A DNA stretch of 64,000 nt from a virus (taxonomy: Duplodnaviria; Caudoviricetes): the IMG/VR virus record IMGVR_UViG_3300028805_003982. One strand, given 5' to 3'. How positions within the stretch are numbered: the first letter of the stretch is position 1; each line of letters begins with the position of its first letter. Both the position numbers and the translations under genes were made by a program. Of this stretch, positions 1 through 64,000 are shown piece after piece. A model generated the notes under the pieces. The model worked only from the letters and a program-made list of their open reading frames with translations. It was not told the DNA's origin and made no database searches.

Positions 1-37
1 CCATAAGAGCCTAACTATTGGGTTTAAGACGGACTGC

Positions 38-715
38 ATGTTTACTGCGGATATGTTGCCCTTCGTGTCGGCCAAGATCATTATTGCGGTAATGAGTGAT
101 CTTACCAGGCAAAAGGATCAGCAGACTTTTAATCAGGGCAAAGAGAATCCTTCGGACGAGTTAGACAGACTAAAAGACCTTTGTTCTGAACAGCAGATGA
201 CCATAAATAGGCTCAAGGCTAAACTAAACTCCGTATCCGGCGGTCAGAACAAACAATCTCTGCAAGGTTATGATGCACGCGAAGAACAGCGTAAACTAAA
301 CAAGCTTCAAAAACAATATGACAAACTGATGGATAAGTATCAAAGACTTCTTGCCGAAGAGGAGATAGACGAAGCCGCAGGGGATCTGTTGGACGCTGAA
401 GATACGGAAACTGCCGGGCTGCGTGTTACGGACCGCATATATTTCTGCAGAACCCTGCCTAATAATCTTGCGGTGGCCGGTATGGACGAACGTCTTAAAG
501 CTAAGTTCCCTAACAGTAATGCGGGTGATAACATTCCCGTCAATATTGACACTTATGATGCGGTCGTCATACTGACCCGTTATATGAAGCACGGACACTA
601 TTGGGGCGTGCGGGATACTTGCAAAAGACGCGGGGTTCCCGTATATCACTGTTTTGAATGGAATGTTGACGCTATAGCCCGCAGGCTTGAAGGCGGAAGC
701 AATTATTCTTTGTAA
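38..715 (+). CDS. Coiled-coil protein with C-terminal DUF2325-like domain (probably 5'-truncated by the window edge)
   Basis: Frame is open upstream to the window start; C-terminal DAVVILTRYMKH..YWGVRDTCKRRGVPV resembles DUF2325. Confidence 0.55.
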   Translation: MFTADMLPFVSAKIIIAVMSDLTRQKDQQTFNQGKENPSDELDRLKDLCSEQQMTINRLKAKLNSVSGGQNKQSLQGYDAREEQRKLNKLQKQYDKLMDKYQRLLAEEEIDEAAGDLLDAEDTETAGLRVTDRIYFCRTLPNNLAVAGMDERLKAKFPNSNAGDNIPVNIDTYDAVVILTRYMKHGHYWGVRDTCKRRGVPVYHCFEWNVDAIARRLEGGSNYSL

Positions 716-727
716 GGGAGGTTTACC

Positions 728-1156
728 ATGCTGCAGTATACAGACGATCATTTGTGTTATCTTGTTCAGCAATTGTGTAAGCGGGATAAGGATCTGTTGT
801 TTGACAAGGAAGCTAAGGAGTTGGTTGAAGAACTTATGGTCAGGTTTGATATAAACAGAAAAATCCTTGAGGAGCAGCGGATCAGATTGGAAGAGATAGA
901 TCGGGAGGCTTATAAGAACGAAGAATTGCATTCCTTGGAGGAAGCCAACCGGGTTCTTAAGGATCAGCTCAAGGATAAGATAGGTCTTACTCTGAGAGAA
1001 AGAAACAGATTAAATGAATGGACAAAACAGCACGAGGAGTCTGACAAGACGGTAATACACACATACAGTTATGTCCTCCACCCTTTAGGGGATACCGGAA
1101 GATATATATGTAACGTAGTCAGATGCTCGTGCGGAGCCGAGTGCATTGTCATTTAA
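728..1156 (+). CDS. Hypothetical coiled-coil protein
   Basis: GGAGG RBS; C-terminal Cys cluster (CNVVRCSCG). Confidence 0.6.
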   Translation: MLQYTDDHLCYLVQQLCKRDKDLLFDKEAKELVEELMVRFDINRKILEEQRIRLEEIDREAYKNEELHSLEEANRVLKDQLKDKIGLTLRERNRLNEWTKQHEESDKTVIHTYSYVLHPLGDTGRYICNVVRCSCGAECIVI

Positions 1157-1231
1157 TTTTTATGTTAACGACTCATTGTATAGATATTCCGATGATACAA
1201 TGCCTACCAAATAATAAAGGAGGACGCGTTT

Positions 1232-2074
1232 ATGAAAAAGTTAATGAGTTTGGTATTAATATCTTCCCTGCTTATCGGGTGCTGCGCCTGTAGCGGTAAA
1301 GACAACGGATCTTCTGATCCCGTAAGCCCCGGCGAAACTGAGGTAACGGAAGAGTCGGTAAAAACAGATACTTCATCTGATATCATAAATCTGTTGAATA
1401 CTGTTCCATCAAACGGTATGAAGGGTTCTGCTTTTGAAGCATCCCTCGGAAAAGATTTTAAGTTGTTCCTTAAAACAGGCGACGGTATCATGTATAGGAA
1501 TCTCGCAGCTTACAGAGCTGACGGAACGGACGAGTCCCAGATAAAGTCATATACTATCAACGGTTTTGATACAGAAAGTCAGATGGATGGTGATGTAGCT
1601 TTTAAAAGGCTTGATTATTCGACGGATTCATTGGGCTACGAAAGAACCACTTGGCAGGCGGAAAGTCTGTATGAGAGTTCTTTTTATGTGACATCGGTCT
1701 ATGCGACAATAACCACTTACGCTGAAGCTGAAGCCGTGTATGAGTCCCTTTTAACATATTATAAAGGCATCTACCCTAATATATCGGATGTTCGAGACAA
1801 TGCTAAATGGATCGCGAACGCCGATAATGCAATAAAGGTGTCAGATCCGGCCAAGAATATGTTTGACAACGATTCGAAACTGATGAAACAATACTCTGAG
1901 TATATAAGTACTGACGACAACGGGAATGAGGTCTTCATATACAACCCGGCTCCTCAGATATTGACTATGTCTCGTTTGGGTAACGGGACATACGAAATAT
2001 GTGCTACCAATTACATAGCCGCATTTGATATGTTAGAGTTTGTCGAAAGCGTACGTGATCTTAAAGCTTCATAA
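1232..2074 (+). CDS. Putative lipoprotein
   Basis: AAGGAGG RBS; signal peptide with Cys lipobox-like region (LLIGCCACSG). Confidence 0.7.
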   Translation: MKKLMSLVLISSLLIGCCACSGKDNGSSDPVSPGETEVTEESVKTDTSSDIINLLNTVPSNGMKGSAFEASLGKDFKLFLKTGDGIMYRNLAAYRADGTDESQIKSYTINGFDTESQMDGDVAFKRLDYSTDSLGYERTTWQAESLYESSFYVTSVYATITTYAEAEAVYESLLTYYKGIYPNISDVRDNAKWIANADNAIKVSDPAKNMFDNDSKLMKQYSEYISTDDNGNEVFIYNPAPQILTMSRLGNGTYEICATNYIAAFDMLEFVESVRDLKAS

Positions 2075-2100
2075 TATAATCGAATTAATTAGCCAACAAG

Positions 2101-2129
2101 TAAACCCGCAACCTGCGGGTTTATTTTTG
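2101..2129 (+). terminator. Intrinsic terminator
   Basis: TAAACCCGCA-acc-TGCGGGTTTA hairpin followed by T-run. Confidence 0.7.
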
Positions 2130-2195
2130 TAGTTTGTTCTAAATAAACCGTAATAAGTAATAATACTTCTTAGAATATGGTTTAAGGAGAAAAGC

Positions 2196-2786
2196 ATGGG
2201 GCGCATTCTTTTTATTGCTGATACGCACTTCGGTGACTCAGGTATATCCAAGTATCAAGCCGGTATAGACGATGTCAAGGTTAGAGATGACATGCTGCTT
2301 TCCTTTTGGAATGACAACGTGCATCGCAGCGATGATGTTTACATTCTCGGAGATCTTATCAGTCACGCACACAAACCGTTCGAATGGTATTTGAAAAGGC
2401 TTCCGGGGCACCTGCATCTTATCGAGGGAAATCACGACTATGATCTGGTGAGATCCAGAAATGCTATGAAATATTTTGAGAGTGTGGATCAGATCAAGTT
2501 CGTCAGAGACGTTGATTCTGACGGGCACGGTGCGATCCTTTGTCACTACCCCATAGCGGAATGGAACGGCTACAGAAAAGGCGTTAATCATGTTTACGGA
2601 CATATTCATGGGCAGCCCGGCAGCGCGGACGTAGCACAATTTATGAAAGATAAAAGCGAAAAAGGATTTGGGGTTGCCATAAACTGCGGTGCTACCCCGA
2701 TCCCGACCCCGCCAATGGAGTTTGAGGAATGGTTGAAGCGTTCGATTGCCGACAACTCCGGCACAGACATTAGCACTTTGTTATAA
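2196..2786 (+). CDS. Calcineurin-like metallophosphoesterase
   Basis: DTHFG, LGD, GNHD and GHIH motifs. Confidence 0.85.
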   Translation: MGRILFIADTHFGDSGISKYQAGIDDVKVRDDMLLSFWNDNVHRSDDVYILGDLISHAHKPFEWYLKRLPGHLHLIEGNHDYDLVRSRNAMKYFESVDQIKFVRDVDSDGHGAILCHYPIAEWNGYRKGVNHVYGHIHGQPGSADVAQFMKDKSEKGFGVAINCGATPIPTPPMEFEEWLKRSIADNSGTDISTLL

Positions 2787-2797
2787 GGAGGTTTTAT

Positions 2798-3334
2798 ATG
2801 GGTTACAGATCTGATGTTGTCATACTGGCTACAGAAAGCATTGCAAAAAGGATCATCGAGATGTCTAAAGAAGCTTCTTACATTCCCGATAGCATCGAGA
2901 AAGGCACCGGTGTGTTTTACACTAACGAAAAATATGAGTGTGCTAAATATGCGTGTGTTGGTGATAAAGGGCCTAGAACGGGATATCAGACCAGCTATGT
3001 TATCAAGTGGAATAATGTGAAATGGTATAAGGATGACCCTTTTGTTATGATGGTTAACGAGTTCTTATCCGATTTTGATGATTCGCATGACAGTTTTGAA
3101 AAGTGCGCTTCTTTTGACAGTGACGGTAAAGTTACCGGTGTGGATGCATTTGTTTTCCATGAAATAGGTGTATATGATGTCGAGGATTACACGGTTATCA
3201 AATCTGCTTGTGCTTGGGATACATCTTTGATCAGTTCGGGGTTAATGAGATCTATAGATTACGAAGACGCGGTTATGCAGACAGATGAGATAGAAGTATC
3301 AGATATCGTTTCTGATACAGGCGAGCATTTGTAA
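2798..3334 (+). CDS. Hypothetical protein
   Basis: GGAGG RBS, operonic spacing. Confidence 0.6.
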   Translation: MGYRSDVVILATESIAKRIIEMSKEASYIPDSIEKGTGVFYTNEKYECAKYACVGDKGPRTGYQTSYVIKWNNVKWYKDDPFVMMVNEFLSDFDDSHDSFEKCASFDSDGKVTGVDAFVFHEIGVYDVEDYTVIKSACAWDTSLISSGLMRSIDYEDAVMQTDEIEVSDIVSDTGEHL

Positions 3335-3350
3335 TGGGAGGATTTGATAT

Positions 3351-3785
3351 ATGAACATGAACAGTTTTGTAAAAAAGTGGGATGGTAAGGGTATTCAAGA
3401 CGATGGGCCCGTGACCAGCGATGAATTCAAAGAGTTTGCAAAGGATTTCAAAGGGGTTCTTAAAGACATGTGTCAGCGAAATGGTTGGAGTCTAGAGGAC
3501 TTTTCCAAGGGTCATTATGACATATCCGGGTTTTTGAGCCGTCCTATGAACAACGGATCTAAGGCTTATATCTATTATAATTTTAATGTTCCCAGAGGAG
3601 AATTTCCTTTATCGTTAAGAACTGAACAGTTCAGACAGGCGTTGCTCTATAGAACTGCTAAAAACATTCATGACTATACCGGCGGGTCTAACAGCTACTG
3701 TGCCGTAGCCGATATGGAAGACTGGATACAGACAAAGTTTGGCAGGATTGAAAGGATGGAAGGCGTTGAGCCAAGATCCTTATAA
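3351..3785 (+). CDS. Hypothetical protein
   Basis: GGAGG RBS, operonic spacing. Confidence 0.6.
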   Translation: MNMNSFVKKWDGKGIQDDGPVTSDEFKEFAKDFKGVLKDMCQRNGWSLEDFSKGHYDISGFLSRPMNNGSKAYIYYNFNVPRGEFPLSLRTEQFRQALLYRTAKNIHDYTGGSNSYCAVADMEDWIQTKFGRIERMEGVEPRSL

Positions 3786-3798
3786 GGAGGAATATAGT

Positions 3799-3966
3799 AT
3801 GAACATTTATTTTAGCGACCTTAATAAAGATGCCCAGCAGCGCCTTTTGGCAGAGGCCGGCATTAATGATCCCAAGGAGGCTAACTGGGATATGGATATA
3901 GTACCTTTGGCTACGATCAACGCCAATGGTTTAGACGATGATGAAGGTTTTGGTATTTCCGATTAA
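3799..3966 (+). CDS. Small acidic hypothetical protein (55 aa)
   Basis: AAGGAGG RBS before ATG at 3799 (start revised from the ORF track). Confidence 0.6.
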   Translation: MNIYFSDLNKDAQQRLLAEAGINDPKEANWDMDIVPLATINANGLDDDEGFGISD

Positions 3967-4014
3967 TGTAATAATATGTATATAATAATATGATAACTAT
4001 ATAAGGGGCTTGTT

Positions 4015-5235
4015 ATGGGCAAAAAGTTTGTTGTAGATGTTGCGGAATATGAACTCATGCATAAAGACAGGGTGGTAGCTACTGTATATATGGATGAGGA
4101 TTATATGAACATACTCGGTATAAAAAAGGTGTATTCTGAAAAAGATGTTCCATTAGGTATCAGGGAAAAACCTGATAAGAAGTCACCTGTTAACCGTAAT
4201 AAGCTCCGTGACTGGTGGTCCGGAAGGGTTCTTCCCGCAACCAGAAGACATATACAAGATGCGCTGCATTCGTTAGGGGTTTCTGTACCGTCTAAGTTGT
4301 TGGAATACAATTTCGGATTAAGCCTTTCTGACAGTTATTGGGCAAGACCAGCAGGCAGAAATGATCTGAGCTGGGATAGTCTCAATTTTTACAACAATGA
4401 TTTTGTCGATGATTTAGGTTATTATCTCGTTGAAGATTCTCCTTCATCTGTAACTTACGCCAAAGAGATCAACCTGTTTACTCCGGATGGTACTACAAAC
4501 GGAGATCTTATTAAAGGATGGATTATATCTGACGGTAACAGGTTTCTGTTAAAAAGAGGATACACCCCTGCTCAGGATGCTAACGAAATAATCGCGTCTG
4601 AAATATGCAAAAGACTCGGCATTCCGCACGCTGAATACACAGCCTTCAGATTTTCAAATCTTACGGTTAGCGCCAGTCTTCTTTTCACAAGCGAGTCTGT
4701 TGAATATATCCCTATGATAAGCGTAATAGATTCCTTAAAAGCATCCAACAGCTTATCTGCGTATGAGCATTCAGTTGCGGCTTGCGTAGATCTCGGTATT
4801 CCGGAAGAAGATGTGAGGAAAGGTCTTGAGCAGATGCTGGTGGTAGACTATCTTACAAAGAACTATGACAGACACTACGGTAATTTTGGTGTGTTAAGGA
4901 ATGTTGATACAGGGGAGTTTATAGGTATGGCGCCTGTATTTGATACCGGCAGTTCGTTTAGGTTTGTCAGTCGTGAAGACTCGATCGGAGGTTTGAAGGT
5001 AGCTGAATGTAAGCCTTACAGAAGTACGCACGATAAGCAGATCGAGTATGTAAAGGATCTATGCTGCTATGATTTTGATTCTTTGTCCGATATGAAGGCT
5101 TTTATCGAAAACACTTATGAAACTTTCGGGCTTGATAAAGAGTCCCTCGAATGCAAAGACGCAGTGCGTATATTTGAAAACCAGTTAGACAAGATCAAGA
5201 ACTTGCAGAACAGAATGGACTGCCCGACTCTTTAA
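4015..5235 (+). CDS. HipA/CtkA-like Ser/Thr kinase
   Basis: G-x-x-x-K-x-W, NE..AS.I, DYL..N.DRH.GNFG and AP.FD.G motifs. Confidence 0.8.
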   Translation: MGKKFVVDVAEYELMHKDRVVATVYMDEDYMNILGIKKVYSEKDVPLGIREKPDKKSPVNRNKLRDWWSGRVLPATRRHIQDALHSLGVSVPSKLLEYNFGLSLSDSYWARPAGRNDLSWDSLNFYNNDFVDDLGYYLVEDSPSSVTYAKEINLFTPDGTTNGDLIKGWIISDGNRFLLKRGYTPAQDANEIIASEICKRLGIPHAEYTAFRFSNLTVSASLLFTSESVEYIPMISVIDSLKASNSLSAYEHSVAACVDLGIPEEDVRKGLEQMLVVDYLTKNYDRHYGNFGVLRNVDTGEFIGMAPVFDTGSSFRFVSREDSIGGLKVAECKPYRSTHDKQIEYVKDLCCYDFDSLSDMKAFIENTYETFGLDKESLECKDAVRIFENQLDKIKNLQNRMDCPTL

Positions 5236-5262
5236 ACTTCTGAACCCAATTGCATCTTATAT

Positions 5263-5294
5263 AAACTCCGCAGGCCAAAACAGGCGGAGTTTTT
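5263..5294 (+). terminator. Intrinsic terminator
   Basis: AAACTCCGC...GCGGAGTTTTT hairpin after the kinase gene. Confidence 0.65.
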
Positions 5295-6109
5295 AATTGT
5301 GTTAAAGTGGAACAATCAGAGCCTGCAATTTTGTCCAATTTGTACAAAGGTAACAGGATAGGTAAGGGGCTCGTGTTTGGCACATTAACACAAACGTGAA
5401 GGCGTTTATTATATAAAATGACAATGAAATAGGATTTGATTTTCAAGAGAAGACTGTTTTTATTGCACATGCAATACAGTATTGAGGACGTTTTTTCGTC
5501 ACGTCAACATTTTTTTGGCTCTTATTGGGCTGTTTTAGAAAATCGCACAGGTCCGAATGCACATATTTTTTCAAAGTTAAGAAGAATAATAAGGTGATTT
5601 TCAACAAACGGAGAGCTTGAAAAAATTGTTTTATCGAATTTTTCAAAATTGGAGCAGGTCTCAAAATGTTGAATAATCGAAAAATTAAGCAAAACGCAAG
5701 TTTGCAAAAAAAGTGTGTTTTAGATAAACCAAAAACAAATACGATAAAACAACATTTTATTTTACGACAAATCAAAAAGATTTCTATTTATTATTTATTA
5801 TAATAGTGAAAAGATTATTGAATACCCTAACTTTTGAAATTAATTAAACTTTATTTTTGTAATTCATTTTTTATATATTATTATCGCGCTCTATACATAT
5901 ATAATTTTTATCTTAATGTTTTTTCAAACTTTCGTCATTTCAACAAAATAGCCTTTTGATCAACTTACCTTAAACCTTCCCCGATCCTTCTGCCGGTAAA
6001 ACTTGTTCTACCTTTAATTTTGTCTGTAATAATTAACTCATAATAAAGATCTCTTTGCTTGGGGGCTTTGAAAGAGATCTTTTAATAAATGTGATAAGGA
6101 GTGTTTTGT

Positions 6110-6568
6110 ATGGCAATCAAAAACATTTCAGACGAGATCAGAGCCAAATATGAGCTTTATAAACCTTTAGACTTCAGTCCGAAGGCAGTTGATAATTTTG
6201 ATAAATACTACAGGGCTTTCGTGAGTGCTATCGTGGATGACGTTTCAGGTCCTGACGGCATTGCCGAAGTCAGAAGGTTCCCGTGTTTTATGGATAATGA
6301 TGATTACGGAGTGTTTTCCTTCCGTTTCAATCTGGTTAATGTTGGCGACGATAATATACATATAAGTATGGTTTCCGAAGATGAATCCCTCGATTTCAGT
6401 CTCAGAGAAGCGTATGTAAAGAATGAAGGAGATAACCTGTCTTCCTGGTTATATGACTTTACTGATAACGGCAAAGCTAAAGTCCTCTCTGATGACAGGT
6501 CTTCTGAAACTACTCTTTCCGAGCTTCTTAAAAGCATTAAAAGTCCTGAACATGATTTTGTTTTATAA
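6110..6568 (+). CDS. Hypothetical protein
   Basis: Open frame ahead of the PARP gene; start at ATG 6110 or GTG 6101. Confidence 0.55.
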   Translation: MAIKNISDEIRAKYELYKPLDFSPKAVDNFDKYYRAFVSAIVDDVSGPDGIAEVRRFPCFMDNDDYGVFSFRFNLVNVGDDNIHISMVSEDESLDFSLREAYVKNEGDNLSSWLYDFTDNGKAKVLSDDRSSETTLSELLKSIKSPEHDFVL

Positions 6569-6580
6569 AGGAGAGTTGCT

Positions 6581-8110
6581 ATGGCTGATAAAGACCTTTC
6601 GATCAAGATTACTACAAAAAACGGTGCTGTAATAGCTTCTGATGTCGTTGAAAATTCTCAAAACGCTTGTTTTGAGTTTATCGGCAAAGTGTTTAAGCAG
6701 CGTGCAGAAGAAGGCATGATCCCGGAAACGCTCTTGGTAGAAACGTCTGCCGGTAATGCATCTTACGCCTTAAATAAAAGGGGCACTTACGTACGCAACA
6801 GTGACGGAGCCACTATGCCGTCAATGTTTGTTGTTGAACATTATAATAATATAATCACCATGGATGAGAGTCCCGATTATAAAGAAAAGTATCTTACCTG
6901 CGTTAACTTCGGCAGCAATAACTATAAGTACTATTGGTTAAAGCCGGGGCCTAACGGCATTGATGCCACTTATGGCAGAATAGGAGCCAAGAAAGGCGAG
7001 ATGTTCGGTGAAAAGTCTTTGGACGAGCCTTATCCCGAGCATATGTATTGGATCAGGTATTACGAAAAACTGTCTAAAGGATATGAAGATTCTACAGATA
7101 TTTATCTTAACGAAGAAACCGTCGATGCCAAGACTACTGACGCAGACGATTCTCAGGTTGTAGATGTTGCTAAAACAAATAACGCAGTTGTTGACGCCCC
7201 GTCTATGGCTCTTTACAGAAAACTTAAGGCTTGTTCCAGACAGTACGTACAGGATCGAGTCAGTATAAGCACACAGAAGATCACTTCTGCTCATTTTGAA
7301 GCTTGTACCAAATCTCTTAAAGAACTTTATGATCTTGCTAACGGCGGCTGTTCTGTCGACGCTTTTAATAATCAGCTCAGAAAACTTCTTATGATAGTTC
7401 CACGCCCTGCTCGTTTTATCGAAGAGGCGGTGGCGCATTCCTCTAAGGATTTTGCCAAGGTGCTCGATAGAGAGCAGACACTTGTTAATGCTATGCAGTG
7501 TCTTGTAGCTGATCATGTAGCACTTAAAACGGAAGACGGTTTCGGAAGTCATAACATTAAGGTGTATGAGGCTACCGATAAGCAGAAGGAAGAAGTTCTT
7601 AAAAAGCTTCCTGCCAATCTGGCAAGCTGCGTAAAGCACGTTTACAGGGTTATACCGGAAGGACAGAAAGCAAAATTCAATCAGTATCTTGAGGATAATC
7701 ACATACATAAGGTAAAACAGTTCTGGCACGGTTCCCGCACAGAAAACTGGTTTTCCATTATATTGAACTCGCTTCAGCTTTCCCCGGATGCCGTCACAAC
7801 AGGAAAGATGTTCGGTCAAGGCATCTATTTTGCCCCGTCGGCGCAAAAGTCTTGGGGTTATACTTCCGGCCGCGGTTCCTATTGGGCGCACGGGCGCGAT
7901 AATACTTCATATATGGGACTGTTTGCGACCGCCTACGGACATCCGTATGATGTAAATTCCGCATTGGGATCTTATTTTAACAAGAGTGGGCTGCCTCGCG
8001 GAACTGACTGCGTTCATGCACATGCCGGTACTCAGCTCCGTAATGACGAGGTTATCTTTTATGATGAAAGTGCGGTGCTGTTGAATTACATAGTTGAGTT
8101 TGAAAACTGA
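6581..8110 (+). CDS. Bacterial poly(ADP-ribose) polymerase (WGR-like domain plus PARP catalytic domain)
   Basis: WGR-like NNYKYY...ATYGRIG; catalytic WHGS, GKMFGQGIYFA, KSWGY, DCVHA, LRNDEVIFY (H-Y-E triad intact). Confidence 0.85.
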   Translation: MADKDLSIKITTKNGAVIASDVVENSQNACFEFIGKVFKQRAEEGMIPETLLVETSAGNASYALNKRGTYVRNSDGATMPSMFVVEHYNNIITMDESPDYKEKYLTCVNFGSNNYKYYWLKPGPNGIDATYGRIGAKKGEMFGEKSLDEPYPEHMYWIRYYEKLSKGYEDSTDIYLNEETVDAKTTDADDSQVVDVAKTNNAVVDAPSMALYRKLKACSRQYVQDRVSISTQKITSAHFEACTKSLKELYDLANGGCSVDAFNNQLRKLLMIVPRPARFIEEAVAHSSKDFAKVLDREQTLVNAMQCLVADHVALKTEDGFGSHNIKVYEATDKQKEEVLKKLPANLASCVKHVYRVIPEGQKAKFNQYLEDNHIHKVKQFWHGSRTENWFSIILNSLQLSPDAVTTGKMFGQGIYFAPSAQKSWGYTSGRGSYWAHGRDNTSYMGLFATAYGHPYDVNSALGSYFNKSGLPRGTDCVHAHAGTQLRNDEVIFYDESAVLLNYIVEFEN

Positions 8111-8123
8111 TCAGACTAATCGC

Positions 8124-8150
8124 AAAGAGGGAAATCAGTTCCCTCTTTTT
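8124..8150 (+). terminator. Intrinsic terminator
   Basis: AAAGAGGGAA...TTCCCTCTTTTT. Confidence 0.75.
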
Positions 8151-8256
8151 GTTGTAGAACAATCGTAGGAATACAATTAGTAAAATTTGCTGTTATACTT
8201 AAATTGTCCCTATATAGTGTATCTTGACGGGACTTTTTTACGGAGGTCATTATTAA

Positions 8257-10464
8257 ATGATAGGTATTTTGGTAGAAAAAAGCTCAGCGCGAGACAATTT
8301 TAAGAAGGCTCTGGGCGGTTATAGCGGGACTTTTGACGGACAGGAATACTTGATCGTTGCCGCAGCAGGCCACGTTTATGAGTATCGCCAGCCCGAAGAT
8401 ATGGTCAGCGAGGAACTCTATAATCGTTACAAGAAATGGAACCTTGATTATTTGCCTTGGAATCACAAAGATTTCAGCTGGGTTAAAAAAGTGTGTGATG
8501 ATAAGAAAGAGGTTTTTAAGCGCGTAAAAGAAGCCCTTTCTGGTTGTGATGAAGTAGTTATAGCAACTGATGATGACCCTACCGGAGAAGGCGAGATGAT
8601 CGCCTGGGAACTGTTTGACGGCATAAAGCTTAAAGGGAAAAAGATTTCCCGTATGTATTTTGCCGATGAACAGGAGAAGGAAATACGTAAGGCATTCAAG
8701 AACCGAGTGCCGATTACGTCAAAAGAGGAAGATAAGGATTATATCAAAGCTGAGTTCCGTGAACGCTGGGATTATCTGTCAATGCAGTGGACCCGCATGA
8801 TGACTTGCATCGCTCCCGACAGGGCCAAATTAGTTACAGGACGTGTTAAGGGATATATGACGGTGCGTGTCGGTGACCAGCTTGAGCTGATCAAGAACTA
8901 TAAAGAGATACCTTTTTACGAAAACCGTTTTAAGGATGATCACGGTATAGTCTATTCCAACAAGGAAGAAGAAAAATATGCGAGCAAAGAGGAAGTCCCT
9001 CAGATCTATCATTCTTCTGAGGTTGTGTTGGACAATACTCAGCGCAAGCATTCAGGTCCTCCCGCGTTGCTTGACATGTCTTCGCTTGCCGCCGTTCTTG
9101 CAGAAAAAGGCTACAGTGCAAATCAGGTTAAAAATACATATCAGAAAATGTATGAAAACCAGGTTTTGTCATATCCGCGTACTGCAGATAAGACCATTAC
9201 GCCGGATCAGTTTGCAGAACTTCTGCCTTTAGCAGATGATATTGCCAAGGTGATCGGAGTCGATCCTTCCCTGTTAACTCATCGTGAGCCCAGAAAAACA
9301 CATGTTAAAGCTGACAGTGGTGCCCACGGAGCTAACCGTCCGGGTCCCAATGTACCCAAGTCTTTAAAAGAACTTGAGGACAATTACGGGGGCAAGTTGG
9401 CTTCTGCGATCTACGTGATCCTTGCAAGAAACTTTTTAGCTCTGCTTGGTGAAGACTATGTGTATGATCATCAGACAGGGCATGTTAAAGACTATCCGCA
9501 GTTTATAGGAAGCTGTAATATCCCGGTTGACTACGGTTTTAAAAAGATCTTCGACATCAAGGATTCCGAAGAAAACAAGGACATCAATGCGCAGGGGCTT
9601 GGCACTAAGGCTGATCCTTTTGTCTATGAAGGATTCCCGCCTAAACCCCAGTCTCCTACGATGCGTTGGCTTATGAAAGAGCTTGAGAAGCATGATGTGG
9701 GAACTGGTGCTACAAGAACTCAGATATATGCTCAGATGACGGATACTAAGAATAAGTGTCATCTTTTTGAAGATACCAAGGGTAAGATCAAGATGACTGA
9801 GTTTGGTGAAGAGGCCTATTATCTGCTGAAAGACACTCATATAGGTTCTCTTGACCTGACAAAACAGCTTTGGGAAGATATCAAGGGTGCCGTAGATGAT
9901 GAGAACAAGGCTAAGATGATCATATCCCAGGTCGCCGTTTTTATTGAAGAAGATATGTCTGTGATGAAAAAGAATGCAGAAGCTCTTCCCGAAAAATTCA
10001 AAAAGAAAGAACAGATCCAGTATCCTAAAAAGGAAAAGTATACAGGCGTCTGGCAGGGAGACAGTGTTACCTTTAATCGTGAATGGATGGGACATAAGTT
10101 TACAGACGATGAGTGTGAGCAGCTTTGCGCCGGCAAAACCATTCAGATAACTTGTGTATCGTCTAAGGGCAAGGAGTATACCTGTAAAGGTTATCTGTCT
10201 GAGCAGGAATTCATCAACGAGAAAAAGCAGAAGGTGTCCTTTGTAGGCTTCTGCAGACTTGATGAGATTCCAGCCGAGTGGTGTCACCACAGATTCAGTC
10301 AGGATGAATTGGATAAGCTGGCTGAGGGTGAATCCATTGAGATAACGGCACACAGCGATACGAAAGGCAAGGATTTTACCTGTAACGTATCGTGGGGCAA
10401 GAATTCCAAAGGATTCATGTCCATTATTCCCGAGTTTGAGAAAAAGATAAAGAAGAGGTCTTGA
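8257..10464 (+). CDS. topB: Type IA DNA topoisomerase (plasmid TopB/TraE-like)
   Basis: N-terminal Toprim (VEK, ATDDDPTGEGE), GRV, catalytic SYPRT, GTGATR; C-terminal repeats W.GH.F...E...L..G..I.I. Confidence 0.85.
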   Translation: MIGILVEKSSARDNFKKALGGYSGTFDGQEYLIVAAAGHVYEYRQPEDMVSEELYNRYKKWNLDYLPWNHKDFSWVKKVCDDKKEVFKRVKEALSGCDEVVIATDDDPTGEGEMIAWELFDGIKLKGKKISRMYFADEQEKEIRKAFKNRVPITSKEEDKDYIKAEFRERWDYLSMQWTRMMTCIAPDRAKLVTGRVKGYMTVRVGDQLELIKNYKEIPFYENRFKDDHGIVYSNKEEEKYASKEEVPQIYHSSEVVLDNTQRKHSGPPALLDMSSLAAVLAEKGYSANQVKNTYQKMYENQVLSYPRTADKTITPDQFAELLPLADDIAKVIGVDPSLLTHREPRKTHVKADSGAHGANRPGPNVPKSLKELEDNYGGKLASAIYVILARNFLALLGEDYVYDHQTGHVKDYPQFIGSCNIPVDYGFKKIFDIKDSEENKDINAQGLGTKADPFVYEGFPPKPQSPTMRWLMKELEKHDVGTGATRTQIYAQMTDTKNKCHLFEDTKGKIKMTEFGEEAYYLLKDTHIGSLDLTKQLWEDIKGAVDDENKAKMIISQVAVFIEEDMSVMKKNAEALPEKFKKKEQIQYPKKEKYTGVWQGDSVTFNREWMGHKFTDDECEQLCAGKTIQITCVSSKGKEYTCKGYLSEQEFINEKKQKVSFVGFCRLDEIPAEWCHHRFSQDELDKLAEGESIEITAHSDTKGKDFTCNVSWGKNSKGFMSIIPEFEKKIKKRS

Positions 10465-10465
10465 T

Positions 10466-10981
10466 ATGGCTGATGAGATAAAATCAAACGATTTTAATGT
10501 CGTTGTGTATCACGATTTGAGCAAGGTATCGGACGTAGTGCTGATCAATTCAGGTACTTTGATAGCCAGGGGCGAAACAGCAAACCGTTTGCTCGAAGTG
10601 AAAGTCGTCGGTGACGTAATGATCTGGTGGAAAGACCCGGATTCAGACCGTGACCTGACGCTTTATCTTTATCCCAGCGAATTTCCTAAAGCTCTTACTG
10701 ATTTTATTAACAGCAGCCGGAACTGGGATCTCAAAACGGTACCGGGACAATTTGAACTCGATTCCAAGAACCGGTTTGAATTCAGTATCTGTAATAAAAG
10801 GGGTTCTGAAGTAGAGAAGATAGCCGTCTCCGAAGAAGATCTGTGCGGTAAGACGAGCGATGAGATCAAAGCTTGGATGATCGCCAAATATGTCCGCGTT
10901 ATAGAACAGATCTCAGACACCAAAAAGAGAGAACGTAAAATACAGGGATACGTCCATGATAACCCTGATATTTTCATATAA
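10466..10981 (+). CDS. Hypothetical protein
   Basis: Begins immediately after the topoisomerase stop codon. Confidence 0.55.
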   Translation: MADEIKSNDFNVVVYHDLSKVSDVVLINSGTLIARGETANRLLEVKVVGDVMIWWKDPDSDRDLTLYLYPSEFPKALTDFINSSRNWDLKTVPGQFELDSKNRFEFSICNKRGSEVEKIAVSEEDLCGKTSDEIKAWMIAKYVRVIEQISDTKKRERKIQGYVHDNPDIFI

Positions 10982-11023
10982 ACAGGCAACTGAACCATTA
11001 ATAGTACATGCAATGTAAAATAA

Positions 11024-12514
11024 ATGTTGCAAAAAGAACATCTGTTTGATAAAATGGGGGCACTTAGAGGGATGACGGAACAAAAAACGGCTGTACAGTT
11101 TATACCACACGGGTATCAGAGAGTCGCTATAGACAAGGTTAAAAACACCAAGGATGTTGCATTATTGCTTGATTGCGGATTGGGTAAGACGATGATTACT
11201 TTGAAGGCTATAGTAGAGATGGGGCTCCACAACATTTTGATCGTAGCACCTAAACAGGTGGTTGAAAATGTTTGGGAACAGGAAGCCGCCAAGTGGACAG
11301 ACACTATGGGTCTTACTTTTTCAAAGATCCTGGGTACTCCTGCGCAGCGCTTAAAGGCCCTTAATACTCCGGCAGATATCTATCTGATCTCCAGGGATAA
11401 CATAACATGGCTGAGGGGGCTTAATCATCCGAAGGCTAATCTTAACACTTTTCAAATGATAGTTTTGGATGAGTCTTCAAGCTTTAAAAATCCTACGGCC
11501 GCAAGGACTGAGGCTCTTTATGGCTTTGATGTTCCCAAAAAGGTGCTGCTGACGGCTACACCGATGCCAAAGCACCTGCTGGACCTTTTTTCACAGTTTA
11601 AGATTATGGATTGCGGACGTATGTTGGGCAATGATTATTTTGCCTTTAAGACGACGTTTTTTGCAAACCACAACCCTCACTTCCCTGACTGGAAGCCTAA
11701 GAAGGGTGCTGAAGAGGCAATCTACAACAGGATCGCTCCTGTAACTCTTTCTATGAAGAACAAGGATCTGTTGAAGTTGCCCGAATTGGTCAAGGCGGAT
11801 AATGTGGTTTATTTCACTCTTGAAGAAAGGGCTTTGTATGATTCTTTGCGCGAGGATGCTGTTATCAAGATAATAGATGAGGCAGAAGGCGACGCAGAAA
11901 AGATCATACAGGCGGTTAATAAGGGCGTTCTGCAGGGTAAGCTGAGACAGCTTGCCAACGGGTTCTTATATGATACAAATGAGATGACCGGTGAAACTTC
12001 CGTCATAGACATAAGTAAATCTAAGATACATGCCCTGGAAAGTATCCTTGAAGCCTGCAGCGGCGAAACGGTCTTGGTGGCGTATCAGTTCAAGCATGAC
12101 CTTGAATTGCTCAACAAGATGGCTGAAGAAATGAAGCTTAATTATTGCAATCTGAGCGACCCTGACGGAATGATGAAATATGAGAATGGCGTTGATGTAG
12201 CTTTTCTTCACCCCAGGTCTTCCGGGTTTGGGCTTAACCTTCAGTCAAAGAGCCACAGACTTGTGTGGTATGCGCTGCCCTGGAGTTACGAAGAATATGA
12301 GCAGACTTGCGCCCGTGTATATAGACAAGGACAGAAGAATACCACATATATTCATACGATTGTCGCTGATGACACTGTTGATAATGACATCATCGATGCG
12401 CTGGCTTACAAGGGGGGCTTTAACGAAAGATTGAAAGCGTGTACGTTGGCGTATCTGAAAATGGCAAACGGTGCCATTTTGCTTAACAGAGTAAACACAG
12501 ACCATACATTATAA
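11024..12514 (+). CDS. SNF2-family (phage/plasmid type) helicase
   Basis: DCGLGKT, LDESS, LTATP, GFGLNLQ and Q..AR.YRQGQ motifs. Confidence 0.85.
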   Translation: MLQKEHLFDKMGALRGMTEQKTAVQFIPHGYQRVAIDKVKNTKDVALLLDCGLGKTMITLKAIVEMGLHNILIVAPKQVVENVWEQEAAKWTDTMGLTFSKILGTPAQRLKALNTPADIYLISRDNITWLRGLNHPKANLNTFQMIVLDESSSFKNPTAARTEALYGFDVPKKVLLTATPMPKHLLDLFSQFKIMDCGRMLGNDYFAFKTTFFANHNPHFPDWKPKKGAEEAIYNRIAPVTLSMKNKDLLKLPELVKADNVVYFTLEERALYDSLREDAVIKIIDEAEGDAEKIIQAVNKGVLQGKLRQLANGFLYDTNEMTGETSVIDISKSKIHALESILEACSGETVLVAYQFKHDLELLNKMAEEMKLNYCNLSDPDGMMKYENGVDVAFLHPRSSGFGLNLQSKSHRLVWYALPWSYEEYEQTCARVYRQGQKNTTYIHTIVADDTVDNDIIDALAYKGGFNERLKACTLAYLKMANGAILLNRVNTDHTL

Positions 12515-12529
12515 CAGGAGGTATTGAAG

Positions 12530-12805
12530 ATGGAAAAAGATACGATGATTCTTAAGATCGCGGTCGGTACAAACGGCAATTGTTCCGTAGGGTATGACAA
12601 AGGCCAGATCGAAAATGCGGCTGATTTTTTGGACGCTCTGTCAGACGGGTTTTATGCTTTGCTGAAGTTTTATGATAAATTGCCTTCCAATTCGCAGCTG
12701 CGTTCAGTGGACAGCGATTCACAGGCGCCTGATGCAGAACAGCTTTTGCTGAATGCCGTGGATATTGCGATTTCTAAGTACAGGGATTTCGAAAATGGCG
12801 ACTGA
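12530..12805 (+). CDS. Hypothetical protein
   Basis: AGGAGG RBS before ATG 12530. Confidence 0.55.
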   Translation: MEKDTMILKIAVGTNGNCSVGYDKGQIENAADFLDALSDGFYALLKFYDKLPSNSQLRSVDSDSQAPDAEQLLLNAVDIAISKYRDFENGD

Positions 12806-13169
12806 TTCTTCATTCTGGGTAACTATTACCGAATACATATATCTGTATAACCCTTTACATGAACTGGCAAACAAAGAAAAGGCTGCTGGATCAAAGGCTT
12901 TATCTGAAATGCTCGATCTGATGGATCGTGCATGGCCGGATGCCGTAAGAAGGTTATCGCCGGCTCAGGCTCGTATTATTGATTGCTCGTGGGGCGGGTG
13001 TTCGGACGATGCAAGTCTTGCAGCAACTTTCGGCAAGACCGACCGGTGGATCAGGATGCAGCGCAGAGAAGCGTTGGAATCCTTGTGTGATTTTTACAGG
13101 AACGAGTGCGGGATCAACATATACGTCAATGAGTCAGCACATCAGTTATCCGAAGAAAGGGGGTTGTAA
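12795..13169 (+). CDS. Sigma-70 region-4-like HTH protein
   Basis: LSPAQARII...S.A..FGKT..WI....REAL..L pattern; start revised to ATG 12795. Confidence 0.5.
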   Translation: MATDSSFWVTITEYIYLYNPLHELANKEKAAGSKALSEMLDLMDRAWPDAVRRLSPAQARIIDCSWGGCSDDASLAATFGKTDRWIRMQRREALESLCDFYRNECGINIYVNESAHQLSEERGL

Positions 13170-13171
13170 AC

Positions 13172-13684
13172 GTGGGCTTAGGAAATTACCTTGAGAGGAG
13201 AAGAGAGCGTAAGGCCGCTAAAAAAGAAGCACGGAAGCAGAAATCCTTAGCGGAATACGCCCGCAGAAAGCTGTTTGGTAACATTATGACGGACGAAGAG
13301 TTCGATAATTTTTGCAAGACAGCCGAAGCAGAAAGGGCTGAGCAGGAAAAAGCCGATTGCTACGGATACTTTGTATATACTATGGATTTCGGATATTCAT
13401 CGGGGGCAAAGATCAAAAACAGTGATCAGTGCCTTTATTTTGACAACCTCTTTGAAATACGTGAGTGGGTAAGACAGTCCCTTTTGGGCAACAGGGTTTT
13501 TGGTACATATTCCTACAATCCTCACAAGTTTCTTCGTTTTATGCCGATCATCGCCGAGTTTGTGTCCGGTGATAAGATAAGGCGTATCTTAAGGATCACT
13601 GATATCGACGGGAGGGAACACTTTAATGCCCTGGAACGGAAATCCACGGAGCAGATCGACAATCTTCTCCGGTCACTCCCCTGA
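13172..13684 (+). CDS. Hypothetical protein with basic N-terminus
   Basis: GTG start directly after the previous stop codon. Confidence 0.5.
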   Translation: MGLGNYLERRRERKAAKKEARKQKSLAEYARRKLFGNIMTDEEFDNFCKTAEAERAEQEKADCYGYFVYTMDFGYSSGAKIKNSDQCLYFDNLFEIREWVRQSLLGNRVFGTYSYNPHKFLRFMPIIAEFVSGDKIRRILRITDIDGREHFNALERKSTEQIDNLLRSLP

Positions 13685-13770
13685 TAAAACCCGAGATCCC
13701 GGTTTTATATGTCGTTTATCGGCGTTTGCTAAATAAAAACACGTTATAAACCACCCATATTTAATTTTTT

Positions 13771-13800
13771 AGAGCATTGGTAACGATGCTCTTTTTATTT
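13771..13800 (+). terminator. Intrinsic terminator
   Basis: AGAGCATTG-gtaa-CGATGCTCT followed by TTTTATTT. Confidence 0.7.
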
Positions 13801-13912
13801 TGTCCTGAAATTCGGTGCACTTTCTAAAAACTGCCGTTATACTAATAAATATACTCGTGGGTTATTTAGTAGGATACCTACGCGCAAAAATGTATTCGGC
13901 GGTGCAGTTCAT

Positions 13913-14356
13913 ATGTATGATGACTTGGAATTTGGTAAAAATGAATATCTTACCGAAAGAAAGTCCTTGGTTCGCAGGATCAAAAGACAGGAAGATTCCA
14001 TAGATCTTCTTCGTGAAAAGCTTTTTGGGTCTGCGGGGGTGACTAACTATGAAGGCGGCTTTTTTGCCGGCTTTAATCCCGACAAGATCGACTATGTGGG
14101 ATACCAGATCGCTCTTAGAGCAAAACAGGTAGATGAAGCACATCTTCGTTTGAAGAGACTTGACTCTGAGTTTTGTTCGGCTGTTAACAAGTTTACCTAT
14201 AAGGAACGTATCATACTTTTTTGTATCTACTGGGACCAGAAAACTTTCACGGAAGCCGAAAGAGAAGTTCACGTAGCTCCCGGATATATTACCAATTCCA
14301 AGCTGTTGGATCGTTTTAAGTCGATCTTTTTAGTTGAAGGAGGGACGCAGTCATGA
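13913..14356 (+). CDS. ArpU/RinA-like (sigma region-4) transcriptional regulator
   Basis: C-terminal AVNKF...ERIIL...Y.DQKT..E....HV pattern; own -10-like element at about 13838. Confidence 0.5.
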   Translation: MYDDLEFGKNEYLTERKSLVRRIKRQEDSIDLLREKLFGSAGVTNYEGGFFAGFNPDKIDYVGYQIALRAKQVDEAHLRLKRLDSEFCSAVNKFTYKERIILFCIYWDQKTFTEAEREVHVAPGYITNSKLLDRFKSIFLVEGGTQS

Positions 14357-14790
14357 TAAAGATGATCCCTCAACAGTTTATTATTGCTCCTCAGAGCAAG
14401 GCGGAGTTTTCCAGAACCAGTGTTGCTTTGGTTTCCGGTAAATACAAGACCCTCTATTGGAAAAAACTGTCTGATTATGACCCTGAGTCCGATGTTAAGC
14501 TTTACACGGTTTCCCGCGAATATAAAAAATGGTTTGTCCATTATTACGGGGGAACAACGCCCGTAGATTTTATATATTACGACAAGTGCGAGCAGGCGAT
14601 GGCGGCAGCTGCCTCTTTGATGCATATGAGCGTGTCGTCCGCGAAGGAAGTTTGGAAGAATCTCGGGTTAATGCCCGGAGACGTGAAGATCCCCATCAGC
14701 GCAACACACGCAAGAAAGATCAAAGAAAGTGTCCGCAAAGACAACCGTGTTCCTAAGGATGTTCATGTAATCCAGAAGGAGGGTAAGTGA
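14353..14790 (+). CDS. Hypothetical protein with locally repeated 'A..AA.LM.VS' domain
   Basis: Shares the motif with 14792, 15324 and 46502. Confidence 0.6.
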   Translation: MIKMIPQQFIIAPQSKAEFSRTSVALVSGKYKTLYWKKLSDYDPESDVKLYTVSREYKKWFVHYYGGTTPVDFIYYDKCEQAMAAAASLMHMSVSSAKEVWKNLGLMPGDVKIPISATHARKIKESVRKDNRVPKDVHVIQKEGK

Positions 14791-14791
14791 T

Positions 14792-15331
14792 ATGAATGCA
14801 CTGGCTCATCCTAACGTTAGAAAGGGACTGGTTGCTGTTCTTTCATCAGACGGAAACAGGATCGTATGGCTGCCTAAACAGCAGACTGAGGGTCGTTTGT
14901 ATAAAAGGCCGTGCTTTCCTGTCCGTAACAAGGGCGCTTGGGCGCTTGTCTGGCACGATACGGGCGAATTAGCGTCTAACTATTATTCCGATAAGACGAC
15001 CGCGTTGAGAGCAGCTTCTAACATTATGGGGGTTTCCTACACGAAAGTTCTTGATCTTATGTACAGCGTCGGCTTAGGAGATCGTGACCGTGAGGTGACC
15101 TGGAGCTGCAGACCTGTGGTCTGTGATCCGGCGGATTCCGAAGATGTTCTCGATGCCTTGCAGGATACCTTGGGGTATATGGCCTTTTCGACTCAAACAA
15201 GGAATCCGGATATATGCAAAGCTGCTTTGGACAGGGTTGTTTTTGAAGGTTCGGCTGATGCGGAACCCATAAAGAAATATTACGCGAAGAACACAAGAAG
15301 ATTGTTAAAAGGGAGGGTTAACAATGGGTAG
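14792..15331 (+). CDS. Hypothetical protein with locally repeated 'A..AA.LM.VS' domain
   Basis: DKTTALRAASNIMGVSY motif. Confidence 0.6.
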   Translation: MNALAHPNVRKGLVAVLSSDGNRIVWLPKQQTEGRLYKRPCFPVRNKGAWALVWHDTGELASNYYSDKTTALRAASNIMGVSYTKVLDLMYSVGLGDRDREVTWSCRPVVCDPADSEDVLDALQDTLGYMAFSTQTRNPDICKAALDRVVFEGSADAEPIKKYYAKNTRRLLKGRVNNG

Positions 15332-16259
15332 AGAGTATGAAGGCGTGAATACGCAAAGCAGTGATCTTGGAGATGTCAGGAGTTATGAGGACTTCCTCAA
15401 GTGGTTTGAGGATAATTATCCTAATGCCGCAATGAAAAAGGCGGAATTTACATTGGATAAGCTTAAGGAAAAATATCCGGAGCTGGAGAACTATGTTCTT
15501 TCCGCAAAGGATCGGGTCAGATATAACACTTTATGTCAGGATATCAGACTTCAGGCGTTGTATAAACTGATCGCCACAAGGCCGGCAGTAGATACCGAAC
15601 CCTGTGTGGGGATGGTGAATGGTAAGCCGCACTTTACTTGGGGGAAGGCTAAAGAGCATATTATCCATGGCACACATCCTATATACGTGGTCTCGTTTGA
15701 TTGCGAGGACTGGGTCGTGCATAAGCCTCTTAGCAACGAGGTCGTTAAGGCTTTTACTGTAGAAGCGCCGAATTCCAATGCTATAACGAATATTTATCCC
15801 GCTATTAAAGCACAGGCGGTTGCAGCAGCTGCTGAGCTGATGCATGTATCGGTTTCGGATGCATATAAGCTCTGGGCAAAGATGGGTTTTGCTCAATATT
15901 CTCCTGCAAACCCTGACAAGAATTTTGTTGTTTCGTTCTATCCGCCGACGGTCTTTAATTCGGCAAGCAAACTTATAGTCAATTTGATGGGAGACGAGTT
16001 TGTTTACAACGGTATTAGCAGAAACACGAATGAACCCGCTAAAAACAGACCCTTCCAGATATATGAGTGTTATAAGCATCTTGATATACAGGGCAACTTT
16101 TATGGTATCGACGCTGATGAGAAGTATCTGTACAGCAAGATCGAAAAGATCATCAGTATTAACAACGCTGCTCAGAGTGTTGAGGTGCAGATCAACGTCT
16201 TTGACTTGATGGAAGAGCTTACGGGGGTGCATATAGACCCAGTAGAACCCGGATTATAA
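15324..16259 (+). CDS. Hypothetical protein with locally repeated 'A..AA.LM.VS' domain
   Basis: KAQAVAAAAELMHVSV motif; GGAGG RBS. Confidence 0.6.
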   Translation: MGREYEGVNTQSSDLGDVRSYEDFLKWFEDNYPNAAMKKAEFTLDKLKEKYPELENYVLSAKDRVRYNTLCQDIRLQALYKLIATRPAVDTEPCVGMVNGKPHFTWGKAKEHIIHGTHPIYVVSFDCEDWVVHKPLSNEVVKAFTVEAPNSNAITNIYPAIKAQAVAAAAELMHVSVSDAYKLWAKMGFAQYSPANPDKNFVVSFYPPTVFNSASKLIVNLMGDEFVYNGISRNTNEPAKNRPFQIYECYKHLDIQGNFYGIDADEKYLYSKIEKIISINNAAQSVEVQINVFDLMEELTGVHIDPVEPGL

Positions 16260-16274
16260 GAAAGGAGGCCTGAC

Positions 16275-16817
16275 ATGACACAGTATGCCATAGCTTTGGA
16301 AACTACAGGAACAGATACCATGAGTGAGATCATTAAGGTCTCTTTGGTCGATATGTCTAATGATCAGGCAATACTTGATTGTCTGCTCGATACAGATCAC
16401 TGTTCACCGGGAAGGTGGCAGTCGATATACAGGTATAACACCGGGATCACTCCTGAAATGGTCGCAGGAAAAAGTTGTCTGTTCACGGAACCCGCGGTTC
16501 GTGCCAAGTTCAGCAATCTTCTTTGCAGAGCAGATCAGTTAGTGGCATATAGCGGTGATTTTGTCAGACTTATGCTTCAGATCAGCGGTATACAGCATCC
16601 GCCGATATACAGTCTTCAGGATGCGTTTGCTGAAGTGTACGGGCTTACGAACGCTGACGGATCATCCGCTACAAAGTATCAGAAGTTTCAGACCATGTGT
16701 GATTTCTATGGTATCGGGGCGGATCTTTCTACTACTTTGGGCAAGGCTCGCGCAACAGCGGCGTGCTATAGGGCTTTGTCCGCCAGGATTATTAATGATT
16801 CGCCGTTGGGTATGTAA
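16275..16817 (+). CDS. DEDDh 3'-5' exonuclease-like protein, catalytic residues degenerate
   Basis: ALETTG, TGIT.EMV, LVAY..DF and LG.ARATA fold motifs; D/D/H/D positions substituted. Confidence 0.65.
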   Translation: MTQYAIALETTGTDTMSEIIKVSLVDMSNDQAILDCLLDTDHCSPGRWQSIYRYNTGITPEMVAGKSCLFTEPAVRAKFSNLLCRADQLVAYSGDFVRLMLQISGIQHPPIYSLQDAFAEVYGLTNADGSSATKYQKFQTMCDFYGIGADLSTTLGKARATAACYRALSARIINDSPLGM

Positions 16818-16830
16818 CGTGGAGGTAAAT

Positions 16831-17898
16831 ATGGCAGAACGCACAATAGCAGGTAATCGAATGTCAATTCGCTCTTTGGTTAGAAGTATGATCGATTGCT
16901 GTGATCGTGATACGGATGTAATCAAGAAGGCACACAACATAGCTATAAGGGAATCTATCTTTTTTAAGGTGTTGAGCGAAATGACTTCACCGGAAACTGA
17001 GGTCGAATTTGAAAAGCTCTTTTGTTATTCCGTTGTTAATCTTGGAGCATATGTCAGTGAAAAGGGTAAAAATGACTTCTTTGACAGAGCTCTCGGTGAG
17101 GGAGAAGACGTTACCGTTTCAGAACAACTTCTCTATCAGATAATTGAGCGCATGGAATCAGAAAGCAAAGTATCTGATTTTGAAGCAGTGTATAGAGATT
17201 GCGTCAGGGAAGCTCTTTACGATCTGGACAGGGATATGAAAACCAGGGATAACTACATTCCCGGCGGGCGCGTAGGAGCTACGGAGTTTGATGCAGGCCA
17301 GACGGTTGACAAACTGATCTCAGACAGACTTGAGAGTTCCAGTAATAACTTAGGTAGCTCCGCTTATCTTAGTAAGATACTCAAAGCGATCCGCTTGCTT
17401 CCCGAATTTTCAGAGTCTTCTGCCAGACCGCTTTCTTATTATGAAGATGCCCGTTTTCTTACAAATGTTTATGCATTGCTGCATACGGTAAGTCAGGAAG
17501 AAAACTGTAATCTGGTCGGACTGGAAAGCAACGGGTTTGATGCAGAAGCTAAGGTCAAGGAGCTCAAACTGGATGAGCCTGAGATTACCGTGTCCCGTTT
17601 TATGAGCTTGGCAAAGTATTGCTATAACATGCTGTTTGATTCAGTCCTTACTTGTGAAGCTTTGACAAATGTTTGGGGTGATGACGGCAAATCCGGCGGT
17701 GCTAAGTACCCCGGAATCCAGACAAAGCACGTAATCCTGGCCTTTGTGCAGTCGGTGTATCCGACATTATTAAAGCCGTTGGCATTAGCCTTCAATAACG
17801 GAGACGAGGTAAGTGCTGAACAGATGATAAAGGAATCCTCGGCAATCAGGGATTTTGAAAATAAGAAGATCAATTTAGGAGGTAATGTAGGATTGTGA
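16831..17898 (+). CDS. Hypothetical protein
   Basis: GGAGG RBS before ATG 16831 (start revised). Confidence 0.6.
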   Translation: MAERTIAGNRMSIRSLVRSMIDCCDRDTDVIKKAHNIAIRESIFFKVLSEMTSPETEVEFEKLFCYSVVNLGAYVSEKGKNDFFDRALGEGEDVTVSEQLLYQIIERMESESKVSDFEAVYRDCVREALYDLDRDMKTRDNYIPGGRVGATEFDAGQTVDKLISDRLESSSNNLGSSAYLSKILKAIRLLPEFSESSARPLSYYEDARFLTNVYALLHTVSQEENCNLVGLESNGFDAEAKVKELKLDEPEITVSRFMSLAKYCYNMLFDSVLTCEALTNVWGDDGKSGGAKYPGIQTKHVILAFVQSVYPTLLKPLALAFNNGDEVSAEQMIKESSAIRDFENKKINLGGNVGL

Positions 17899-18413
17899 GC
17901 TTGTCGGATCTGTTGTCTTCTGTGTTAGATCCGGGGAACGGCGTTGATTGGAGGCTGCTGCCTTTTGCTCTGCTTATATTTGGTATTGTTCTCTTTGGGT
18001 TCTGGTACAAAGACCGCAAGGGCAGACATAACCTCAGAAGATATGGTCTGGCAGACATAGACAGAATGTCCGGTGAGGAATTTGAAGACTATCTGGCTCT
18101 TTTATATAAGTCACAAGGGTGGTCGGTGGAACAGATCGGCGGGAGCGGCGACTTCGGGGCTGATCTGATAATCAAAAAGAAAAACAAGTCGTATGTGGTG
18201 CAGGCAAAAAGGTACTCAGAAAAAGTATCGCTTCCTGCGATACAGCAGTCCTTTACAGCCATGTACTACTACAGAACAACCGGGTGTTTGGTGGTAACTA
18301 ACAGCTTTTTTACCCGAAACGCTCAAAAATTAGCGGATGCAGTTGGTTGTGAACTGATAGACAGAAACAACCTTGCAGAATACATAGAAGATCTTAAGAA
18401 AGGAAAGGTATAA
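17895..18413 (+). CDS. Membrane-anchored Mrr-like (type IV restriction family) endonuclease
   Basis: N-terminal TM helix; EFE, GDFGAD, VQAKRY and VTNS.FT motifs. Confidence 0.8.
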   Translation: MSLSDLLSSVLDPGNGVDWRLLPFALLIFGIVLFGFWYKDRKGRHNLRRYGLADIDRMSGEEFEDYLALLYKSQGWSVEQIGGSGDFGADLIIKKKNKSYVVQAKRYSEKVSLPAIQQSFTAMYYYRTTGCLVVTNSFFTRNAQKLADAVGCELIDRNNLAEYIEDLKKGKV

Positions 18414-18417
18414 CGTT

Positions 18418-18618
18418 ATGAATTTTGAAGACAAGATCAGATTGTTAAGAAAGCTTAAGGAGGCTAAGATCACCGATGCAAAGGCGATCGAGAAGCTGAC
18501 TACCAAGGATATGCTTGTCATATCAAAGAAGAATTACGCTACGATCGAAGGCCTCGTTGAACTTCAGGATAACGTAAAGGACATTTTTACTTGGCTGATG
18601 AATGACGATAAGGGCTGA
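18418..18618 (+). CDS. Small hypothetical protein
   Basis: Operonic position, RBS. Confidence 0.5.
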   Translation: MNFEDKIRLLRKLKEAKITDAKAIEKLTTKDMLVISKKNYATIEGLVELQDNVKDIFTWLMNDDKG

Positions 18619-18632
18619 TGAGGTTTTAGGAG

Positions 18633-19820
18633 ATGAACGAGGTACACATTCTCAATTATCTCTCGGCGCTTGGTATCGACTTTGAGCAGACCGGCCGTTT
18701 CAATGTCAATGTCCTGTCCAGCGATAAGTTCCCGTGCGAGAACTTTAGGGTTGATCCGGTAAAGGATACCTGGACATGGAGTGACAGAAGTCTTTATGGC
18801 AGGGGAGCCTGGGACTTTATCGACAAGTGTGAACAGGGTTCCGCAGGTGACCCGGACCGTATCAAGGCGCGTCTTGCGGAGGTAATGGACGGGGACATTT
18901 TTTCGGATGAATACGGGATCACCATCCCCCAGATCGGTAAGCCCGGTGCTAAACTGTCCGAAGGGTCTTTGGTGTCCATAGATGACGAAGACTTCCGTCT
19001 TCCTCCCAGAAGTTTTAATGCAGCCATGATGGAAAAATATCTCATTGATATTCGCGGCATAAGCAGGGCTGTTCTTAACTACTTTGTGAAGACCAAGCAG
19101 CTCTACGAGTCCGGCGAGGAAATCTTAAATGAGAGCGGAGCTCTGCTCGGGTATGACCATCGTCTTGTATTTTGCGGGCGCAATAACCTGGGTGTCGTGA
19201 TATCGGCTACGAAAAAGAGCATGGAGGAGAAGGGCTCGTATACCAACGTATCCAACTCCGACAAAGAAAACGCTCTCTTTACGTTCCCGGAAAACATACC
19301 GGATCAGACTGACGAGTTGATCATCTTCGAATCAGAGATAGATCTTATGAGTTACCTGTCCTTGCTGGAAGCGACCGGAAGAGACTGGCGATTATATCCT
19401 TGTGTTTCACTTGGGGGCATAACGGCTAATCTTTGGGTATCAAACGGCCTGAAAAAGCTGCTTCAGAGGCTTGCGGGGCTTAAGACCATTAGACTGTCTT
19501 TTGATAATGATGAACAGGGCAGGCGAGGGGCGGCTTCTTTAGCTTTGCATCTGACTGACTATTATGCGGATAACGGAGTTAAGCCTAAAGATATGCCGGT
19601 CATTACCGCGCTGCACCCAGGCGTCAGTTCTTTGTCATATCACCTGAATGCAGACATCAATGATTGGAATGAAGCTTTGAGAATGTATAAGGGTGTGACG
19701 CCCGACAGCAAAAATTGCAGCAAGTTTGATCTTAAAAAGACTTTTAAGGGTGCTGATGATCAGATAAAAGAGGAAGAAGCATCTGCAGACGACGATACAA
19801 AGGAGACAAAAGATGAATAA
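18633..19820 (+). CDS. DUF3991/Toprim-like primase-related protein of conjugative elements
   Basis: YL...RGIS, FESEIDLMSY, SLGG and FDNDEQG motifs; DWNE near the C-terminus. Confidence 0.75.
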   Translation: MNEVHILNYLSALGIDFEQTGRFNVNVLSSDKFPCENFRVDPVKDTWTWSDRSLYGRGAWDFIDKCEQGSAGDPDRIKARLAEVMDGDIFSDEYGITIPQIGKPGAKLSEGSLVSIDDEDFRLPPRSFNAAMMEKYLIDIRGISRAVLNYFVKTKQLYESGEEILNESGALLGYDHRLVFCGRNNLGVVISATKKSMEEKGSYTNVSNSDKENALFTFPENIPDQTDELIIFESEIDLMSYLSLLEATGRDWRLYPCVSLGGITANLWVSNGLKKLLQRLAGLKTIRLSFDNDEQGRRGAASLALHLTDYYADNGVKPKDMPVITALHPGVSSLSYHLNADINDWNEALRMYKGVTPDSKNCSKFDLKKTFKGADDQIKEEEASADDDTKETKDE

Positions 19821-20346
19821 TGCTGACGTTGATAGGAGTAAGGTAAGGGCGTATCTGGAAGAACATCGTAGTATCACGGACGATGAAGCCCGCAGGTTTA
19901 TCGGAACGACCCGTGTCGGTGCCAGGATCTGGGATCTCAGACATCTGGACGGTTTGGACATAGTCACCTTTATGATTAGTGTGCCTAAACGGGAAGGCCG
20001 TACTGCAAGAGTTGCTAAATACATGTTCTGGACGGATGTTGCGGACTTAATATCTCCCGAAGGTGTTATAGAGGCTTTGAAGTCAATGAAGTATAAGGTC
20101 GTTGAAGAAAACTCTTCCAACAAAGAGTTCTGTCGTATGGTGAAGGAAAACCCTGATACACACAAGCTGTTTTGTGTAACGGTGCCTAAAGATGAGTATG
20201 GACTGACATACAAGACATCTCTTAGAAAGTGTGTTAATCAGGTTCTTTCAGATCCTGCCTATGCGGGCAACGAAGGTAAGCTTCTTACTTTGTTTGTGCG
20301 TTATACGGAAGAAGTCCGCAAAGAACCGGAGGAAAGAATATTATGA
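19813..20346 (+). CDS. Winged-HTH domain protein
   Basis: YL....SIT..EA...G..R..ARI.DLR..G.DI pattern. Confidence 0.55.
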   Translation: MNNADVDRSKVRAYLEEHRSITDDEARRFIGTTRVGARIWDLRHLDGLDIVTFMISVPKREGRTARVAKYMFWTDVADLISPEGVIEALKSMKYKVVEENSSNKEFCRMVKENPDTHKLFCVTVPKDEYGLTYKTSLRKCVNQVLSDPAYAGNEGKLLTLFVRYTEEVRKEPEERIL

Positions 20347-21527
20347 ACAGCTATTACGTAGAGTATTTCAGAGATATGCGGAGCATAACATCTGAAGAGC
20401 TCGGCGCATTAATGCGCGGTGAACAGATAACAGAGGAGAATAGACGTACCAATGCAGGGTATGCAAATTCGATCATCCGTGAGTATCCCAAGCTGGATAA
20501 CGACACGATCGAGAAGCTGGCAAAGGTGCTTGAGGTTTCACCTTTGTGGTTTACGTGTGCGCCTTGCCTTTTATCTATTGAGGACCTCCATTATTATCTG
20601 AAAACGGTTCCCGATGAGCAGGACCCTGAAGGCAGAGGCAATCTGAGCAACATTCTTATACCCGTGCAGGATAAAGACAGTGCGGTAGCTTTTAAGTTTG
20701 AGATCTCGAACGGTGATCTGGCGCAGGCTCTTGCAACATACCAGAACCAGAAGAAAGCTTTCTGGAACGGCAGTCTGACCCCTAATGAGTGGAATAACTG
20801 GAGGCTTGGTTGTCTTAAAAAGAGCCCTGAGTTCAAGGCTCAGAAAGGTCGTACGATGAGGGATTTCATCAATATGTATGATGATCTTACATTGACTCAG
20901 TGCGCTGAGAAGATGGTCGCTCACGAGAATTCGGAGAACAATGCAGCCTACAGCGCGATGATATCTGCCATGATGAAGCGTATCAATAACAGTGTTAAGG
21001 AAATGGGTCTTGATGAGGCAGCGGCTAAGGAGCTCGCAAACGAACGCATCATAGAAGAACAGTCCAAGCTCAAAGCTCCCGAAGCGGTTACTAAGCAGAA
21101 CATGCTCAGAAGAATGAGGAAGTATTTTAATGGGGTTGCAGAGCCGCCCAGAAGGTTTGCCAAGAACTTCTGCGACGAGTTTAAGGATTACGGAATGACC
21201 CTGGATCTCTGGCATTGTGACTTTTATTTTTCGAGCTGGGAGGATTTTTACAATCTTATAGTCGTTGCAGACATCATGGTGTGTCCTGTCGTTTTCAGCA
21301 ATGTCGACAAGAAGGCCTTTATCACCTTTGATAAGAAGATCTTTACTTCGGCTATTGCAATGCCTATCAGGAATATCGTTGCCAATGTAGACACTTATGA
21401 TGACAGCGATGATGACGAAGACGATGAAGATTCATACGAAAAGGATTATCGTGCCAGAATGATCTATGACGCCAAGGCGGCAAGAGCGGCGGGCGGTGAT
21501 CCCAGACGCGGCGGAGCGAGGGGCTGA
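20343..21527 (+). CDS. Hypothetical protein with N-terminal XRE-like HTH
   Basis: R..R.IT.EEL...IEKLAKVLEVS pattern; acidic C-terminal tract. Confidence 0.5.
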   Translation: MNSYYVEYFRDMRSITSEELGALMRGEQITEENRRTNAGYANSIIREYPKLDNDTIEKLAKVLEVSPLWFTCAPCLLSIEDLHYYLKTVPDEQDPEGRGNLSNILIPVQDKDSAVAFKFEISNGDLAQALATYQNQKKAFWNGSLTPNEWNNWRLGCLKKSPEFKAQKGRTMRDFINMYDDLTLTQCAEKMVAHENSENNAAYSAMISAMMKRINNSVKEMGLDEAAAKELANERIIEEQSKLKAPEAVTKQNMLRRMRKYFNGVAEPPRRFAKNFCDEFKDYGMTLDLWHCDFYFSSWEDFYNLIVVADIMVCPVVFSNVDKKAFITFDKKIFTSAIAMPIRNIVANVDTYDDSDDDEDDEDSYEKDYRARMIYDAKAARAAGGDPRRGGARG

Positions 21528-21955
21528 TGATTATGTGGATACGCATGAATGATAACTTTTACGATGTTAAGGTTAAGGTCACGACCTGCGAGAACGGCGG
21601 GCTTAATCTGGATTTGCATGAGAGGGGGACCGGCAGACTCATTTCCCGGCTCTCCAATAATTTTTGTGCGCTTGATAATCCCGGGTATTTTCTTCTGGAT
21701 TACAGTATAGCTTGGACTTTGACCGATATAGTGGAGTTTCTTTTTGATAACGACATCGCTATATATGCCGGGGCAAAAGTCGTGTCCAATACCGAAAGAG
21801 CCTACGTCTTCAGATGTAATCTCAGTCAGCTTTTGAAGTTTGACCGTGACGGTACAATGGCTTATATGGCCCGGCACCATATAGATAAGGCTCGACTTAC
21901 CCGGATAACGCGTGATTATTATGACGATCAGACCAATCTGGTGCTTGTAGTGTAA
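21527..21955 (+). CDS. DUF4313-like protein
   Basis: Weak resemblance (FL.DN.IA...G....F..NL..L...D.DG...Y) to the clostridial conjugative-element family. Confidence 0.4.
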   Translation: MIMWIRMNDNFYDVKVKVTTCENGGLNLDLHERGTGRLISRLSNNFCALDNPGYFLLDYSIAWTLTDIVEFLFDNDIAIYAGAKVVSNTERAYVFRCNLSQLLKFDRDGTMAYMARHHIDKARLTRITRDYYDDQTNLVLVV

Positions 21956-22023
21956 TATATTGAGGTCTAAATCTTAAAACCCCTGTCAAAATCTGTATAA
22001 AGAGATTTTAGGGGGTTTTTATT

Positions 22024-23085
22024 ATGCCTTACATTAAACCCAACAAAAAGAAGTATGAAGGGCCTTCTAAAGAAGACCGTCTGAAAGAGTTCGCTCAAAA
22101 GATGGCGGATATGGTGCTCGATAATCTTAAATCTCAGAACGCTGTGTATTCAGCCGGCTGGGAAGGTGGCGAGGACGGACTGCCGTTTAGCCTTATCAGA
22201 GGTACTAATTATTCCGGAACAAATATGTGGATGCTGCTTCTTACCGGCGCAGATGCAAAGTATTCAAGCAACGCATGGCTGACATTTAAAGATGCTCAGA
22301 ATGAAGGCGGTCACGTTAAGGCAGGAGAGCATGGTACATCCATTATGAGAGTTATCTGGAAGGACGAGATCGTCATTAAGAAGGACAAAGACGGCAATCC
22401 GGAGCTTGACGCAAAAGGCAAGCCCCAGATGGTAAGAGCGTCCAAATTCGGTGGTGTTAAGTTCTTTACCGTATTTAACTATGACCAGTGTGAGGGGTTG
22501 AAGCCATTGGAAGAATACAGCTCATATAAGGCAAGGAAGAGAAATCACCATATTCCGGAGGATTCTTACATGGCAGTTGCCGAAGAAATGTGTGATAACG
22601 CTTTCGTTCCTGTTGAGTGGCGCGGAGTTGAAGCATATTACAGACCTTCTAAGGATTTGGTAGTTCTTCCGGATAAAGACAGGTTCCTTTCGGGGTTCAG
22701 GTGTTTTGGTACAGCTGCCCACGAATTGTCGCACGCGTCTGGAGCAGAAAGCCGTCTTAACAGGGATCTTAAACACAGATTTGCTTCCTCGGCATACGCT
22801 TTTGAGGAGCTTATAGCAGAGTTTTCAGCGTCGATGCTCTGCGCAATGCTCGGTGGTTCCAAAGAGATCGAGGAGAGCTCGGTAGCTTATCTGACCAATT
22901 GGGCTGAAGTAATCAAGAAAGACCCGGCAGTGCTGATCTATGACGTATTGCCGCAGGCTACCAAAGCATGTGCATACGTCAGTGAACATTGCGATCTTGA
23001 AAAGATATTGGAAAAGCACGGATTCAACACGGAAACCGGCGTCGATGATACTGGAGTGGCAGAAGATTCCGGACATTCGTTGTAA
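22024..23085 (+). CDS. ardC: Antirestriction protein ArdC (ssDNA-binding domain plus zincin-like MPTase)
   Basis: Y.G.N, WLTF..A...GG.V.AGE.G, FTVFN..Q, AYY.P..D, HEL.H, RLNR and YA.EEL.AE motifs. Confidence 0.9.
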   Translation: MPYIKPNKKKYEGPSKEDRLKEFAQKMADMVLDNLKSQNAVYSAGWEGGEDGLPFSLIRGTNYSGTNMWMLLLTGADAKYSSNAWLTFKDAQNEGGHVKAGEHGTSIMRVIWKDEIVIKKDKDGNPELDAKGKPQMVRASKFGGVKFFTVFNYDQCEGLKPLEEYSSYKARKRNHHIPEDSYMAVAEEMCDNAFVPVEWRGVEAYYRPSKDLVVLPDKDRFLSGFRCFGTAAHELSHASGAESRLNRDLKHRFASSAYAFEELIAEFSASMLCAMLGGSKEIEESSVAYLTNWAEVIKKDPAVLIYDVLPQATKACAYVSEHCDLEKILEKHGFNTETGVDDTGVAEDSGHSL

Positions 23086-23102
23086 CTAAAGAGGAGGGGA
23101 GT

Positions 23103-23747
23103 ATGGACACTTTTAAAAACTACGGTGACAAGGATTTCTTTAATTACGGGATACTTGTATCGGAGCAGTCAGATTCGGAGTTCCGTATTCTGATGTGCAG
23201 GCCTTATGATGAAGTCAATCCGGACGATGGGCAGATCCATTATCAGTTTGCAGACATGACAGTCGATATTAATGATAACTGGATCAAAGAGGATCAGGTA
23301 GCAAAATACGCGGGCGTTGATAAATCAACTGATCCGATCCGCTTTGCCATTGCTTGTGTTGATTATTATGGCCCGGAAAACTTTGGTGCGGAAGGTTATT
23401 CATATCAGTATGATTGGCGTGACTGTACTAAAGAAGAGGTATTAAAGCAGCTTGGCGGATATACATTTGACTGGGACGGCATGACTTTTGAAGGGCTTCC
23501 GTATGATCTTACTGATCTTAGCGGAACGGAGTACGTCGAATGGCTTCCCGTTTTTGTTCAGGATGCTTTGGCTGATCTGGTGGATAAAGCGTGTGCCGCA
23601 GATCTGGTAAAAAGGGATGAGTGGCTCCAGGGATTGGGGGATCGTCATTTAGATGAACTGAATGAGATCGTTGACTGGAGAAGCTATACGGACCACATGA
23701 CTCTTAGTGGCATGAGAACAATGGATGCACATACTTTAGGTGAATAA
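23103..23747 (+). CDS. Acidic hypothetical protein
   Basis: GGAGGG RBS; very Asp-rich. Confidence 0.6.
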   Translation: MDTFKNYGDKDFFNYGILVSEQSDSEFRILMCRPYDEVNPDDGQIHYQFADMTVDINDNWIKEDQVAKYAGVDKSTDPIRFAIACVDYYGPENFGAEGYSYQYDWRDCTKEEVLKQLGGYTFDWDGMTFEGLPYDLTDLSGTEYVEWLPVFVQDALADLVDKACAADLVKRDEWLQGLGDRHLDELNEIVDWRSYTDHMTLSGMRTMDAHTLGE

Positions 23748-23759
23748 GGAGGAAAAAGT

Positions 23760-24221
23760 ATGAAACCTTTTATCTTTGATCTTGATAAAGACAAGTTTAG
23801 TCGCATGGAAGCGTATTTTGATCAGTCGTTGCATAAAACGGTAAAGCATTTATGCAATACTTTAACCAAGTTAGAACTTTGGAACAGGGCAGGCGTGATC
23901 AATAATCCCGGACAGAGGGCAATTATTAAGAACGAGATCTTTATTGAACTGACTCAGCTACAGAGTCTTGCGGAACGCTGCAGCACAACGGATATTCCCG
24001 CAGCAATGTATAATGTTCTTCAGTATTACAGAAAAGAGGTCGATAAGGCTCACAGATACATGAGCTTTGATAATCCTAAGTTTGCCATCGAATCTTTAAG
24101 AGAAGGCCTTTGGAGTGTTTGTTCGGCTATGGATTATCCTGATTTCCAGAATGCCAAGGATCATATATTGAAGCAGACACAGCAGGAATTGGATTCTGCT
24201 ATGACCATGCACGAGCTTTAA
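23760..24221 (+). CDS. Hypothetical protein
   Basis: AAGGAGG RBS. Confidence 0.6.
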   Translation: MKPFIFDLDKDKFSRMEAYFDQSLHKTVKHLCNTLTKLELWNRAGVINNPGQRAIIKNEIFIELTQLQSLAERCSTTDIPAAMYNVLQYYRKEVDKAHRYMSFDNPKFAIESLREGLWSVCSAMDYPDFQNAKDHILKQTQQELDSAMTMHEL

Positions 24222-24235
24222 GGAGGAAAGATCAA

Positions 24236-24634
24236 ATGATCAATGTTGTTGTCGGGAAATCTGACGCTTATGTCATGTCGCACTTTGGGTGCAAGTTTGT
24301 TGCAACGGCATATTTGGTGTCGGGCCCCGGTAAGGCACATGTAAAAGACAAAGCGTTCCTTAATACTAAGGATGAAATTGCTGATTGGGCATACAGTGTT
24401 AACGCAGATCACCTTAATTTTAATGACGACGTTCTAATTAAAGACATGATCGATGACACTGTACAGATCTTTAAAAAGCTTGATGATGAATCGGGTTTTG
24501 CATATGACCTTCCTGATTTTCTTGAAGCAGCCAAGCTCACTACTGACGATGCTTGGAATAAACTTATGCAGGTTTTGAAAGACAACGATTGTGAATTAAG
24601 ATCGGGCAGTTCCGTGGCTGATGAGGGGCTGTGA
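24236..24634 (+). CDS. Acidic hypothetical protein
   Basis: AAGGAGG RBS. Confidence 0.6.
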   Translation: MINVVVGKSDAYVMSHFGCKFVATAYLVSGPGKAHVKDKAFLNTKDEIADWAYSVNADHLNFNDDVLIKDMIDDTVQIFKKLDDESGFAYDLPDFLEAAKLTTDDAWNKLMQVLKDNDCELRSGSSVADEGL

Positions 24635-24706
24635 CATAAATAAGGAATACGATTTTTATTCGGGTTTGGACGATAATACACTTTAATGAAAACGGAGGGA
24701 GTGGTC

Positions 24707-25174
24707 ATGGATCTTAGCAGAGAGATACCTTGTTATAACAACATTGAAGAGGCCAGAGATAAATGGATCGGTCAGGACATAAGCAAATATGATTTTCTGG
24801 AATGCAATATAGCGGACACTCCAACCTTTTTGTGCTGTACGAATCTGGTGTACGAAGATGAGGTTTGGAATAAATGTGAAGAGATGCTTGAAAATGGCAG
24901 TCCGTACGATATTATGCCGCCTTTGTCTTTGATGTATTCTTGCTTTGACCTCGGATCTACCGCCGATGCATTCAGGGATTTTGAAGGTCCCCGAATGTCT
25001 GCGGAAACTGCCGAACGGTTGTGGACTGAGTTAAAAGAGGTGTTTGCGGATTATTCCAGCAACCCGGATAAAGACAGATTGGTGGATGCCGCATCAGCGT
25101 TCAGAGACATCGTTGTTGAAGCATTTGAAATATGCAGCGATCATAAACTTGAGTATTTGCTCGACAGTTATTAA
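24707..25174 (+). CDS. Acidic hypothetical protein
   Basis: GGAGGG RBS before ATG 24707. Confidence 0.6.
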   Translation: MDLSREIPCYNNIEEARDKWIGQDISKYDFLECNIADTPTFLCCTNLVYEDEVWNKCEEMLENGSPYDIMPPLSLMYSCFDLGSTADAFRDFEGPRMSAETAERLWTELKEVFADYSSNPDKDRLVDAASAFRDIVVEAFEICSDHKLEYLLDSY

Positions 25175-25192
25175 TGACAGAGGAGGGAAGAT

Positions 25193-25747
25193 ATGAACGG
25201 CGTTGATGAAACAATGGAACTTCAAAACGAACTTAACGCAAAGGTTGATCTTGGTTTGCCCGATCAGCAGCTTGAAGCTCTGTATTTTGCCAAGAATGCA
25301 GCACTGCATAATAGACTGTCTTGGGGGTACTGCAGCGATCTGGCGGAACGTATCATAGGACACTCGTCTAAGTTTACCCCCGAGAATTGGGATACTATGG
25401 CTGAAGCCGTTAAAGAGCTGGATTTCAAAGAGACGGCTGCTGAAACTGTAGGCGGAACCATTGCAGGTAATTGCACGTTAAGGGCTTTTAACGCAATCCT
25501 CGTGTGGGATATGTTCAAATATACCAATCTCCGCAAAAAGATCGAAGAAAAATGGTGTACTGAGAAAAACCTTATACTGATGCAGTCTGATCCGGAGTAC
25601 TTTGGACCTGCGATCCATTATACAAAGAAGATCTTTAAGGAGAAGCTTATGGATTGTGAATTGCCGGATCAGCTTGCCAAAGCAGATAATATGTCCAGGG
25701 GTGCCCGGGCATATGAAAGACGGTATGGTAAAGGACTTCATATCTGA
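25193..25747 (+). CDS. Hypothetical protein
   Basis: GGAGGG RBS. Confidence 0.6.
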   Translation: MNGVDETMELQNELNAKVDLGLPDQQLEALYFAKNAALHNRLSWGYCSDLAERIIGHSSKFTPENWDTMAEAVKELDFKETAAETVGGTIAGNCTLRAFNAILVWDMFKYTNLRKKIEEKWCTEKNLILMQSDPEYFGPAIHYTKKIFKEKLMDCELPDQLAKADNMSRGARAYERRYGKGLHI

Positions 25748-25812
25748 TTTGGTCAATTTTAGATAATCGCGGTTATACTATTTGTATAATAATTAGAAAA
25801 GGATGTAAAACT

Positions 25813-26316
25813 ATGGACTTTAATGATCTTTTTAAGAACGCAAATCTCCCGACGGCGGATGTAGTTACTAATTATAAGCAGTCTTTTGAGCAGCTTACCA
25901 AGGAATACACTGATCTGGACGCGCAGATCAGCAAGATGGAAGCGCGGCAGGAAGCCATCAAGGAGCAGCTTATGGCTGATATGCAGAAGTATGGATTAAA
26001 GAATGAAGAATCATCTACTTGTACTTTTAGCGTTTCGCCAGGAAAGACGACTCACAGTTGTTCCTTAAAAACTATCGAAGAAAAGGCACCAGATATTCTG
26101 GCGATGCTCCAGCAGAGACAGCTTATTACCGAGAAGGTCGGTAAGCCCAGTTTGTCTATTAAGATCAAAGGACCTGAAAAGACAAAAAAAACGCCGGCAA
26201 AGAATGCTCGTGCTATCAAACCGGCAGGGAATAGTACAGTTCCTTTGAATATACCCAGACCGATAGCACCCCCTACTGCGATCCCCGGTCTTGACACTCC
26301 GGTGGAATCTTTGTAA
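25813..26316 (+). CDS. Gp157/Gam-like coiled-coil protein
   Basis: Coiled coil followed by M...G.K...S...FS motif; Pro-rich tail; own promoter at about 25774. Confidence 0.4.
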   Translation: MDFNDLFKNANLPTADVVTNYKQSFEQLTKEYTDLDAQISKMEARQEAIKEQLMADMQKYGLKNEESSTCTFSVSPGKTTHSCSLKTIEEKAPDILAMLQQRQLITEKVGKPSLSIKIKGPEKTKKTPAKNARAIKPAGNSTVPLNIPRPIAPPTAIPGLDTPVESL

Positions 26317-26388
26317 TTGAACGGCGCAGGGGCTTCTTGAAAATTGTGATCGAATCCTCACCTCAATCCGAAAGTTGAAGGAAGCTGT

Positions 26389-27195
26389 ATGAGAATAGAT
26401 TATGGAGAAGTATTATTTGTAGGACAATGCAATCTAAAATGCTTTTATTGTTTAGGAAATGAAATGCATGAGTCTACTAAGTGCAATACACTTAATACTC
26501 ACTTTCAGGATTGGCCTAACTTTGCTAAATGGTTATATCATCTAAAAAATAATAATGTAGAAAAGATCTACCTTTCATCTACAAATAGTGAACCTCTTCT
26601 ATATACATACTTATCTGACTTAATTGATTTCTTACAAGAACTTGGCTTTAAGGTGGGTATTAGAACTAATGCTTCCTTAGATACAACTGTTTGTGATAAG
26701 TGTAAAGAAGAGATTTCTTTGTCATTACAGTCTCTTAATCCAGAAACATTCGAAAAAATCACTGGAACACCACTTACTTTTGATTTTATCAAACATCTTG
26801 ATCAGCTTACTAACAACAATGTACGTGTTAGTATAGTTGTTAATAGATACAATTATCTTGAGATATTTGATATGCTCAATAGACTTAAGAACTATGGTCT
26901 TAGATATGTACAGTTAAGACAGTGTTATAAGTACTATGAAACTGATATTCAGCCAGATATAGAAGCGTTTAATGATGTAGTAAGTAAGCTTAAATCATTT
27001 CCCATAAAAGGTAACTTCAATGAGTCAGTTATCTATGATGTAGATGGACTTCCGGTGTCTGTATGGGAAACTGTATTTAAGAAAGAAAGTATTAGTTCTT
27101 CTAATTACTGGACAAATGGTGTTATTACTGAAAACAATCTTTTAGTAGAAGGATATGAAGATGAACGTAAAGGAATTTTACAACAACAATTTTGA
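26389..27195 (+). CDS. Radical SAM protein
   Basis: CxxxCxxC (CNLKCFYC), EPLL and TNA motifs; AT-rich codon usage. Confidence 0.8.
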   Translation: MRIDYGEVLFVGQCNLKCFYCLGNEMHESTKCNTLNTHFQDWPNFAKWLYHLKNNNVEKIYLSSTNSEPLLYTYLSDLIDFLQELGFKVGIRTNASLDTTVCDKCKEEISLSLQSLNPETFEKITGTPLTFDFIKHLDQLTNNNVRVSIVVNRYNYLEIFDMLNRLKNYGLRYVQLRQCYKYYETDIQPDIEAFNDVVSKLKSFPIKGNFNESVIYDVDGLPVSVWETVFKKESISSSNYWTNGVITENNLLVEGYEDERKGILQQQF

Positions 27196-27913
27196 TGAAA
27201 GTACTCGTTTATCTGGAAATGATAATCGACATAAGGTAGAGTTATATAGAAAGAGATTTCTATACAAATATACTATTGCACGTGTTAAACCTAAGAAAAT
27301 AATTCAGATAGCATGTGGTACAGGAGTTCATACTGATTGGTTATGTGAAAATTATCCTGATATAGAGATCTATGCGTCTGATATTATTCCTAAGCACATA
27401 GAACAGTTGAATGATTATCCTAACCTTCATAAACAGGTTTGGGATTGTACTGGTAAACTCCCTGAAGAATATTGGAGTGGTGCAGATCTTGTTATAATTG
27501 AAGGTGCTTGGTATCATACTGAGCATAAAGATCGCGGCAAGATTATCAATAACATCAAAAAGATTAACCCTAAATGTGTTATTATAGATTGGTTATCAGC
27601 TTGGCATGACACTATGCAGAGACTTCTTCAGGATAAAGCTTTACCTGAAGATTTTGCTAAGTCTAGACCTGAATCACCATTTATATTTGAAACTGAATGG
27701 GATTTAGAGTTTATGATTAATGTATTTAATAATGTATATCTCTATCCCGTTGATATGGATCTGAGATTTGGTTTTAGAGACTTGAATGAAGTGGATGATG
27801 AAACATTCCAGAAATTTATCAATATGATGAATTTAACTGTTCAAGTATATGATTCAGACAATATTTATCTTATGAATGCTACTGAGCATGGTTGTTATAT
27901 TATATGGCCATAG
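27161..27913 (+). CDS. Class I SAM-dependent methyltransferase
   Basis: IIQIACGTG motif I, ASD, D.V...G..YH; overlaps the radical SAM gene. Confidence 0.75.
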   Translation: MNVKEFYNNNFDESTRLSGNDNRHKVELYRKRFLYKYTIARVKPKKIIQIACGTGVHTDWLCENYPDIEIYASDIIPKHIEQLNDYPNLHKQVWDCTGKLPEEYWSGADLVIIEGAWYHTEHKDRGKIINNIKKINPKCVIIDWLSAWHDTMQRLLQDKALPEDFAKSRPESPFIFETEWDLEFMINVFNNVYLYPVDMDLRFGFRDLNEVDDETFQKFINMMNLTVQVYDSDNIYLMNATEHGCYIIWP

Positions 27914-28346
27914 GAGATTTCATGTTAATTGATTATGATACACATCTATCAGAAACTTTTTGATAAAGCATATAACCAACTTGCAAAAACGATTTCGCCG
28001 CTGTGATGAGAAAAGTTCCAATCAGACTCAGCAAAAGAAGAAAACTCAGAACCCGCTTTGCTGCGGGTTTTGTTATTTGGGGGGCGTCGAGTAATAAATA
28101 CAAATAATGCAATTTATTGCACAAATAATACAAATATGACGAAAGACTATTTAATAATATAAGGAAATACAAAACCGCAAAGCCTCTGTTTGTCGGGGTT
28201 TGCGGGGAAATTAAACAGAAGGGAGGTGAAAATAGAAAATAAAAAGATATACAAAATAATACGTTTTTAAAAAAACGCTGTTATATTAAAGATAAGAAGT
28301 GTTTTCAGTCCCAGCCCGATAAGGGCATAAGAAATGAGGTGCGATT

Positions 28347-29069
28347 ATGAACAACAAGAAGATTACAGCAATCATATTAGCAGCTATGATGGCAGTTACG
28401 TCTGTAGCGGCACTGTCCGGCTGCGAAGTACATCAGTCTGTTCCCGAGCCTTCCGAGACATCTGTCACAGAGGCAACTGAGAGTTCTGATGTAACAGAGG
28501 CGACTTCCGAATCAGTTACTGATGTAACAGAAGAGTCGGTTATTACTTCAGAGACATCTGTTATGGTAACTGAAGAGACTGAAGCAACGACCGAAGCCAC
28601 AACGGAAGCTACTACCGTACAGACACAGTCTACCACAAGGGCAACGACAGCGCCTACGACCCGGGAGACGGAGAGAAGGGCAACGCCTACTCCCAAACCC
28701 ACAACGGCTCCTAAGCCCACTGAGCACCAGGCAACTTCTACGCCTAAGCCCACAACAGCACCCAAGCCCACATCAACTCCTAAGCCTACGGCAACTCCTA
28801 CGCCCAAGCCTACGAACACACCTACTCCTACTCCTAAGCCTCCCAGGCTCCATGCAACAGCAGACATATACTGGCAGGGATCTTTAATCGAAGACGATGA
28901 CGCCCTCGTTGAAGGTTGGGTTCGCAACGTAACGATTTATCGTAAGGACGAAGACAGCGCTTGGCACTATGATAATTCCATTGCGGACGAGATAGATGCT
29001 CAGAGAATTGCCGCAGGTGCCAGAAACTACAGCGCCGCAATCCGCAACATCCGTGACAAGAGACCTTAA
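28347..29069 (+). CDS. Lipoprotein with Thr/Glu- and Pro/Thr-rich repeats
   Basis: LSGC lipobox; repeated TPKPT. Confidence 0.75.
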   Translation: MNNKKITAIILAAMMAVTSVAALSGCEVHQSVPEPSETSVTEATESSDVTEATSESVTDVTEESVITSETSVMVTEETEATTEATTEATTVQTQSTTRATTAPTTRETERRATPTPKPTTAPKPTEHQATSTPKPTTAPKPTSTPKPTATPTPKPTNTPTPTPKPPRLHATADIYWQGSLIEDDDALVEGWVRNVTIYRKDEDSAWHYDNSIADEIDAQRIAAGARNYSAAIRNIRDKRP

Positions 29070-29099
29070 ACACTAACTACAGTCCGTTGATACAAACAG

Positions 29100-29126
29100 A
29101 AGAACCTCAGCAATGGGGTTCTTTTG
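29100..29126 (+). terminator. Intrinsic terminator
   Basis: AAGAACCTCA-gcaa-TGGGGTTCTTTTG. Confidence 0.7.
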
Positions 29127-29206
29127 TTGTAGACATATTTTAAATGTTTATTATTTTATACAATTCGTGGTATAATGTACATAATAATAAACATGGAGAC
29201 ATTGTT

Positions 29207-29512
29207 ATGAATAACAAAAAGCACATATTGATAATGCCCAAAACCTATCGTATTCTTAAGCAGGTCGGGGAGCAGATCAGACTCGCCCGGCTCCGTCGTA
29301 AGATCCCTGCCGGTCTGGTTGCTGAAAGAGCGGGTATCAGCCGTGCTACGGTATGGAAGATTGAGAAGGGTGATTCAACTGTTTCAATGGCAGCTTATGC
29401 AAAGGTTCTGGCTGCAATTGGTTTACAGAACGATCTTCTTCTGATCGCCAAGGACGATGAGCTGGGCAGGATCTTGCAGGATGCCGAATTAGATAAGCGT
29501 AAGAGAGACTGA
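29207..29512 (+). CDS. XRE-family HTH protein (HipB-like antitoxin)
   Basis: GEQIRLARLRR...VAERAGISRATV.KIEKG; GGAG RBS; TGGTATAAT promoter at about 29168. Confidence 0.8.
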   Translation: MNNKKHILIMPKTYRILKQVGEQIRLARLRRKIPAGLVAERAGISRATVWKIEKGDSTVSMAAYAKVLAAIGLQNDLLLIAKDDELGRILQDAELDKRKRD

Positions 29513-29683
29513 TGGAAGCTTTCCACCATATTATTTCTCCCCGCGGTGCGGACCTAGAGATTTCTAAGGCAAAAACTCCCGCGCTGTTTTGGTCTCCGCC
29601 GCCTAAAAAGCCTGAACAATCAGGCAATTGTTTATGCGAGTGTTATAATAAAGGTATAGTAGATTCACCAAAGGAGAGGTATT

Positions 29684-30775
29684 ATGCCACTTGTAACAGA
29701 GGGATACTTGTATAATAGGGATTGTGTTGTAGGAGAAATCCGTAATGATGCTGTCGTTCTTACTAACCTTTCTAAGGCTCCTTTGTTCTTTAAGATTAAC
29801 TCTTCTCTTGTTGATTGGCTGGAAACCAGGGTAATAGACGGTACAAGAAGTCATTCCAGGCTCCTTAAAAGAATGAAAGGTCTTGTAGGCAAATCCGATG
29901 CGGAAGTGGCCTTATCCGTTCATGGAGCCACAGTTACCGACGGATACTGGGTCAGATCTAAAGACGAAGATATTACTTATCGGCAGGTTTGTTTTACTTA
30001 TGACTCTCTTTTTGACGTTGCTGCTTACGGAAATACGTCGGTTACCGACACACAGGCTTCCGTAAATACACCGCAGCTTTCTCTTAACGGTTCTCTGGAA
30101 AAAGGTTGGAAGCTTGAGAACGGTCATTGGTGGATCTATAAGACCGAGGGTAATCGTGCTGCGTTTAACGAATGTTTTTGTGAGAGCGTAAGCCGTTTAA
30201 TGTCTGTTAAATCTGCTTTGTATTATCAGACTGAAGCCGGCGTTAAAAGCTTGAACTTTGCCGAACAACATGATTTTGAAGACTTGACCGGCCTCGTAGG
30301 TGATAACTGGACCGATTATTCTTTGACATATAATCTTATATGCAAGGCTTTCGGCGAGGATGCTGGTGCTCAATACCTGGAACTTATCTATTTTGATGCC
30401 GTTGTTTGTAACGGCGACAGGCATTCGGGTAATTTTGGCGTTTTAAGAGACCGAGATACAGGAGCGTTTATGTCTCTGGCTCCTAATTATGACTATGATC
30501 AGACCCTGTTTGGCGATGTTGATAATGCCCCTGTTATTAAGAAGGACGTTATAGAGGATACATTAATAAGGGATTTTTTGGATTGCGTTGAGGGACTCGG
30601 GATATGCTTTCAGCCGACAGTAATCACCCGTGAACAGCTTGAAAAAGAAACCGAGACTCTGTCCGGATTCCAGTTGTATCCGGCAGCTATAGACTTTGTT
30701 CTCAACAGACAGGAACTTCTTCTGGGCAAGTTAAAGGATGTTTGTGACCGTATCGGTGACGGTCGCCGATTTTAA
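29684..30775 (+). CDS. HipA/CtkA-like Ser/Thr kinase
   Basis: GSLEKGW, NE.F, DA...N.DRH.GNFG and LAP.YD motifs. Confidence 0.8.
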   Translation: MPLVTEGYLYNRDCVVGEIRNDAVVLTNLSKAPLFFKINSSLVDWLETRVIDGTRSHSRLLKRMKGLVGKSDAEVALSVHGATVTDGYWVRSKDEDITYRQVCFTYDSLFDVAAYGNTSVTDTQASVNTPQLSLNGSLEKGWKLENGHWWIYKTEGNRAAFNECFCESVSRLMSVKSALYYQTEAGVKSLNFAEQHDFEDLTGLVGDNWTDYSLTYNLICKAFGEDAGAQYLELIYFDAVVCNGDRHSGNFGVLRDRDTGAFMSLAPNYDYDQTLFGDVDNAPVIKKDVIEDTLIRDFLDCVEGLGICFQPTVITREQLEKETETLSGFQLYPAAIDFVLNRQELLLGKLKDVCDRIGDGRRF

Positions 30776-30818
30776 GAAGCAAAACCGATGTAGATAATAC
30801 AAAGGTATCCGATCATGG

Positions 30819-30881
30819 GGCCTTTTGTATTGTTATAGCGGTCTTGAACAAATGGGTAAATACCGATAGAGGTGTTATAAT
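30819..30881 (+). repeat. 63-bp intergenic repeat copy 1 (terminator tail plus extended -10 promoter)
   Basis: CTTTTGTATTGTTATAGCGGTCTTGAACAA identical in all three copies; ends GGTGTTATAAT. Confidence 0.9.
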
Positions 30882-30917
30882 ACAAATAGATGCGTACCGG
30901 AGGAGGGTTATGTTAAT

Positions 30918-31724
30918 ATGAAAGACTTTTTAGGTGTTGCGCATGACAGTAGACAGTGGAGAGATGTTTCGCCCAGGGCAAATGCGCAAAATCATCTTGT
31001 GTTATACCATGGGTCTGATCATTGTTTGCGCAAGCCTGCCTATAACCATCCTAATGCTCGCGAAGACAACGATTATGGAAAAGGTTTTTACACTACGCAG
31101 GATTTTGACAAAGCTTGCGCGTGGGCGGTTACAATGGGGCACCCGGAGGCTAATGTTGTTAATCGATACCTATTAAATACAGACGGCCTGACGTTTTTTA
31201 ATTTTGCTAACACCGGGATATTGGCATGGTGTGCAGAGATAGTGGCACATCGCGGTGAAAACCTTGAGTCCTTGTCAGAGGGGCCTCAGTTGTTTGTTAA
31301 CAAATATAAAGTAAACACTGAAATGTCGGATGTTATTATCGGGTATCGTGCAGACGACAGTTACATGAGTATTGTTGAAGCATTCTTTGATAATTTGATT
31401 ACCATCGAAGAGATGGAGAGAATGTTTCGTATTGGGGAGCTTGGTGAACAGGTTTTTATCAAGAGTGAAAAGGCTTTTGAAAATCTTATTTTTGACGGAT
31501 ATACAGATCAGATAAACAATGTGGAACAATATCTTTTAGAAGATTCTACTAATCGTTCAAAGGCAGAGACTTGGTTAAAAAAACGCAGGACTCAAATCTT
31601 TTCAGGTTTTTCTCCTCAAGGCATTACGGCATCAATGTGCATTCAGAATAATTATGTGTTTAATACGGAGTATGGTTTTTACGAAATGAAGCCGTTTGAT
31701 ACGCCGGGACGTGATGATATGTGA
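30918..31724 (+). CDS. DUF3990-family protein (predicted ADP-ribosyltransferase-like fold)
   Basis: LYHGS, NDYGKGFYTT, A..WA, GYRADD and LGEQ..IKS.KA motifs. Confidence 0.75.
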   Translation: MKDFLGVAHDSRQWRDVSPRANAQNHLVLYHGSDHCLRKPAYNHPNAREDNDYGKGFYTTQDFDKACAWAVTMGHPEANVVNRYLLNTDGLTFFNFANTGILAWCAEIVAHRGENLESLSEGPQLFVNKYKVNTEMSDVIIGYRADDSYMSIVEAFFDNLITIEEMERMFRIGELGEQVFIKSEKAFENLIFDGYTDQINNVEQYLLEDSTNRSKAETWLKKRRTQIFSGFSPQGITASMCIQNNYVFNTEYGFYEMKPFDTPGRDDM

Positions 31725-31733
31725 GGCATTTTT

Positions 31734-32198
31734 ATGGGACTTAATAACAACAAGTGTAAAAACGCAGCGTATATAAGAGAGTACCTGCCTTATGTGCAGC
31801 AATCTTTTTACTATATGCTTTATTTAGCGGAAGAAGAGAAGCGGTATGATCCTGTTTCAGTTTTACAAGCGTTTATGAAAACTTCCGAAAAGGCTGATTA
31901 TATCAGCCGTGGGAATCCAAGAGGGTTGAATGCTACTGGGAAACAGTTATATAACAGTATCGATTTTACTAAATGTAGGCCCTACGCCAAAGAGCGATCC
32001 TTAGATGTACTTCATTGGCTTGCAAGGGTTTACCCGTATTTTCAGTTTCGTTATGACATCCCTTTTTCAGACATAGCGGATAATATGAGAGCCGACGAAG
32101 TAGTGAAACTTTATAATCCGTTTCACGAAGCCTCAGTGAGTAATGCTTGTGCGAAGTTAAAGGAGCGCTTTTATGGACCCCATAACAGAATTTGTTGA
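31734..32198 (+). CDS. DUF3990-associated partner protein (putative antitoxin)
   Basis: W...V..YFQ......F..I......LY.PFHE pattern of the kind seen next to DUF3990 genes. Confidence 0.5.
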   Translation: MGLNNNKCKNAAYIREYLPYVQQSFYYMLYLAEEEKRYDPVSVLQAFMKTSEKADYISRGNPRGLNATGKQLYNSIDFTKCRPYAKERSLDVLHWLARVYPYFQFRYDIPFSDIADNMRADEVVKLYNPFHEASVSNACAKLKERFYGPHNRIC

Positions 32199-32616
32199 TG
32201 ATTATTTTTTCTTGAGTAATTTTTATGACGCTCCTGTGTGTTACGAAGGCTTGAATTTCTTTAATAACGAAGCTGCTTTTCAGGCGCAAAAAAGCGTTAA
32301 TCCTTCTGACAGATCGCTCTTTTGTGATCTAAACCCATCACAGGCCAAGAAGCTCGGCAGATCCATAAAGCTCCGTAAAGACTGGGAACAGATAAAGTTC
32401 GGGGTAATGTCCGACATTGTCCGTTGCAAGTTTACTCAGAATCCTGACCTTGCAGACAAACTTCTTGCCACAGGCGATGCGTATCTTGAAGAAGGTAATA
32501 CATGGGGAGACAGGGTCTGGGGTACTGTAAACGGATCGGGCCGAAACCTTTTAGGTCAGATCCTGATGACAGTCCGGGAAGAGCTCAGATTATCCCGGGA
32601 ACATGGATTGACTTAA
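32173..32616 (+). CDS. NADAR/YbiA-family ADP-ribosyl hydrolase
   Basis: FLSNFY, EAAFQAQK, AKKLGR, KFTQNPDL, EGNTWGD.VWG and GRNLLG.ILM motifs. Confidence 0.9.
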   Translation: MDPITEFVDDYFFLSNFYDAPVCYEGLNFFNNEAAFQAQKSVNPSDRSLFCDLNPSQAKKLGRSIKLRKDWEQIKFGVMSDIVRCKFTQNPDLADKLLATGDAYLEEGNTWGDRVWGTVNGSGRNLLGQILMTVREELRLSREHGLT

Positions 32617-32655
32617 GTGGTCAATCGAAGCTAAAAAGACCTCAATATTGACGGA

Positions 32656-32718
32656 GGCCTTTTGTATTGTTATAGCGGTCTTGAACAATTGGGTAAAAGT
32701 TAATAGCGGTGTTATAAT
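32656..32718 (+). repeat. 63-bp intergenic repeat copy 2
   Basis: Same core; similarity to copy 3 extends through the RBS (GATTTATACAAGG). Confidence 0.9.
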
Positions 32719-32754
32719 GTAAGGTGTAAAAGATTTATACAAGGGGGGTGTGTT

Positions 32755-32958
32755 ATGAAAACTTCAAAAGTTTTTGTTCCTGATGATGACGAGGCAATGG
32801 AAGCTCGTTTTCAGAAGGCTGTTGAAATTGCAAAAGAGACTTCCAGAGCTAAAGGAAAGCCGGTTGCAGGATACGATGATGAGCGTGGTGAAGCATATAT
32901 GGAATATCCTGATGGCAAGCGTGTTTATTATCCTAATGTTGGGGGAATTGGCGTTTAA
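32755..32958 (+). CDS. Small putative antitoxin of the zeta-like pair
   Basis: 67 aa, stop/start overlap with the P-loop gene; AV......G.P.A.YD....Y.EYPDG pattern. Confidence 0.55.
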   Translation: MKTSKVFVPDDDEAMEARFQKAVEIAKETSRAKGKPVAGYDDERGEAYMEYPDGKRVYYPNVGGIGV

Positions 32959-33575
32959 TGAAAACAAAGGATAAAAAACCTGAAATTGTAGTGTTTGCAG
33001 GCCCTAATGGGTCGGGGAAATCAACAGTAACAGGATTAACTAACGTTTTGGGTGATTATATAAACGCCGATGATATTAAAAGGGTTTTATTTTGTGATGA
33101 CTTAGAAGCAGCACAAATAGCTGAAGGACAACGGGAAGGGTGTATTGCCGCACGAAAGGATTTTACTTTTGAAACAGTTTTATCTACCGATCGCAATTTA
33201 AACTTGTTGAAAAAGGCTAAAAAGGACGGGTACTTTATCCGATGCTTTTATGTGCTAACGAGCGATCCCGCTGTAAACATTTCTCGTGTTGATACAAGGG
33301 TTGAAAATGGCGGACATAAAGTTGAACCAGATAAAATCGTTTCCCGGTATTATAAAGCTTTAGCTCTCTTGCCTGAACTTATCAAAGTGTGTGATGTTAT
33401 TAACGTATATGATAATACTCTTAAGCCTGAGCGTATTTTTAGTAAAAAGAAAGATATTTTTAGATTATGGGAGAACAAATACTGGCCTGCAGATCGAATT
33501 GTTCAATTAACCGGGGTTGTTGATTTTACTGAAAAACATCTTGGCAGTGACGATTCCAAACACCCGGGCAGTTAA
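32958..33575 (+). CDS. Zeta toxin-like P-loop kinase/ATPase
   Basis: AGPNGSGKST Walker A, INADDI, FETVLS and RV..RV..GGH.V motifs. Confidence 0.8.
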   Translation: MKTKDKKPEIVVFAGPNGSGKSTVTGLTNVLGDYINADDIKRVLFCDDLEAAQIAEGQREGCIAARKDFTFETVLSTDRNLNLLKKAKKDGYFIRCFYVLTSDPAVNISRVDTRVENGGHKVEPDKIVSRYYKALALLPELIKVCDVINVYDNTLKPERIFSKKKDIFRLWENKYWPADRIVQLTGVVDFTEKHLGSDDSKHPGS

Positions 33576-33602
33576 TTATCATTTAAAGACCTTCAAAATG
33601 AG

Positions 33603-33665
33603 GGTCTTTTGTATTGTTATAGCGGTCTTGAACAAATGGGTAAAAGTTAATAGCGGTGTTATAAT
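33603..33665 (+). repeat. 63-bp intergenic repeat copy 3
   Basis: Same core as copies 1 and 2. Confidence 0.9.
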
Positions 33666-33700
33666 AAAAGGGTGTGAAGGATTTATACAAGGAGAGCTTT

Positions 33701-34261
33701 ATGTTTGAAGACGCTTTTAATGCCGAAACCTTTGATGTTGATGCCGTATTAGATCAGCTGGAAAAAGAACCTTTGGTTTTAAGGGCTGATCTGGAATCGG
33801 TTAAGTCTACGATTGTCTCTTTAAATGCAATACGTATTGGAGAGGCGGGTCTTAATGCGCACCGACAAGAGTTGTTAAAAAGAGTTCCTGATATTTCTCA
33901 ATATGCGTCTTTTCCCATAAATAGTATTGAGATAATAGATCTTGCTTATTTGTCAGCAGCGACTCAGCATGAGTTTGCTCTGTTCAGAAGCAAAAAAGAA
34001 GATATTTTGTTCCATGGGGATTCAGGCGAATGTAATTTCCCGGAGAACCTTGAATTTTTGTTAGAGAATCATAAATGCCGGTTAGAAGCACATTCCCATC
34101 CGGATTATCCCGACATAATTCCTTCCGCCAGCGATCGTGCGTTATTGCGAAGGATAGGTCAGAAAGAAAGTGTTATTGTATCTTGGTATACCGGGCAGAG
34201 TCTTACGTTCAGTGCCGACATGTTTGAGGATCTTACTAAATCACAAAAGGAGGAGAAATAA
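33701..34261 (+). CDS. JAB/MPN (JAMM) motif protein
   Basis: HEFAL...HSHP......PS.SD JAMM signature; start revised to ATG 33701 (GGAG RBS). Confidence 0.6.
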   Translation: MFEDAFNAETFDVDAVLDQLEKEPLVLRADLESVKSTIVSLNAIRIGEAGLNAHRQELLKRVPDISQYASFPINSIEIIDLAYLSAATQHEFALFRSKKEDILFHGDSGECNFPENLEFLLENHKCRLEAHSHPDYPDIIPSASDRALLRRIGQKESVIVSWYTGQSLTFSADMFEDLTKSQKEEK

Positions 34262-34262
34262 A

Positions 34263-34538
34263 ATGGATCTTTCAAAAATAGGTTTTAAAGCACTTGTTTC
34301 CCTTTTTGATTCTACTTTTATTAACACATATAAAGACTGTGCATGTTACGCATATGGGGAAGATCTGGAAGGGAATTTATTCTGTTTTTTAGGCTTTGAC
34401 TTGGTTCCGTTTAATGCGGGAAAACTTGTGCTCAAAAACTCGTATTTGTCTGATTGGACTTATTATGCTAAATGTGTTGTTTTGTCTGACGGGCAGGTAA
34501 TCGTTAAGGAAAGCAAACTTCCGGTATCTAAACCATAA
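34263..34538 (+). CDS. Small hypothetical protein (possible immunity/partner protein)
   Basis: AGGAG RBS before ATG 34263. Confidence 0.5.
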   Translation: MDLSKIGFKALVSLFDSTFINTYKDCACYAYGEDLEGNLFCFLGFDLVPFNAGKLVLKNSYLSDWTYYAKCVVLSDGQVIVKESKLPVSKP

Positions 34539-34548
34539 GGAGCGTTAA

Positions 34549-35673
34549 ATGTACCAGATCTTCTATAAGAACATTCCGGTCTTCGAAATCGATACGGAAT
34601 CCGTTAAGGGATCTGTAAACATATTCAATAATAAATATCTTCCGTTTTCTCTTGGGATTAAGGAGTCCGACGATTTTGACGATCATTTTAACAATCTGAT
34701 CAACTTTAACGCCTGGTGCTCCAAAAGAGTTCTCCCGCTTGATCGTGAATATGCTAAAGAAATACTTAATTATTACGGCTACTCCCAAGGGTTTACCGAT
34801 GCAGAGCGTTCAAAGATCGCCATTGAGTGCCGCTGCTTATCATTGAATGATTGCTTTTGGCTTAAAGCGTCCGATGAAAGGATAGCATGGGAGGATGTCA
34901 ATCTCTTCAAGAACAGTTTGAAGGACGCGGTATTTGAGGTCGCACTTTTCGGGACTACGCCTACGATGACCAGCAAGGAGCTTGCAACGTCAGATCTTAC
35001 GACCGACGGAAAGGCCCCCAAAGCATGGCAGCGCCTGGGGGATGAGTTTTATCTGTTAAAGGGCGATAAAAACGACTCCGTTAATAAAGAGACCGAGGCT
35101 TCTCAAATTCTTGATAAGTTAGGCTTCAGACCGGTTGTTTATACTAAAGAGACTTTTGACGGCCGCCCCGTATCCAAGAGCCGTTGCTTTACCGATGACA
35201 GGACTAATCTGGTTAAGGCCGAGTGGTTTAATATCTGGTGTATGAACCATGATCTGTCAATTAGTGATTTTATAGAGAGCTTCAGGACTCGGTTTGACTT
35301 AATGAACCTTGCCGACTATTTGGTCGGCAACAGTGACGGGCATTCCCTCAACTGGGGTTTTCTGTACGATAATGATTTTAATATATTGGCGTTAAATCCT
35401 TTGATGGACCTGGATCATGCCTTTGAGAGCACTCCGGCTTCGCCGTGTCTACCGATGAGGTTTTTGGGTAATAATATGACTCAACTGGGAGCAGCCGTAG
35501 ATGTTTTGACAAGGCATCCCGAGTGGCTTTCCGGTGAGATAGATCTGTCTGAATACAAGTATGGTGCATTTACAGAAGAACGCATCAGTTTGCTTCAGAA
35601 AGAACTGGGAACAGACTTAAATATCCGTATAACCGGTGCGGATGATCTTTCAAGTGATGATCCGGGGTTGTGA
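34549..35673 (+). CDS. HipA/CtkA-like kinase
   Basis: DG.APKAW, L.K, KE..AS.I, DYLVGN.DGH..NWG and PLMD.D motifs. Confidence 0.75.
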   Translation: MYQIFYKNIPVFEIDTESVKGSVNIFNNKYLPFSLGIKESDDFDDHFNNLINFNAWCSKRVLPLDREYAKEILNYYGYSQGFTDAERSKIAIECRCLSLNDCFWLKASDERIAWEDVNLFKNSLKDAVFEVALFGTTPTMTSKELATSDLTTDGKAPKAWQRLGDEFYLLKGDKNDSVNKETEASQILDKLGFRPVVYTKETFDGRPVSKSRCFTDDRTNLVKAEWFNIWCMNHDLSISDFIESFRTRFDLMNLADYLVGNSDGHSLNWGFLYDNDFNILALNPLMDLDHAFESTPASPCLPMRFLGNNMTQLGAAVDVLTRHPEWLSGEIDLSEYKYGAFTEERISLLQKELGTDLNIRITGADDLSSDDPGL

Positions 35674-35917
35674 TACCTTCAGGAAAGAAATTAAAATTTT
35701 CTTTTTCAAATCATTTCCGTTATTTCCGCTTTACTGCGAGAAACCCGTTTTCGGGTGAAGTAGAATTAAACTGTCGATAAGTGTAAGAGACCTCCTGCCG
35801 AAGCGGGTGGGGAGAACACCCCAGACAATACAGTGCAATACATAATAATACAGACTGTCAAAGCACAGGACAGTATCATACGCTATGACAAAAACGTGAT
35901 ATTTTTTGATAAAGGTG

Positions 35918-35966
35918 CCGTATTTTCCTAGAGAAAGACGCTTTTCTTGTTTTTCGCTGTTATAGT
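35918..35966 (+). promoter_or_regulatory. Promoter with upstream CCGTRTTTTCCTA motif (copy A)
   Basis: CCGTATTTTCCTAGAGAAAGA starts 43 nt before the TGT-TATAGT -10. Confidence 0.65.
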
Positions 35967-36004
35967 ATAAAATAGCGTTTTAGGACGTGAGGCAGGATTA
36001 TCAG

Positions 36005-36036
36005 AGGATCTCGAAGTTTCGGGGTCCTTTTGTTTT
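36005..36036 (+). terminator. Leader terminator-like hairpin 1
   Basis: AGGATCTCGAA/TTCGGGGTCCT followed by TTTGTTTT. Confidence 0.65.
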
Positions 36037-36156
36037 GCTTGAACAATTAGAGATTACACACAGAAAGGAAGGATATTGATCATGTTACACCGGATAAGAG
36101 ACGGCCCAAGCGTGGCAGAACCAGTTAATTTTTACTGACACCCAATAAGACTAAAG

Positions 36157-36189
36157 AAGAAACGCCGGTCTAGAGGGTGTTTCTTTTTT
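36157..36189 (+). terminator. Leader terminator-like hairpin 2
   Basis: AAGAAACGCC/GGTGTTTCTT followed by T-run, about 45 nt before the adhesin start. Confidence 0.6.
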
Positions 36190-36233
36190 AATACCCGCAC
36201 AGCGGAAAATAAATCTAAAGGAGAAAAATCATT

Positions 36234-39200
36234 ATGAGTAAGAACTCAAAGAAAAAGTTTGTCAGCACGATGCTTGCTGCAAGCATGATCTTCTCCTCAA
36301 TACCTTTTACGGCATTGGCAGATGATGCTATCTCCGGCGGCGATAATGACGATGTTGTTATCGAGTCGCAGGTAGCAGAAGAGCCTGCCGTAACAGAACA
36401 GACTTTTGAGCCCGAGCCGATCCAGGCCGAGGAACCCGTTGAAGACAAGAACGTCGATAAGGTTCCCGAGGATGACGCGGAGCCTTCAGAAGTTGTTTCT
36501 GATGTTGAGGAAGAACCGCCCATCGAGGCAGAAGAAGGTAATGATGAGGAAACACCAGCTGCAACGGACACAGAAGTTGTAACAGAACCTACAGAGACTG
36601 CGGATAATCCGGCGGCTTCTGAGCCTGATACAACTAAGACTGCCGAAACTGAAGCAGCTTCTGAAAATGTTGTATTTGATCATTACTTTACAACTATTGA
36701 TACTTCACTTGTAAAGACAAAGGATCTTTTGGTTCAGACATCAGACCCTTCTGTATTCACATACAATACAAATGTTGTATCTAACTATGATGACGTATAT
36801 GTTATTTCTTGCGATTCTCTTAAAGAAGCAAGGTACGTGTTCTCTTATTATGTGGATAAGGTAAATAATATAACAGATATGTCGAATGTGTTTACTATCG
36901 CTTCAGAGTCGGATGATACTGCAGATCTGTCAGATCTTAATAATGGTACAGATGCAATTGCTGCTCTGAACGATATCAACGCAACAAATCACAGCGGTTA
37001 TATTGCTCTGATCGATACGGGTGCGAATGCAAACATCAATTATTCCGTAGTTGGTGATGATGTTTCTGATTCTAACGGTCATGGTACGGCAATGCTGAAC
37101 TATATCCGTGAAGAAAACCCTGCTGCAAGAGTGATCTCTATCAAGGTCTTTGATGGTAATAAGACAAATGCAGCAAACGTTTATGCAGGAATCAAACTTG
37201 CTATTGAATCTAAGGTTTCTATTATCAATCTGTCATTCGTAGGACCCGATGTAGAAAATAATGCCATCGTTAAGTCTGCTATTCAGGAAGCTTTGGATAA
37301 CAACATTAAAGTTGTTGGTGCGGCAGGTAATAACAATGGTAATGCCAAGAAGTATATTCCGGGTTGTGTTGAAGACGCTATCGTCGTAGGCGCAGTTAAC
37401 TCTGACGGCACAAAGTTCAGTTCTTCCAACTATAATGCTGATCTTTATGTTGTAGCTACTTCTTCGTCTGAAGCGGCAGCCAGATATACCGGTATGCTTT
37501 CAGGCAACTCTACAAACAACGACCGAGTATTTTCTACTCTGACATCTGGAGAAGTTCAGGATGCAGTAGCAGATACCGAGGGTGGCCGTGTTTTCTATGC
37601 TACATCTGACGATGATATTGATTGGAATAATCTTAAAGCCGGTGATGTAGTTTATCTGCCAGATTGTTATTATGTGATTAATGCGGTCAATGCGGACGGC
37701 ACTGTTGTTTTTATGCCTTATGCTCTTGACTATGACGAAGATAGTTTTGAATTGACCGCTCGTCACTATGGCGATCAGACAAAAACATCTTCCGCAAAGA
37801 CCATTACTCCCGGACAATCAGGTACTGATACAGGCACGGGGCATATCGGTTATAATGCGCATGGCTATGATAGTGTTACAAATCTTAAGTCGAACTCTTC
37901 CAGTAAGTACAAGCTGACAGACTGGTTCTCCAGTCTCGGTGCGGATTGTGAGTCCTTGTGGTTTGGGGATAGCGATTCTTCAAGACATGCTAAGTGCTTA
38001 TCTAATACAGATGTTAAGTATTCTGCTTCTTGGAAAACATACACAAACTCTAACGGTCTGCCTGAAATTAAGTTTACTGTCAGATTTACTGCCTCCAATG
38101 ATAATTTTAGTGCTAGAAATTGGGTTCACCATAAAATAACCTGGAAAGTTACCAAAGAACACTTAGGCAATAATGTTTATCAGTGGGATGCCTATATTTA
38201 TGATAACGGTACTCAAAAGTGGCACAAAGATTGGAGCGCGTACGACTCCACAAGTATCAATGATACGATCTGTTCGAGTATAAAAAGTTCCATCGCTTCA
38301 TACAAGGCTATCGGGGGTGATTGGACAGGTTATAAGTCTGTAAGCAGTGTATCAGTTCCGTCGGCAAAGACTATCGGTGATGCCACTACTACCAAGCCTG
38401 CTACCGGTACTTACCAGACTTATTATAAGTGCACCAATCCTATGCAGATCTATCGTGGTGTTGGGATTGTTAATATGCCTGGTCTTATGCTGTTCATGCA
38501 GAAGACGGCACCTTCATCAGATTATTCTGTATTAACAGACGATAGCACCTGCTATAGCTTTAAGGGTACTCAGTACAAGTTGTATACGGGATATGATTCA
38601 CATGAGGACAAGGCTACAGGAACCGTTCTTAAGACATTTACTCTTGATGCCCAGGGTCTCTCAGATGATCATTATACAGTTACGGAGTTCCCTTCCACCT
38701 TCTATATACAGGAGACTACAGCAGGTAAGGGGTTCTCGATCGATACACATGTCTATAAGGTGTATGTGCCCTCTGTTACCGGCTCTGTAGTTGTTACCGA
38801 TATGACTACTGAAGATCCTGATGACGTATGGCGTTATCCTTCTGACGGTACTTTAGTTCGTATGAAGTTTAAGGACTATCCGGTTACCGACCCTCTGGCT
38901 TTTGAGCTTAGAAAGATCAATGAGCAGGGGCAGATAACTGATGCTACGCTTTCAGATACAGAGTTTACTCTGGAATATTATGCACAGAACATCGCCTGGG
39001 ATAATAAGATTTCTGATTACGAGCCTACTGTCGTATATCATTTTACCCGCGCAGCTGGTGATAATTCACAGCTTAAACTTTCTGACTTTATGAATCTGCC
39101 GCCTGTCGGTGGTACAAACGGTGAGTATCTGCACGATCTTTATGAGGCAGATGTTTTGGATAATGAATATCAGTGGCCTCTCGGTACATATCTGATTTAC

Positions 39201-42200
39201 GAGAGCACACCGCCTGCCGGCTTTGCTTGTAATGAACAGATCCTTCGTATTAAGTTCTATCAGGTAAATAATGGCGATGACGTAGCTCGTATCATTCATA
39301 AGGTTGAGGACCGCGACGGAAATCAGATCGAAGGCGACGGTTATTTCTGGGATTACACGCTCGACCGTTCAGGTGACGAGTATAACCAGATCTTCATGAC
39401 TCTTGATGATAACGTTCTTACAGGACACTATCAGCTTACAAAGTCGATGAAGTCTGATGACGTTGTTAAGGATCTGGACGGCGTATTTACTTTTGAACTC
39501 GTTCAGGGTGATAAGCAGATCGCAACAGGTGTTTCTCAGGCAGACGGCAAGGTTCTTTGGACTTATACTCTTGAGGGCTTGAAGTCTGAGATCAACAGAG
39601 AAGCTCTTACGGGCACAACCGCGAACGTGCTTGAGCTCGCTGCTTATTGGGCAGACGGCTCTGCTATCGAGTATGAAGTAAGAGAAACTGTTCCTGCATA
39701 TCCTTATGGCGGAACTTCTAACATCTCTTATACTCAGAAAGCTCCTGAGGGCTGGACGTTAAGTGGTGACGGTACTTATTACTATCATACGTTTACCGTT
39801 ACAGAGGCTCAGACAGTGGATGCTCCTTACGAGGACACCATTGTTAATGACCTTGAGTCCTACTCTTTGAGCTTTGTAAAGAACATTCCCGCAGGCGACA
39901 GCTTTGACCGTACAAAGGTTGCTTTCCAGCTTATCTATACAGACACAAACACAGTTATCGCTAACGGTGTTGCAGATGCTACAGGTAACATTACTTGGAC
40001 AGCAGCTCACAATACAGGTTATGTTTGTGATACAAGTGTCGCAAGTCTGATCAAGGGTCTGCCCGGCGGTAACTACAAGGTCACAGAGACTTGGGATAAG
40101 ACTTATATCGCAACTCTTGACGATGATCAGGCAGAGCTTATCGAAGATAACTTGTCTGACGGTTGGGTAAAGGCTAACAGAAATGACGTTTACGAGTTTG
40201 GTTATACCTTTACTCTTGACGCGGACAAACAGATCTCCGGCGGCGAGGTCATCAATGACACTGTTGCTCAGTGGTTCAACATGACTAAGACGACTACGGT
40301 AGCAGGAGATGCTTCTACTGTTACGGTCGAACTTATCAATGCTGACGGCAATATCCTTGCAAGAGGTACTGCTGAAACAACAGCACAGCCCGGAACATTT
40401 AATGTTACTTGGGATTATGCAGGTAAGCACAAGGAAGTTAACGGTCTTGATACCATCGAGCTTCCTGCAGGCGATTATACTATAAGAGAATATCAGCCCG
40501 TTACTTACTACGATAACGGAAAGAACAATGTTCCTTATACCTATATGAAGCCTGAACTTAAGATCGGTGACGATACTCTTGGCGTTTTCGTTTCAGAGAA
40601 AGACGGTAAGGTAACATTTGAGTCTTCCGCATTCACTGTCGAGAACAATGAGACGGTAGTCCTCAACTCTACCGCTTCTAACACGCGTATCGAGGGTGAC
40701 CTTAGCATTATCAAGGTTGAAAGATCAGATGATACATCAACTGATAAGACTTTCAATCTGGAAATCTACTACAGAGGAAATGACTCTGAGGCGCATGACG
40801 TTGGCATGTTCCTTGAGAATTATCTCCTTGATACAATCACGATCACTACAAAGAACGGCGAAGGCACGGCAACACTTGGTAAGATCCCTGAGGGCTGGTA
40901 CGAAGTCCGTGAGATCGACAACGATGGTTGGACCGTAACTTGGGGCGGCGATGCCGCAACAAGTATCATTGGCGGTACTCCGACTAAGTTGTTCCATGTA
41001 GATTCAAAGGACAAGACAAATGCCGCACCCGTCGTAAATGATGGCGTAGAAGAGAACGGTACTCCTATCGACGGACTGCTTATCTATAACGATATCGCTC
41101 CTGAGATCGGTACAACCTTTACTGACAGTGCTACAAAGGATCATATCGCAGCTACAGACGTTGAAGCTAAACTGATCGATACTGTTGCTTATAAGAGAGT
41201 TCTTCCGGGCAGCTATAAGCTTTACGGTGTTCTTATGAACAAGGCAACAGGTGAACCTTTGGTAGATGCAGAAGGTGTTGAAGTTCGCGCTTCTACAGCA
41301 TTTACTATCCCTACGGTTGGCAATCTTGACAGATTTGGCAATCCCATGCCTGTAAGCGATACGGTTGACGTTGAGTTTATCCTTGATACAACTATGGTCA
41401 ATGGTCTCAAGGCAGTTGCCTTTGAGGAACTTTACGCAGTAGATGTTCACGGTGATGTAACAGGTCAGCCTGTTGCTGAACATGAAGACATTGATGATGT
41501 TGATCAGACAATGGATATCGGTGATGGTCAGACAACGCTTCTTGACGATGCAACCGGTACTCATACAACAGCTCTGGCAGAGAAGGTTTCTCTTACAGAC
41601 TATGTTGAGTTCAATCATCTGCTTCCTGGCAAGTCTTACACCATGACAGGTACTCTGATGGATAAGGCAACAGGAGAGCCTCTGAAGGATGCCGAGGGCA
41701 ACGAGATCACTGCTTCACAGCAGTTCTTGGCTGATCCTGATGATCCTAACCTTGAGAACGTCATCGTTGAGGACGGTTCATTCTCAGGTATGGTTAAGGT
41801 TACTTTCGAGATCGATACAACGATCCTTGTTAAGAAGACAACACACATCGTTGCCTTTGAGACTTGTACCGACGATGAGACCGGCGTAGCCGTAATCATC
41901 CACGCAGATCTTGAAGATGATGATCAGACAGTACGCGTTCCTACGGCGATCACAAAGGCTGAGTATCCTGACGGAGCAAAGACTGCCGTAAGAGTTCCTG
42001 ATCTCGTTCTTATCGACACCGTAACTTATACGGGTCTTGAACCCGGTCAGAGATACCGTATCGTTGCAACACTTATGGTTAAGGAAACGGGCGAGCCGCT
42101 TATGAACAACGGCGAGATCGTAAAGGTAACCGATGAGTTCGTTGCACCTGCATCTGACGGTGTTGAACCCGTTGAGATCACGTTTGACGCTACAGGCCTT

Positions 42201-42485
42201 AAGGTTACTGATCATGTCGTAGTCTTTGAGGAAGTTTATAACCTCTTTACAGGTAAGCAGGTAGATCCTGATACCGGAGATGAGACTGAGGTTGAGGAAC
42301 TTGTTCTTGTTGCAGAGCACAAGGATATCAACGATCAGGACCAGACAGTGGGCTTCATGGCTAAGACAGGCGACAGTCTGCACACACTTGCTTATATCAT
42401 CGGAACAGTAGTTTCAGTAGCAGGTCTTGCAGGACTGACAGTCTTTGTCATCAAGAGAAAGAAGAAGGGCACTGAAGAAGCCTGA
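36234..42485 (+). CDS. Giant sortase-anchored adhesin: S8 subtilase-like domain, SpaA/CnaB-like Ig domains, three VaFE (T-Q ester) repeats
   Basis: Signal peptide; IDTG/HGT/AAGN subtilase motifs; VAFE...H.D..D.DQT three times; C-terminal AKTGD, TM helix and basic tail. Confidence 0.85.
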   Translation: MSKNSKKKFVSTMLAASMIFSSIPFTALADDAISGGDNDDVVIESQVAEEPAVTEQTFEPEPIQAEEPVEDKNVDKVPEDDAEPSEVVSDVEEEPPIEAEEGNDEETPAATDTEVVTEPTETADNPAASEPDTTKTAETEAASENVVFDHYFTTIDTSLVKTKDLLVQTSDPSVFTYNTNVVSNYDDVYVISCDSLKEARYVFSYYVDKVNNITDMSNVFTIASESDDTADLSDLNNGTDAIAALNDINATNHSGYIALIDTGANANINYSVVGDDVSDSNGHGTAMLNYIREENPAARVISIKVFDGNKTNAANVYAGIKLAIESKVSIINLSFVGPDVENNAIVKSAIQEALDNNIKVVGAAGNNNGNAKKYIPGCVEDAIVVGAVNSDGTKFSSSNYNADLYVVATSSSEAAARYTGMLSGNSTNNDRVFSTLTSGEVQDAVADTEGGRVFYATSDDDIDWNNLKAGDVVYLPDCYYVINAVNADGTVVFMPYALDYDEDSFELTARHYGDQTKTSSAKTITPGQSGTDTGTGHIGYNAHGYDSVTNLKSNSSSKYKLTDWFSSLGADCESLWFGDSDSSRHAKCLSNTDVKYSASWKTYTNSNGLPEIKFTVRFTASNDNFSARNWVHHKITWKVTKEHLGNNVYQWDAYIYDNGTQKWHKDWSAYDSTSINDTICSSIKSSIASYKAIGGDWTGYKSVSSVSVPSAKTIGDATTTKPATGTYQTYYKCTNPMQIYRGVGIVNMPGLMLFMQKTAPSSDYSVLTDDSTCYSFKGTQYKLYTGYDSHEDKATGTVLKTFTLDAQGLSDDHYTVTEFPSTFYIQETTAGKGFSIDTHVYKVYVPSVTGSVVVTDMTTEDPDDVWRYPSDGTLVRMKFKDYPVTDPLAFELRKINEQGQITDATLSDTEFTLEYYAQNIAWDNKISDYEPTVVYHFTRAAGDNSQLKLSDFMNLPPVGGTNGEYLHDLYEADVLDNEYQWPLGTYLIYESTPPAGFACNEQILRIKFYQVNNGDDVARIIHKVEDRDGNQIEGDGYFWDYTLDRSGDEYNQIFMTLDDNVLTGHYQLTKSMKSDDVVKDLDGVFTFELVQGDKQIATGVSQADGKVLWTYTLEGLKSEINREALTGTTANVLELAAYWADGSAIEYEVRETVPAYPYGGTSNISYTQKAPEGWTLSGDGTYYYHTFTVTEAQTVDAPYEDTIVNDLESYSLSFVKNIPAGDSFDRTKVAFQLIYTDTNTVIANGVADATGNITWTAAHNTGYVCDTSVASLIKGLPGGNYKVTETWDKTYIATLDDDQAELIEDNLSDGWVKANRNDVYEFGYTFTLDADKQISGGEVINDTVAQWFNMTKTTTVAGDASTVTVELINADGNILARGTAETTAQPGTFNVTWDYAGKHKEVNGLDTIELPAGDYTIREYQPVTYYDNGKNNVPYTYMKPELKIGDDTLGVFVSEKDGKVTFESSAFTVENNETVVLNSTASNTRIEGDLSIIKVERSDDTSTDKTFNLEIYYRGNDSEAHDVGMFLENYLLDTITITTKNGEGTATLGKIPEGWYEVREIDNDGWTVTWGGDAATSIIGGTPTKLFHVDSKDKTNAAPVVNDGVEENGTPIDGLLIYNDIAPEIGTTFTDSATKDHIAATDVEAKLIDTVAYKRVLPGSYKLYGVLMNKATGEPLVDAEGVEVRASTAFTIPTVGNLDRFGNPMPVSDTVDVEFILDTTMVNGLKAVAFEELYAVDVHGDVTGQPVAEHEDIDDVDQTMDIGDGQTTLLDDATGTHTTALAEKVSLTDYVEFNHLLPGKSYTMTGTLMDKATGEPLKDAEGNEITASQQFLADPDDPNLENVIVEDGSFSGMVKVTFEIDTTILVKKTTHIVAFETCTDDETGVAVIIHADLEDDDQTVRVPTAITKAEYPDGAKTAVRVPDLVLIDTVTYTGLEPGQRYRIVATLMVKETGEPLMNNGEIVKVTDEFVAPASDGVEPVEITFDATGLKVTDHVVVFEEVYNLFTGKQVDPDTGDETEVEELVLVAEHKDINDQDQTVGFMAKTGDSLHTLAYIIGTVVSVAGLAGLTVFVIKRKKKGTEEA

Positions 42486-42602
42486 TTAGTTCTCTTTTTA
42501 ACTCGATAATCAGTTGAGTTTGCTCTTTAAAGCGTCTGCGGGCTGTAAAAGGCTCGCAGGCGTCATTAGAGAGTAAAACGGCTAAATCATCAGAAAGGAA
42601 GC

Positions 42603-43523
42603 ATGATGCGTAAAAAAGAATCAAAGATAAAAAGGTATATCAGTAATGTACTTATTGTATTGGCCGGGATATGTCTTGCTGTTGGCGCATACTTTAGCAT
42701 AAGGGGTTTGATCACGGACATCAAAGACTATAACGAAGTGGAAGCTGACAGAGAGGAACTTACTGACACATTCCATAAGACTGTTCCGCAGCCAAACGCT
42801 CAGGGCGGAGACCTGGATCTTCCGTACGATGAGTCAGAGGATCTTAAGCTTAAGTACGATACCATGAAGGCCATAAATCCTGATTATGCCTGCTGGCTCA
42901 AGATAAACGGGACCGGGCAGGAATACCCGGTTTGCGTTAACCTGGAAGGCTCTTCATATTATTACTTAAATCACAGTTTTAAAAGGAAGCCCTTGGGCGC
43001 CGGTTGTCTCTTTATCGATCCGGGATCTTCGGTCGATTGCGATAATCTTATAATATACGGACATCACATGAGAAACGGTACGATGTTCGGCAGCTTGGGT
43101 AAGTTCTTGAAAGAGGAATGGACCCGTGACGGCAATAACAGCCTTATCGAAGTATTTACGGAGACAGAGCACCGTTATTATGAAGTTGTTTGTGTATTAA
43201 CGGCAAGTGTTTATAAAATGCCTTTCAGCATTACCGGGTATACAGATCTTTCTGATTATAATGATAATGTTGCGTTTGGCAACCTGCTCCGTAAGCATTC
43301 ACAGATCAACATGGATTGGAAAATAGGTGACAACGGTTTTGAGCCTAATCCCAATCTGTTTACTCCGGGTGTGTATAAAGACCGGTTCTTAACACTTATT
43401 ACTTGTGAATATACACATCGTAACGGCAGGGAAGTAGTCATAGCAAGGGAGCTTTACAGACCGATGTGGACGGCGGAAGAAATGATGCAGTCTGCCGCGC
43501 AATCCGAGGCGATTTCTGAATAA
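42603..43523 (+). CDS. srtB: Class B sortase
   Basis: N-terminal TM; NPD...W, IYGHHM..G.MFG, LITC and GR motifs. Confidence 0.85.
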   Translation: MMRKKESKIKRYISNVLIVLAGICLAVGAYFSIRGLITDIKDYNEVEADREELTDTFHKTVPQPNAQGGDLDLPYDESEDLKLKYDTMKAINPDYACWLKINGTGQEYPVCVNLEGSSYYYLNHSFKRKPLGAGCLFIDPGSSVDCDNLIIYGHHMRNGTMFGSLGKFLKEEWTRDGNNSLIEVFTETEHRYYEVVCVLTASVYKMPFSITGYTDLSDYNDNVAFGNLLRKHSQINMDWKIGDNGFEPNPNLFTPGVYKDRFLTLITCEYTHRNGREVVIARELYRPMWTAEEMMQSAAQSEAISE

Positions 43524-43528
43524 AGGAG

Positions 43529-43577
43529 CCGTGTTTTCCTAATAAAAGATAACAAGGACGAAAAATGACGTTATAAT
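43529..43577 (+). promoter_or_regulatory. Promoter with upstream CCGTRTTTTCCTA motif (copy B), driving the large ncRNA
   Basis: CCGTGTTTTCCTAATAAAAGA starts 43 nt before TATAAT; boxA-like CTTTGAAAAC follows at about 43595. Confidence 0.65.
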
Positions 43578-43602
43578 AGTTGTACTCGATTGAACTTTGA
43601 AA

Positions 43603-44218
43603 ACCTAATAATCATCAGGATAGCAGTGCATACACGTTATCTCGGTGTAGAGGGGCTTATCACCCTGCCGAGACGCTGCCGGATCAGAAGAGAAGCTTTT
43701 AAGGATACTTTCCAGTTTCTCAAGCGTGCTGAACGTGAGCTTAGCACCTCGTCATAGCAATGGCGTTGGCAGGCGGCGGTATGTACTGTGTGATGTTGGC
43801 GTGAACTGCTGGTGGCCGATGTAATAGACGCCAGCTCGAAAGGCTGGAAGAATCCGAATGCCCTAAGGCCGGTAACCTTAGGCACCTTTCGGAAATACCA
43901 AACAAGTCGGTTTGCCGTGAGACTGCGGAAACGCAGAGTATAACATCAGCAGGCTTCGTAAGTAGCCCAAGGCAGCAAGAACTTCAGATAATGATATTAC
44001 ATTTGCGAAATGTGATAGGAATTTTTCTGAATGATATGGGTGAAAGCTGGGGGTATCAATCCCTTACAGGCTCGGGCGATATCAGCCTGCGCAAGAAGGA
44101 CGGTGTAGCTGACCGTTTCTCAGACTTGCGTACCTGTCGGCGCGATAAACCGTAGCACAGATAGTATGCTGAACAAAAGGCAAGCGTGTGTGTACTGTTA
44201 TCCTGATGGTTGTCGGGT
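43603..44218 (+). ncRNA. Large structured ncRNA, probable ROOL RNA
   Basis: 27-bp terminal helix 43610-43636/44185-44211 (Watson-Crick plus G-U); many internal hairpins and GNRA loops; no credible ORF; own promoter and terminator; short motifs match my recollection of ROOL. Confidence 0.75.
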
Positions 44219-44324
44219 GGTATAATATACTGAAAACGAAAGACGGCCAAGGCTCTGAAAAACCAAAATAATTATGAATAGCCTTAAAGCGAATTGCGTG
44301 CACAAGGTCGTTTTAGTTGATATT

Positions 44325-44362
44325 ACAGACTCCGAAAGATCTTCTTTTGGGGTCTGTTTTTT
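44325..44362 (+). terminator. Intrinsic terminator after the ncRNA locus
   Basis: ACAGACTCCGAAAGA/TCTTTTGGGGTCTGT followed by T-run. Confidence 0.8.
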
Positions 44363-44403
44363 ATTTGGGGTTAATTACGGCCACGGAAAGGAAGGGGATA
44401 GGA

Positions 44404-45072
44404 GTGAGCAGCGATTTTGCGAGAATAAGAGCAGAGGTGCTTCAAGACGTTGAGCTGAATCCGGATTATTATGAACTGTTGTCGGATCGGGCAGATATGA
44501 TAGAGTTCATAGATAAGACAGATGGGATATTTGATTATCATTATGTTATTACAGATACGGATGTAATAACCCCGGATTGGCTGAAAAGCAAGACTTTGGT
44601 TACTCCGGATGCCCGGGAGTTATTTAGAACAGATCTGTCGAACCTCTTTGAACTGGTGGATAAATACATCCCTAAAGAAGCATATCAGACATTGCAGGAA
44701 TTGATATTTATCACTAATTCGGATGCGGATTATGAATATCTCTATAATGATAGCGAACTTTATATCAGGAAATTACTGGAAGAACATGCCTTGCCGGATG
44801 AGGAACAATTGGGTTTGTCTTGGACCGCAGAAGGGGTAGTTATCATTAATCTGGGGAAGATCGAGACTTCAGTCAAAGAGATGACAGAGGAAGGGGCTTT
44901 CGGTTCTACTCTGGAACGGGTTGTGTTGGATACCATTGCACACGAGTTCAGACATCTTCAGCAAACTAATCCGTATGTATCACAAGAGATCAAAGACACG
45001 TTCCTCGATGACATAGAGATAGATGCAGAGGTGTTTGCAAGAAATATCAACTATGGGGAGTTGGGATTATAG
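44404..45072 (+). CDS. Acidic HEXXH zincin-like protein
   Basis: TIAHEFRH..Q and downstream E.DAE.FA; GTG start at 44404. Confidence 0.55.
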   Translation: MSSDFARIRAEVLQDVELNPDYYELLSDRADMIEFIDKTDGIFDYHYVITDTDVITPDWLKSKTLVTPDARELFRTDLSNLFELVDKYIPKEAYQTLQELIFITNSDADYEYLYNDSELYIRKLLEEHALPDEEQLGLSWTAEGVVIINLGKIETSVKEMTEEGAFGSTLERVVLDTIAHEFRHLQQTNPYVSQEIKDTFLDDIEIDAEVFARNINYGELGL

Positions 45073-45101
45073 AAACATCAAGAGAAAGCTGAGGTGTAAA
45101 T

Positions 45102-45344
45102 ATGAATCAGTTTGGACTTTATTTTATTGATACCAAGGAGTTTGTCAGCTGTGGCAGTTATGCACAGGCGTTTAAGATGTATCTGGACGTTCTATATAAG
45201 GCTATCGATGAAAGTTTCCTGTTGCCGGATAACGTGGGAATAGCGTATTTCGTTCCTGAGCGTAACAGAATAGAACAAGTTGATATGCTTGGACGTGTGA
45301 CAAGATCCGTTCTCATATCCAAGGAAGAGATCACGTTCAGTTGA
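45102..45344 (+). CDS. Hypothetical protein
   Basis: GAGGT RBS. Confidence 0.5.
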   Translation: MNQFGLYFIDTKEFVSCGSYAQAFKMYLDVLYKAIDESFLLPDNVGIAYFVPERNRIEQVDMLGRVTRSVLISKEEITFS

Positions 45345-45434
45345 AGGCTTTTGGCAATATGCTACAAAAACTGATTAAATGTCTTGGGATTTTTGTGCTA
45401 TAATACCTACGAGAAATACTATAGGTATAACAAG

Positions 45435-45662
45435 ATGAGTCCTGAAGATTATTTAGAGAAGTTTAGAATGCTTGCCAATCAAAAGGCTTTTATATGTCCG
45501 TCCACAGATCCGCTGTTGGCGGAGTCTTTGTGTGAAGAATGGAATGAAACCGTTATGCAGGCAACAAAGGCGGGGCTGGCTCATAGCGAGATACGCAAGA
45601 TATGGGAAGAAACGTCCTTTATAAAAGGTTCTCTTTTAGGGATTGACCGGAAATCCATGTAA
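45435..45662 (+). CDS. Small hypothetical protein, paralog of 57842..58051
   Basis: Shared WNET..A.K.GL.....IWE motif. Confidence 0.5.
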   Translation: MSPEDYLEKFRMLANQKAFICPSTDPLLAESLCEEWNETVMQATKAGLAHSEIRKIWEETSFIKGSLLGIDRKSM

Positions 45663-45669
45663 AAAGGTT

Positions 45670-45718
45670 CCGTATTTTCCTAGAGATAGACACATTATTA
45701 ATTTTCTGCTGTTATATT
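45670..45718 (+). promoter_or_regulatory. Promoter with upstream CCGTRTTTTCCTA motif (copy C)
   Basis: CCGTATTTTCCTAGAGATAGA starts 43 nt before the TGT-TATATT -10. Confidence 0.65.
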
Positions 45719-45792
45719 ATAAAGTGTTACTATGCTACATGATTCCCAACGAAGCAGATGTAGATGTAGTGGAATACTCCTTTTTAATTGAT

Positions 45793-45823
45793 GGTCGGTG
45801 CCGGAAACGGCATCGATCTTTTT
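45793..45823 (+). terminator. Terminator-like hairpin in the ung leader
   Basis: GGTCGGTGCCG-GAAA-CGGCATCGATC followed by TTTTT. Confidence 0.7.
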
Positions 45824-45841
45824 ATGTTGAAGGGACAACGT

Positions 45842-46489
45842 ATGGATTGGTATGAGTTTGACAGTTTGGAAAGACAAAAAGAGTATTTTCCAGAGTTGCA
45901 GGCTGCTGTTGATTCCGAATACGGGCAGCACCTTTGCTATCCTTTAAGGGAAAATATCTATAATGCCTTTAAATTAACACCTGTTAGCAGTATCCGATGT
46001 GTGATACTTGGACAAGACCCGTATCACGGGCCGGGGCAGGCGACCGGATTGGCTTTTTCGGTTCCGCATAGTTTCCCGTTGCCGCCGTCTCTTCGTAACA
46101 TCTATAAAGAGATAGAAGCGGATACAGGTAAAAAGACGGTGAATCCTGACGGGTGCCTTGAACCCTGGGCCTCTCAGGGTGTATTGCTCTTGAATTCATC
46201 TTTGTCGGTCAGGGCACACGAACCCGGGTCTCATGCAGATCTGGGGTGGGGGACCTATACCGATAATTTCATTAAGATGCTGGGCGCCTTGGACCAAGAT
46301 ATCGTCTATATGTTATGGGGTAAGTTCGCAAGGAGTAAAAAGCAGCTTATAACAAACAAAAGGCAGTTGATCCTGGAAGCGCCTCACCCGTCTCTGTTTT
46401 CGGCAAACCGGGGATTTTTCGGATGCGGGCATTTCAGTAAATGTAATGAATATCTTGAATCAAAAGGTCAGAACAAAATAATCTGGTAA
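45842..46489 (+). CDS. ung: Uracil-DNA glycosylase (family 1)
   Basis: GQDPYH, GLAFSV, PPSL.NI, GVLLLN, LWG and HPS motifs. Confidence 0.92.
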   Translation: MDWYEFDSLERQKEYFPELQAAVDSEYGQHLCYPLRENIYNAFKLTPVSSIRCVILGQDPYHGPGQATGLAFSVPHSFPLPPSLRNIYKEIEADTGKKTVNPDGCLEPWASQGVLLLNSSLSVRAHEPGSHADLGWGTYTDNFIKMLGALDQDIVYMLWGKFARSKKQLITNKRQLILEAPHPSLFSANRGFFGCGHFSKCNEYLESKGQNKIIW

Positions 46490-46501
46490 AGGAGATTTTT
46501 A

Positions 46502-46693
46502 ATGTATCAGTACGAGGTCGCTAAACAAAAGGGAGGCAAGAACTATTTTTGTTATGAGGTCGGAGAGCAGCTGCCGATTAAAGGAACTTTCGGCGATAAG
46601 AAAAAAGTAATGAAGATTGCAGCCTCACTGAACGGCGTTTCGTACGCGGATTTTGTGAAAAACAGAAAAAACGGTTTTGATATAGAAAAATAA
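46502..46693 (+). CDS. Small protein, stand-alone copy of the 'A..AA.L.GVS' domain
   Basis: DKKKVMKIAASLNGVSY; AAGGAG RBS. Confidence 0.55.
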   Translation: MYQYEVAKQKGGKNYFCYEVGEQLPIKGTFGDKKKVMKIAASLNGVSYADFVKNRKNGFDIEK

Positions 46694-46944
46694 CGGGTGT
46701 AATACCTTTGGAGTAACCAAAAGGTATACCATTTGTAATCTAATTGTGATATAAATAGTGTGTCGGGGAAGTATAAGTTAGACGAGATGTTTTGATGTAG
46801 TTTTTGGTCGTAATTGTAATTAGTGTACGCTTTGTTGTCAGATTTTGTTTTCCTTGATAATGATAAGTTACTTATAGGTTTTCCCCGGCACGTTTATTTA
46901 TATAACCGCTTATGCGGGTATTAAATCTTAGTGGAGGTTAGATT

Positions 46945-48225
46945 ATGCACAAATTCAAGAACTTTCTCGGCATACTGTGTGCTGTTGCATTGATGGCAGG
47001 CTCAGTATTCAGCGTATCTGCAGCCGAGATAGGAGAGGGCACCGCTGAGACCAATGATACGGAGATCCTGATCCCCAAGAGCATCAATGTCACAAATCCG
47101 GAGGACATTGAGGTTTGGACACCTGCGATCACGTATTCATATGAGATCAGAGGTGTTGAGAGCAGATTGGGTTCTACGGTAACTGATACGGAAGGCCGCA
47201 GGGTATCCGTAAGGCCTGGACCTGATGGCGGTGCAGTGTTGCCCACGGGCGTTGTTGAGTTTGACTCACAGAAGGTCATGGCAAACACTGCTGCCAACGA
47301 AGTTGAGGATAATCTTGTGGTTAATGTCGATCTCAGCAAGTTTGAACAGCCAGGCATTTATCGTTATGAGATCAAGGACGTAACAGACTTGGGTCTTCTC
47401 CGGGCAGCAGGTATCGAAAGAGCCGAAGATTATGATCTTATCAGATATCTTGATGTTTATATCATCAGGGATCAGGATACGGGAAATCTTAAGGTTTCCG
47501 GCTACGCTTTGACTAACGGATATGTACTCGATCCCGAGCATACGGGGTACCCGGTAATATCCATTGAAGCATGGGAGACCGACAAATCTTCAGGTTATGT
47601 ACCACGGTCAGAGATCTTTGACGACTATACGTATGATATCGACGGCACCGCACAGATGACCGATACGTATGATACGTATAACGTTAAGATTACTAAGCAG
47701 GTTACAGGCGATATGGGTGACACGTCTCACGAGTTCCCCTTCGTAGTTGATGTAACCGGACAGGATGAGATCAAGTACAGCCACGGTAAGTGCGCAGCAG
47801 ATCAGGCAGATCCTGACATTACAGAAGATACTAATACAGATTCCATCAGCACAACGATGAAGAACACCGAGTATTACGTACTTCAGGGATTGTCCCCTCT
47901 GGCCACGGTTGCTGTTGAAGAGACCAACGACACTTATGACGGTTATACAGTAACGGTAACTGACAAGGACGGAACTGAAGTAGTCCCCGCAACAGACGCT
48001 GTGGCCTTTAACGGCACGGTTAAAGTTGATGCCTTCCAGGTATCAGACTACGAAACTCCGGATGTTGAGGCTTCTGCAAATGCCAAAGACGAGCTTACAT
48101 ACGACAATCATCTGGACAACGTATCTCCTACAGGCGTTATCCTTGCGTCAATGCCTTTCGTAGGCTTGGCAGGTGTTGGCGGCACGATGCTCGTTTTGGG
48201 CAAGAGAAAGAAAAAGGAAGACTAA
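46945..48225 (+). CDS. Backbone pilin (FCT/Spy0128-like, class B sortase substrate)
   Basis: Signal peptide; F..PG.YRY.I; K.V.G..GD...F; C-terminal VSPTG, TM helix and basic tail. Confidence 0.8.
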   Translation: MHKFKNFLGILCAVALMAGSVFSVSAAEIGEGTAETNDTEILIPKSINVTNPEDIEVWTPAITYSYEIRGVESRLGSTVTDTEGRRVSVRPGPDGGAVLPTGVVEFDSQKVMANTAANEVEDNLVVNVDLSKFEQPGIYRYEIKDVTDLGLLRAAGIERAEDYDLIRYLDVYIIRDQDTGNLKVSGYALTNGYVLDPEHTGYPVISIEAWETDKSSGYVPRSEIFDDYTYDIDGTAQMTDTYDTYNVKITKQVTGDMGDTSHEFPFVVDVTGQDEIKYSHGKCAADQADPDITEDTNTDSISTTMKNTEYYVLQGLSPLATVAVEETNDTYDGYTVTVTDKDGTEVVPATDAVAFNGTVKVDAFQVSDYETPDVEASANAKDELTYDNHLDNVSPTGVILASMPFVGLAGVGGTMLVLGKRKKKED

Positions 48226-48228
48226 GTT

Positions 48229-48798
48229 ATGAGCGATGAACTTACGGGAGCTACAACTGATATGACAGAGGTTAACGCCCCCGGTAAGTGGAAGACCTTC
48301 TGGTCGTCCTGGGCAGATGAAATAAAGCGGTTAGTCCGCAATGTTTTTGTCGTCCTTGTCGGGCTCTGGATTATGTTCGGCTTTATAGTAGGAATCGGCA
48401 GGGTCGGTTCAGTCGAGATGTCCCCGACCGTGGGCTTGGGCGATATCGTAATGTATTCCAGACTCGACAAGGCACCCCGGACAAATGAGGTAATCGTTTT
48501 TGATATGGAAGCCTCCGAATGTATTGGCCGCGTAATCGCCGGACCCGGTGATAAGGTAGACATTTCCGAGCAAGGTCAGCTGTTCGTGAACGGCCATCTT
48601 GTTCAAGAGAGCAGGATCACAGATCCCACATATCCGTATCCTGAATATGTTTCGTATCCTTTAACTGTAGCTCCTGACAACTATTTTGTTTTGGGGGATA
48701 ACAGGAAGTCCGGTGTGGACAGCAGATATTACGGAACGGTTCCGAAAGACCAGATCAAGGGAACACTTATAACACTTATCAGGCACAACAATTTTTAA
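48229..48798 (+). CDS. SipA/LepA-like signal peptidase homolog (catalytically inactive pilus chaperone)
   Basis: S26 fold (GDNR..DSRY.G); catalytic Ser replaced by Glu (VEMSP) and Lys by Gly (IGRV). Confidence 0.8.
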   Translation: MSDELTGATTDMTEVNAPGKWKTFWSSWADEIKRLVRNVFVVLVGLWIMFGFIVGIGRVGSVEMSPTVGLGDIVMYSRLDKAPRTNEVIVFDMEASECIGRVIAGPGDKVDISEQGQLFVNGHLVQESRITDPTYPYPEYVSYPLTVAPDNYFVLGDNRKSGVDSRYYGTVPKDQIKGTLITLIRHNNF

Positions 48799-48819
48799 GG
48801 TTAGAGAAAGGGAACAAAC

Positions 48820-49953
48820 ATGTCCTTAGCAGCATTTTTCAAATTGAGTAATCTTGCGACCAACGCGCTCGCTACAGTAACAGCGGTATCCGTTATCGGA
48901 TTCTCCGGTTATATGGTGTACGACAACTACATGGCGCAGAATAAGGCTTATGGATATGATCTGTTATCTTATAAACCGTCTGTCGAAGAAAATACCATCT
49001 CAATGCAGGAGTTGTATGATCTGAACCCGGATATTTGCGGCTGGATCACGATCGATGATACACATATAGATTATCCGATAGTTCATTCTGACGATGATCT
49101 GTACTATGTAAACAGAGACGCGACAGGTCAGCCTTCACTTACGGGTTCCATCTATCTGCAGGCTAAAAATGAATCGGATTTTACGGATTCTTACAATCTT
49201 TTGTATGGCCATCATGTTGACGGCGGCGCAATGTTCGGGGATCTTTCCCTGTTCCGTGACGCCGACTTCTTTAAGAAACATACTGAAGGTACTCTGATCA
49301 CTTTGAATAAAGCGTATTCCATAGATATCATTGCTTGCGTCAGCACTAATGCTTACTGTAAGTGCGTGTATGACAGGACTAAGCTTGACAAGGCTTCATA
49401 CGAAGAGCTTATTGCAGACCCTGAAGTCTTTGTAATGAATCAGAATGCCCGCAGTTTGGATTCGGCAGTCAAGTATCTTGCTCTTTCAACCTGTTACGGT
49501 GTTTCGACTGACGGAAGAACCGTTGTCATCTGTAAGATCACTGAGATCCCTGTTCCGGTCGATCCGCCCAAGCCTGATCCTAAGCCTCCGAAGGTCGTTA
49601 AGACCGGTGAGACATACCAGGTAGGCTGGGGCATTATCAACGTAGCAGCAGTCTTTATGACTTTGCTTACTGCGGTTCCTTATCTTAAGTTCTTTAAGGA
49701 CGATAAGAAGAAGATATACGCAAGGCTCGGTTTTGCGGCAAGCATCGTAGCTACTATATCCGCGGCACTCGTATTCTTTAGGGTGGAGGAACTGTCCGGA
49801 GCAATGATGATAACAGACAGATTTACTTTCATTTTCCTTTTGTTCTTCGGAGTTGCATTACTCGCAGAAGAACTGATAACCAAGGTTTACACAAAAAAGA
49901 ACAAAAATAAAGGCATTTCCATTAAGGAGGAAAAAAGATCATGGGAAGTTTAA
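48820..49953 (+). CDS. srtB: Class B sortase with C-terminal multi-TM extension
   Basis: NPD..GW, LYGHH, LSTC and GR motifs; Pro linker, VKTGE and about 3 TM helices. Confidence 0.8.
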   Translation: MSLAAFFKLSNLATNALATVTAVSVIGFSGYMVYDNYMAQNKAYGYDLLSYKPSVEENTISMQELYDLNPDICGWITIDDTHIDYPIVHSDDDLYYVNRDATGQPSLTGSIYLQAKNESDFTDSYNLLYGHHVDGGAMFGDLSLFRDADFFKKHTEGTLITLNKAYSIDIIACVSTNAYCKCVYDRTKLDKASYEELIADPEVFVMNQNARSLDSAVKYLALSTCYGVSTDGRTVVICKITEIPVPVDPPKPDPKPPKVVKTGETYQVGWGIINVAAVFMTLLTAVPYLKFFKDDKKKIYARLGFAASIVATISAALVFFRVEELSGAMMITDRFTFIFLLFFGVALLAEELITKVYTKKNKNKGISIKEEKRSWEV

Positions 49954-51230
49954 AACTTAAGAGAGTGGCAACCCCTATTCTTGCAGCGGCCATTATGGCC
50001 AGTATGGCTTCGGTTTCATTTGCCGCAGACATTGGTGCGAACGGTATCGTTGAAACGTCGGATACGGCTATCAACATTCCTAAGTCGGTGACACTGTATA
50101 ACGACGGATTTAACAAGTCCTATCTCCCGGCTATCACATTCAATTTCACCATCGCTCCTGCGACATTGACCGAAGAGGTACACATTACTGACTCTAACGG
50201 TCATACCGTTGCAGTGCAGTCCGGTCCTGCAAATTCCATTTCCAATCCTACTGCAACCGCAGTATTTGAGGAACAGGAAGTCGTTGATACAGGTGCTACT
50301 CTTGACGAGACAGTAAGGAAGAACATGACTTGGAATGTTGATCTTACCAAGTTTACAAAGCCCGGTGTTTACCGTTATACGATCACTGACGTAACACCTA
50401 TCTCTACTTTGTATGCTGCAGGCCTTGAGAGACCTTCGACATACGATACGACAAGAGAACTTGATGTTTATATCAAGAGGGATGCTACTACAGGTAATCT
50501 CGTAGTTGGCGGATATACTCTCCACGATGACATCACCGGTGATATCACTCCCGCAACCGAGAAGGACCCCGGCTTCGTGCCTGAGAGCTTCAACCCCGGT
50601 AACATTTCTAACGGATATGATACTTATACCACATATAACTATCAGGTTCAGAAGAACATTACCGGTGAAATGGCTGATCTGAGTCACAAGTTCCCGTTCG
50701 CAATATCTTTGAACGACGGCGGTTCCGTTGCAGGTCTTGACTATTACGGAGCAGCAGGTAACGCAACTCCTGCATACAGTAATGCAGCAACGATTAACAC
50801 AACCCTTGGAAACAGTGATGTTTACCACGTTTACGCTCTTAATCCCAAGGCTTCTGTAAGTGTTGTCGAGACTAATGATACAAATGATTCATACGATCTT
50901 TATGTAACTACTGTTAATGCTTCCGGCAGTTCAACAGATGCTCAGGCTGAAGCGCTTGCCGCAGGTGCTGCATCAACAGCCAGAACAGGTAACGTATCAA
51001 CATACGCTACAGCCAATTCAGCGTCCAACGTATCAGGCGAAGCTCAGGCCGATCTGCAGTCCAACGGTTTCAGAAATGACCTTCCCGGCATCATCACAAC
51101 TGGCGTTGTACTGAAGTCTCTTCCTTTCGTAGCTCTTGCAGGTATCGGCGGTCTTATGTTTGCACTTTCCAGAAAGAGCAAGAAGAACAAGGTAGCAGAA
51201 GATATTCAGGGCGATTCTTCTGAGATGTAA
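49941..51230 (+). CDS. Backbone pilin paralog
   Basis: Paralog of 46945 (IPKS, FTKPG.YRY.I.DVT, ETNDT.D); C-terminal ITTG, TM helix and basic tail. Confidence 0.8.
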   Translation: MGSLKLKRVATPILAAAIMASMASVSFAADIGANGIVETSDTAINIPKSVTLYNDGFNKSYLPAITFNFTIAPATLTEEVHITDSNGHTVAVQSGPANSISNPTATAVFEEQEVVDTGATLDETVRKNMTWNVDLTKFTKPGVYRYTITDVTPISTLYAAGLERPSTYDTTRELDVYIKRDATTGNLVVGGYTLHDDITGDITPATEKDPGFVPESFNPGNISNGYDTYTTYNYQVQKNITGEMADLSHKFPFAISLNDGGSVAGLDYYGAAGNATPAYSNAATINTTLGNSDVYHVYALNPKASVSVVETNDTNDSYDLYVTTVNASGSSTDAQAEALAAGAASTARTGNVSTYATANSASNVSGEAQADLQSNGFRNDLPGIITTGVVLKSLPFVALAGIGGLMFALSRKSKKNKVAEDIQGDSSEM

Positions 51231-51271
51231 TTCAAAAAATAAATTAAAAAGGGGTTTAACAAGGTAACTTT

Positions 51272-51784
51272 ATGAAAGAAAAAATAATGGCGTTTTTCAA
51301 AAAATATGATGCACTTCCGCGTATATTCCTGAAACTGGCCATTTTCGCAACGCTTCTTTATATCGCATTCGGGTTCATAATAGGTGTTTCTATTATGAAC
51401 TCGGACGATATGAAGCCTAATGTCAAATTAAGGGACATAGTTGTTTATTCAAGGATAGATAAAGATTACCTGAACAGAACGGCCGTCGTGTACGAGGTTA
51501 ACAATAACACGTTGGTCGGAAGAATCGTAGCTTTACCCGGCAGCCATGTGATCATTGATGAAAAAGGCAATGTTAACGTAGACGGTATTACGATCCAGGA
51601 AAGCGAAGTTTATATGAGTAAAAAGCAGGAAGGGTTCTCAACGGACGTAACATTAGGTCCTGATGAGTATTTCATTCTTGCAGACAACAGGCAGGTCGGT
51701 ATCGACAGCAGATACGTAGGGCCTGTCAGTAGCAGCGCTATCAAGGGAGAAACCTTAATAATAATAAGAAGGTATGGTATATGA
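51272..51784 (+). CDS. SipA/LepA-like inactive signal peptidase homolog
   Basis: DDMKP (Ser to Asp), VGRI (Lys to Gly), DNR...DSRY.G. Confidence 0.8.
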   Translation: MKEKIMAFFKKYDALPRIFLKLAIFATLLYIAFGFIIGVSIMNSDDMKPNVKLRDIVVYSRIDKDYLNRTAVVYEVNNNTLVGRIVALPGSHVIIDEKGNVNVDGITIQESEVYMSKKQEGFSTDVTLGPDEYFILADNRQVGIDSRYVGPVSSSAIKGETLIIIRRYGI

Positions 51785-52890
51785 ACAAGGGACAGAAAGC
51801 TCTTGGTGTTACGGACAATGTTATCACAAAGATGCTTAGGATCTGTTCTGTTATCCTCTTGATAGGCTCCTGCTATATGTTCTTTGACGTTTACTTCCTC
51901 AATAAGGGGGCTTCATCTGAGGTTGTGGCAGAACGCTATAAACCTGAGATCACCGTTTCTGATGAAGGAAAGAGGATAGTTGACATGACCGAGCTTAAAC
52001 AGATCAACCCCGATATCAAGGGTTGGCTTACGATGGATGATACAGGAATAGACTATCCGGTTCTTCAGGGCGATGACGATTATGAGTACTTAAACCGTGA
52101 CATGTACGGTAATTCCTGTCTTACAGGTTCGCTGTACTTCAGGTCGATAGATACTACCGAGAACGCAGATGCCGACTACCGTATGATCTACGGGCATCAC
52201 ATGGACGCGAGTTCCATGTTTGGCTGTCTCGATAAGTACATTGACGCAGAATACTTCAGCAGCCATAAGACAGGTACGCTCATAACCGATCATGGTATCT
52301 GGAATCTTGAGGCAGTTGCCGTACTTTATACGCACGCGTATAACAACACTTTTTATTACGGCAGGTCTTTTCCATGTATCGTCAGGGGCTTGGAAACTAA
52401 GCATATTCAGACGATCAGCGGAAACCTAAGTGAAGCAGATGCTCCTATCCTGATCTTATCGACTTGTTATGAGATCAAGCCGAACGGCAGGCTTCTTGTT
52501 GTCCTTAAGATGACGCCTGCTGAAGACGTGGTAGTTGACAGCGGTTCTGCTACTGATGAAGACATTTCGATCAAAGACCTGAGAATGGGTCAGATCCAAG
52601 AGGGGGTAAAACCTACATGGAGTGTAATGAATATTGTCTTCGTATTTATTACAGTCCTGTGTAGTATCACGATGACTGTTGACGCTGCTTTAAGAAAACA
52701 GCTTAAGCAGGTTGACGGCGTTGTTTGGGCGTTGATCACGCCACTTTCGATAGTTTTGTTCTTTGTAGGGCAGAAATTATCTGGAAGGGGGACTTTTGTT
52801 GATAAGTATACGATTGTTTTTGCCGGAATAGCGATCGCGGCTTCCGCACTTGCTGCGTATACTGTCAAACGGAAAGGAAAAGCGATATGA
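51781..52890 (+). CDS. srtB: Class B sortase with C-terminal multi-TM extension
   Basis: NPD..GW, IYGHHM, LSTC and GR motifs; C-terminal TM helices. Confidence 0.8.
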   Translation: MNKGQKALGVTDNVITKMLRICSVILLIGSCYMFFDVYFLNKGASSEVVAERYKPEITVSDEGKRIVDMTELKQINPDIKGWLTMDDTGIDYPVLQGDDDYEYLNRDMYGNSCLTGSLYFRSIDTTENADADYRMIYGHHMDASSMFGCLDKYIDAEYFSSHKTGTLITDHGIWNLEAVAVLYTHAYNNTFYYGRSFPCIVRGLETKHIQTISGNLSEADAPILILSTCYEIKPNGRLLVVLKMTPAEDVVVDSGSATDEDISIKDLRMGQIQEGVKPTWSVMNIVFVFITVLCSITMTVDAALRKQLKQVDGVVWALITPLSIVLFFVGQKLSGRGTFVDKYTIVFAGIAIAASALAAYTVKRKGKAI

Positions 52891-55295
52891 AGAAAAAGAT
52901 AGTATCAAGTTTATTGGCTCTGGTAATGCTGTTGGCTTTGCCGATGACAGTTTTTGCTGCATCTAAAAAGACCTACGGTGAAGACTTTTTCCCGGTAGAT
53001 TATGCAAAAGGATATATCAGGCTGAATGCTACAGGTGTTGAGTGTATCCCCAGTTCAGCCGTTAAAGGTCCTTATACCGGTGGGTGGGGAGACAATACTT
53101 ATACCTATTTCTGGGCTGATAATACATCTAAAGATTCTTCTATTTATATAGACTTTATCAACGGTGCCTGTTACGACAGCGAACTGTTGGATGTACGTAT
53201 ATACCTCTGGTGTAATAATACATCAGCGGGCAGTAAAGATAACTGGTGGGCTATGACTTCAGGCGGCCTTCTGGTCCATGACCAGCCTACTAACGGCGAC
53301 CAGGTTTGGGCAGACGCTAAGTATAGAACATCTATGCAGTTCCATTTTTACCGTAAAAAAGCTGACGGTACCAGTCAGGTCGGTAAATCTGCATATGAGA
53401 CGTCCGTTCAGGGTGTTATGCGTTTTAACGATTTGGATGCAGGTGAAGGATACGAGATTACACATGGTTTAAAAAACATCTATGTTGCCACTCCAACAAA
53501 GGTAACTGTAGATACTACTAATAACTATGTTTACGGAACCCGTGTCACCGCTGGTTCAGACGAGTCAGATGACCGAGACAGAGCTTGGATCACGTTTGAT
53601 GCCACGCCGGATGAACCATTCACTTTAAGGTATTGGACCCGAGGGCATTATACATCCCGTATCCACTATGTAGGGCAAACCGTAAAATATAAAATAGTGG
53701 GTAAGACTCCTTTATCTCAATCGATCAAGATATCGAGCGAGAATGTTGCCGAGTGGGGTAAATACGTTCTCCGTACGGTCGATGATGAAATAGGCAGTTC
53801 TTATTATGCGCAGCAATTCATCGGCTGGACAGAGCGTACTGCCGGCGACCGTACTGAACTGGCTCCTGCGATGGTCATGAATCTGACTACCGGCGGCATG
53901 TCTCTTTATGGCAGTTTCACATATAATATATTCCTTTTTAACGGTGAAGGCGGAGATATATATTTTAGTGGGGAAGATATAGGAGAGGGTCTGCCTGCCG
54001 GATCTAACCATACGTATGATATTGTTCCTCACCCGGGTTATTATATTAAAAACATAAATGTTCAATACCGTGATCTTGACGGCGAGCTTCAGACAAAGGC
54101 TACGTATGGTCCTGATACTATCGCTTTAGGGGATTCTTACACTTTAAACATTAAGGGGCTTGACCGTAATTATGAGATCAGTGCTGAATACGATACCATC
54201 GTTAATCTGAGCACTTCCGTTCTTAACGGTACGATTTCGCCGGAAGAAGGAACTCATAAGTATCCTTATGGTTCAAATGCAACGGTTACATATCAGCCCA
54301 TCAGTGAAAGATATGACCTTGATAAGATCTATATCGACGGTGTTGATACAGATTTTTCAGATATCATGTCTCAGTATATCTTTGAAAACATGACTGAAGA
54401 CCATGAGATCAGGGTTGAATATCAGCCGTGGTATGAGATCACAACTGAAGTCGTTAATGGTACTATTACTGATGATGAAAGTCATATCAGGGTAGGATCT
54501 GACCGCACCGTAAGCTATGCTCCGTTGAACGACAATTTCCGTTTAACAAGCATCAAGGTTGACGGCGAATCTGTAAGTTTGGATGACTACACATCCGATT
54601 ATGCCTTTAACAATATATCGGCAGACCACCACGTAGCGGTTGTTTATCAGCCATACAGAAGCGGTACTATCCATTTTATCGACACTGATAACAACGAACT
54701 TGCATCTCCTGTGGATTACGAAATGATAGGCGACCGGGCTGATTTTAACCCTTCAGCTACTCTGACTGCATATACTAATGCTACAAACGGTATCTTAGAT
54801 GACGGATATTCGTTAATATCAGATGAAGTAGCAGACAGAGATCAGGATGAAGACGGTAACGGTTTCCTGGATTCTGCCGTAGGCAGCCATAAGGATCTGT
54901 ATGTTGTTTTCGAAGGCTACAGGTACGGTGTTATTCATTACGTTGATACGGAAGGCAATAAGCTGGCAGATGATACTACGTATTCCAATGCCGGAAACAT
55001 TGATAACTTTGACGACAGCGTAACGCTTGCTGCATATACACAGAATTCGGCCAATCTGACGGCTCGTGGATATGTAGTCGTTTCTGATGACGTTGCAGAC
55101 CGTAACGGTTGGTTCCTTCCCGCGATCAACAGCACTAAGGAAATGACGGTTGTATTTGAATTACAGCCGCCTGTAATGACAGGTATTCAGGACTATCCGG
55201 CGGCAGTCTTTTGTATTATGTGTCTGGCCGTATTTGGCATCGTTCTGAGTGTTTATATCAAAAAGAGCCCTGAAGAAGGCGAAACAGAAGAATAA
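52887..55295 (+). CDS. Cell-wall-anchored adhesin / ancillary pilin
   Basis: Signal peptide, beta-repeat units (NGTI.P...Y.P...Y....I.VDG), MucBP-like IH(F/Y)VDT.GN repeats, PPVMTG plus TM. Confidence 0.7.
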   Translation: MKKKIVSSLLALVMLLALPMTVFAASKKTYGEDFFPVDYAKGYIRLNATGVECIPSSAVKGPYTGGWGDNTYTYFWADNTSKDSSIYIDFINGACYDSELLDVRIYLWCNNTSAGSKDNWWAMTSGGLLVHDQPTNGDQVWADAKYRTSMQFHFYRKKADGTSQVGKSAYETSVQGVMRFNDLDAGEGYEITHGLKNIYVATPTKVTVDTTNNYVYGTRVTAGSDESDDRDRAWITFDATPDEPFTLRYWTRGHYTSRIHYVGQTVKYKIVGKTPLSQSIKISSENVAEWGKYVLRTVDDEIGSSYYAQQFIGWTERTAGDRTELAPAMVMNLTTGGMSLYGSFTYNIFLFNGEGGDIYFSGEDIGEGLPAGSNHTYDIVPHPGYYIKNINVQYRDLDGELQTKATYGPDTIALGDSYTLNIKGLDRNYEISAEYDTIVNLSTSVLNGTISPEEGTHKYPYGSNATVTYQPISERYDLDKIYIDGVDTDFSDIMSQYIFENMTEDHEIRVEYQPWYEITTEVVNGTITDDESHIRVGSDRTVSYAPLNDNFRLTSIKVDGESVSLDDYTSDYAFNNISADHHVAVVYQPYRSGTIHFIDTDNNELASPVDYEMIGDRADFNPSATLTAYTNATNGILDDGYSLISDEVADRDQDEDGNGFLDSAVGSHKDLYVVFEGYRYGVIHYVDTEGNKLADDTTYSNAGNIDNFDDSVTLAAYTQNSANLTARGYVVVSDDVADRNGWFLPAINSTKEMTVVFELQPPVMTGIQDYPAAVFCIMCLAVFGIVLSVYIKKSPEEGETEE

Positions 55296-55311
55296 GAAAC
55301 GAGGTTTTAAG

Positions 55312-57855
55312 ATGAAAAAAGCTATCAGCAAAATACTGTCGGGCGTAGCTTCGTTAAGTATAGCGTTGGTTAGTTGTCTGTCTTTCTTTTCGCACGTAGC
55401 TCTTGCGGCCGGTACAGCGCATCACGCGGATTCTTCAGCTTATGGTGCGAGCAGAACACACCGTTCAGATGAGCTGGTATATTCAACCAATTATTTTGAA
55501 GGGCGATACGCTTCTGGATATATTTCGTTGGACAGTTCTCAGGTTCATCCGAGTTCTGCCGTATCCAGCGGTAATTCCAGATGGAGTACAAGGGCGGTTT
55601 ATTACAGCACTAACTCGTCTCTCGACGATACTCATTACGTCGATTGGTACGACAGTGCCTTTATGGACGGTGTTGCGTACGATGTCAGGATAAAGTTTGC
55701 TCAGGTAGGTTCTACGGATGACCGTTGGAGCGTTACTCCGTACGGAAGCGTAGTTGACGATCACGCCATGACCGCTACTTATCCCGGCATTAATGGCCAT
55801 AACGATTACACTAATTATGATAAAACCAGCCACGGCGTAAAGATGGAGTTCCATTTTTATGAAAAGGACTATGATGGTGGGCATCACTGCGGCGATCCTG
55901 ATTATGAGGTCACATTTTACGGCGTAATGAAAATGAACGACCTTGACCGTGGTGAAGGATGGAACATTGCGTCCGGGGGTGTTCAGGATGTTTATGTTAC
56001 TAACACCACCTTTGTAGGACGTGCAGACGACCATAAACTTGCCAGCGTGTGCGGCACCAGAACCACTACAGCTAATGCACATTCTCAATCCAGTGGGAGT
56101 ATTCCATCAGACGGAACCGACGCAGATGCCGTCTGGATAACGTTCAAAGGCGCTCCTACAGCACCTTTTGCGTTGATCTATTGGAGTAACGGACAATTTA
56201 TTTCCAGCATCGGTTACAAAGGTCAGACCGTTAATTATACGGTCGTTGGCAGCCAGCCGGTCAGCACGTCCTATGACTTCGGTAAGAATGGTACGGCGTC
56301 ATACAGCTTATATCAGGTAAAAGCATTCCCCGAATACCCGGGGTATGAAGGTCAGTTTACAGGCTGGAATACCAGCAGTACGTTTGACGGTACGTTATAT
56401 GATCCCGCTGACATCGATCATAACATTGTCCGCGTACAGACTTCCAATGTCTCGTTATACGGCAAGTGGGTTTATAATATCGAAACTTCAGCGGGAACGG
56501 GCGGGTCTATAACAGAAGGCGGTTTGTCTTATGCTGCAGACTCATCTCATAGCATTACCGCTACGCCCGATGCGGGATATTATATCAAGTCTTTAAAAGT
56601 GCAATACATTGATCTGGACGGGGAAGTAGTGGATCTTGAAACACTTTCCGCCTCCGATCTGTCAGATGCAGGTTGTGCTCTCGGAGACGCGTATACCTAT
56701 AACATATCTGCAATCGATCGTAACTATATCTTGAACGCCACGTTTGAACGAATAGTCCATCTGACAACATCCGTTCTTAACGGCACCATTGATCCGGGTG
56801 AGGGTACACACGAGTATCCTAACGGAGCAGATGGAGCGGTCTCTTATGAACCGATAGGGGAGAGATATGACCTTGATAAGATCATAATAGACGGTGTTGA
56901 GCAGTCAGATCTTTCCGGTATTTCAAGCAATTATACGTTTGAACAGATGACAGAGGATCATTCAATCCGTGTTGAATATCAACCCAGGTATGTTATTGAT
57001 ACTACTGTTATAAACGGTACTATTACTCCTGATGAAGAACATATCAAAGCAGGCTCTGACAGAACGATTGAATATGAACCGTTAAATGAATACTATCGCT
57101 TGGTAGGAGTCACGGTTGACGGCACTAAGGTAGATCCGGAAGTGTATGAGTCGGAATATCACTTTGCGGACATTCAGGCAGATCACGAGGTTGTGGTCGA
57201 GTATCAGCCGTACAGAACGGGTACGATCCATTTCGTCGATACTGACGGCAATGAGATTGCGGAAAACATAGAGTATGAGCATTTAGGGGATAGAACCGAG
57301 TTTGACCCGTCTACTATCCTTGGGCAATACAATTCAAGCGTTACGGACATCTTATCCGATGGATTTGCCAAACAATCAGATGATGTGTCAGATCGAGACA
57401 CAACAGAAGACGGTAACGGTTTCCTTGACAGCGCTGTAGGAAGTCACAAGGATCTGTATGTTGTCTTTGAAGGTGCAAGATATGGCATCATCCATTATGT
57501 TGATACCGAAGGCAACCGTCTTCGTGCTGATACCACTTATTCCAACGTGGGAGATCCGGACAATTTTGATGATACGGTTACTTTAGCTTTTTATAATCAA
57601 GCTAAGAGTGATCTGATCGACGAAGGATACCTTGTCATATCTGACGAAGTGGCACAGCGGGACAGTTGGTTCTTGCCCGAAGTGGAAAGCACAAAAGAAA
57701 TGACTGTTGTGTTTGAATTGCAGCCGCCTGTTATAACCGGTCTGAAGAAACATCCGGTATCGGTTCTTTGCCTGATAGATCTTGGTTTGGTGGGTTGGTT
57801 TATGACTTTGGTGCTTAGAAGAAAGCCAGAGGAACAAGAGGATGTTCAAAACTAA
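55312..57855 (+). CDS. Cell-wall-anchored adhesin paralog
   Basis: C-terminal half near-identical in places to 52887 (EDGNGFLDSAVGSHKDLYVVFEG); PPVITG plus TM; start revised to 55312. Confidence 0.7.
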   Translation: MKKAISKILSGVASLSIALVSCLSFFSHVALAAGTAHHADSSAYGASRTHRSDELVYSTNYFEGRYASGYISLDSSQVHPSSAVSSGNSRWSTRAVYYSTNSSLDDTHYVDWYDSAFMDGVAYDVRIKFAQVGSTDDRWSVTPYGSVVDDHAMTATYPGINGHNDYTNYDKTSHGVKMEFHFYEKDYDGGHHCGDPDYEVTFYGVMKMNDLDRGEGWNIASGGVQDVYVTNTTFVGRADDHKLASVCGTRTTTANAHSQSSGSIPSDGTDADAVWITFKGAPTAPFALIYWSNGQFISSIGYKGQTVNYTVVGSQPVSTSYDFGKNGTASYSLYQVKAFPEYPGYEGQFTGWNTSSTFDGTLYDPADIDHNIVRVQTSNVSLYGKWVYNIETSAGTGGSITEGGLSYAADSSHSITATPDAGYYIKSLKVQYIDLDGEVVDLETLSASDLSDAGCALGDAYTYNISAIDRNYILNATFERIVHLTTSVLNGTIDPGEGTHEYPNGADGAVSYEPIGERYDLDKIIIDGVEQSDLSGISSNYTFEQMTEDHSIRVEYQPRYVIDTTVINGTITPDEEHIKAGSDRTIEYEPLNEYYRLVGVTVDGTKVDPEVYESEYHFADIQADHEVVVEYQPYRTGTIHFVDTDGNEIAENIEYEHLGDRTEFDPSTILGQYNSSVTDILSDGFAKQSDDVSDRDTTEDGNGFLDSAVGSHKDLYVVFEGARYGIIHYVDTEGNRLRADTTYSNVGDPDNFDDTVTLAFYNQAKSDLIDEGYLVISDEVAQRDSWFLPEVESTKEMTVVFELQPPVITGLKKHPVSVLCLIDLGLVGWFMTLVLRRKPEEQEDVQN

Positions 57856-58051
57856 AGGTGAAGCAGAGAGAAGGCTTGCCGACATAGCGGCGCATAAAAA
57901 GGATCTGAGTCCATATAACAGGGAAGAGGAGATCCGGGAGTTATTCGATCTTTGGAACGAAACCATCCCTTTTGCGTTCAAAGTAGGTCTTTCTGTTATA
58001 GATCTTGACCGTATCTGGGAGAGCGTTCCCTGGTCGTTTATTAAGAAATAG
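57842..58051 (+). CDS. Small hypothetical protein, paralog of 45435..45662
   Basis: WNET..A.K.GL.....IWE motif. Confidence 0.5.
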   Translation: MFKTKGEAERRLADIAAHKKDLSPYNREEEIRELFDLWNETIPFAFKVGLSVIDLDRIWESVPWSFIKK

Positions 58052-58055
58052 ATAG

Positions 58056-58086
58056 GAGCTTGAGCCGTGTGCTCAAGCTCTTTTTC
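58056..58086 (+). terminator. Intrinsic terminator ending the pilus operon
   Basis: GAGCTTGAGC/GCTCAAGCTC followed by TTTTT. Confidence 0.85.
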
Positions 58087-58204
58087 TGTGAAAGGGGTTT
58101 TTGTTAATAGAGATGATTCGAACCTTACAACGGGTTTATTGGCTATCCAAGATGTGATAAGTGATCTCTACATTGTTAAAGATAAATTGAAGGGGGTTAA
58201 AAGT

Positions 58205-58519
58205 ATGATAGAGCTTAAATACAATCCGCAGGAAAAAGAGCGCTGCATAAAGGGGGCTTTTGCAAAGGCTTCGTATCAGCGGGGTGATATTGTTCGTTTT
58301 AAAGATGGGGCAGAATACAGGGAAGGAACTATTATGGTCGTTGACACCATAGGTTTAAATGAAGCATCTTATGACATTTTTAATCTGTCTGAGCTCGTTA
58401 TATATAAGCACTACGAAGAGTCGAAGGTCGATTGCCTGTTAACCAAAGCTTCTCCGGATACTATTTCACAGATGGAAAAAGCTTTGTTTGCCAATGTCGG
58501 GCCGACCAGGGAAATGTGA
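58205..58519 (+). CDS. Hypothetical protein (SH3/KOW-like beta barrel?)
   Basis: Y..GD.V.F...G.I..VD...SYDI pattern; start revised to ATG 58205. Confidence 0.45.
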   Translation: MIELKYNPQEKERCIKGAFAKASYQRGDIVRFKDGAEYREGTIMVVDTIGLNEASYDIFNLSELVIYKHYEESKVDCLLTKASPDTISQMEKALFANVGPTREM

Positions 58520-58642
58520 TAAATATAGTGTATTGCAAAAAATATACAAAAATTTACAGAATTCAATACGTTTTCTGTTTTTTGATGTAATAATAAATGT
58601 AGGAAAACATTTCGTATAACATTTGAGACAAGGAGATTAGGT

Positions 58643-59734
58643 ATGATATTGAAGAAGCACATAGCGATGGTCTTGTCGTTGGTAATGGTTTTCGGCATTG
58701 TTGTTTCCGGGTGTTCTAAGGAGACTGTTCTTTCTTTGGATACCTCAGAGACTTCGTCAGAACCTTCTCAGACAAGCGAGCAGAATGTTTTTATCCCCGA
58801 AGAAACATCTTCAACGGCATCGACTTTTGTCGATCCCGGTACAGGAGAGACCGTGGAGATCATATCTACTTTACCGGACGGAACTCCGGATGAGACGCGG
58901 CCGACAACAGCACGCGGGCAGAGCAACGGTAACAACAGTTCCGCAACCAACCCGACTAATCAACCAGCGGGCGGAACGACTGGTGCTCTTGATACTGCAA
59001 GTACACCCGGTACAACAGTAACTCCTGTTCCTACAACAGTTCCGGGAACGACGGCAACTGTTACACCCAAGCCGACGGGTACTTCGTATGTAACGCCTAC
59101 GCCATATCCTACGTCATCACCCAAGCCGACGGTAACGGTTAAGCCTACAAATACGCCTACTCCGGCCCCTTCAGGTAACGGTACTTGGCAGGATTCAAAG
59201 GCTGATGAAATCATCAGTATCCTGAATCAGAAGAGACATGACAGGGCTGTGCGTTTGGGTACGGCAACCTGGTATGTTCCGTACCAGAAGAGCTCGTCTT
59301 TTACCAATTCAGCCAAACAGCTTGTATTAAAGGGTTTTTCGGCGAATGGTGATGACAAGTTTATCTTTAGTGGCAATGCGTCTGCATCAACAATCGCAAG
59401 CAGCATCGATCCTTATTTATCCTACACAAAGAAGATCAAGTATGTAAGTGTCGGTTTCGGTATCTATTACAATAACGGCAAGACATATGTAGTTATGATC
59501 CAGCAGGAAGGCCCTTCCGGTGAACCTTCTTCATCATACCATATCACGCCTAACAAGCCGGCAACTCCGACACCTGTACCTAAGCCTACGAACACGCCTA
59601 CGCCTGTTCCTACCAACACTCCTACGCCGGCACCTACGGCTACAAATACGCCTACACCTAAACCTACGAATACACCTACACCAAAGCCTACTGAAGCTCC
59701 GAGTGAGCAGCCAGATGACAGTGGTGACGCTTAA
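58643..59734 (+). CDS. Pro/Thr-rich lipoprotein with CAP/SCP-like domain
   Basis: VSGC lipobox; TPKPT repeats; II..LNQ.R and VG.GIY....YVV patterns. Confidence 0.65.
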
Positions 59735-59751
59735 GATTTAAGGAGGTTATT

Positions 59752-60693
59752 ATGAATTACAATAAGTTTTCTAAATGGGTTGTCGCTTCTTTAGCATTCC
59801 TGCTTATGTTTGGATTTTCGGCATGTGAAGCGAAGGGCGAAGACGGCAGTGCCCCGTCCATATCTGAGACGACTGCGGTTGACTCTACCGTAACCGAGAC
59901 AACGGAAAGCGAATTTGTACCTGTAGATACATCCGCTACCTCTTTTGAGACGATAGAGACTGTCGAAGCCACGCTGTCCTCAGAGACTTCTCAGGATAAG
60001 AAGCCGGGTGATCCGACAAATACAACAACACAGAACAAGGACAATGGCAAGCGGGAGGATACTACAAGTAAGCCTGCTCCAACCAAGAAGCCTACGGCAA
60101 CTCCTAAGCCTACAAAGAAGCCTACGGCAACTCCCAAACCTACGAATAAGCCTACTCCTAAGCCTACGAAGATTCCTAAGCCGACCAAGGCACCTACGCC
60201 AAAGCCAACCAAGGCGCCTACACCTAAGCCTACAAAGGCACCTACACCTGAACCTACAAAGAAGCCTACAGCAACCCCTACACCTAAGCCTACTCCCAAG
60301 CCGACACAGGCTCCGAGTGAAGGCAAGTGGCAGGACAGCAAGATCGATGATGTAATCAAGAAGCTCAATCAGATCCGTATGGACTATGTGGCTCAGGACG
60401 ACTCCGCTGAGTATTATGTACCGTTAAGGGCAAGCGATACTTTGTTGAAGACGGCAAAGAAAGAATGTTCTGACTACAATGATTCCGATTTTACCAAGTA
60501 TAAGATAGGCGGCAACGCATCTGCTTCAAAGATTGCCGATAAATTAAAGGATCGCTTAAAGTATTGGAATGTTGATGCCAAGTGCAAGCACGTAAATCTC
60601 GGTCTTGCGATCTTATATAAAGACGGTAACACATATGTCGTTGCCGTATACACCAAGGGTCCGTCAGGACATGGTGATTCGATAGAGCGTTGA
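59752..60693 (+). CDS. Pro/Thr/Lys-rich lipoprotein, paralog of 58643
   Basis: FSAC lipobox; shared WQDSK.D..I..LNQ.R and GNASAS.IA motifs. Confidence 0.65.
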
Positions 60694-60721
60694 TGACCTG
60701 TCCTGTTGATGGAGAAGTGAC

Positions 60722-61621
60722 ATGTCAGATGTGATTTTGATCATTGTTAGTGTGATAGCCGTTATAGCCTCTATAACGGCTGTTATGCTGTTAATAAGAT
60801 GCAGAAAGTATCTGTTCGGTAAAGAGCTTGATCCGGACGAAAAGCTTAAGCTGAAAGAAGCCGCTATGCAGGCTCGTATAGACGAGCTCGGCAAGCAATA
60901 TGATACCAAATTTGCCGATCTGGACAAACGTTTTAAGACTATGGAAGAGACTGCTCAAAAGCAGTTTAATGCGAAACGGGAACAGAACGAGCAGGAATAC
61001 CTGAAAAAATGCCTTGAACAACAGGCAAGCCTTACGAAGCTGCAAACAGAAAACGCTGAGAAGGTCGAGAAGATCAAAGCGGATCTGAAGTTTTATGAAG
61101 ACCTGCAATCTTCTGTTGTAACTAATTATCTGGAAGCAGAGAAAAAGGCTAAGGATCGGGATTTTCACAGGATCATGCTTGAAGGTTCTGAGCAGTCTGA
61201 TATAGAAGTGCTTCGTCCGGTGGCAGAGAAGATAAGTAAACCGATCATTTTGTATAAGCTCATATATGAGATTTACTATAAGCCCAAGCTTGATACGATG
61301 TTTAAGCAGGTTCTCGGCACCTCTGAAGGGGGCGGGGGCATATACAAGATAACCAACATCAAAGACGGGCGGGTATATATCGGAAGGGCTACGAAGTTCC
61401 TTGACCGCTGGAGGCAGCACGCTAAATGCGGCACTGGAGCAGATAACGGGGCTCAGATCAATGTCCGGTTATACGACTCTATGAAAAAAGAAGGGATAGA
61501 AAACTTTACTTTTGAGGTTCTGGACGAATGTCCGGCAGAAGAACAGCCTGCAAGAGAGAAGTATTGGATCGATTATTATCGTTCTATGGAGTATGGATAC
61601 AACATTAAGAGTGGCGGCTGA
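60722..61621 (+). CDS. Membrane-anchored coiled-coil GIY-YIG nuclease
   Basis: N-terminal TM; GIYKITN...YIG....RW.QH; RE.YWI; GYN. Confidence 0.8.
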   Translation: MSDVILIIVSVIAVIASITAVMLLIRCRKYLFGKELDPDEKLKLKEAAMQARIDELGKQYDTKFADLDKRFKTMEETAQKQFNAKREQNEQEYLKKCLEQQASLTKLQTENAEKVEKIKADLKFYEDLQSSVVTNYLEAEKKAKDRDFHRIMLEGSEQSDIEVLRPVAEKISKPIILYKLIYEIYYKPKLDTMFKQVLGTSEGGGGIYKITNIKDGRVYIGRATKFLDRWRQHAKCGTGADNGAQINVRLYDSMKKEGIENFTFEVLDECPAEEQPAREKYWIDYYRSMEYGYNIKSGG

Positions 61622-61729
61622 TCTTTAAACCGTATCTATTTTAATTTCCTTATATAAGTTTACACACTTTAGGATTTTCTGTGTCATAATTAAGTGTAAT
61701 ACCAAGAGTATAAACAGGAGGATACCAAT

Positions 61730-62062
61730 ATGACTTATATCCCGGATTGCCGTGTCGACGGCAATTATAACGAGCGTTATTTGAACGCAACAGATAAGGA
61801 ATACCTCGCAGGTTTTGACGCTGCCGTTGAAGCACTGCTTAATCTTGAGGGCAATCTTGACGTATATTCTGCCGATAGTCTGGTCATGCATTATCTGGAG
61901 GAGAATCCGGAAAAGGCCAAAGAACTCTTTGCTTCTATGAAGGATTGGGCAGAAATGGAAAGAAATGAGCTTATCGTTTCGATGCTCGACAATATGGACG
62001 ACGATGAATACCAAAAGATCAAAGCAGAAGTTGATAAGAATAAGAACACAGACGGAGAATAA
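61730..62062 (+). CDS. Acidic hypothetical protein
   Basis: AGGAGG RBS; upstream -10-like element. Confidence 0.6.
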   Translation: MTYIPDCRVDGNYNERYLNATDKEYLAGFDAAVEALLNLEGNLDVYSADSLVMHYLEENPEKAKELFASMKDWAEMERNELIVSMLDNMDDDEYQKIKAEVDKNKNTDGE

Positions 62063-62071
62063 GTATAAATT

Positions 62072-62674
62072 ATGGCTAAGACAGCGGATTTTATCTATGC
62101 GTTTACAAAACTTGAGACCGCATTAAAGGAACAGTATAACCAAACTGTTTTGCAGTTTGAGACTGGTTTGCAGGAAACTGATATTGATACGGCGGAAAAG
62201 CTTAAGGTGTGCCGTATCTTGCGTAATTATGTTTCTCATCATTCGGATAGTATAAAGTTTGTCAGTGTTTCCGATAAACAGGTCGCCTTTTTGGAAGATC
62301 TGGTGAACCGGGTTAACGGCATCCCGGCATTAAAAGACTGTTATCAGCGGCTTACTCCGATAACCCAGAACACATCCAGGGAAGACTTGATGAAGATTCT
62401 TGCCAAGAGCAAGTTTGGAATAGTTCCCGTGACGGATCTTTCCGGTTTTCCTATAGGCAGTTTAAGCTGGGAAGATGCCGTAAAGCTTTTTAATGCCTCA
62501 TCAGGCAAGAGAATTGATAAAGATACTTTGTTTAAGATCGTTGGAAAACAGAAAAATCTTTGTTTGTGTAATCGTAACTACACAGGTGAAGACATACAAA
62601 GCGGTAAGGTGATCTTTGTCGTGGACGCCGGAGGATTATATCAGGGCATATATAAATATATTAAAAGAGGGTGA
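62072..62674 (+). CDS. HEPN-CBS domain protein
   Basis: F..LE..L and RNYVSH (RxxxxH) HEPN motif; C-terminal CBS-like VPV.D..G..IG. Confidence 0.55.
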   Translation: MAKTADFIYAFTKLETALKEQYNQTVLQFETGLQETDIDTAEKLKVCRILRNYVSHHSDSIKFVSVSDKQVAFLEDLVNRVNGIPALKDCYQRLTPITQNTSREDLMKILAKSKFGIVPVTDLSGFPIGSLSWEDAVKLFNASSGKRIDKDTLFKIVGKQKNLCLCNRNYTGEDIQSGKVIFVVDAGGLYQGIYKYIKRG

Positions 62675-62682
62675 GATGCTAA

Positions 62683-62991
62683 ATGGCTAATACTGAATTT
62701 GAGTTTACTTGGAAATACGGTGATTTTGAGATACGGACAACAAGGGCGCTTAATAAAGGACATGCGCCCTATGTTGAACTTGTGAAATGGGAAGAAGGGC
62801 GTAACGGAAAGAAATCCTGCTTTACGCTTGCCTATTATCGTTGGGACGATGAAGGCGGTGAACTTTCTTTTGTTGGGCAGCGGCCTTTTGAGGAGATCAG
62901 TGAGATCGATATATCTCCTGTCTGGAAACAGTTATGGCTTGCGTGTCAGATGTTAAAAGATTGGTGTGATAAAGAATGTCAGGAGGACTGA
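62683..62991 (+). CDS. Hypothetical protein
   Basis: Operonic position. Confidence 0.5.
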   Translation: MANTEFEFTWKYGDFEIRTTRALNKGHAPYVELVKWEEGRNGKKSCFTLAYYRWDDEGGELSFVGQRPFEEISEIDISPVWKQLWLACQMLKDWCDKECQED

Positions 62992-63161
62992 TGATGGGTC
63001 TTTTTGGGACAGAAGAAGAGCGTATCAACAAAAAGATCTTGAAGATCGAGCATAAGAGGGCAAGGGTTGTGGCAGATCCGCTGCACAGTAAAGATGATCT
63101 GATAGCCTTTGACCTTGAATTGGAAGAATTACAGAATAAGTTAAAACAAATAAAAAGATAA
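62991..63161 (+). CDS. Small coiled-coil protein
   Basis: AGGAGG RBS; TGATG stop/start coupling. Confidence 0.45.
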   Translation: MMGLFGTEEERINKKILKIEHKRARVVADPLHSKDDLIAFDLELEELQNKLKQIKR

Positions 63162-63167
63162 GGAGAG

Positions 63168-63380
63168 TTGAGTATGTCAGTAATTAAATGGGTAAACAAG
63201 TGGAGTGGCGAAACCGGCTATGTGAAGAGCATTAAGCCTAAGCAGGGTCACTTCGTAAATACTTTTGAGCAGACAGAAGCTAAAAAGTATAAAGATGAGG
63301 CGGTTTTGAACCGTGCGTTGGACGTTCTCATCGCTATCGGTGAGGGTGATAACAACTACTTTGAGGTAGTTGAGGCTTAA
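63168..63380 (+). CDS. Small hypothetical protein
   Basis: AAGGAG RBS. Confidence 0.5.
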   Translation: MSMSVIKWVNKWSGETGYVKSIKPKQGHFVNTFEQTEAKKYKDEAVLNRALDVLIAIGEGDNNYFEVVEA

Positions 63381-63391
63381 GGAGGGCGCAT

Positions 63392-64000
63392 ATGAAACAC
63401 AAGAAGATATTAGCTGTTCTTTTGGCATCATGCCTTGTTTTTAGTCTTGCAGGATGCTCGAAAACTAACGAGACAACTGTAAGCGCTCAGACAAGTATTT
63501 CCGAGAGTTCAGACACCGGCTCTGATATTACTGACATTACTGCTGTTTCTTCCGGCGAAGCTACAAGTACGACGGAAGCAGCCGGCTGGGAGTATCTGCT
63601 TGACAATATGTCGGATGAAGAGGTAGCGGATCTTGTATTTAATATGGTATCTGGCTTTCATTTGGGAATGTCGGTTGACGATTGGTATTCCGTAGTAGGT
63701 AAGGTGCCTGCAACTGTTTCTAATGCGAATAAGTTGGAATACAAGTGTTTAGGTTACAGTATGGGGCATTGGCCTTCTAATGACTATGTAAAGACCATTG
63801 AACTTCAGTATATGAGAACAGACGACGGTACTGTTCAGGTAAGTGACTCCAATCGCAACATAGCTAAGATCGATATTAGTCTGAGATTTGTTGACGAGGC
63901 AAGAGCAAAGCATATCTATGAGCTCCTTAAAGAAAAGTTCGCTGTCGTTACAAATGAGGGGTATCACGAAGATGAAGACGAAGCAAGATACTGGCAGACA
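63392..64000 (+). CDS. Putative lipoprotein (3'-truncated by the window edge)
   Basis: AAGGAGG RBS; MKHKKILAVLLASCLVFSLAGC lipobox; not in the ORF track because there is no stop inside the window. Confidence 0.65.
   Translation, partial: MKHKKILAVLLASCLVFSLAGCSKTNETTVSAQTSISESSDTGSDITDITAVSSGEATSTTEAAGWEYLLDNMSDEEVADLVFNMVSGFHLGMSVDDWYSVVGKVPATVSNANKLEYKCLGYSMGHWPSNDYVKTIELQYMRTDDGTVQVSDSNRNIAKIDISLRFVDEARAKHIYELLKEKFAVVTNEGYHEDEDEARYWQT

Follow-up and report, generated by a model that had tools for sequence, protein, structure and literature searches.

Positions 43617 to 44201 (+ strand) of the 64-kb stretch of DNA that was analyzed, referred to below as the window, very probably constitute a functional ROOL-family RNA gene carried by a large plasmid-/ICE-like element of a rumen Clostridia bacterium. 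When the complete 64 kb was searched with cmscan against Rfam 15, ROOL (RF03087) was the only family matched, with a score of 241.4 bits compared to a gathering score of 99.1 (E = 1e-53), and the match was untruncated, covering model positions 1 to 574 of 574. GOLLD (RF02032), the other large RNA against which this search had been proposed, gave no match at the gathering threshold in the window or at E ≤ 1 in 35600-46000, and a permissive Rfam scan of the latter region yielded nothing real beyond ROOL. An initial annotation of this DNA had applied the ROOL label; that label was correct because the end-to-end RF03087 match is the sole one above threshold, and every motif named in the annotation was found at its coordinate. 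The match is 585 nt long, or 606 nt if the full closing helix is counted, and the family mean is 581 nt. There are 62 invariant columns in an alignment of 22 ROOLs that includes the copy in the window, and all of them are therefore kept in this copy; the invariant motifs include AATAG, AAGTAGCCC, TTCTGAATG, GGGTGAAA, and CTCAGAC. Among the family features that were compared, the window's ROOL departs only in its context with respect to phage genes and tRNA islands, which is not a defining feature.

The RNA is located in an 880-bp gap that follows the stop of a class B sortase gene (42603-43523) and extends to a GTG at 44404, which is the next start that is plausible. The gap had been described as having no credible ORF, and none longer than 82 aa was found on either strand. 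The pairing of 43610-43636 with 44185-44211 that had been reported at all 27 positions was confirmed (23 Watson-Crick and 4 G.U pairs), and it gains two pairs at each end to form a closing helix, P1, of 31 bp (Table 1). P1 also closes the minimum-free-energy fold (−241 kcal/mol; z = −7.3 versus shuffles). Although it is the longest gap-free closing helix in the ROOL set, in which the others have 8 to 30 bp, gap-free closing helices of 19 to 30 bp are common among ROOLs, and P1 of the window is the same kind of feature.

When the Rfam ROOL structure, whose consensus line includes no pseudoknots, was mapped onto the window, 127 of the 151 ungapped consensus pairs were canonical; most of the others belong to one helix, and this largest noncanonical block (44088-44133) pairs perfectly after a register shift of one base. 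The four hairpins that the initial annotation had named (TCTCGG/CCGAGA, CAGCTC..GGCTG, CCTAAGG/CCTTAGG, and CAGGCT/AGCCTG) all correspond to Rfam ROOL consensus helices. A candidate long-range pairing of TATCACCC with GGGCGATA fared differently: it includes one A.C mismatch, a local consensus hairpin already occupies its ACCC half, and most homologues are without the second hairpin; the pairing was rejected as unsupported. The variable internal linker could not be aligned among the 22 ROOLs, whereas the motifs on both sides of it are invariant, with TTCTGAATG..GGGTGAAAG 3′ of the linker. In the 3′ hairpin at 44101-44116, the loop has a self-complementary AGCU where GUCGCU, GUAGCU, or GUCGAC is found in other ROOLs; this would be compatible with a symmetric kissing interaction of the type described for L18.

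A structure of this kind could in principle act as DNA, for example as a single-strand origin, an oriT, or a single-strand promoter of a conjugative element, and the same-strand block of conjugative-type genes (encoding ArdC, TopB, and a primase-like protein) is in keeping with such a role. However, the G.U pairs in the closing helix and in many inner helices would be mismatched if the structure were DNA or were formed by the opposite strand; P1 is specific to the + strand because its four G.U pairs become A.C mismatches on the minus strand. Furthermore, the family that was matched consists of RNAs for which structures have been solved, and RNA contigs cover exactly the ROOL stretch. Thus, it seems extremely unlikely that the structure functions as DNA.

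Table 1. Features of the ROOL unit and of the other units with the same promoter box (positions in the window)
Feature	Position	Strand	Basis or remarks
Box copy A	35911..36030	+	~60-nt leader, terminator 36003-36030, then gene for 2083-aa TQ-ester adhesin
Upstream promoter box, 29 bp, AAAGGnnCCGTnTTTTCCTAnnnAnAGA	43522..43550	+	Ends where −35 would lie
Box copy of the ROOL unit	43522	+	Heads ROOL; terminator 44325-44357, then 222-aa ORF
−10 hexamer TATAAT, preceded by GT	43572..43577	+	Promoter scan, 10/12 matches; best promoter-like site
boxA-like CTTTGAAAAC	43595..43604	+	Present in ~24-nt 5′ leader; resemblance only
Closing helix P1, 5′ strand	43608..43638	+	Base pairing, fold, consensus mapping
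ROOL RNA core	43617..44201	+	Full-length RF03087 match, canonical pairs, RNA-contig cover, low divergence
Variable internal linker	43971..44022	+	Aligned to unstructured loop of Rfam model
Closing helix P1, 3′ strand	44183..44213	+	Base pairing
3′ tail between P1 and terminator	44214..44324	+	Moderately structured, fold z = −2.9
Intrinsic terminator, 15-pair stem, 3-nt loop, T-run	44325..44363	+	Terminator scan; hairpin 44325-44357 also in minimum-free-energy fold
Box copy C	45663..45818	+	~95-nt leader, terminator 45793-45818, then UDG-family gene (start 45842)

Searching with a pattern made from the ROOL-invariant motifs yielded 22 contigs from IMG/VR and 7 from genomes, the latter of Streptococcus species, a Clostridia MAG, and an Erysipelotrichia MAG, and a clade-biased extension of the pattern retrieved 1 metagenome contig (L030). 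ROOL was present in all 30 of these contigs (cmscan, 175 to 363 bits). The window's ROOL was 42 to 48% identical to the 29 that were scored (L030 was aligned but unscored), and its GC content (0.50) was above that of all 30 others (0.33 to 0.46). Judged by these sequence comparisons, the window's copy is a divergent, GC-rich member of the family. L030 is rich in tRNAs, and its ROOL was no closer to the window's copy than the others were. No ROOL was found in the megaplasmid of Ruminococcus albus 7, which bears the best match to the TopB protein of the window; among 120 sampled Clostridia genomes, ROOL was present in one, the center genome. Neither the 834-bp stretch that holds the RNA nor 18633-23085 had a blastn match in PLSDB plasmids or INPHARED phages.

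Covariation was evaluated across 22 ROOLs by projecting the Rfam consensus structure onto a sequence-only alignment, and several helices are thus under-counted in the following values: 57.9% of the cells were paired, versus 38 to 43% with slid partners, and 88 pairs were changed on both sides, versus 56 to 71 with slid partners. None of 500 shuffles reached the observed covariation values. The helices covary above both the shuffled and the slid controls, which is the result in homologues that the initial annotation had proposed to look for.

DNA of the window was found in sheep-gut runs, from which it probably originates, and in goat-gut runs, and parts of the ROOL stretch were found in 11 metatranscriptome runs from five studies. 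RNA-library contigs, which give neither starts, ends, strand, nor level and come from libraries that can contain DNA, were compared over 42900-45300; those from three independent ruminant-gut studies covered 43674-44184, 43639-44153, and 43627-44181, the last with a word depth of 295. No RNA contig covered the 5′ leader or the 3′ tail of the unit or its neighbors on either side, the sortase gene and the downstream ORF, although such holes do not prove silence. In two of the studies, the RNA contigs break off at 44181 and 44184, with no loose ends, whereas the DNA contig runs on. This hints, weakly, at a 3′ end of the stable RNA close to the closing helix rather than at the terminator.

A 35-kb goat-gut DNA contig spans the whole 2.4-kb stretch with 28 listed differences. 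One of these is in the 585 nt of the ROOL core, compared to 27 in 1816 nt of the flanks (about 1.5%; binomial P = 0.004). Of the flank differences, 13 lie in the sortase gene, 11 of them at third codon positions. Therefore, the ROOL core is under much stronger constraint than the neighboring coding sequence. The five variants found in the RNA runs all fit the ROOL fold: 43677 T>C changes a G.U to a G-C pair, 43831 C>T changes a C-G to a U-G pair, and the other three either are at unpaired sites or are at wobble-tolerant sites and keep a pair. The presence in RNA libraries of several ruminant studies, together with constraint far above that on adjacent genes, indicates that the window's ROOL is in use.

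These results bear on whether the ROOL might be a decaying or nonfunctional relic of past recombination with a phage or plasmid. Its score of 241 bits is toward the lower side of the scores obtained for the other 30 ROOLs, there are no tRNA or phage genes nearby, and a syntenic relative lacks ROOL, as might be expected of a relic. Yet the model is matched over its full length with the invariant motifs intact, three studies have the sequence in their RNA libraries, with a word depth as high as 295-fold, and the single difference in 585 nt is set against about 1.5% divergence in the flanks. A relic is therefore very unlikely.

The typical context of ROOL, a phage or prophage and often a position beside tRNA islands, is not that of the window. 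As had been claimed, there are no tRNAs nearby (0 in the 64-kb window by ARAGORN), and no phage structural genes were detected among ~60 ORFs searched against Pfam, 20 of which were also searched against PHROGs; tRNAs lie within a few kilobases at no fewer than 8 of the 30 other ROOL loci. The genes in the window code for HipA-like kinases, a PARP-like ADP-ribosyltransferase, TopB, an SNF2 helicase, an Mrr-like nuclease, a zeta toxin, a DUF3991-Toprim primase-like protein, ArdC, and a radical SAM enzyme with a methyltransferase. Surface functions are represented by the 2083-aa TQ-ester adhesin and the class B sortase, by MucBP adhesins, and by two pilin/S26 peptidase/sortase modules, and a GIY-YIG protein is also encoded. 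Neighbors such as ArdC, TopB, the primase-like protein, the TQ adhesin, and sortase pili are typical of conjugative elements. The plasmid matches of TopB are mostly to conjugative plasmids (46% identity in the best match, that to the R. albus 7 megaplasmid), and the ENA gene tables of the 234,910-bp source contig list PcfJ, a tyrosine integrase, and Tn916-Xis-like, HTH, and sigma-70-family proteins within 10 kb upstream of the window, the sigma-70-family gene at a distance of ~3 kb. The best matches of the neighboring genes suggest that the host belongs to the rumen Clostridia.

A 129-kb contig (L034) is syntenic with this region, with genes for the adhesin, the sortase, and UDG and then, further on, for GIY-YIG. 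The spacing between its sortase and UDG genes is only 178 bp, and it has neither ROOL nor the promoter box described below; no Rfam family at all was found in the contigs of five sortase relatives, including L034. The cassette at 43522-45662 is therefore accessory to this backbone, and ROOL is dispensable for the backbone of the relative. The presence of the ROOL cassette here and its absence from a close syntenic relative provide a natural with/without comparison.

ROOL RNAs were described from rumen data and were located in prophages and near tRNAs but also in nonprophage regions (Weinberg et al. 2017). The first to be studied experimentally was a long noncoding RNA of a Lactobacillus (Ligilactobacillus) salivarius megaplasmid, which was as abundant as 16S rRNA but nonessential; its deletion lowered the megaplasmid copy number with only mild effects, and strains without ROOL keep their megaplasmids (Cousin et al. 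2017, PMC5643018). The initial annotation had considered the position of the RNA an unusual context. The context is less unusual than claimed, with ROOLs outside prophages and on the L. salivarius megaplasmid on record. Because the window's copy has no neighboring tRNAs, linkage to tRNAs is not obligatory for ROOL.

The window's ROOL resembles the family in its length of ~585 nt, its helices and invariant motifs, its long closing helix, and its variable internal linker, as well as in its rumen origin, its location on a mobile element, and its presence in RNA libraries. It differs from other ROOLs in its divergence, its GC content, the length of P1, an extra hairpin at 44067-44089 (missing from the majority of the homologues retrieved), the boxA-like string in its leader, and the promoter box that it has in common with other units of the element; unlike typical ROOLs, it has no adjacent tRNA or phage genes. 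Like the ROOL of L. salivarius, it would be borne by a large plasmid-type element rather than a phage, and only some strains or elements carry it. However, L. salivarius belongs to the Bacilli, whereas the host of the window is probably a member of the rumen Clostridia, and the adhesin, sortase, and pilus neighbors and the repeated promoter box set the window's ROOL apart from that of L. salivarius. Given the plasmid-borne precedent, the window's ROOL adds to a known family, which would thereby extend to GC-rich members on plasmid-/ICE-like elements of rumen Clostridia. Nothing known is overturned; the outcome is a solid annotation and a modest lead.

ROOL is among the largest bacterial noncoding RNAs and forms an RNA-only cage. 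Protein-free octameric ROOL cages were shown by Kretsch et al. (2025) and Ling et al. (2025) in Nature, for env-120 from cow rumen in the former study and for the ROOLs of Enterococcus faecalis and Firmicutes CAG:227 in the latter. The variable linker is disordered inside the cage in the solved ROOLs (Kretsch et al. 2025). Kissing loops and A-minor contacts join the subunits in the cryo-EM structures, and pseudoknots had been reported for the family by Weinberg et al. GOLLD is likewise a large ornate RNA of mobile elements that forms an RNA-only cage, but its sequence and fold are unrelated to those of ROOL, and it is a 14-mer.

A route from gene to function can be proposed. ROOL would be transcribed as its own unit from the 29-bp upstream box and TATAAT, with a start near 43584, and would be terminated at the hairpin at 44325-44357; the primary transcript would then measure ~780 nt, of which 24 nt are leader and ~150 nt are tail. 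Trimming of the leader and tail back to the 31-bp closing helix would leave a stable RNA of ~600 nt (43608-44213). Eight copies of this RNA may then assemble, free of protein, into a hollow cage of ~28 nm, as in the three ROOLs solved by cryo-EM, with the variable linker (~43971-44022) in the interior. A cage present in abundance might serve the mobile element in trans by binding a host macromolecule stoichiometrically or by providing a compartment for it, and might thereby aid the maintenance or establishment of the element. This trans-acting function is the weakest step of the proposal; a role in maintenance echoes the drop in megaplasmid copy number upon deletion of the L. salivarius ROOL.

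The promoter and terminator that had been assigned to the RNA agree with the promoter and terminator scans, which located the TATAAT at 43572-43577 and a hairpin followed by a T-run that is the only terminator-like site in the ROOL region. The position of the −10 hexamer suggests that transcription starts near 43584. ATAACA is found 17 nt upstream of the TATAAT. The box upstream of it occurs three times in the window (at 35911, 43522, and 45663), always on the + strand and always between genes. Its core, CCGTNTTTTCCTA, has 3 occurrences versus 0.35 expected, a count that was reached in 0 of 100 shuffles. Thirty positions are invariant over the three copies, and the distance from the box to a GTTATAnT −10 is fixed; no −35 is conserved at the three promoters. 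The box pattern had 0 matches in IMG/VR and none in 39 fetched loci.

The sharing of the box by the ROOL, adhesin, and UDG/pilus units leads to a regulatory hypothesis. It is possible, although we regard it as a tentative suggestion with the balance against it, that ROOL belongs to an element-specific regulon in which the box replaces the −35 at three promoters, each heading a terminated noncoding RNA at the start of its unit (surface adhesin, ROOL, or UDG/pilus); a candidate reader of the box is the sigma-70-family protein whose gene lies ~3 kb upstream of the window. In that case, ROOL would be turned on along with the mating or establishment functions of the element, and this would provide a first regulatory handle on the purpose of the ROOL cage, for example in protecting or establishing the element in a new host.

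The similar layout of the three units also raises the question of whether ROOL is mainly a cis-acting leader, with read-through of the terminator controlling the genes from 44404 and the stable RNA being a by-product. At all three promoters, the box is followed by a −10, a noncoding RNA, an intrinsic terminator, and a coding gene, which begins ~25 to 50 nt after the terminator (~200 nt for copy A). However, phage ROOLs precede tRNAs or unrelated genes and act as free cage-forming RNAs, and the 600-nt RNA is conserved ~10-fold better than its flanks, far beyond the needs of an attenuator. In addition, a conserved partner downstream is lacking: a search of 5.8 billion proteins with the 222-aa ORF found only that ORF itself, which matched neither Pfam nor PHROG families and gave nothing of use in the Atlas. 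A main role as a cis-acting leader is thus unlikely.

Leaders of rRNA operons combine boxA antitermination, in which NusB/NusE bind the conserved boxA element, with an RNase III processing stem. The ROOL unit is like such a leader in having a strong promoter, a boxA-like CTTTGAAAA, and a long helix formed by the 5′ and 3′ flanks around a structured stable RNA, followed by a terminator. Of two Clostridia genomes sampled, one has the CTTTGAAAA core 185 nt upstream of each of its 16S genes (4 of 4), and the other has it at none of them (0 of 4). The boxA-like string that the initial annotation had pointed out is indeed present in the leader, but it is regarded here as no more than a resemblance: the likeness to an rRNA leader depends on a single resemblance of 9 to 10 nt that is polymorphic (43596 T>A in the goat-gut variant) and is absent upstream of the 28 other ROOLs examined. 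A literature search on the string gave no match.

The 3′ tail had no Rfam family and no tRNA (ARAGORN). A His_leader match at 44260-44362 was below threshold (27 bits versus 49) and was taken to be the terminator hairpin. At 44218-44226 the tail contains TGGTATAAT, an extended −10-like string.

In addition to the copy upstream of ROOL, the window's member of a family of large cage-forming RNAs, the 29-bp promoter box occurs at two further sites (see table), each followed by a short non-coding leader, an intrinsic terminator and, immediately downstream, an operon. The operon behind the first site consists of the TQ adhesin gene and the gene for its sortase, and the operon behind the second comprises the UDG gene and the pilus genes. 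The box promoters look like an element-specific class with attenuated or antiterminated leaders. A candidate reader of these promoters is the sigma-70-family protein (338 aa) encoded upstream of the window; in the gene table of the source contig, the set of genes from PcfJ to this protein heads a long + strand gene block.

The pilus modules and the surface proteins constitute an FCT-type pilus layout carried by a mobile element. A one-strand block at 4015-35673 holds many counter-defence- or addiction-type genes.

Features of the element and of related loci (window coordinates unless a locus is named)
Feature	Location	Strand	Remarks
PcfJ, AAA ATPase, tyrosine integrase, Tn916-Xis-like protein, HTH regulator, sigma-70-family protein	source contig, ≤10 kb 5' of window position 1		from gene table alone
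Two HipA-like kinases, PARP-like ADP-ribosyltransferase, ArdC, Mrr-like nuclease	within 4015-35673		
Radical SAM enzyme with methyltransferase, DUF3990, zeta toxin, JAB-like protein	within 4015-35673		
ROOL-type 29-bp box, further copy, with leader and terminator	35911-36030	+	-10 element at fixed distance
222-aa ORF	44404-45072		directly 3' of ROOL terminator
ROOL-type 29-bp box, further copy, with leader and terminator	45663-45818	+	-10 element at fixed distance
Two consecutive pilin (DUF7601)/S26 signal-peptidase-like/sortase modules	46945-52890		
Two large surface proteins (MucBP or InlB-repeat)	52887-57855		after pilus modules
Syntenic relative of element	L034 966-12897		Logan contig, 128,850 bp
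ROOL match with abutting tRNA	L004 2294-2938		
ROOL match with abutting tRNA	L006 5234-5878		
ROOL match with abutting tRNA	L017 10725-11369		

The genes of the syntenic relative (L034) are ordered TQ adhesin, sortase, UDG, Metallophos and GIY-YIG, and ROOL, box promoters and pilus modules are absent from this relative, which makes it a natural ROOL-less backbone usable for comparison. Among plasmid matches, the closest TopB was that of the R. albus 7 megaplasmid pRUMAL01 (L033), on which a search for ROOL found none; a ribonuclease III domain protein is annotated beside the topoisomerase gene (record 76931-78451).

In three ROOL-bearing phage contigs (L004, L006 and L017), the first base of a tRNA is the final base of the ROOL match. 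Because of this coincidence, the sequences indicate that ROOL and tRNA must be made there as a single precursor. In contrast to this arrangement, the window ROOL is followed by a tail without a tRNA. An extended -10-like string, TGGTATAAT (44218-44226), lies directly 3' of the ROOL closing helix and ∼100 nt upstream of the terminator; this candidate could be where a short RNA from the tail begins.

The only match to the 222-aa ORF among 5.8 billion proteins was the ORF itself, and searches of Pfam and PHROG families yielded no match. Its product carries an HEFRH motif (HExxH, zincin-like) close to the C terminus, which reads ...GELGL.
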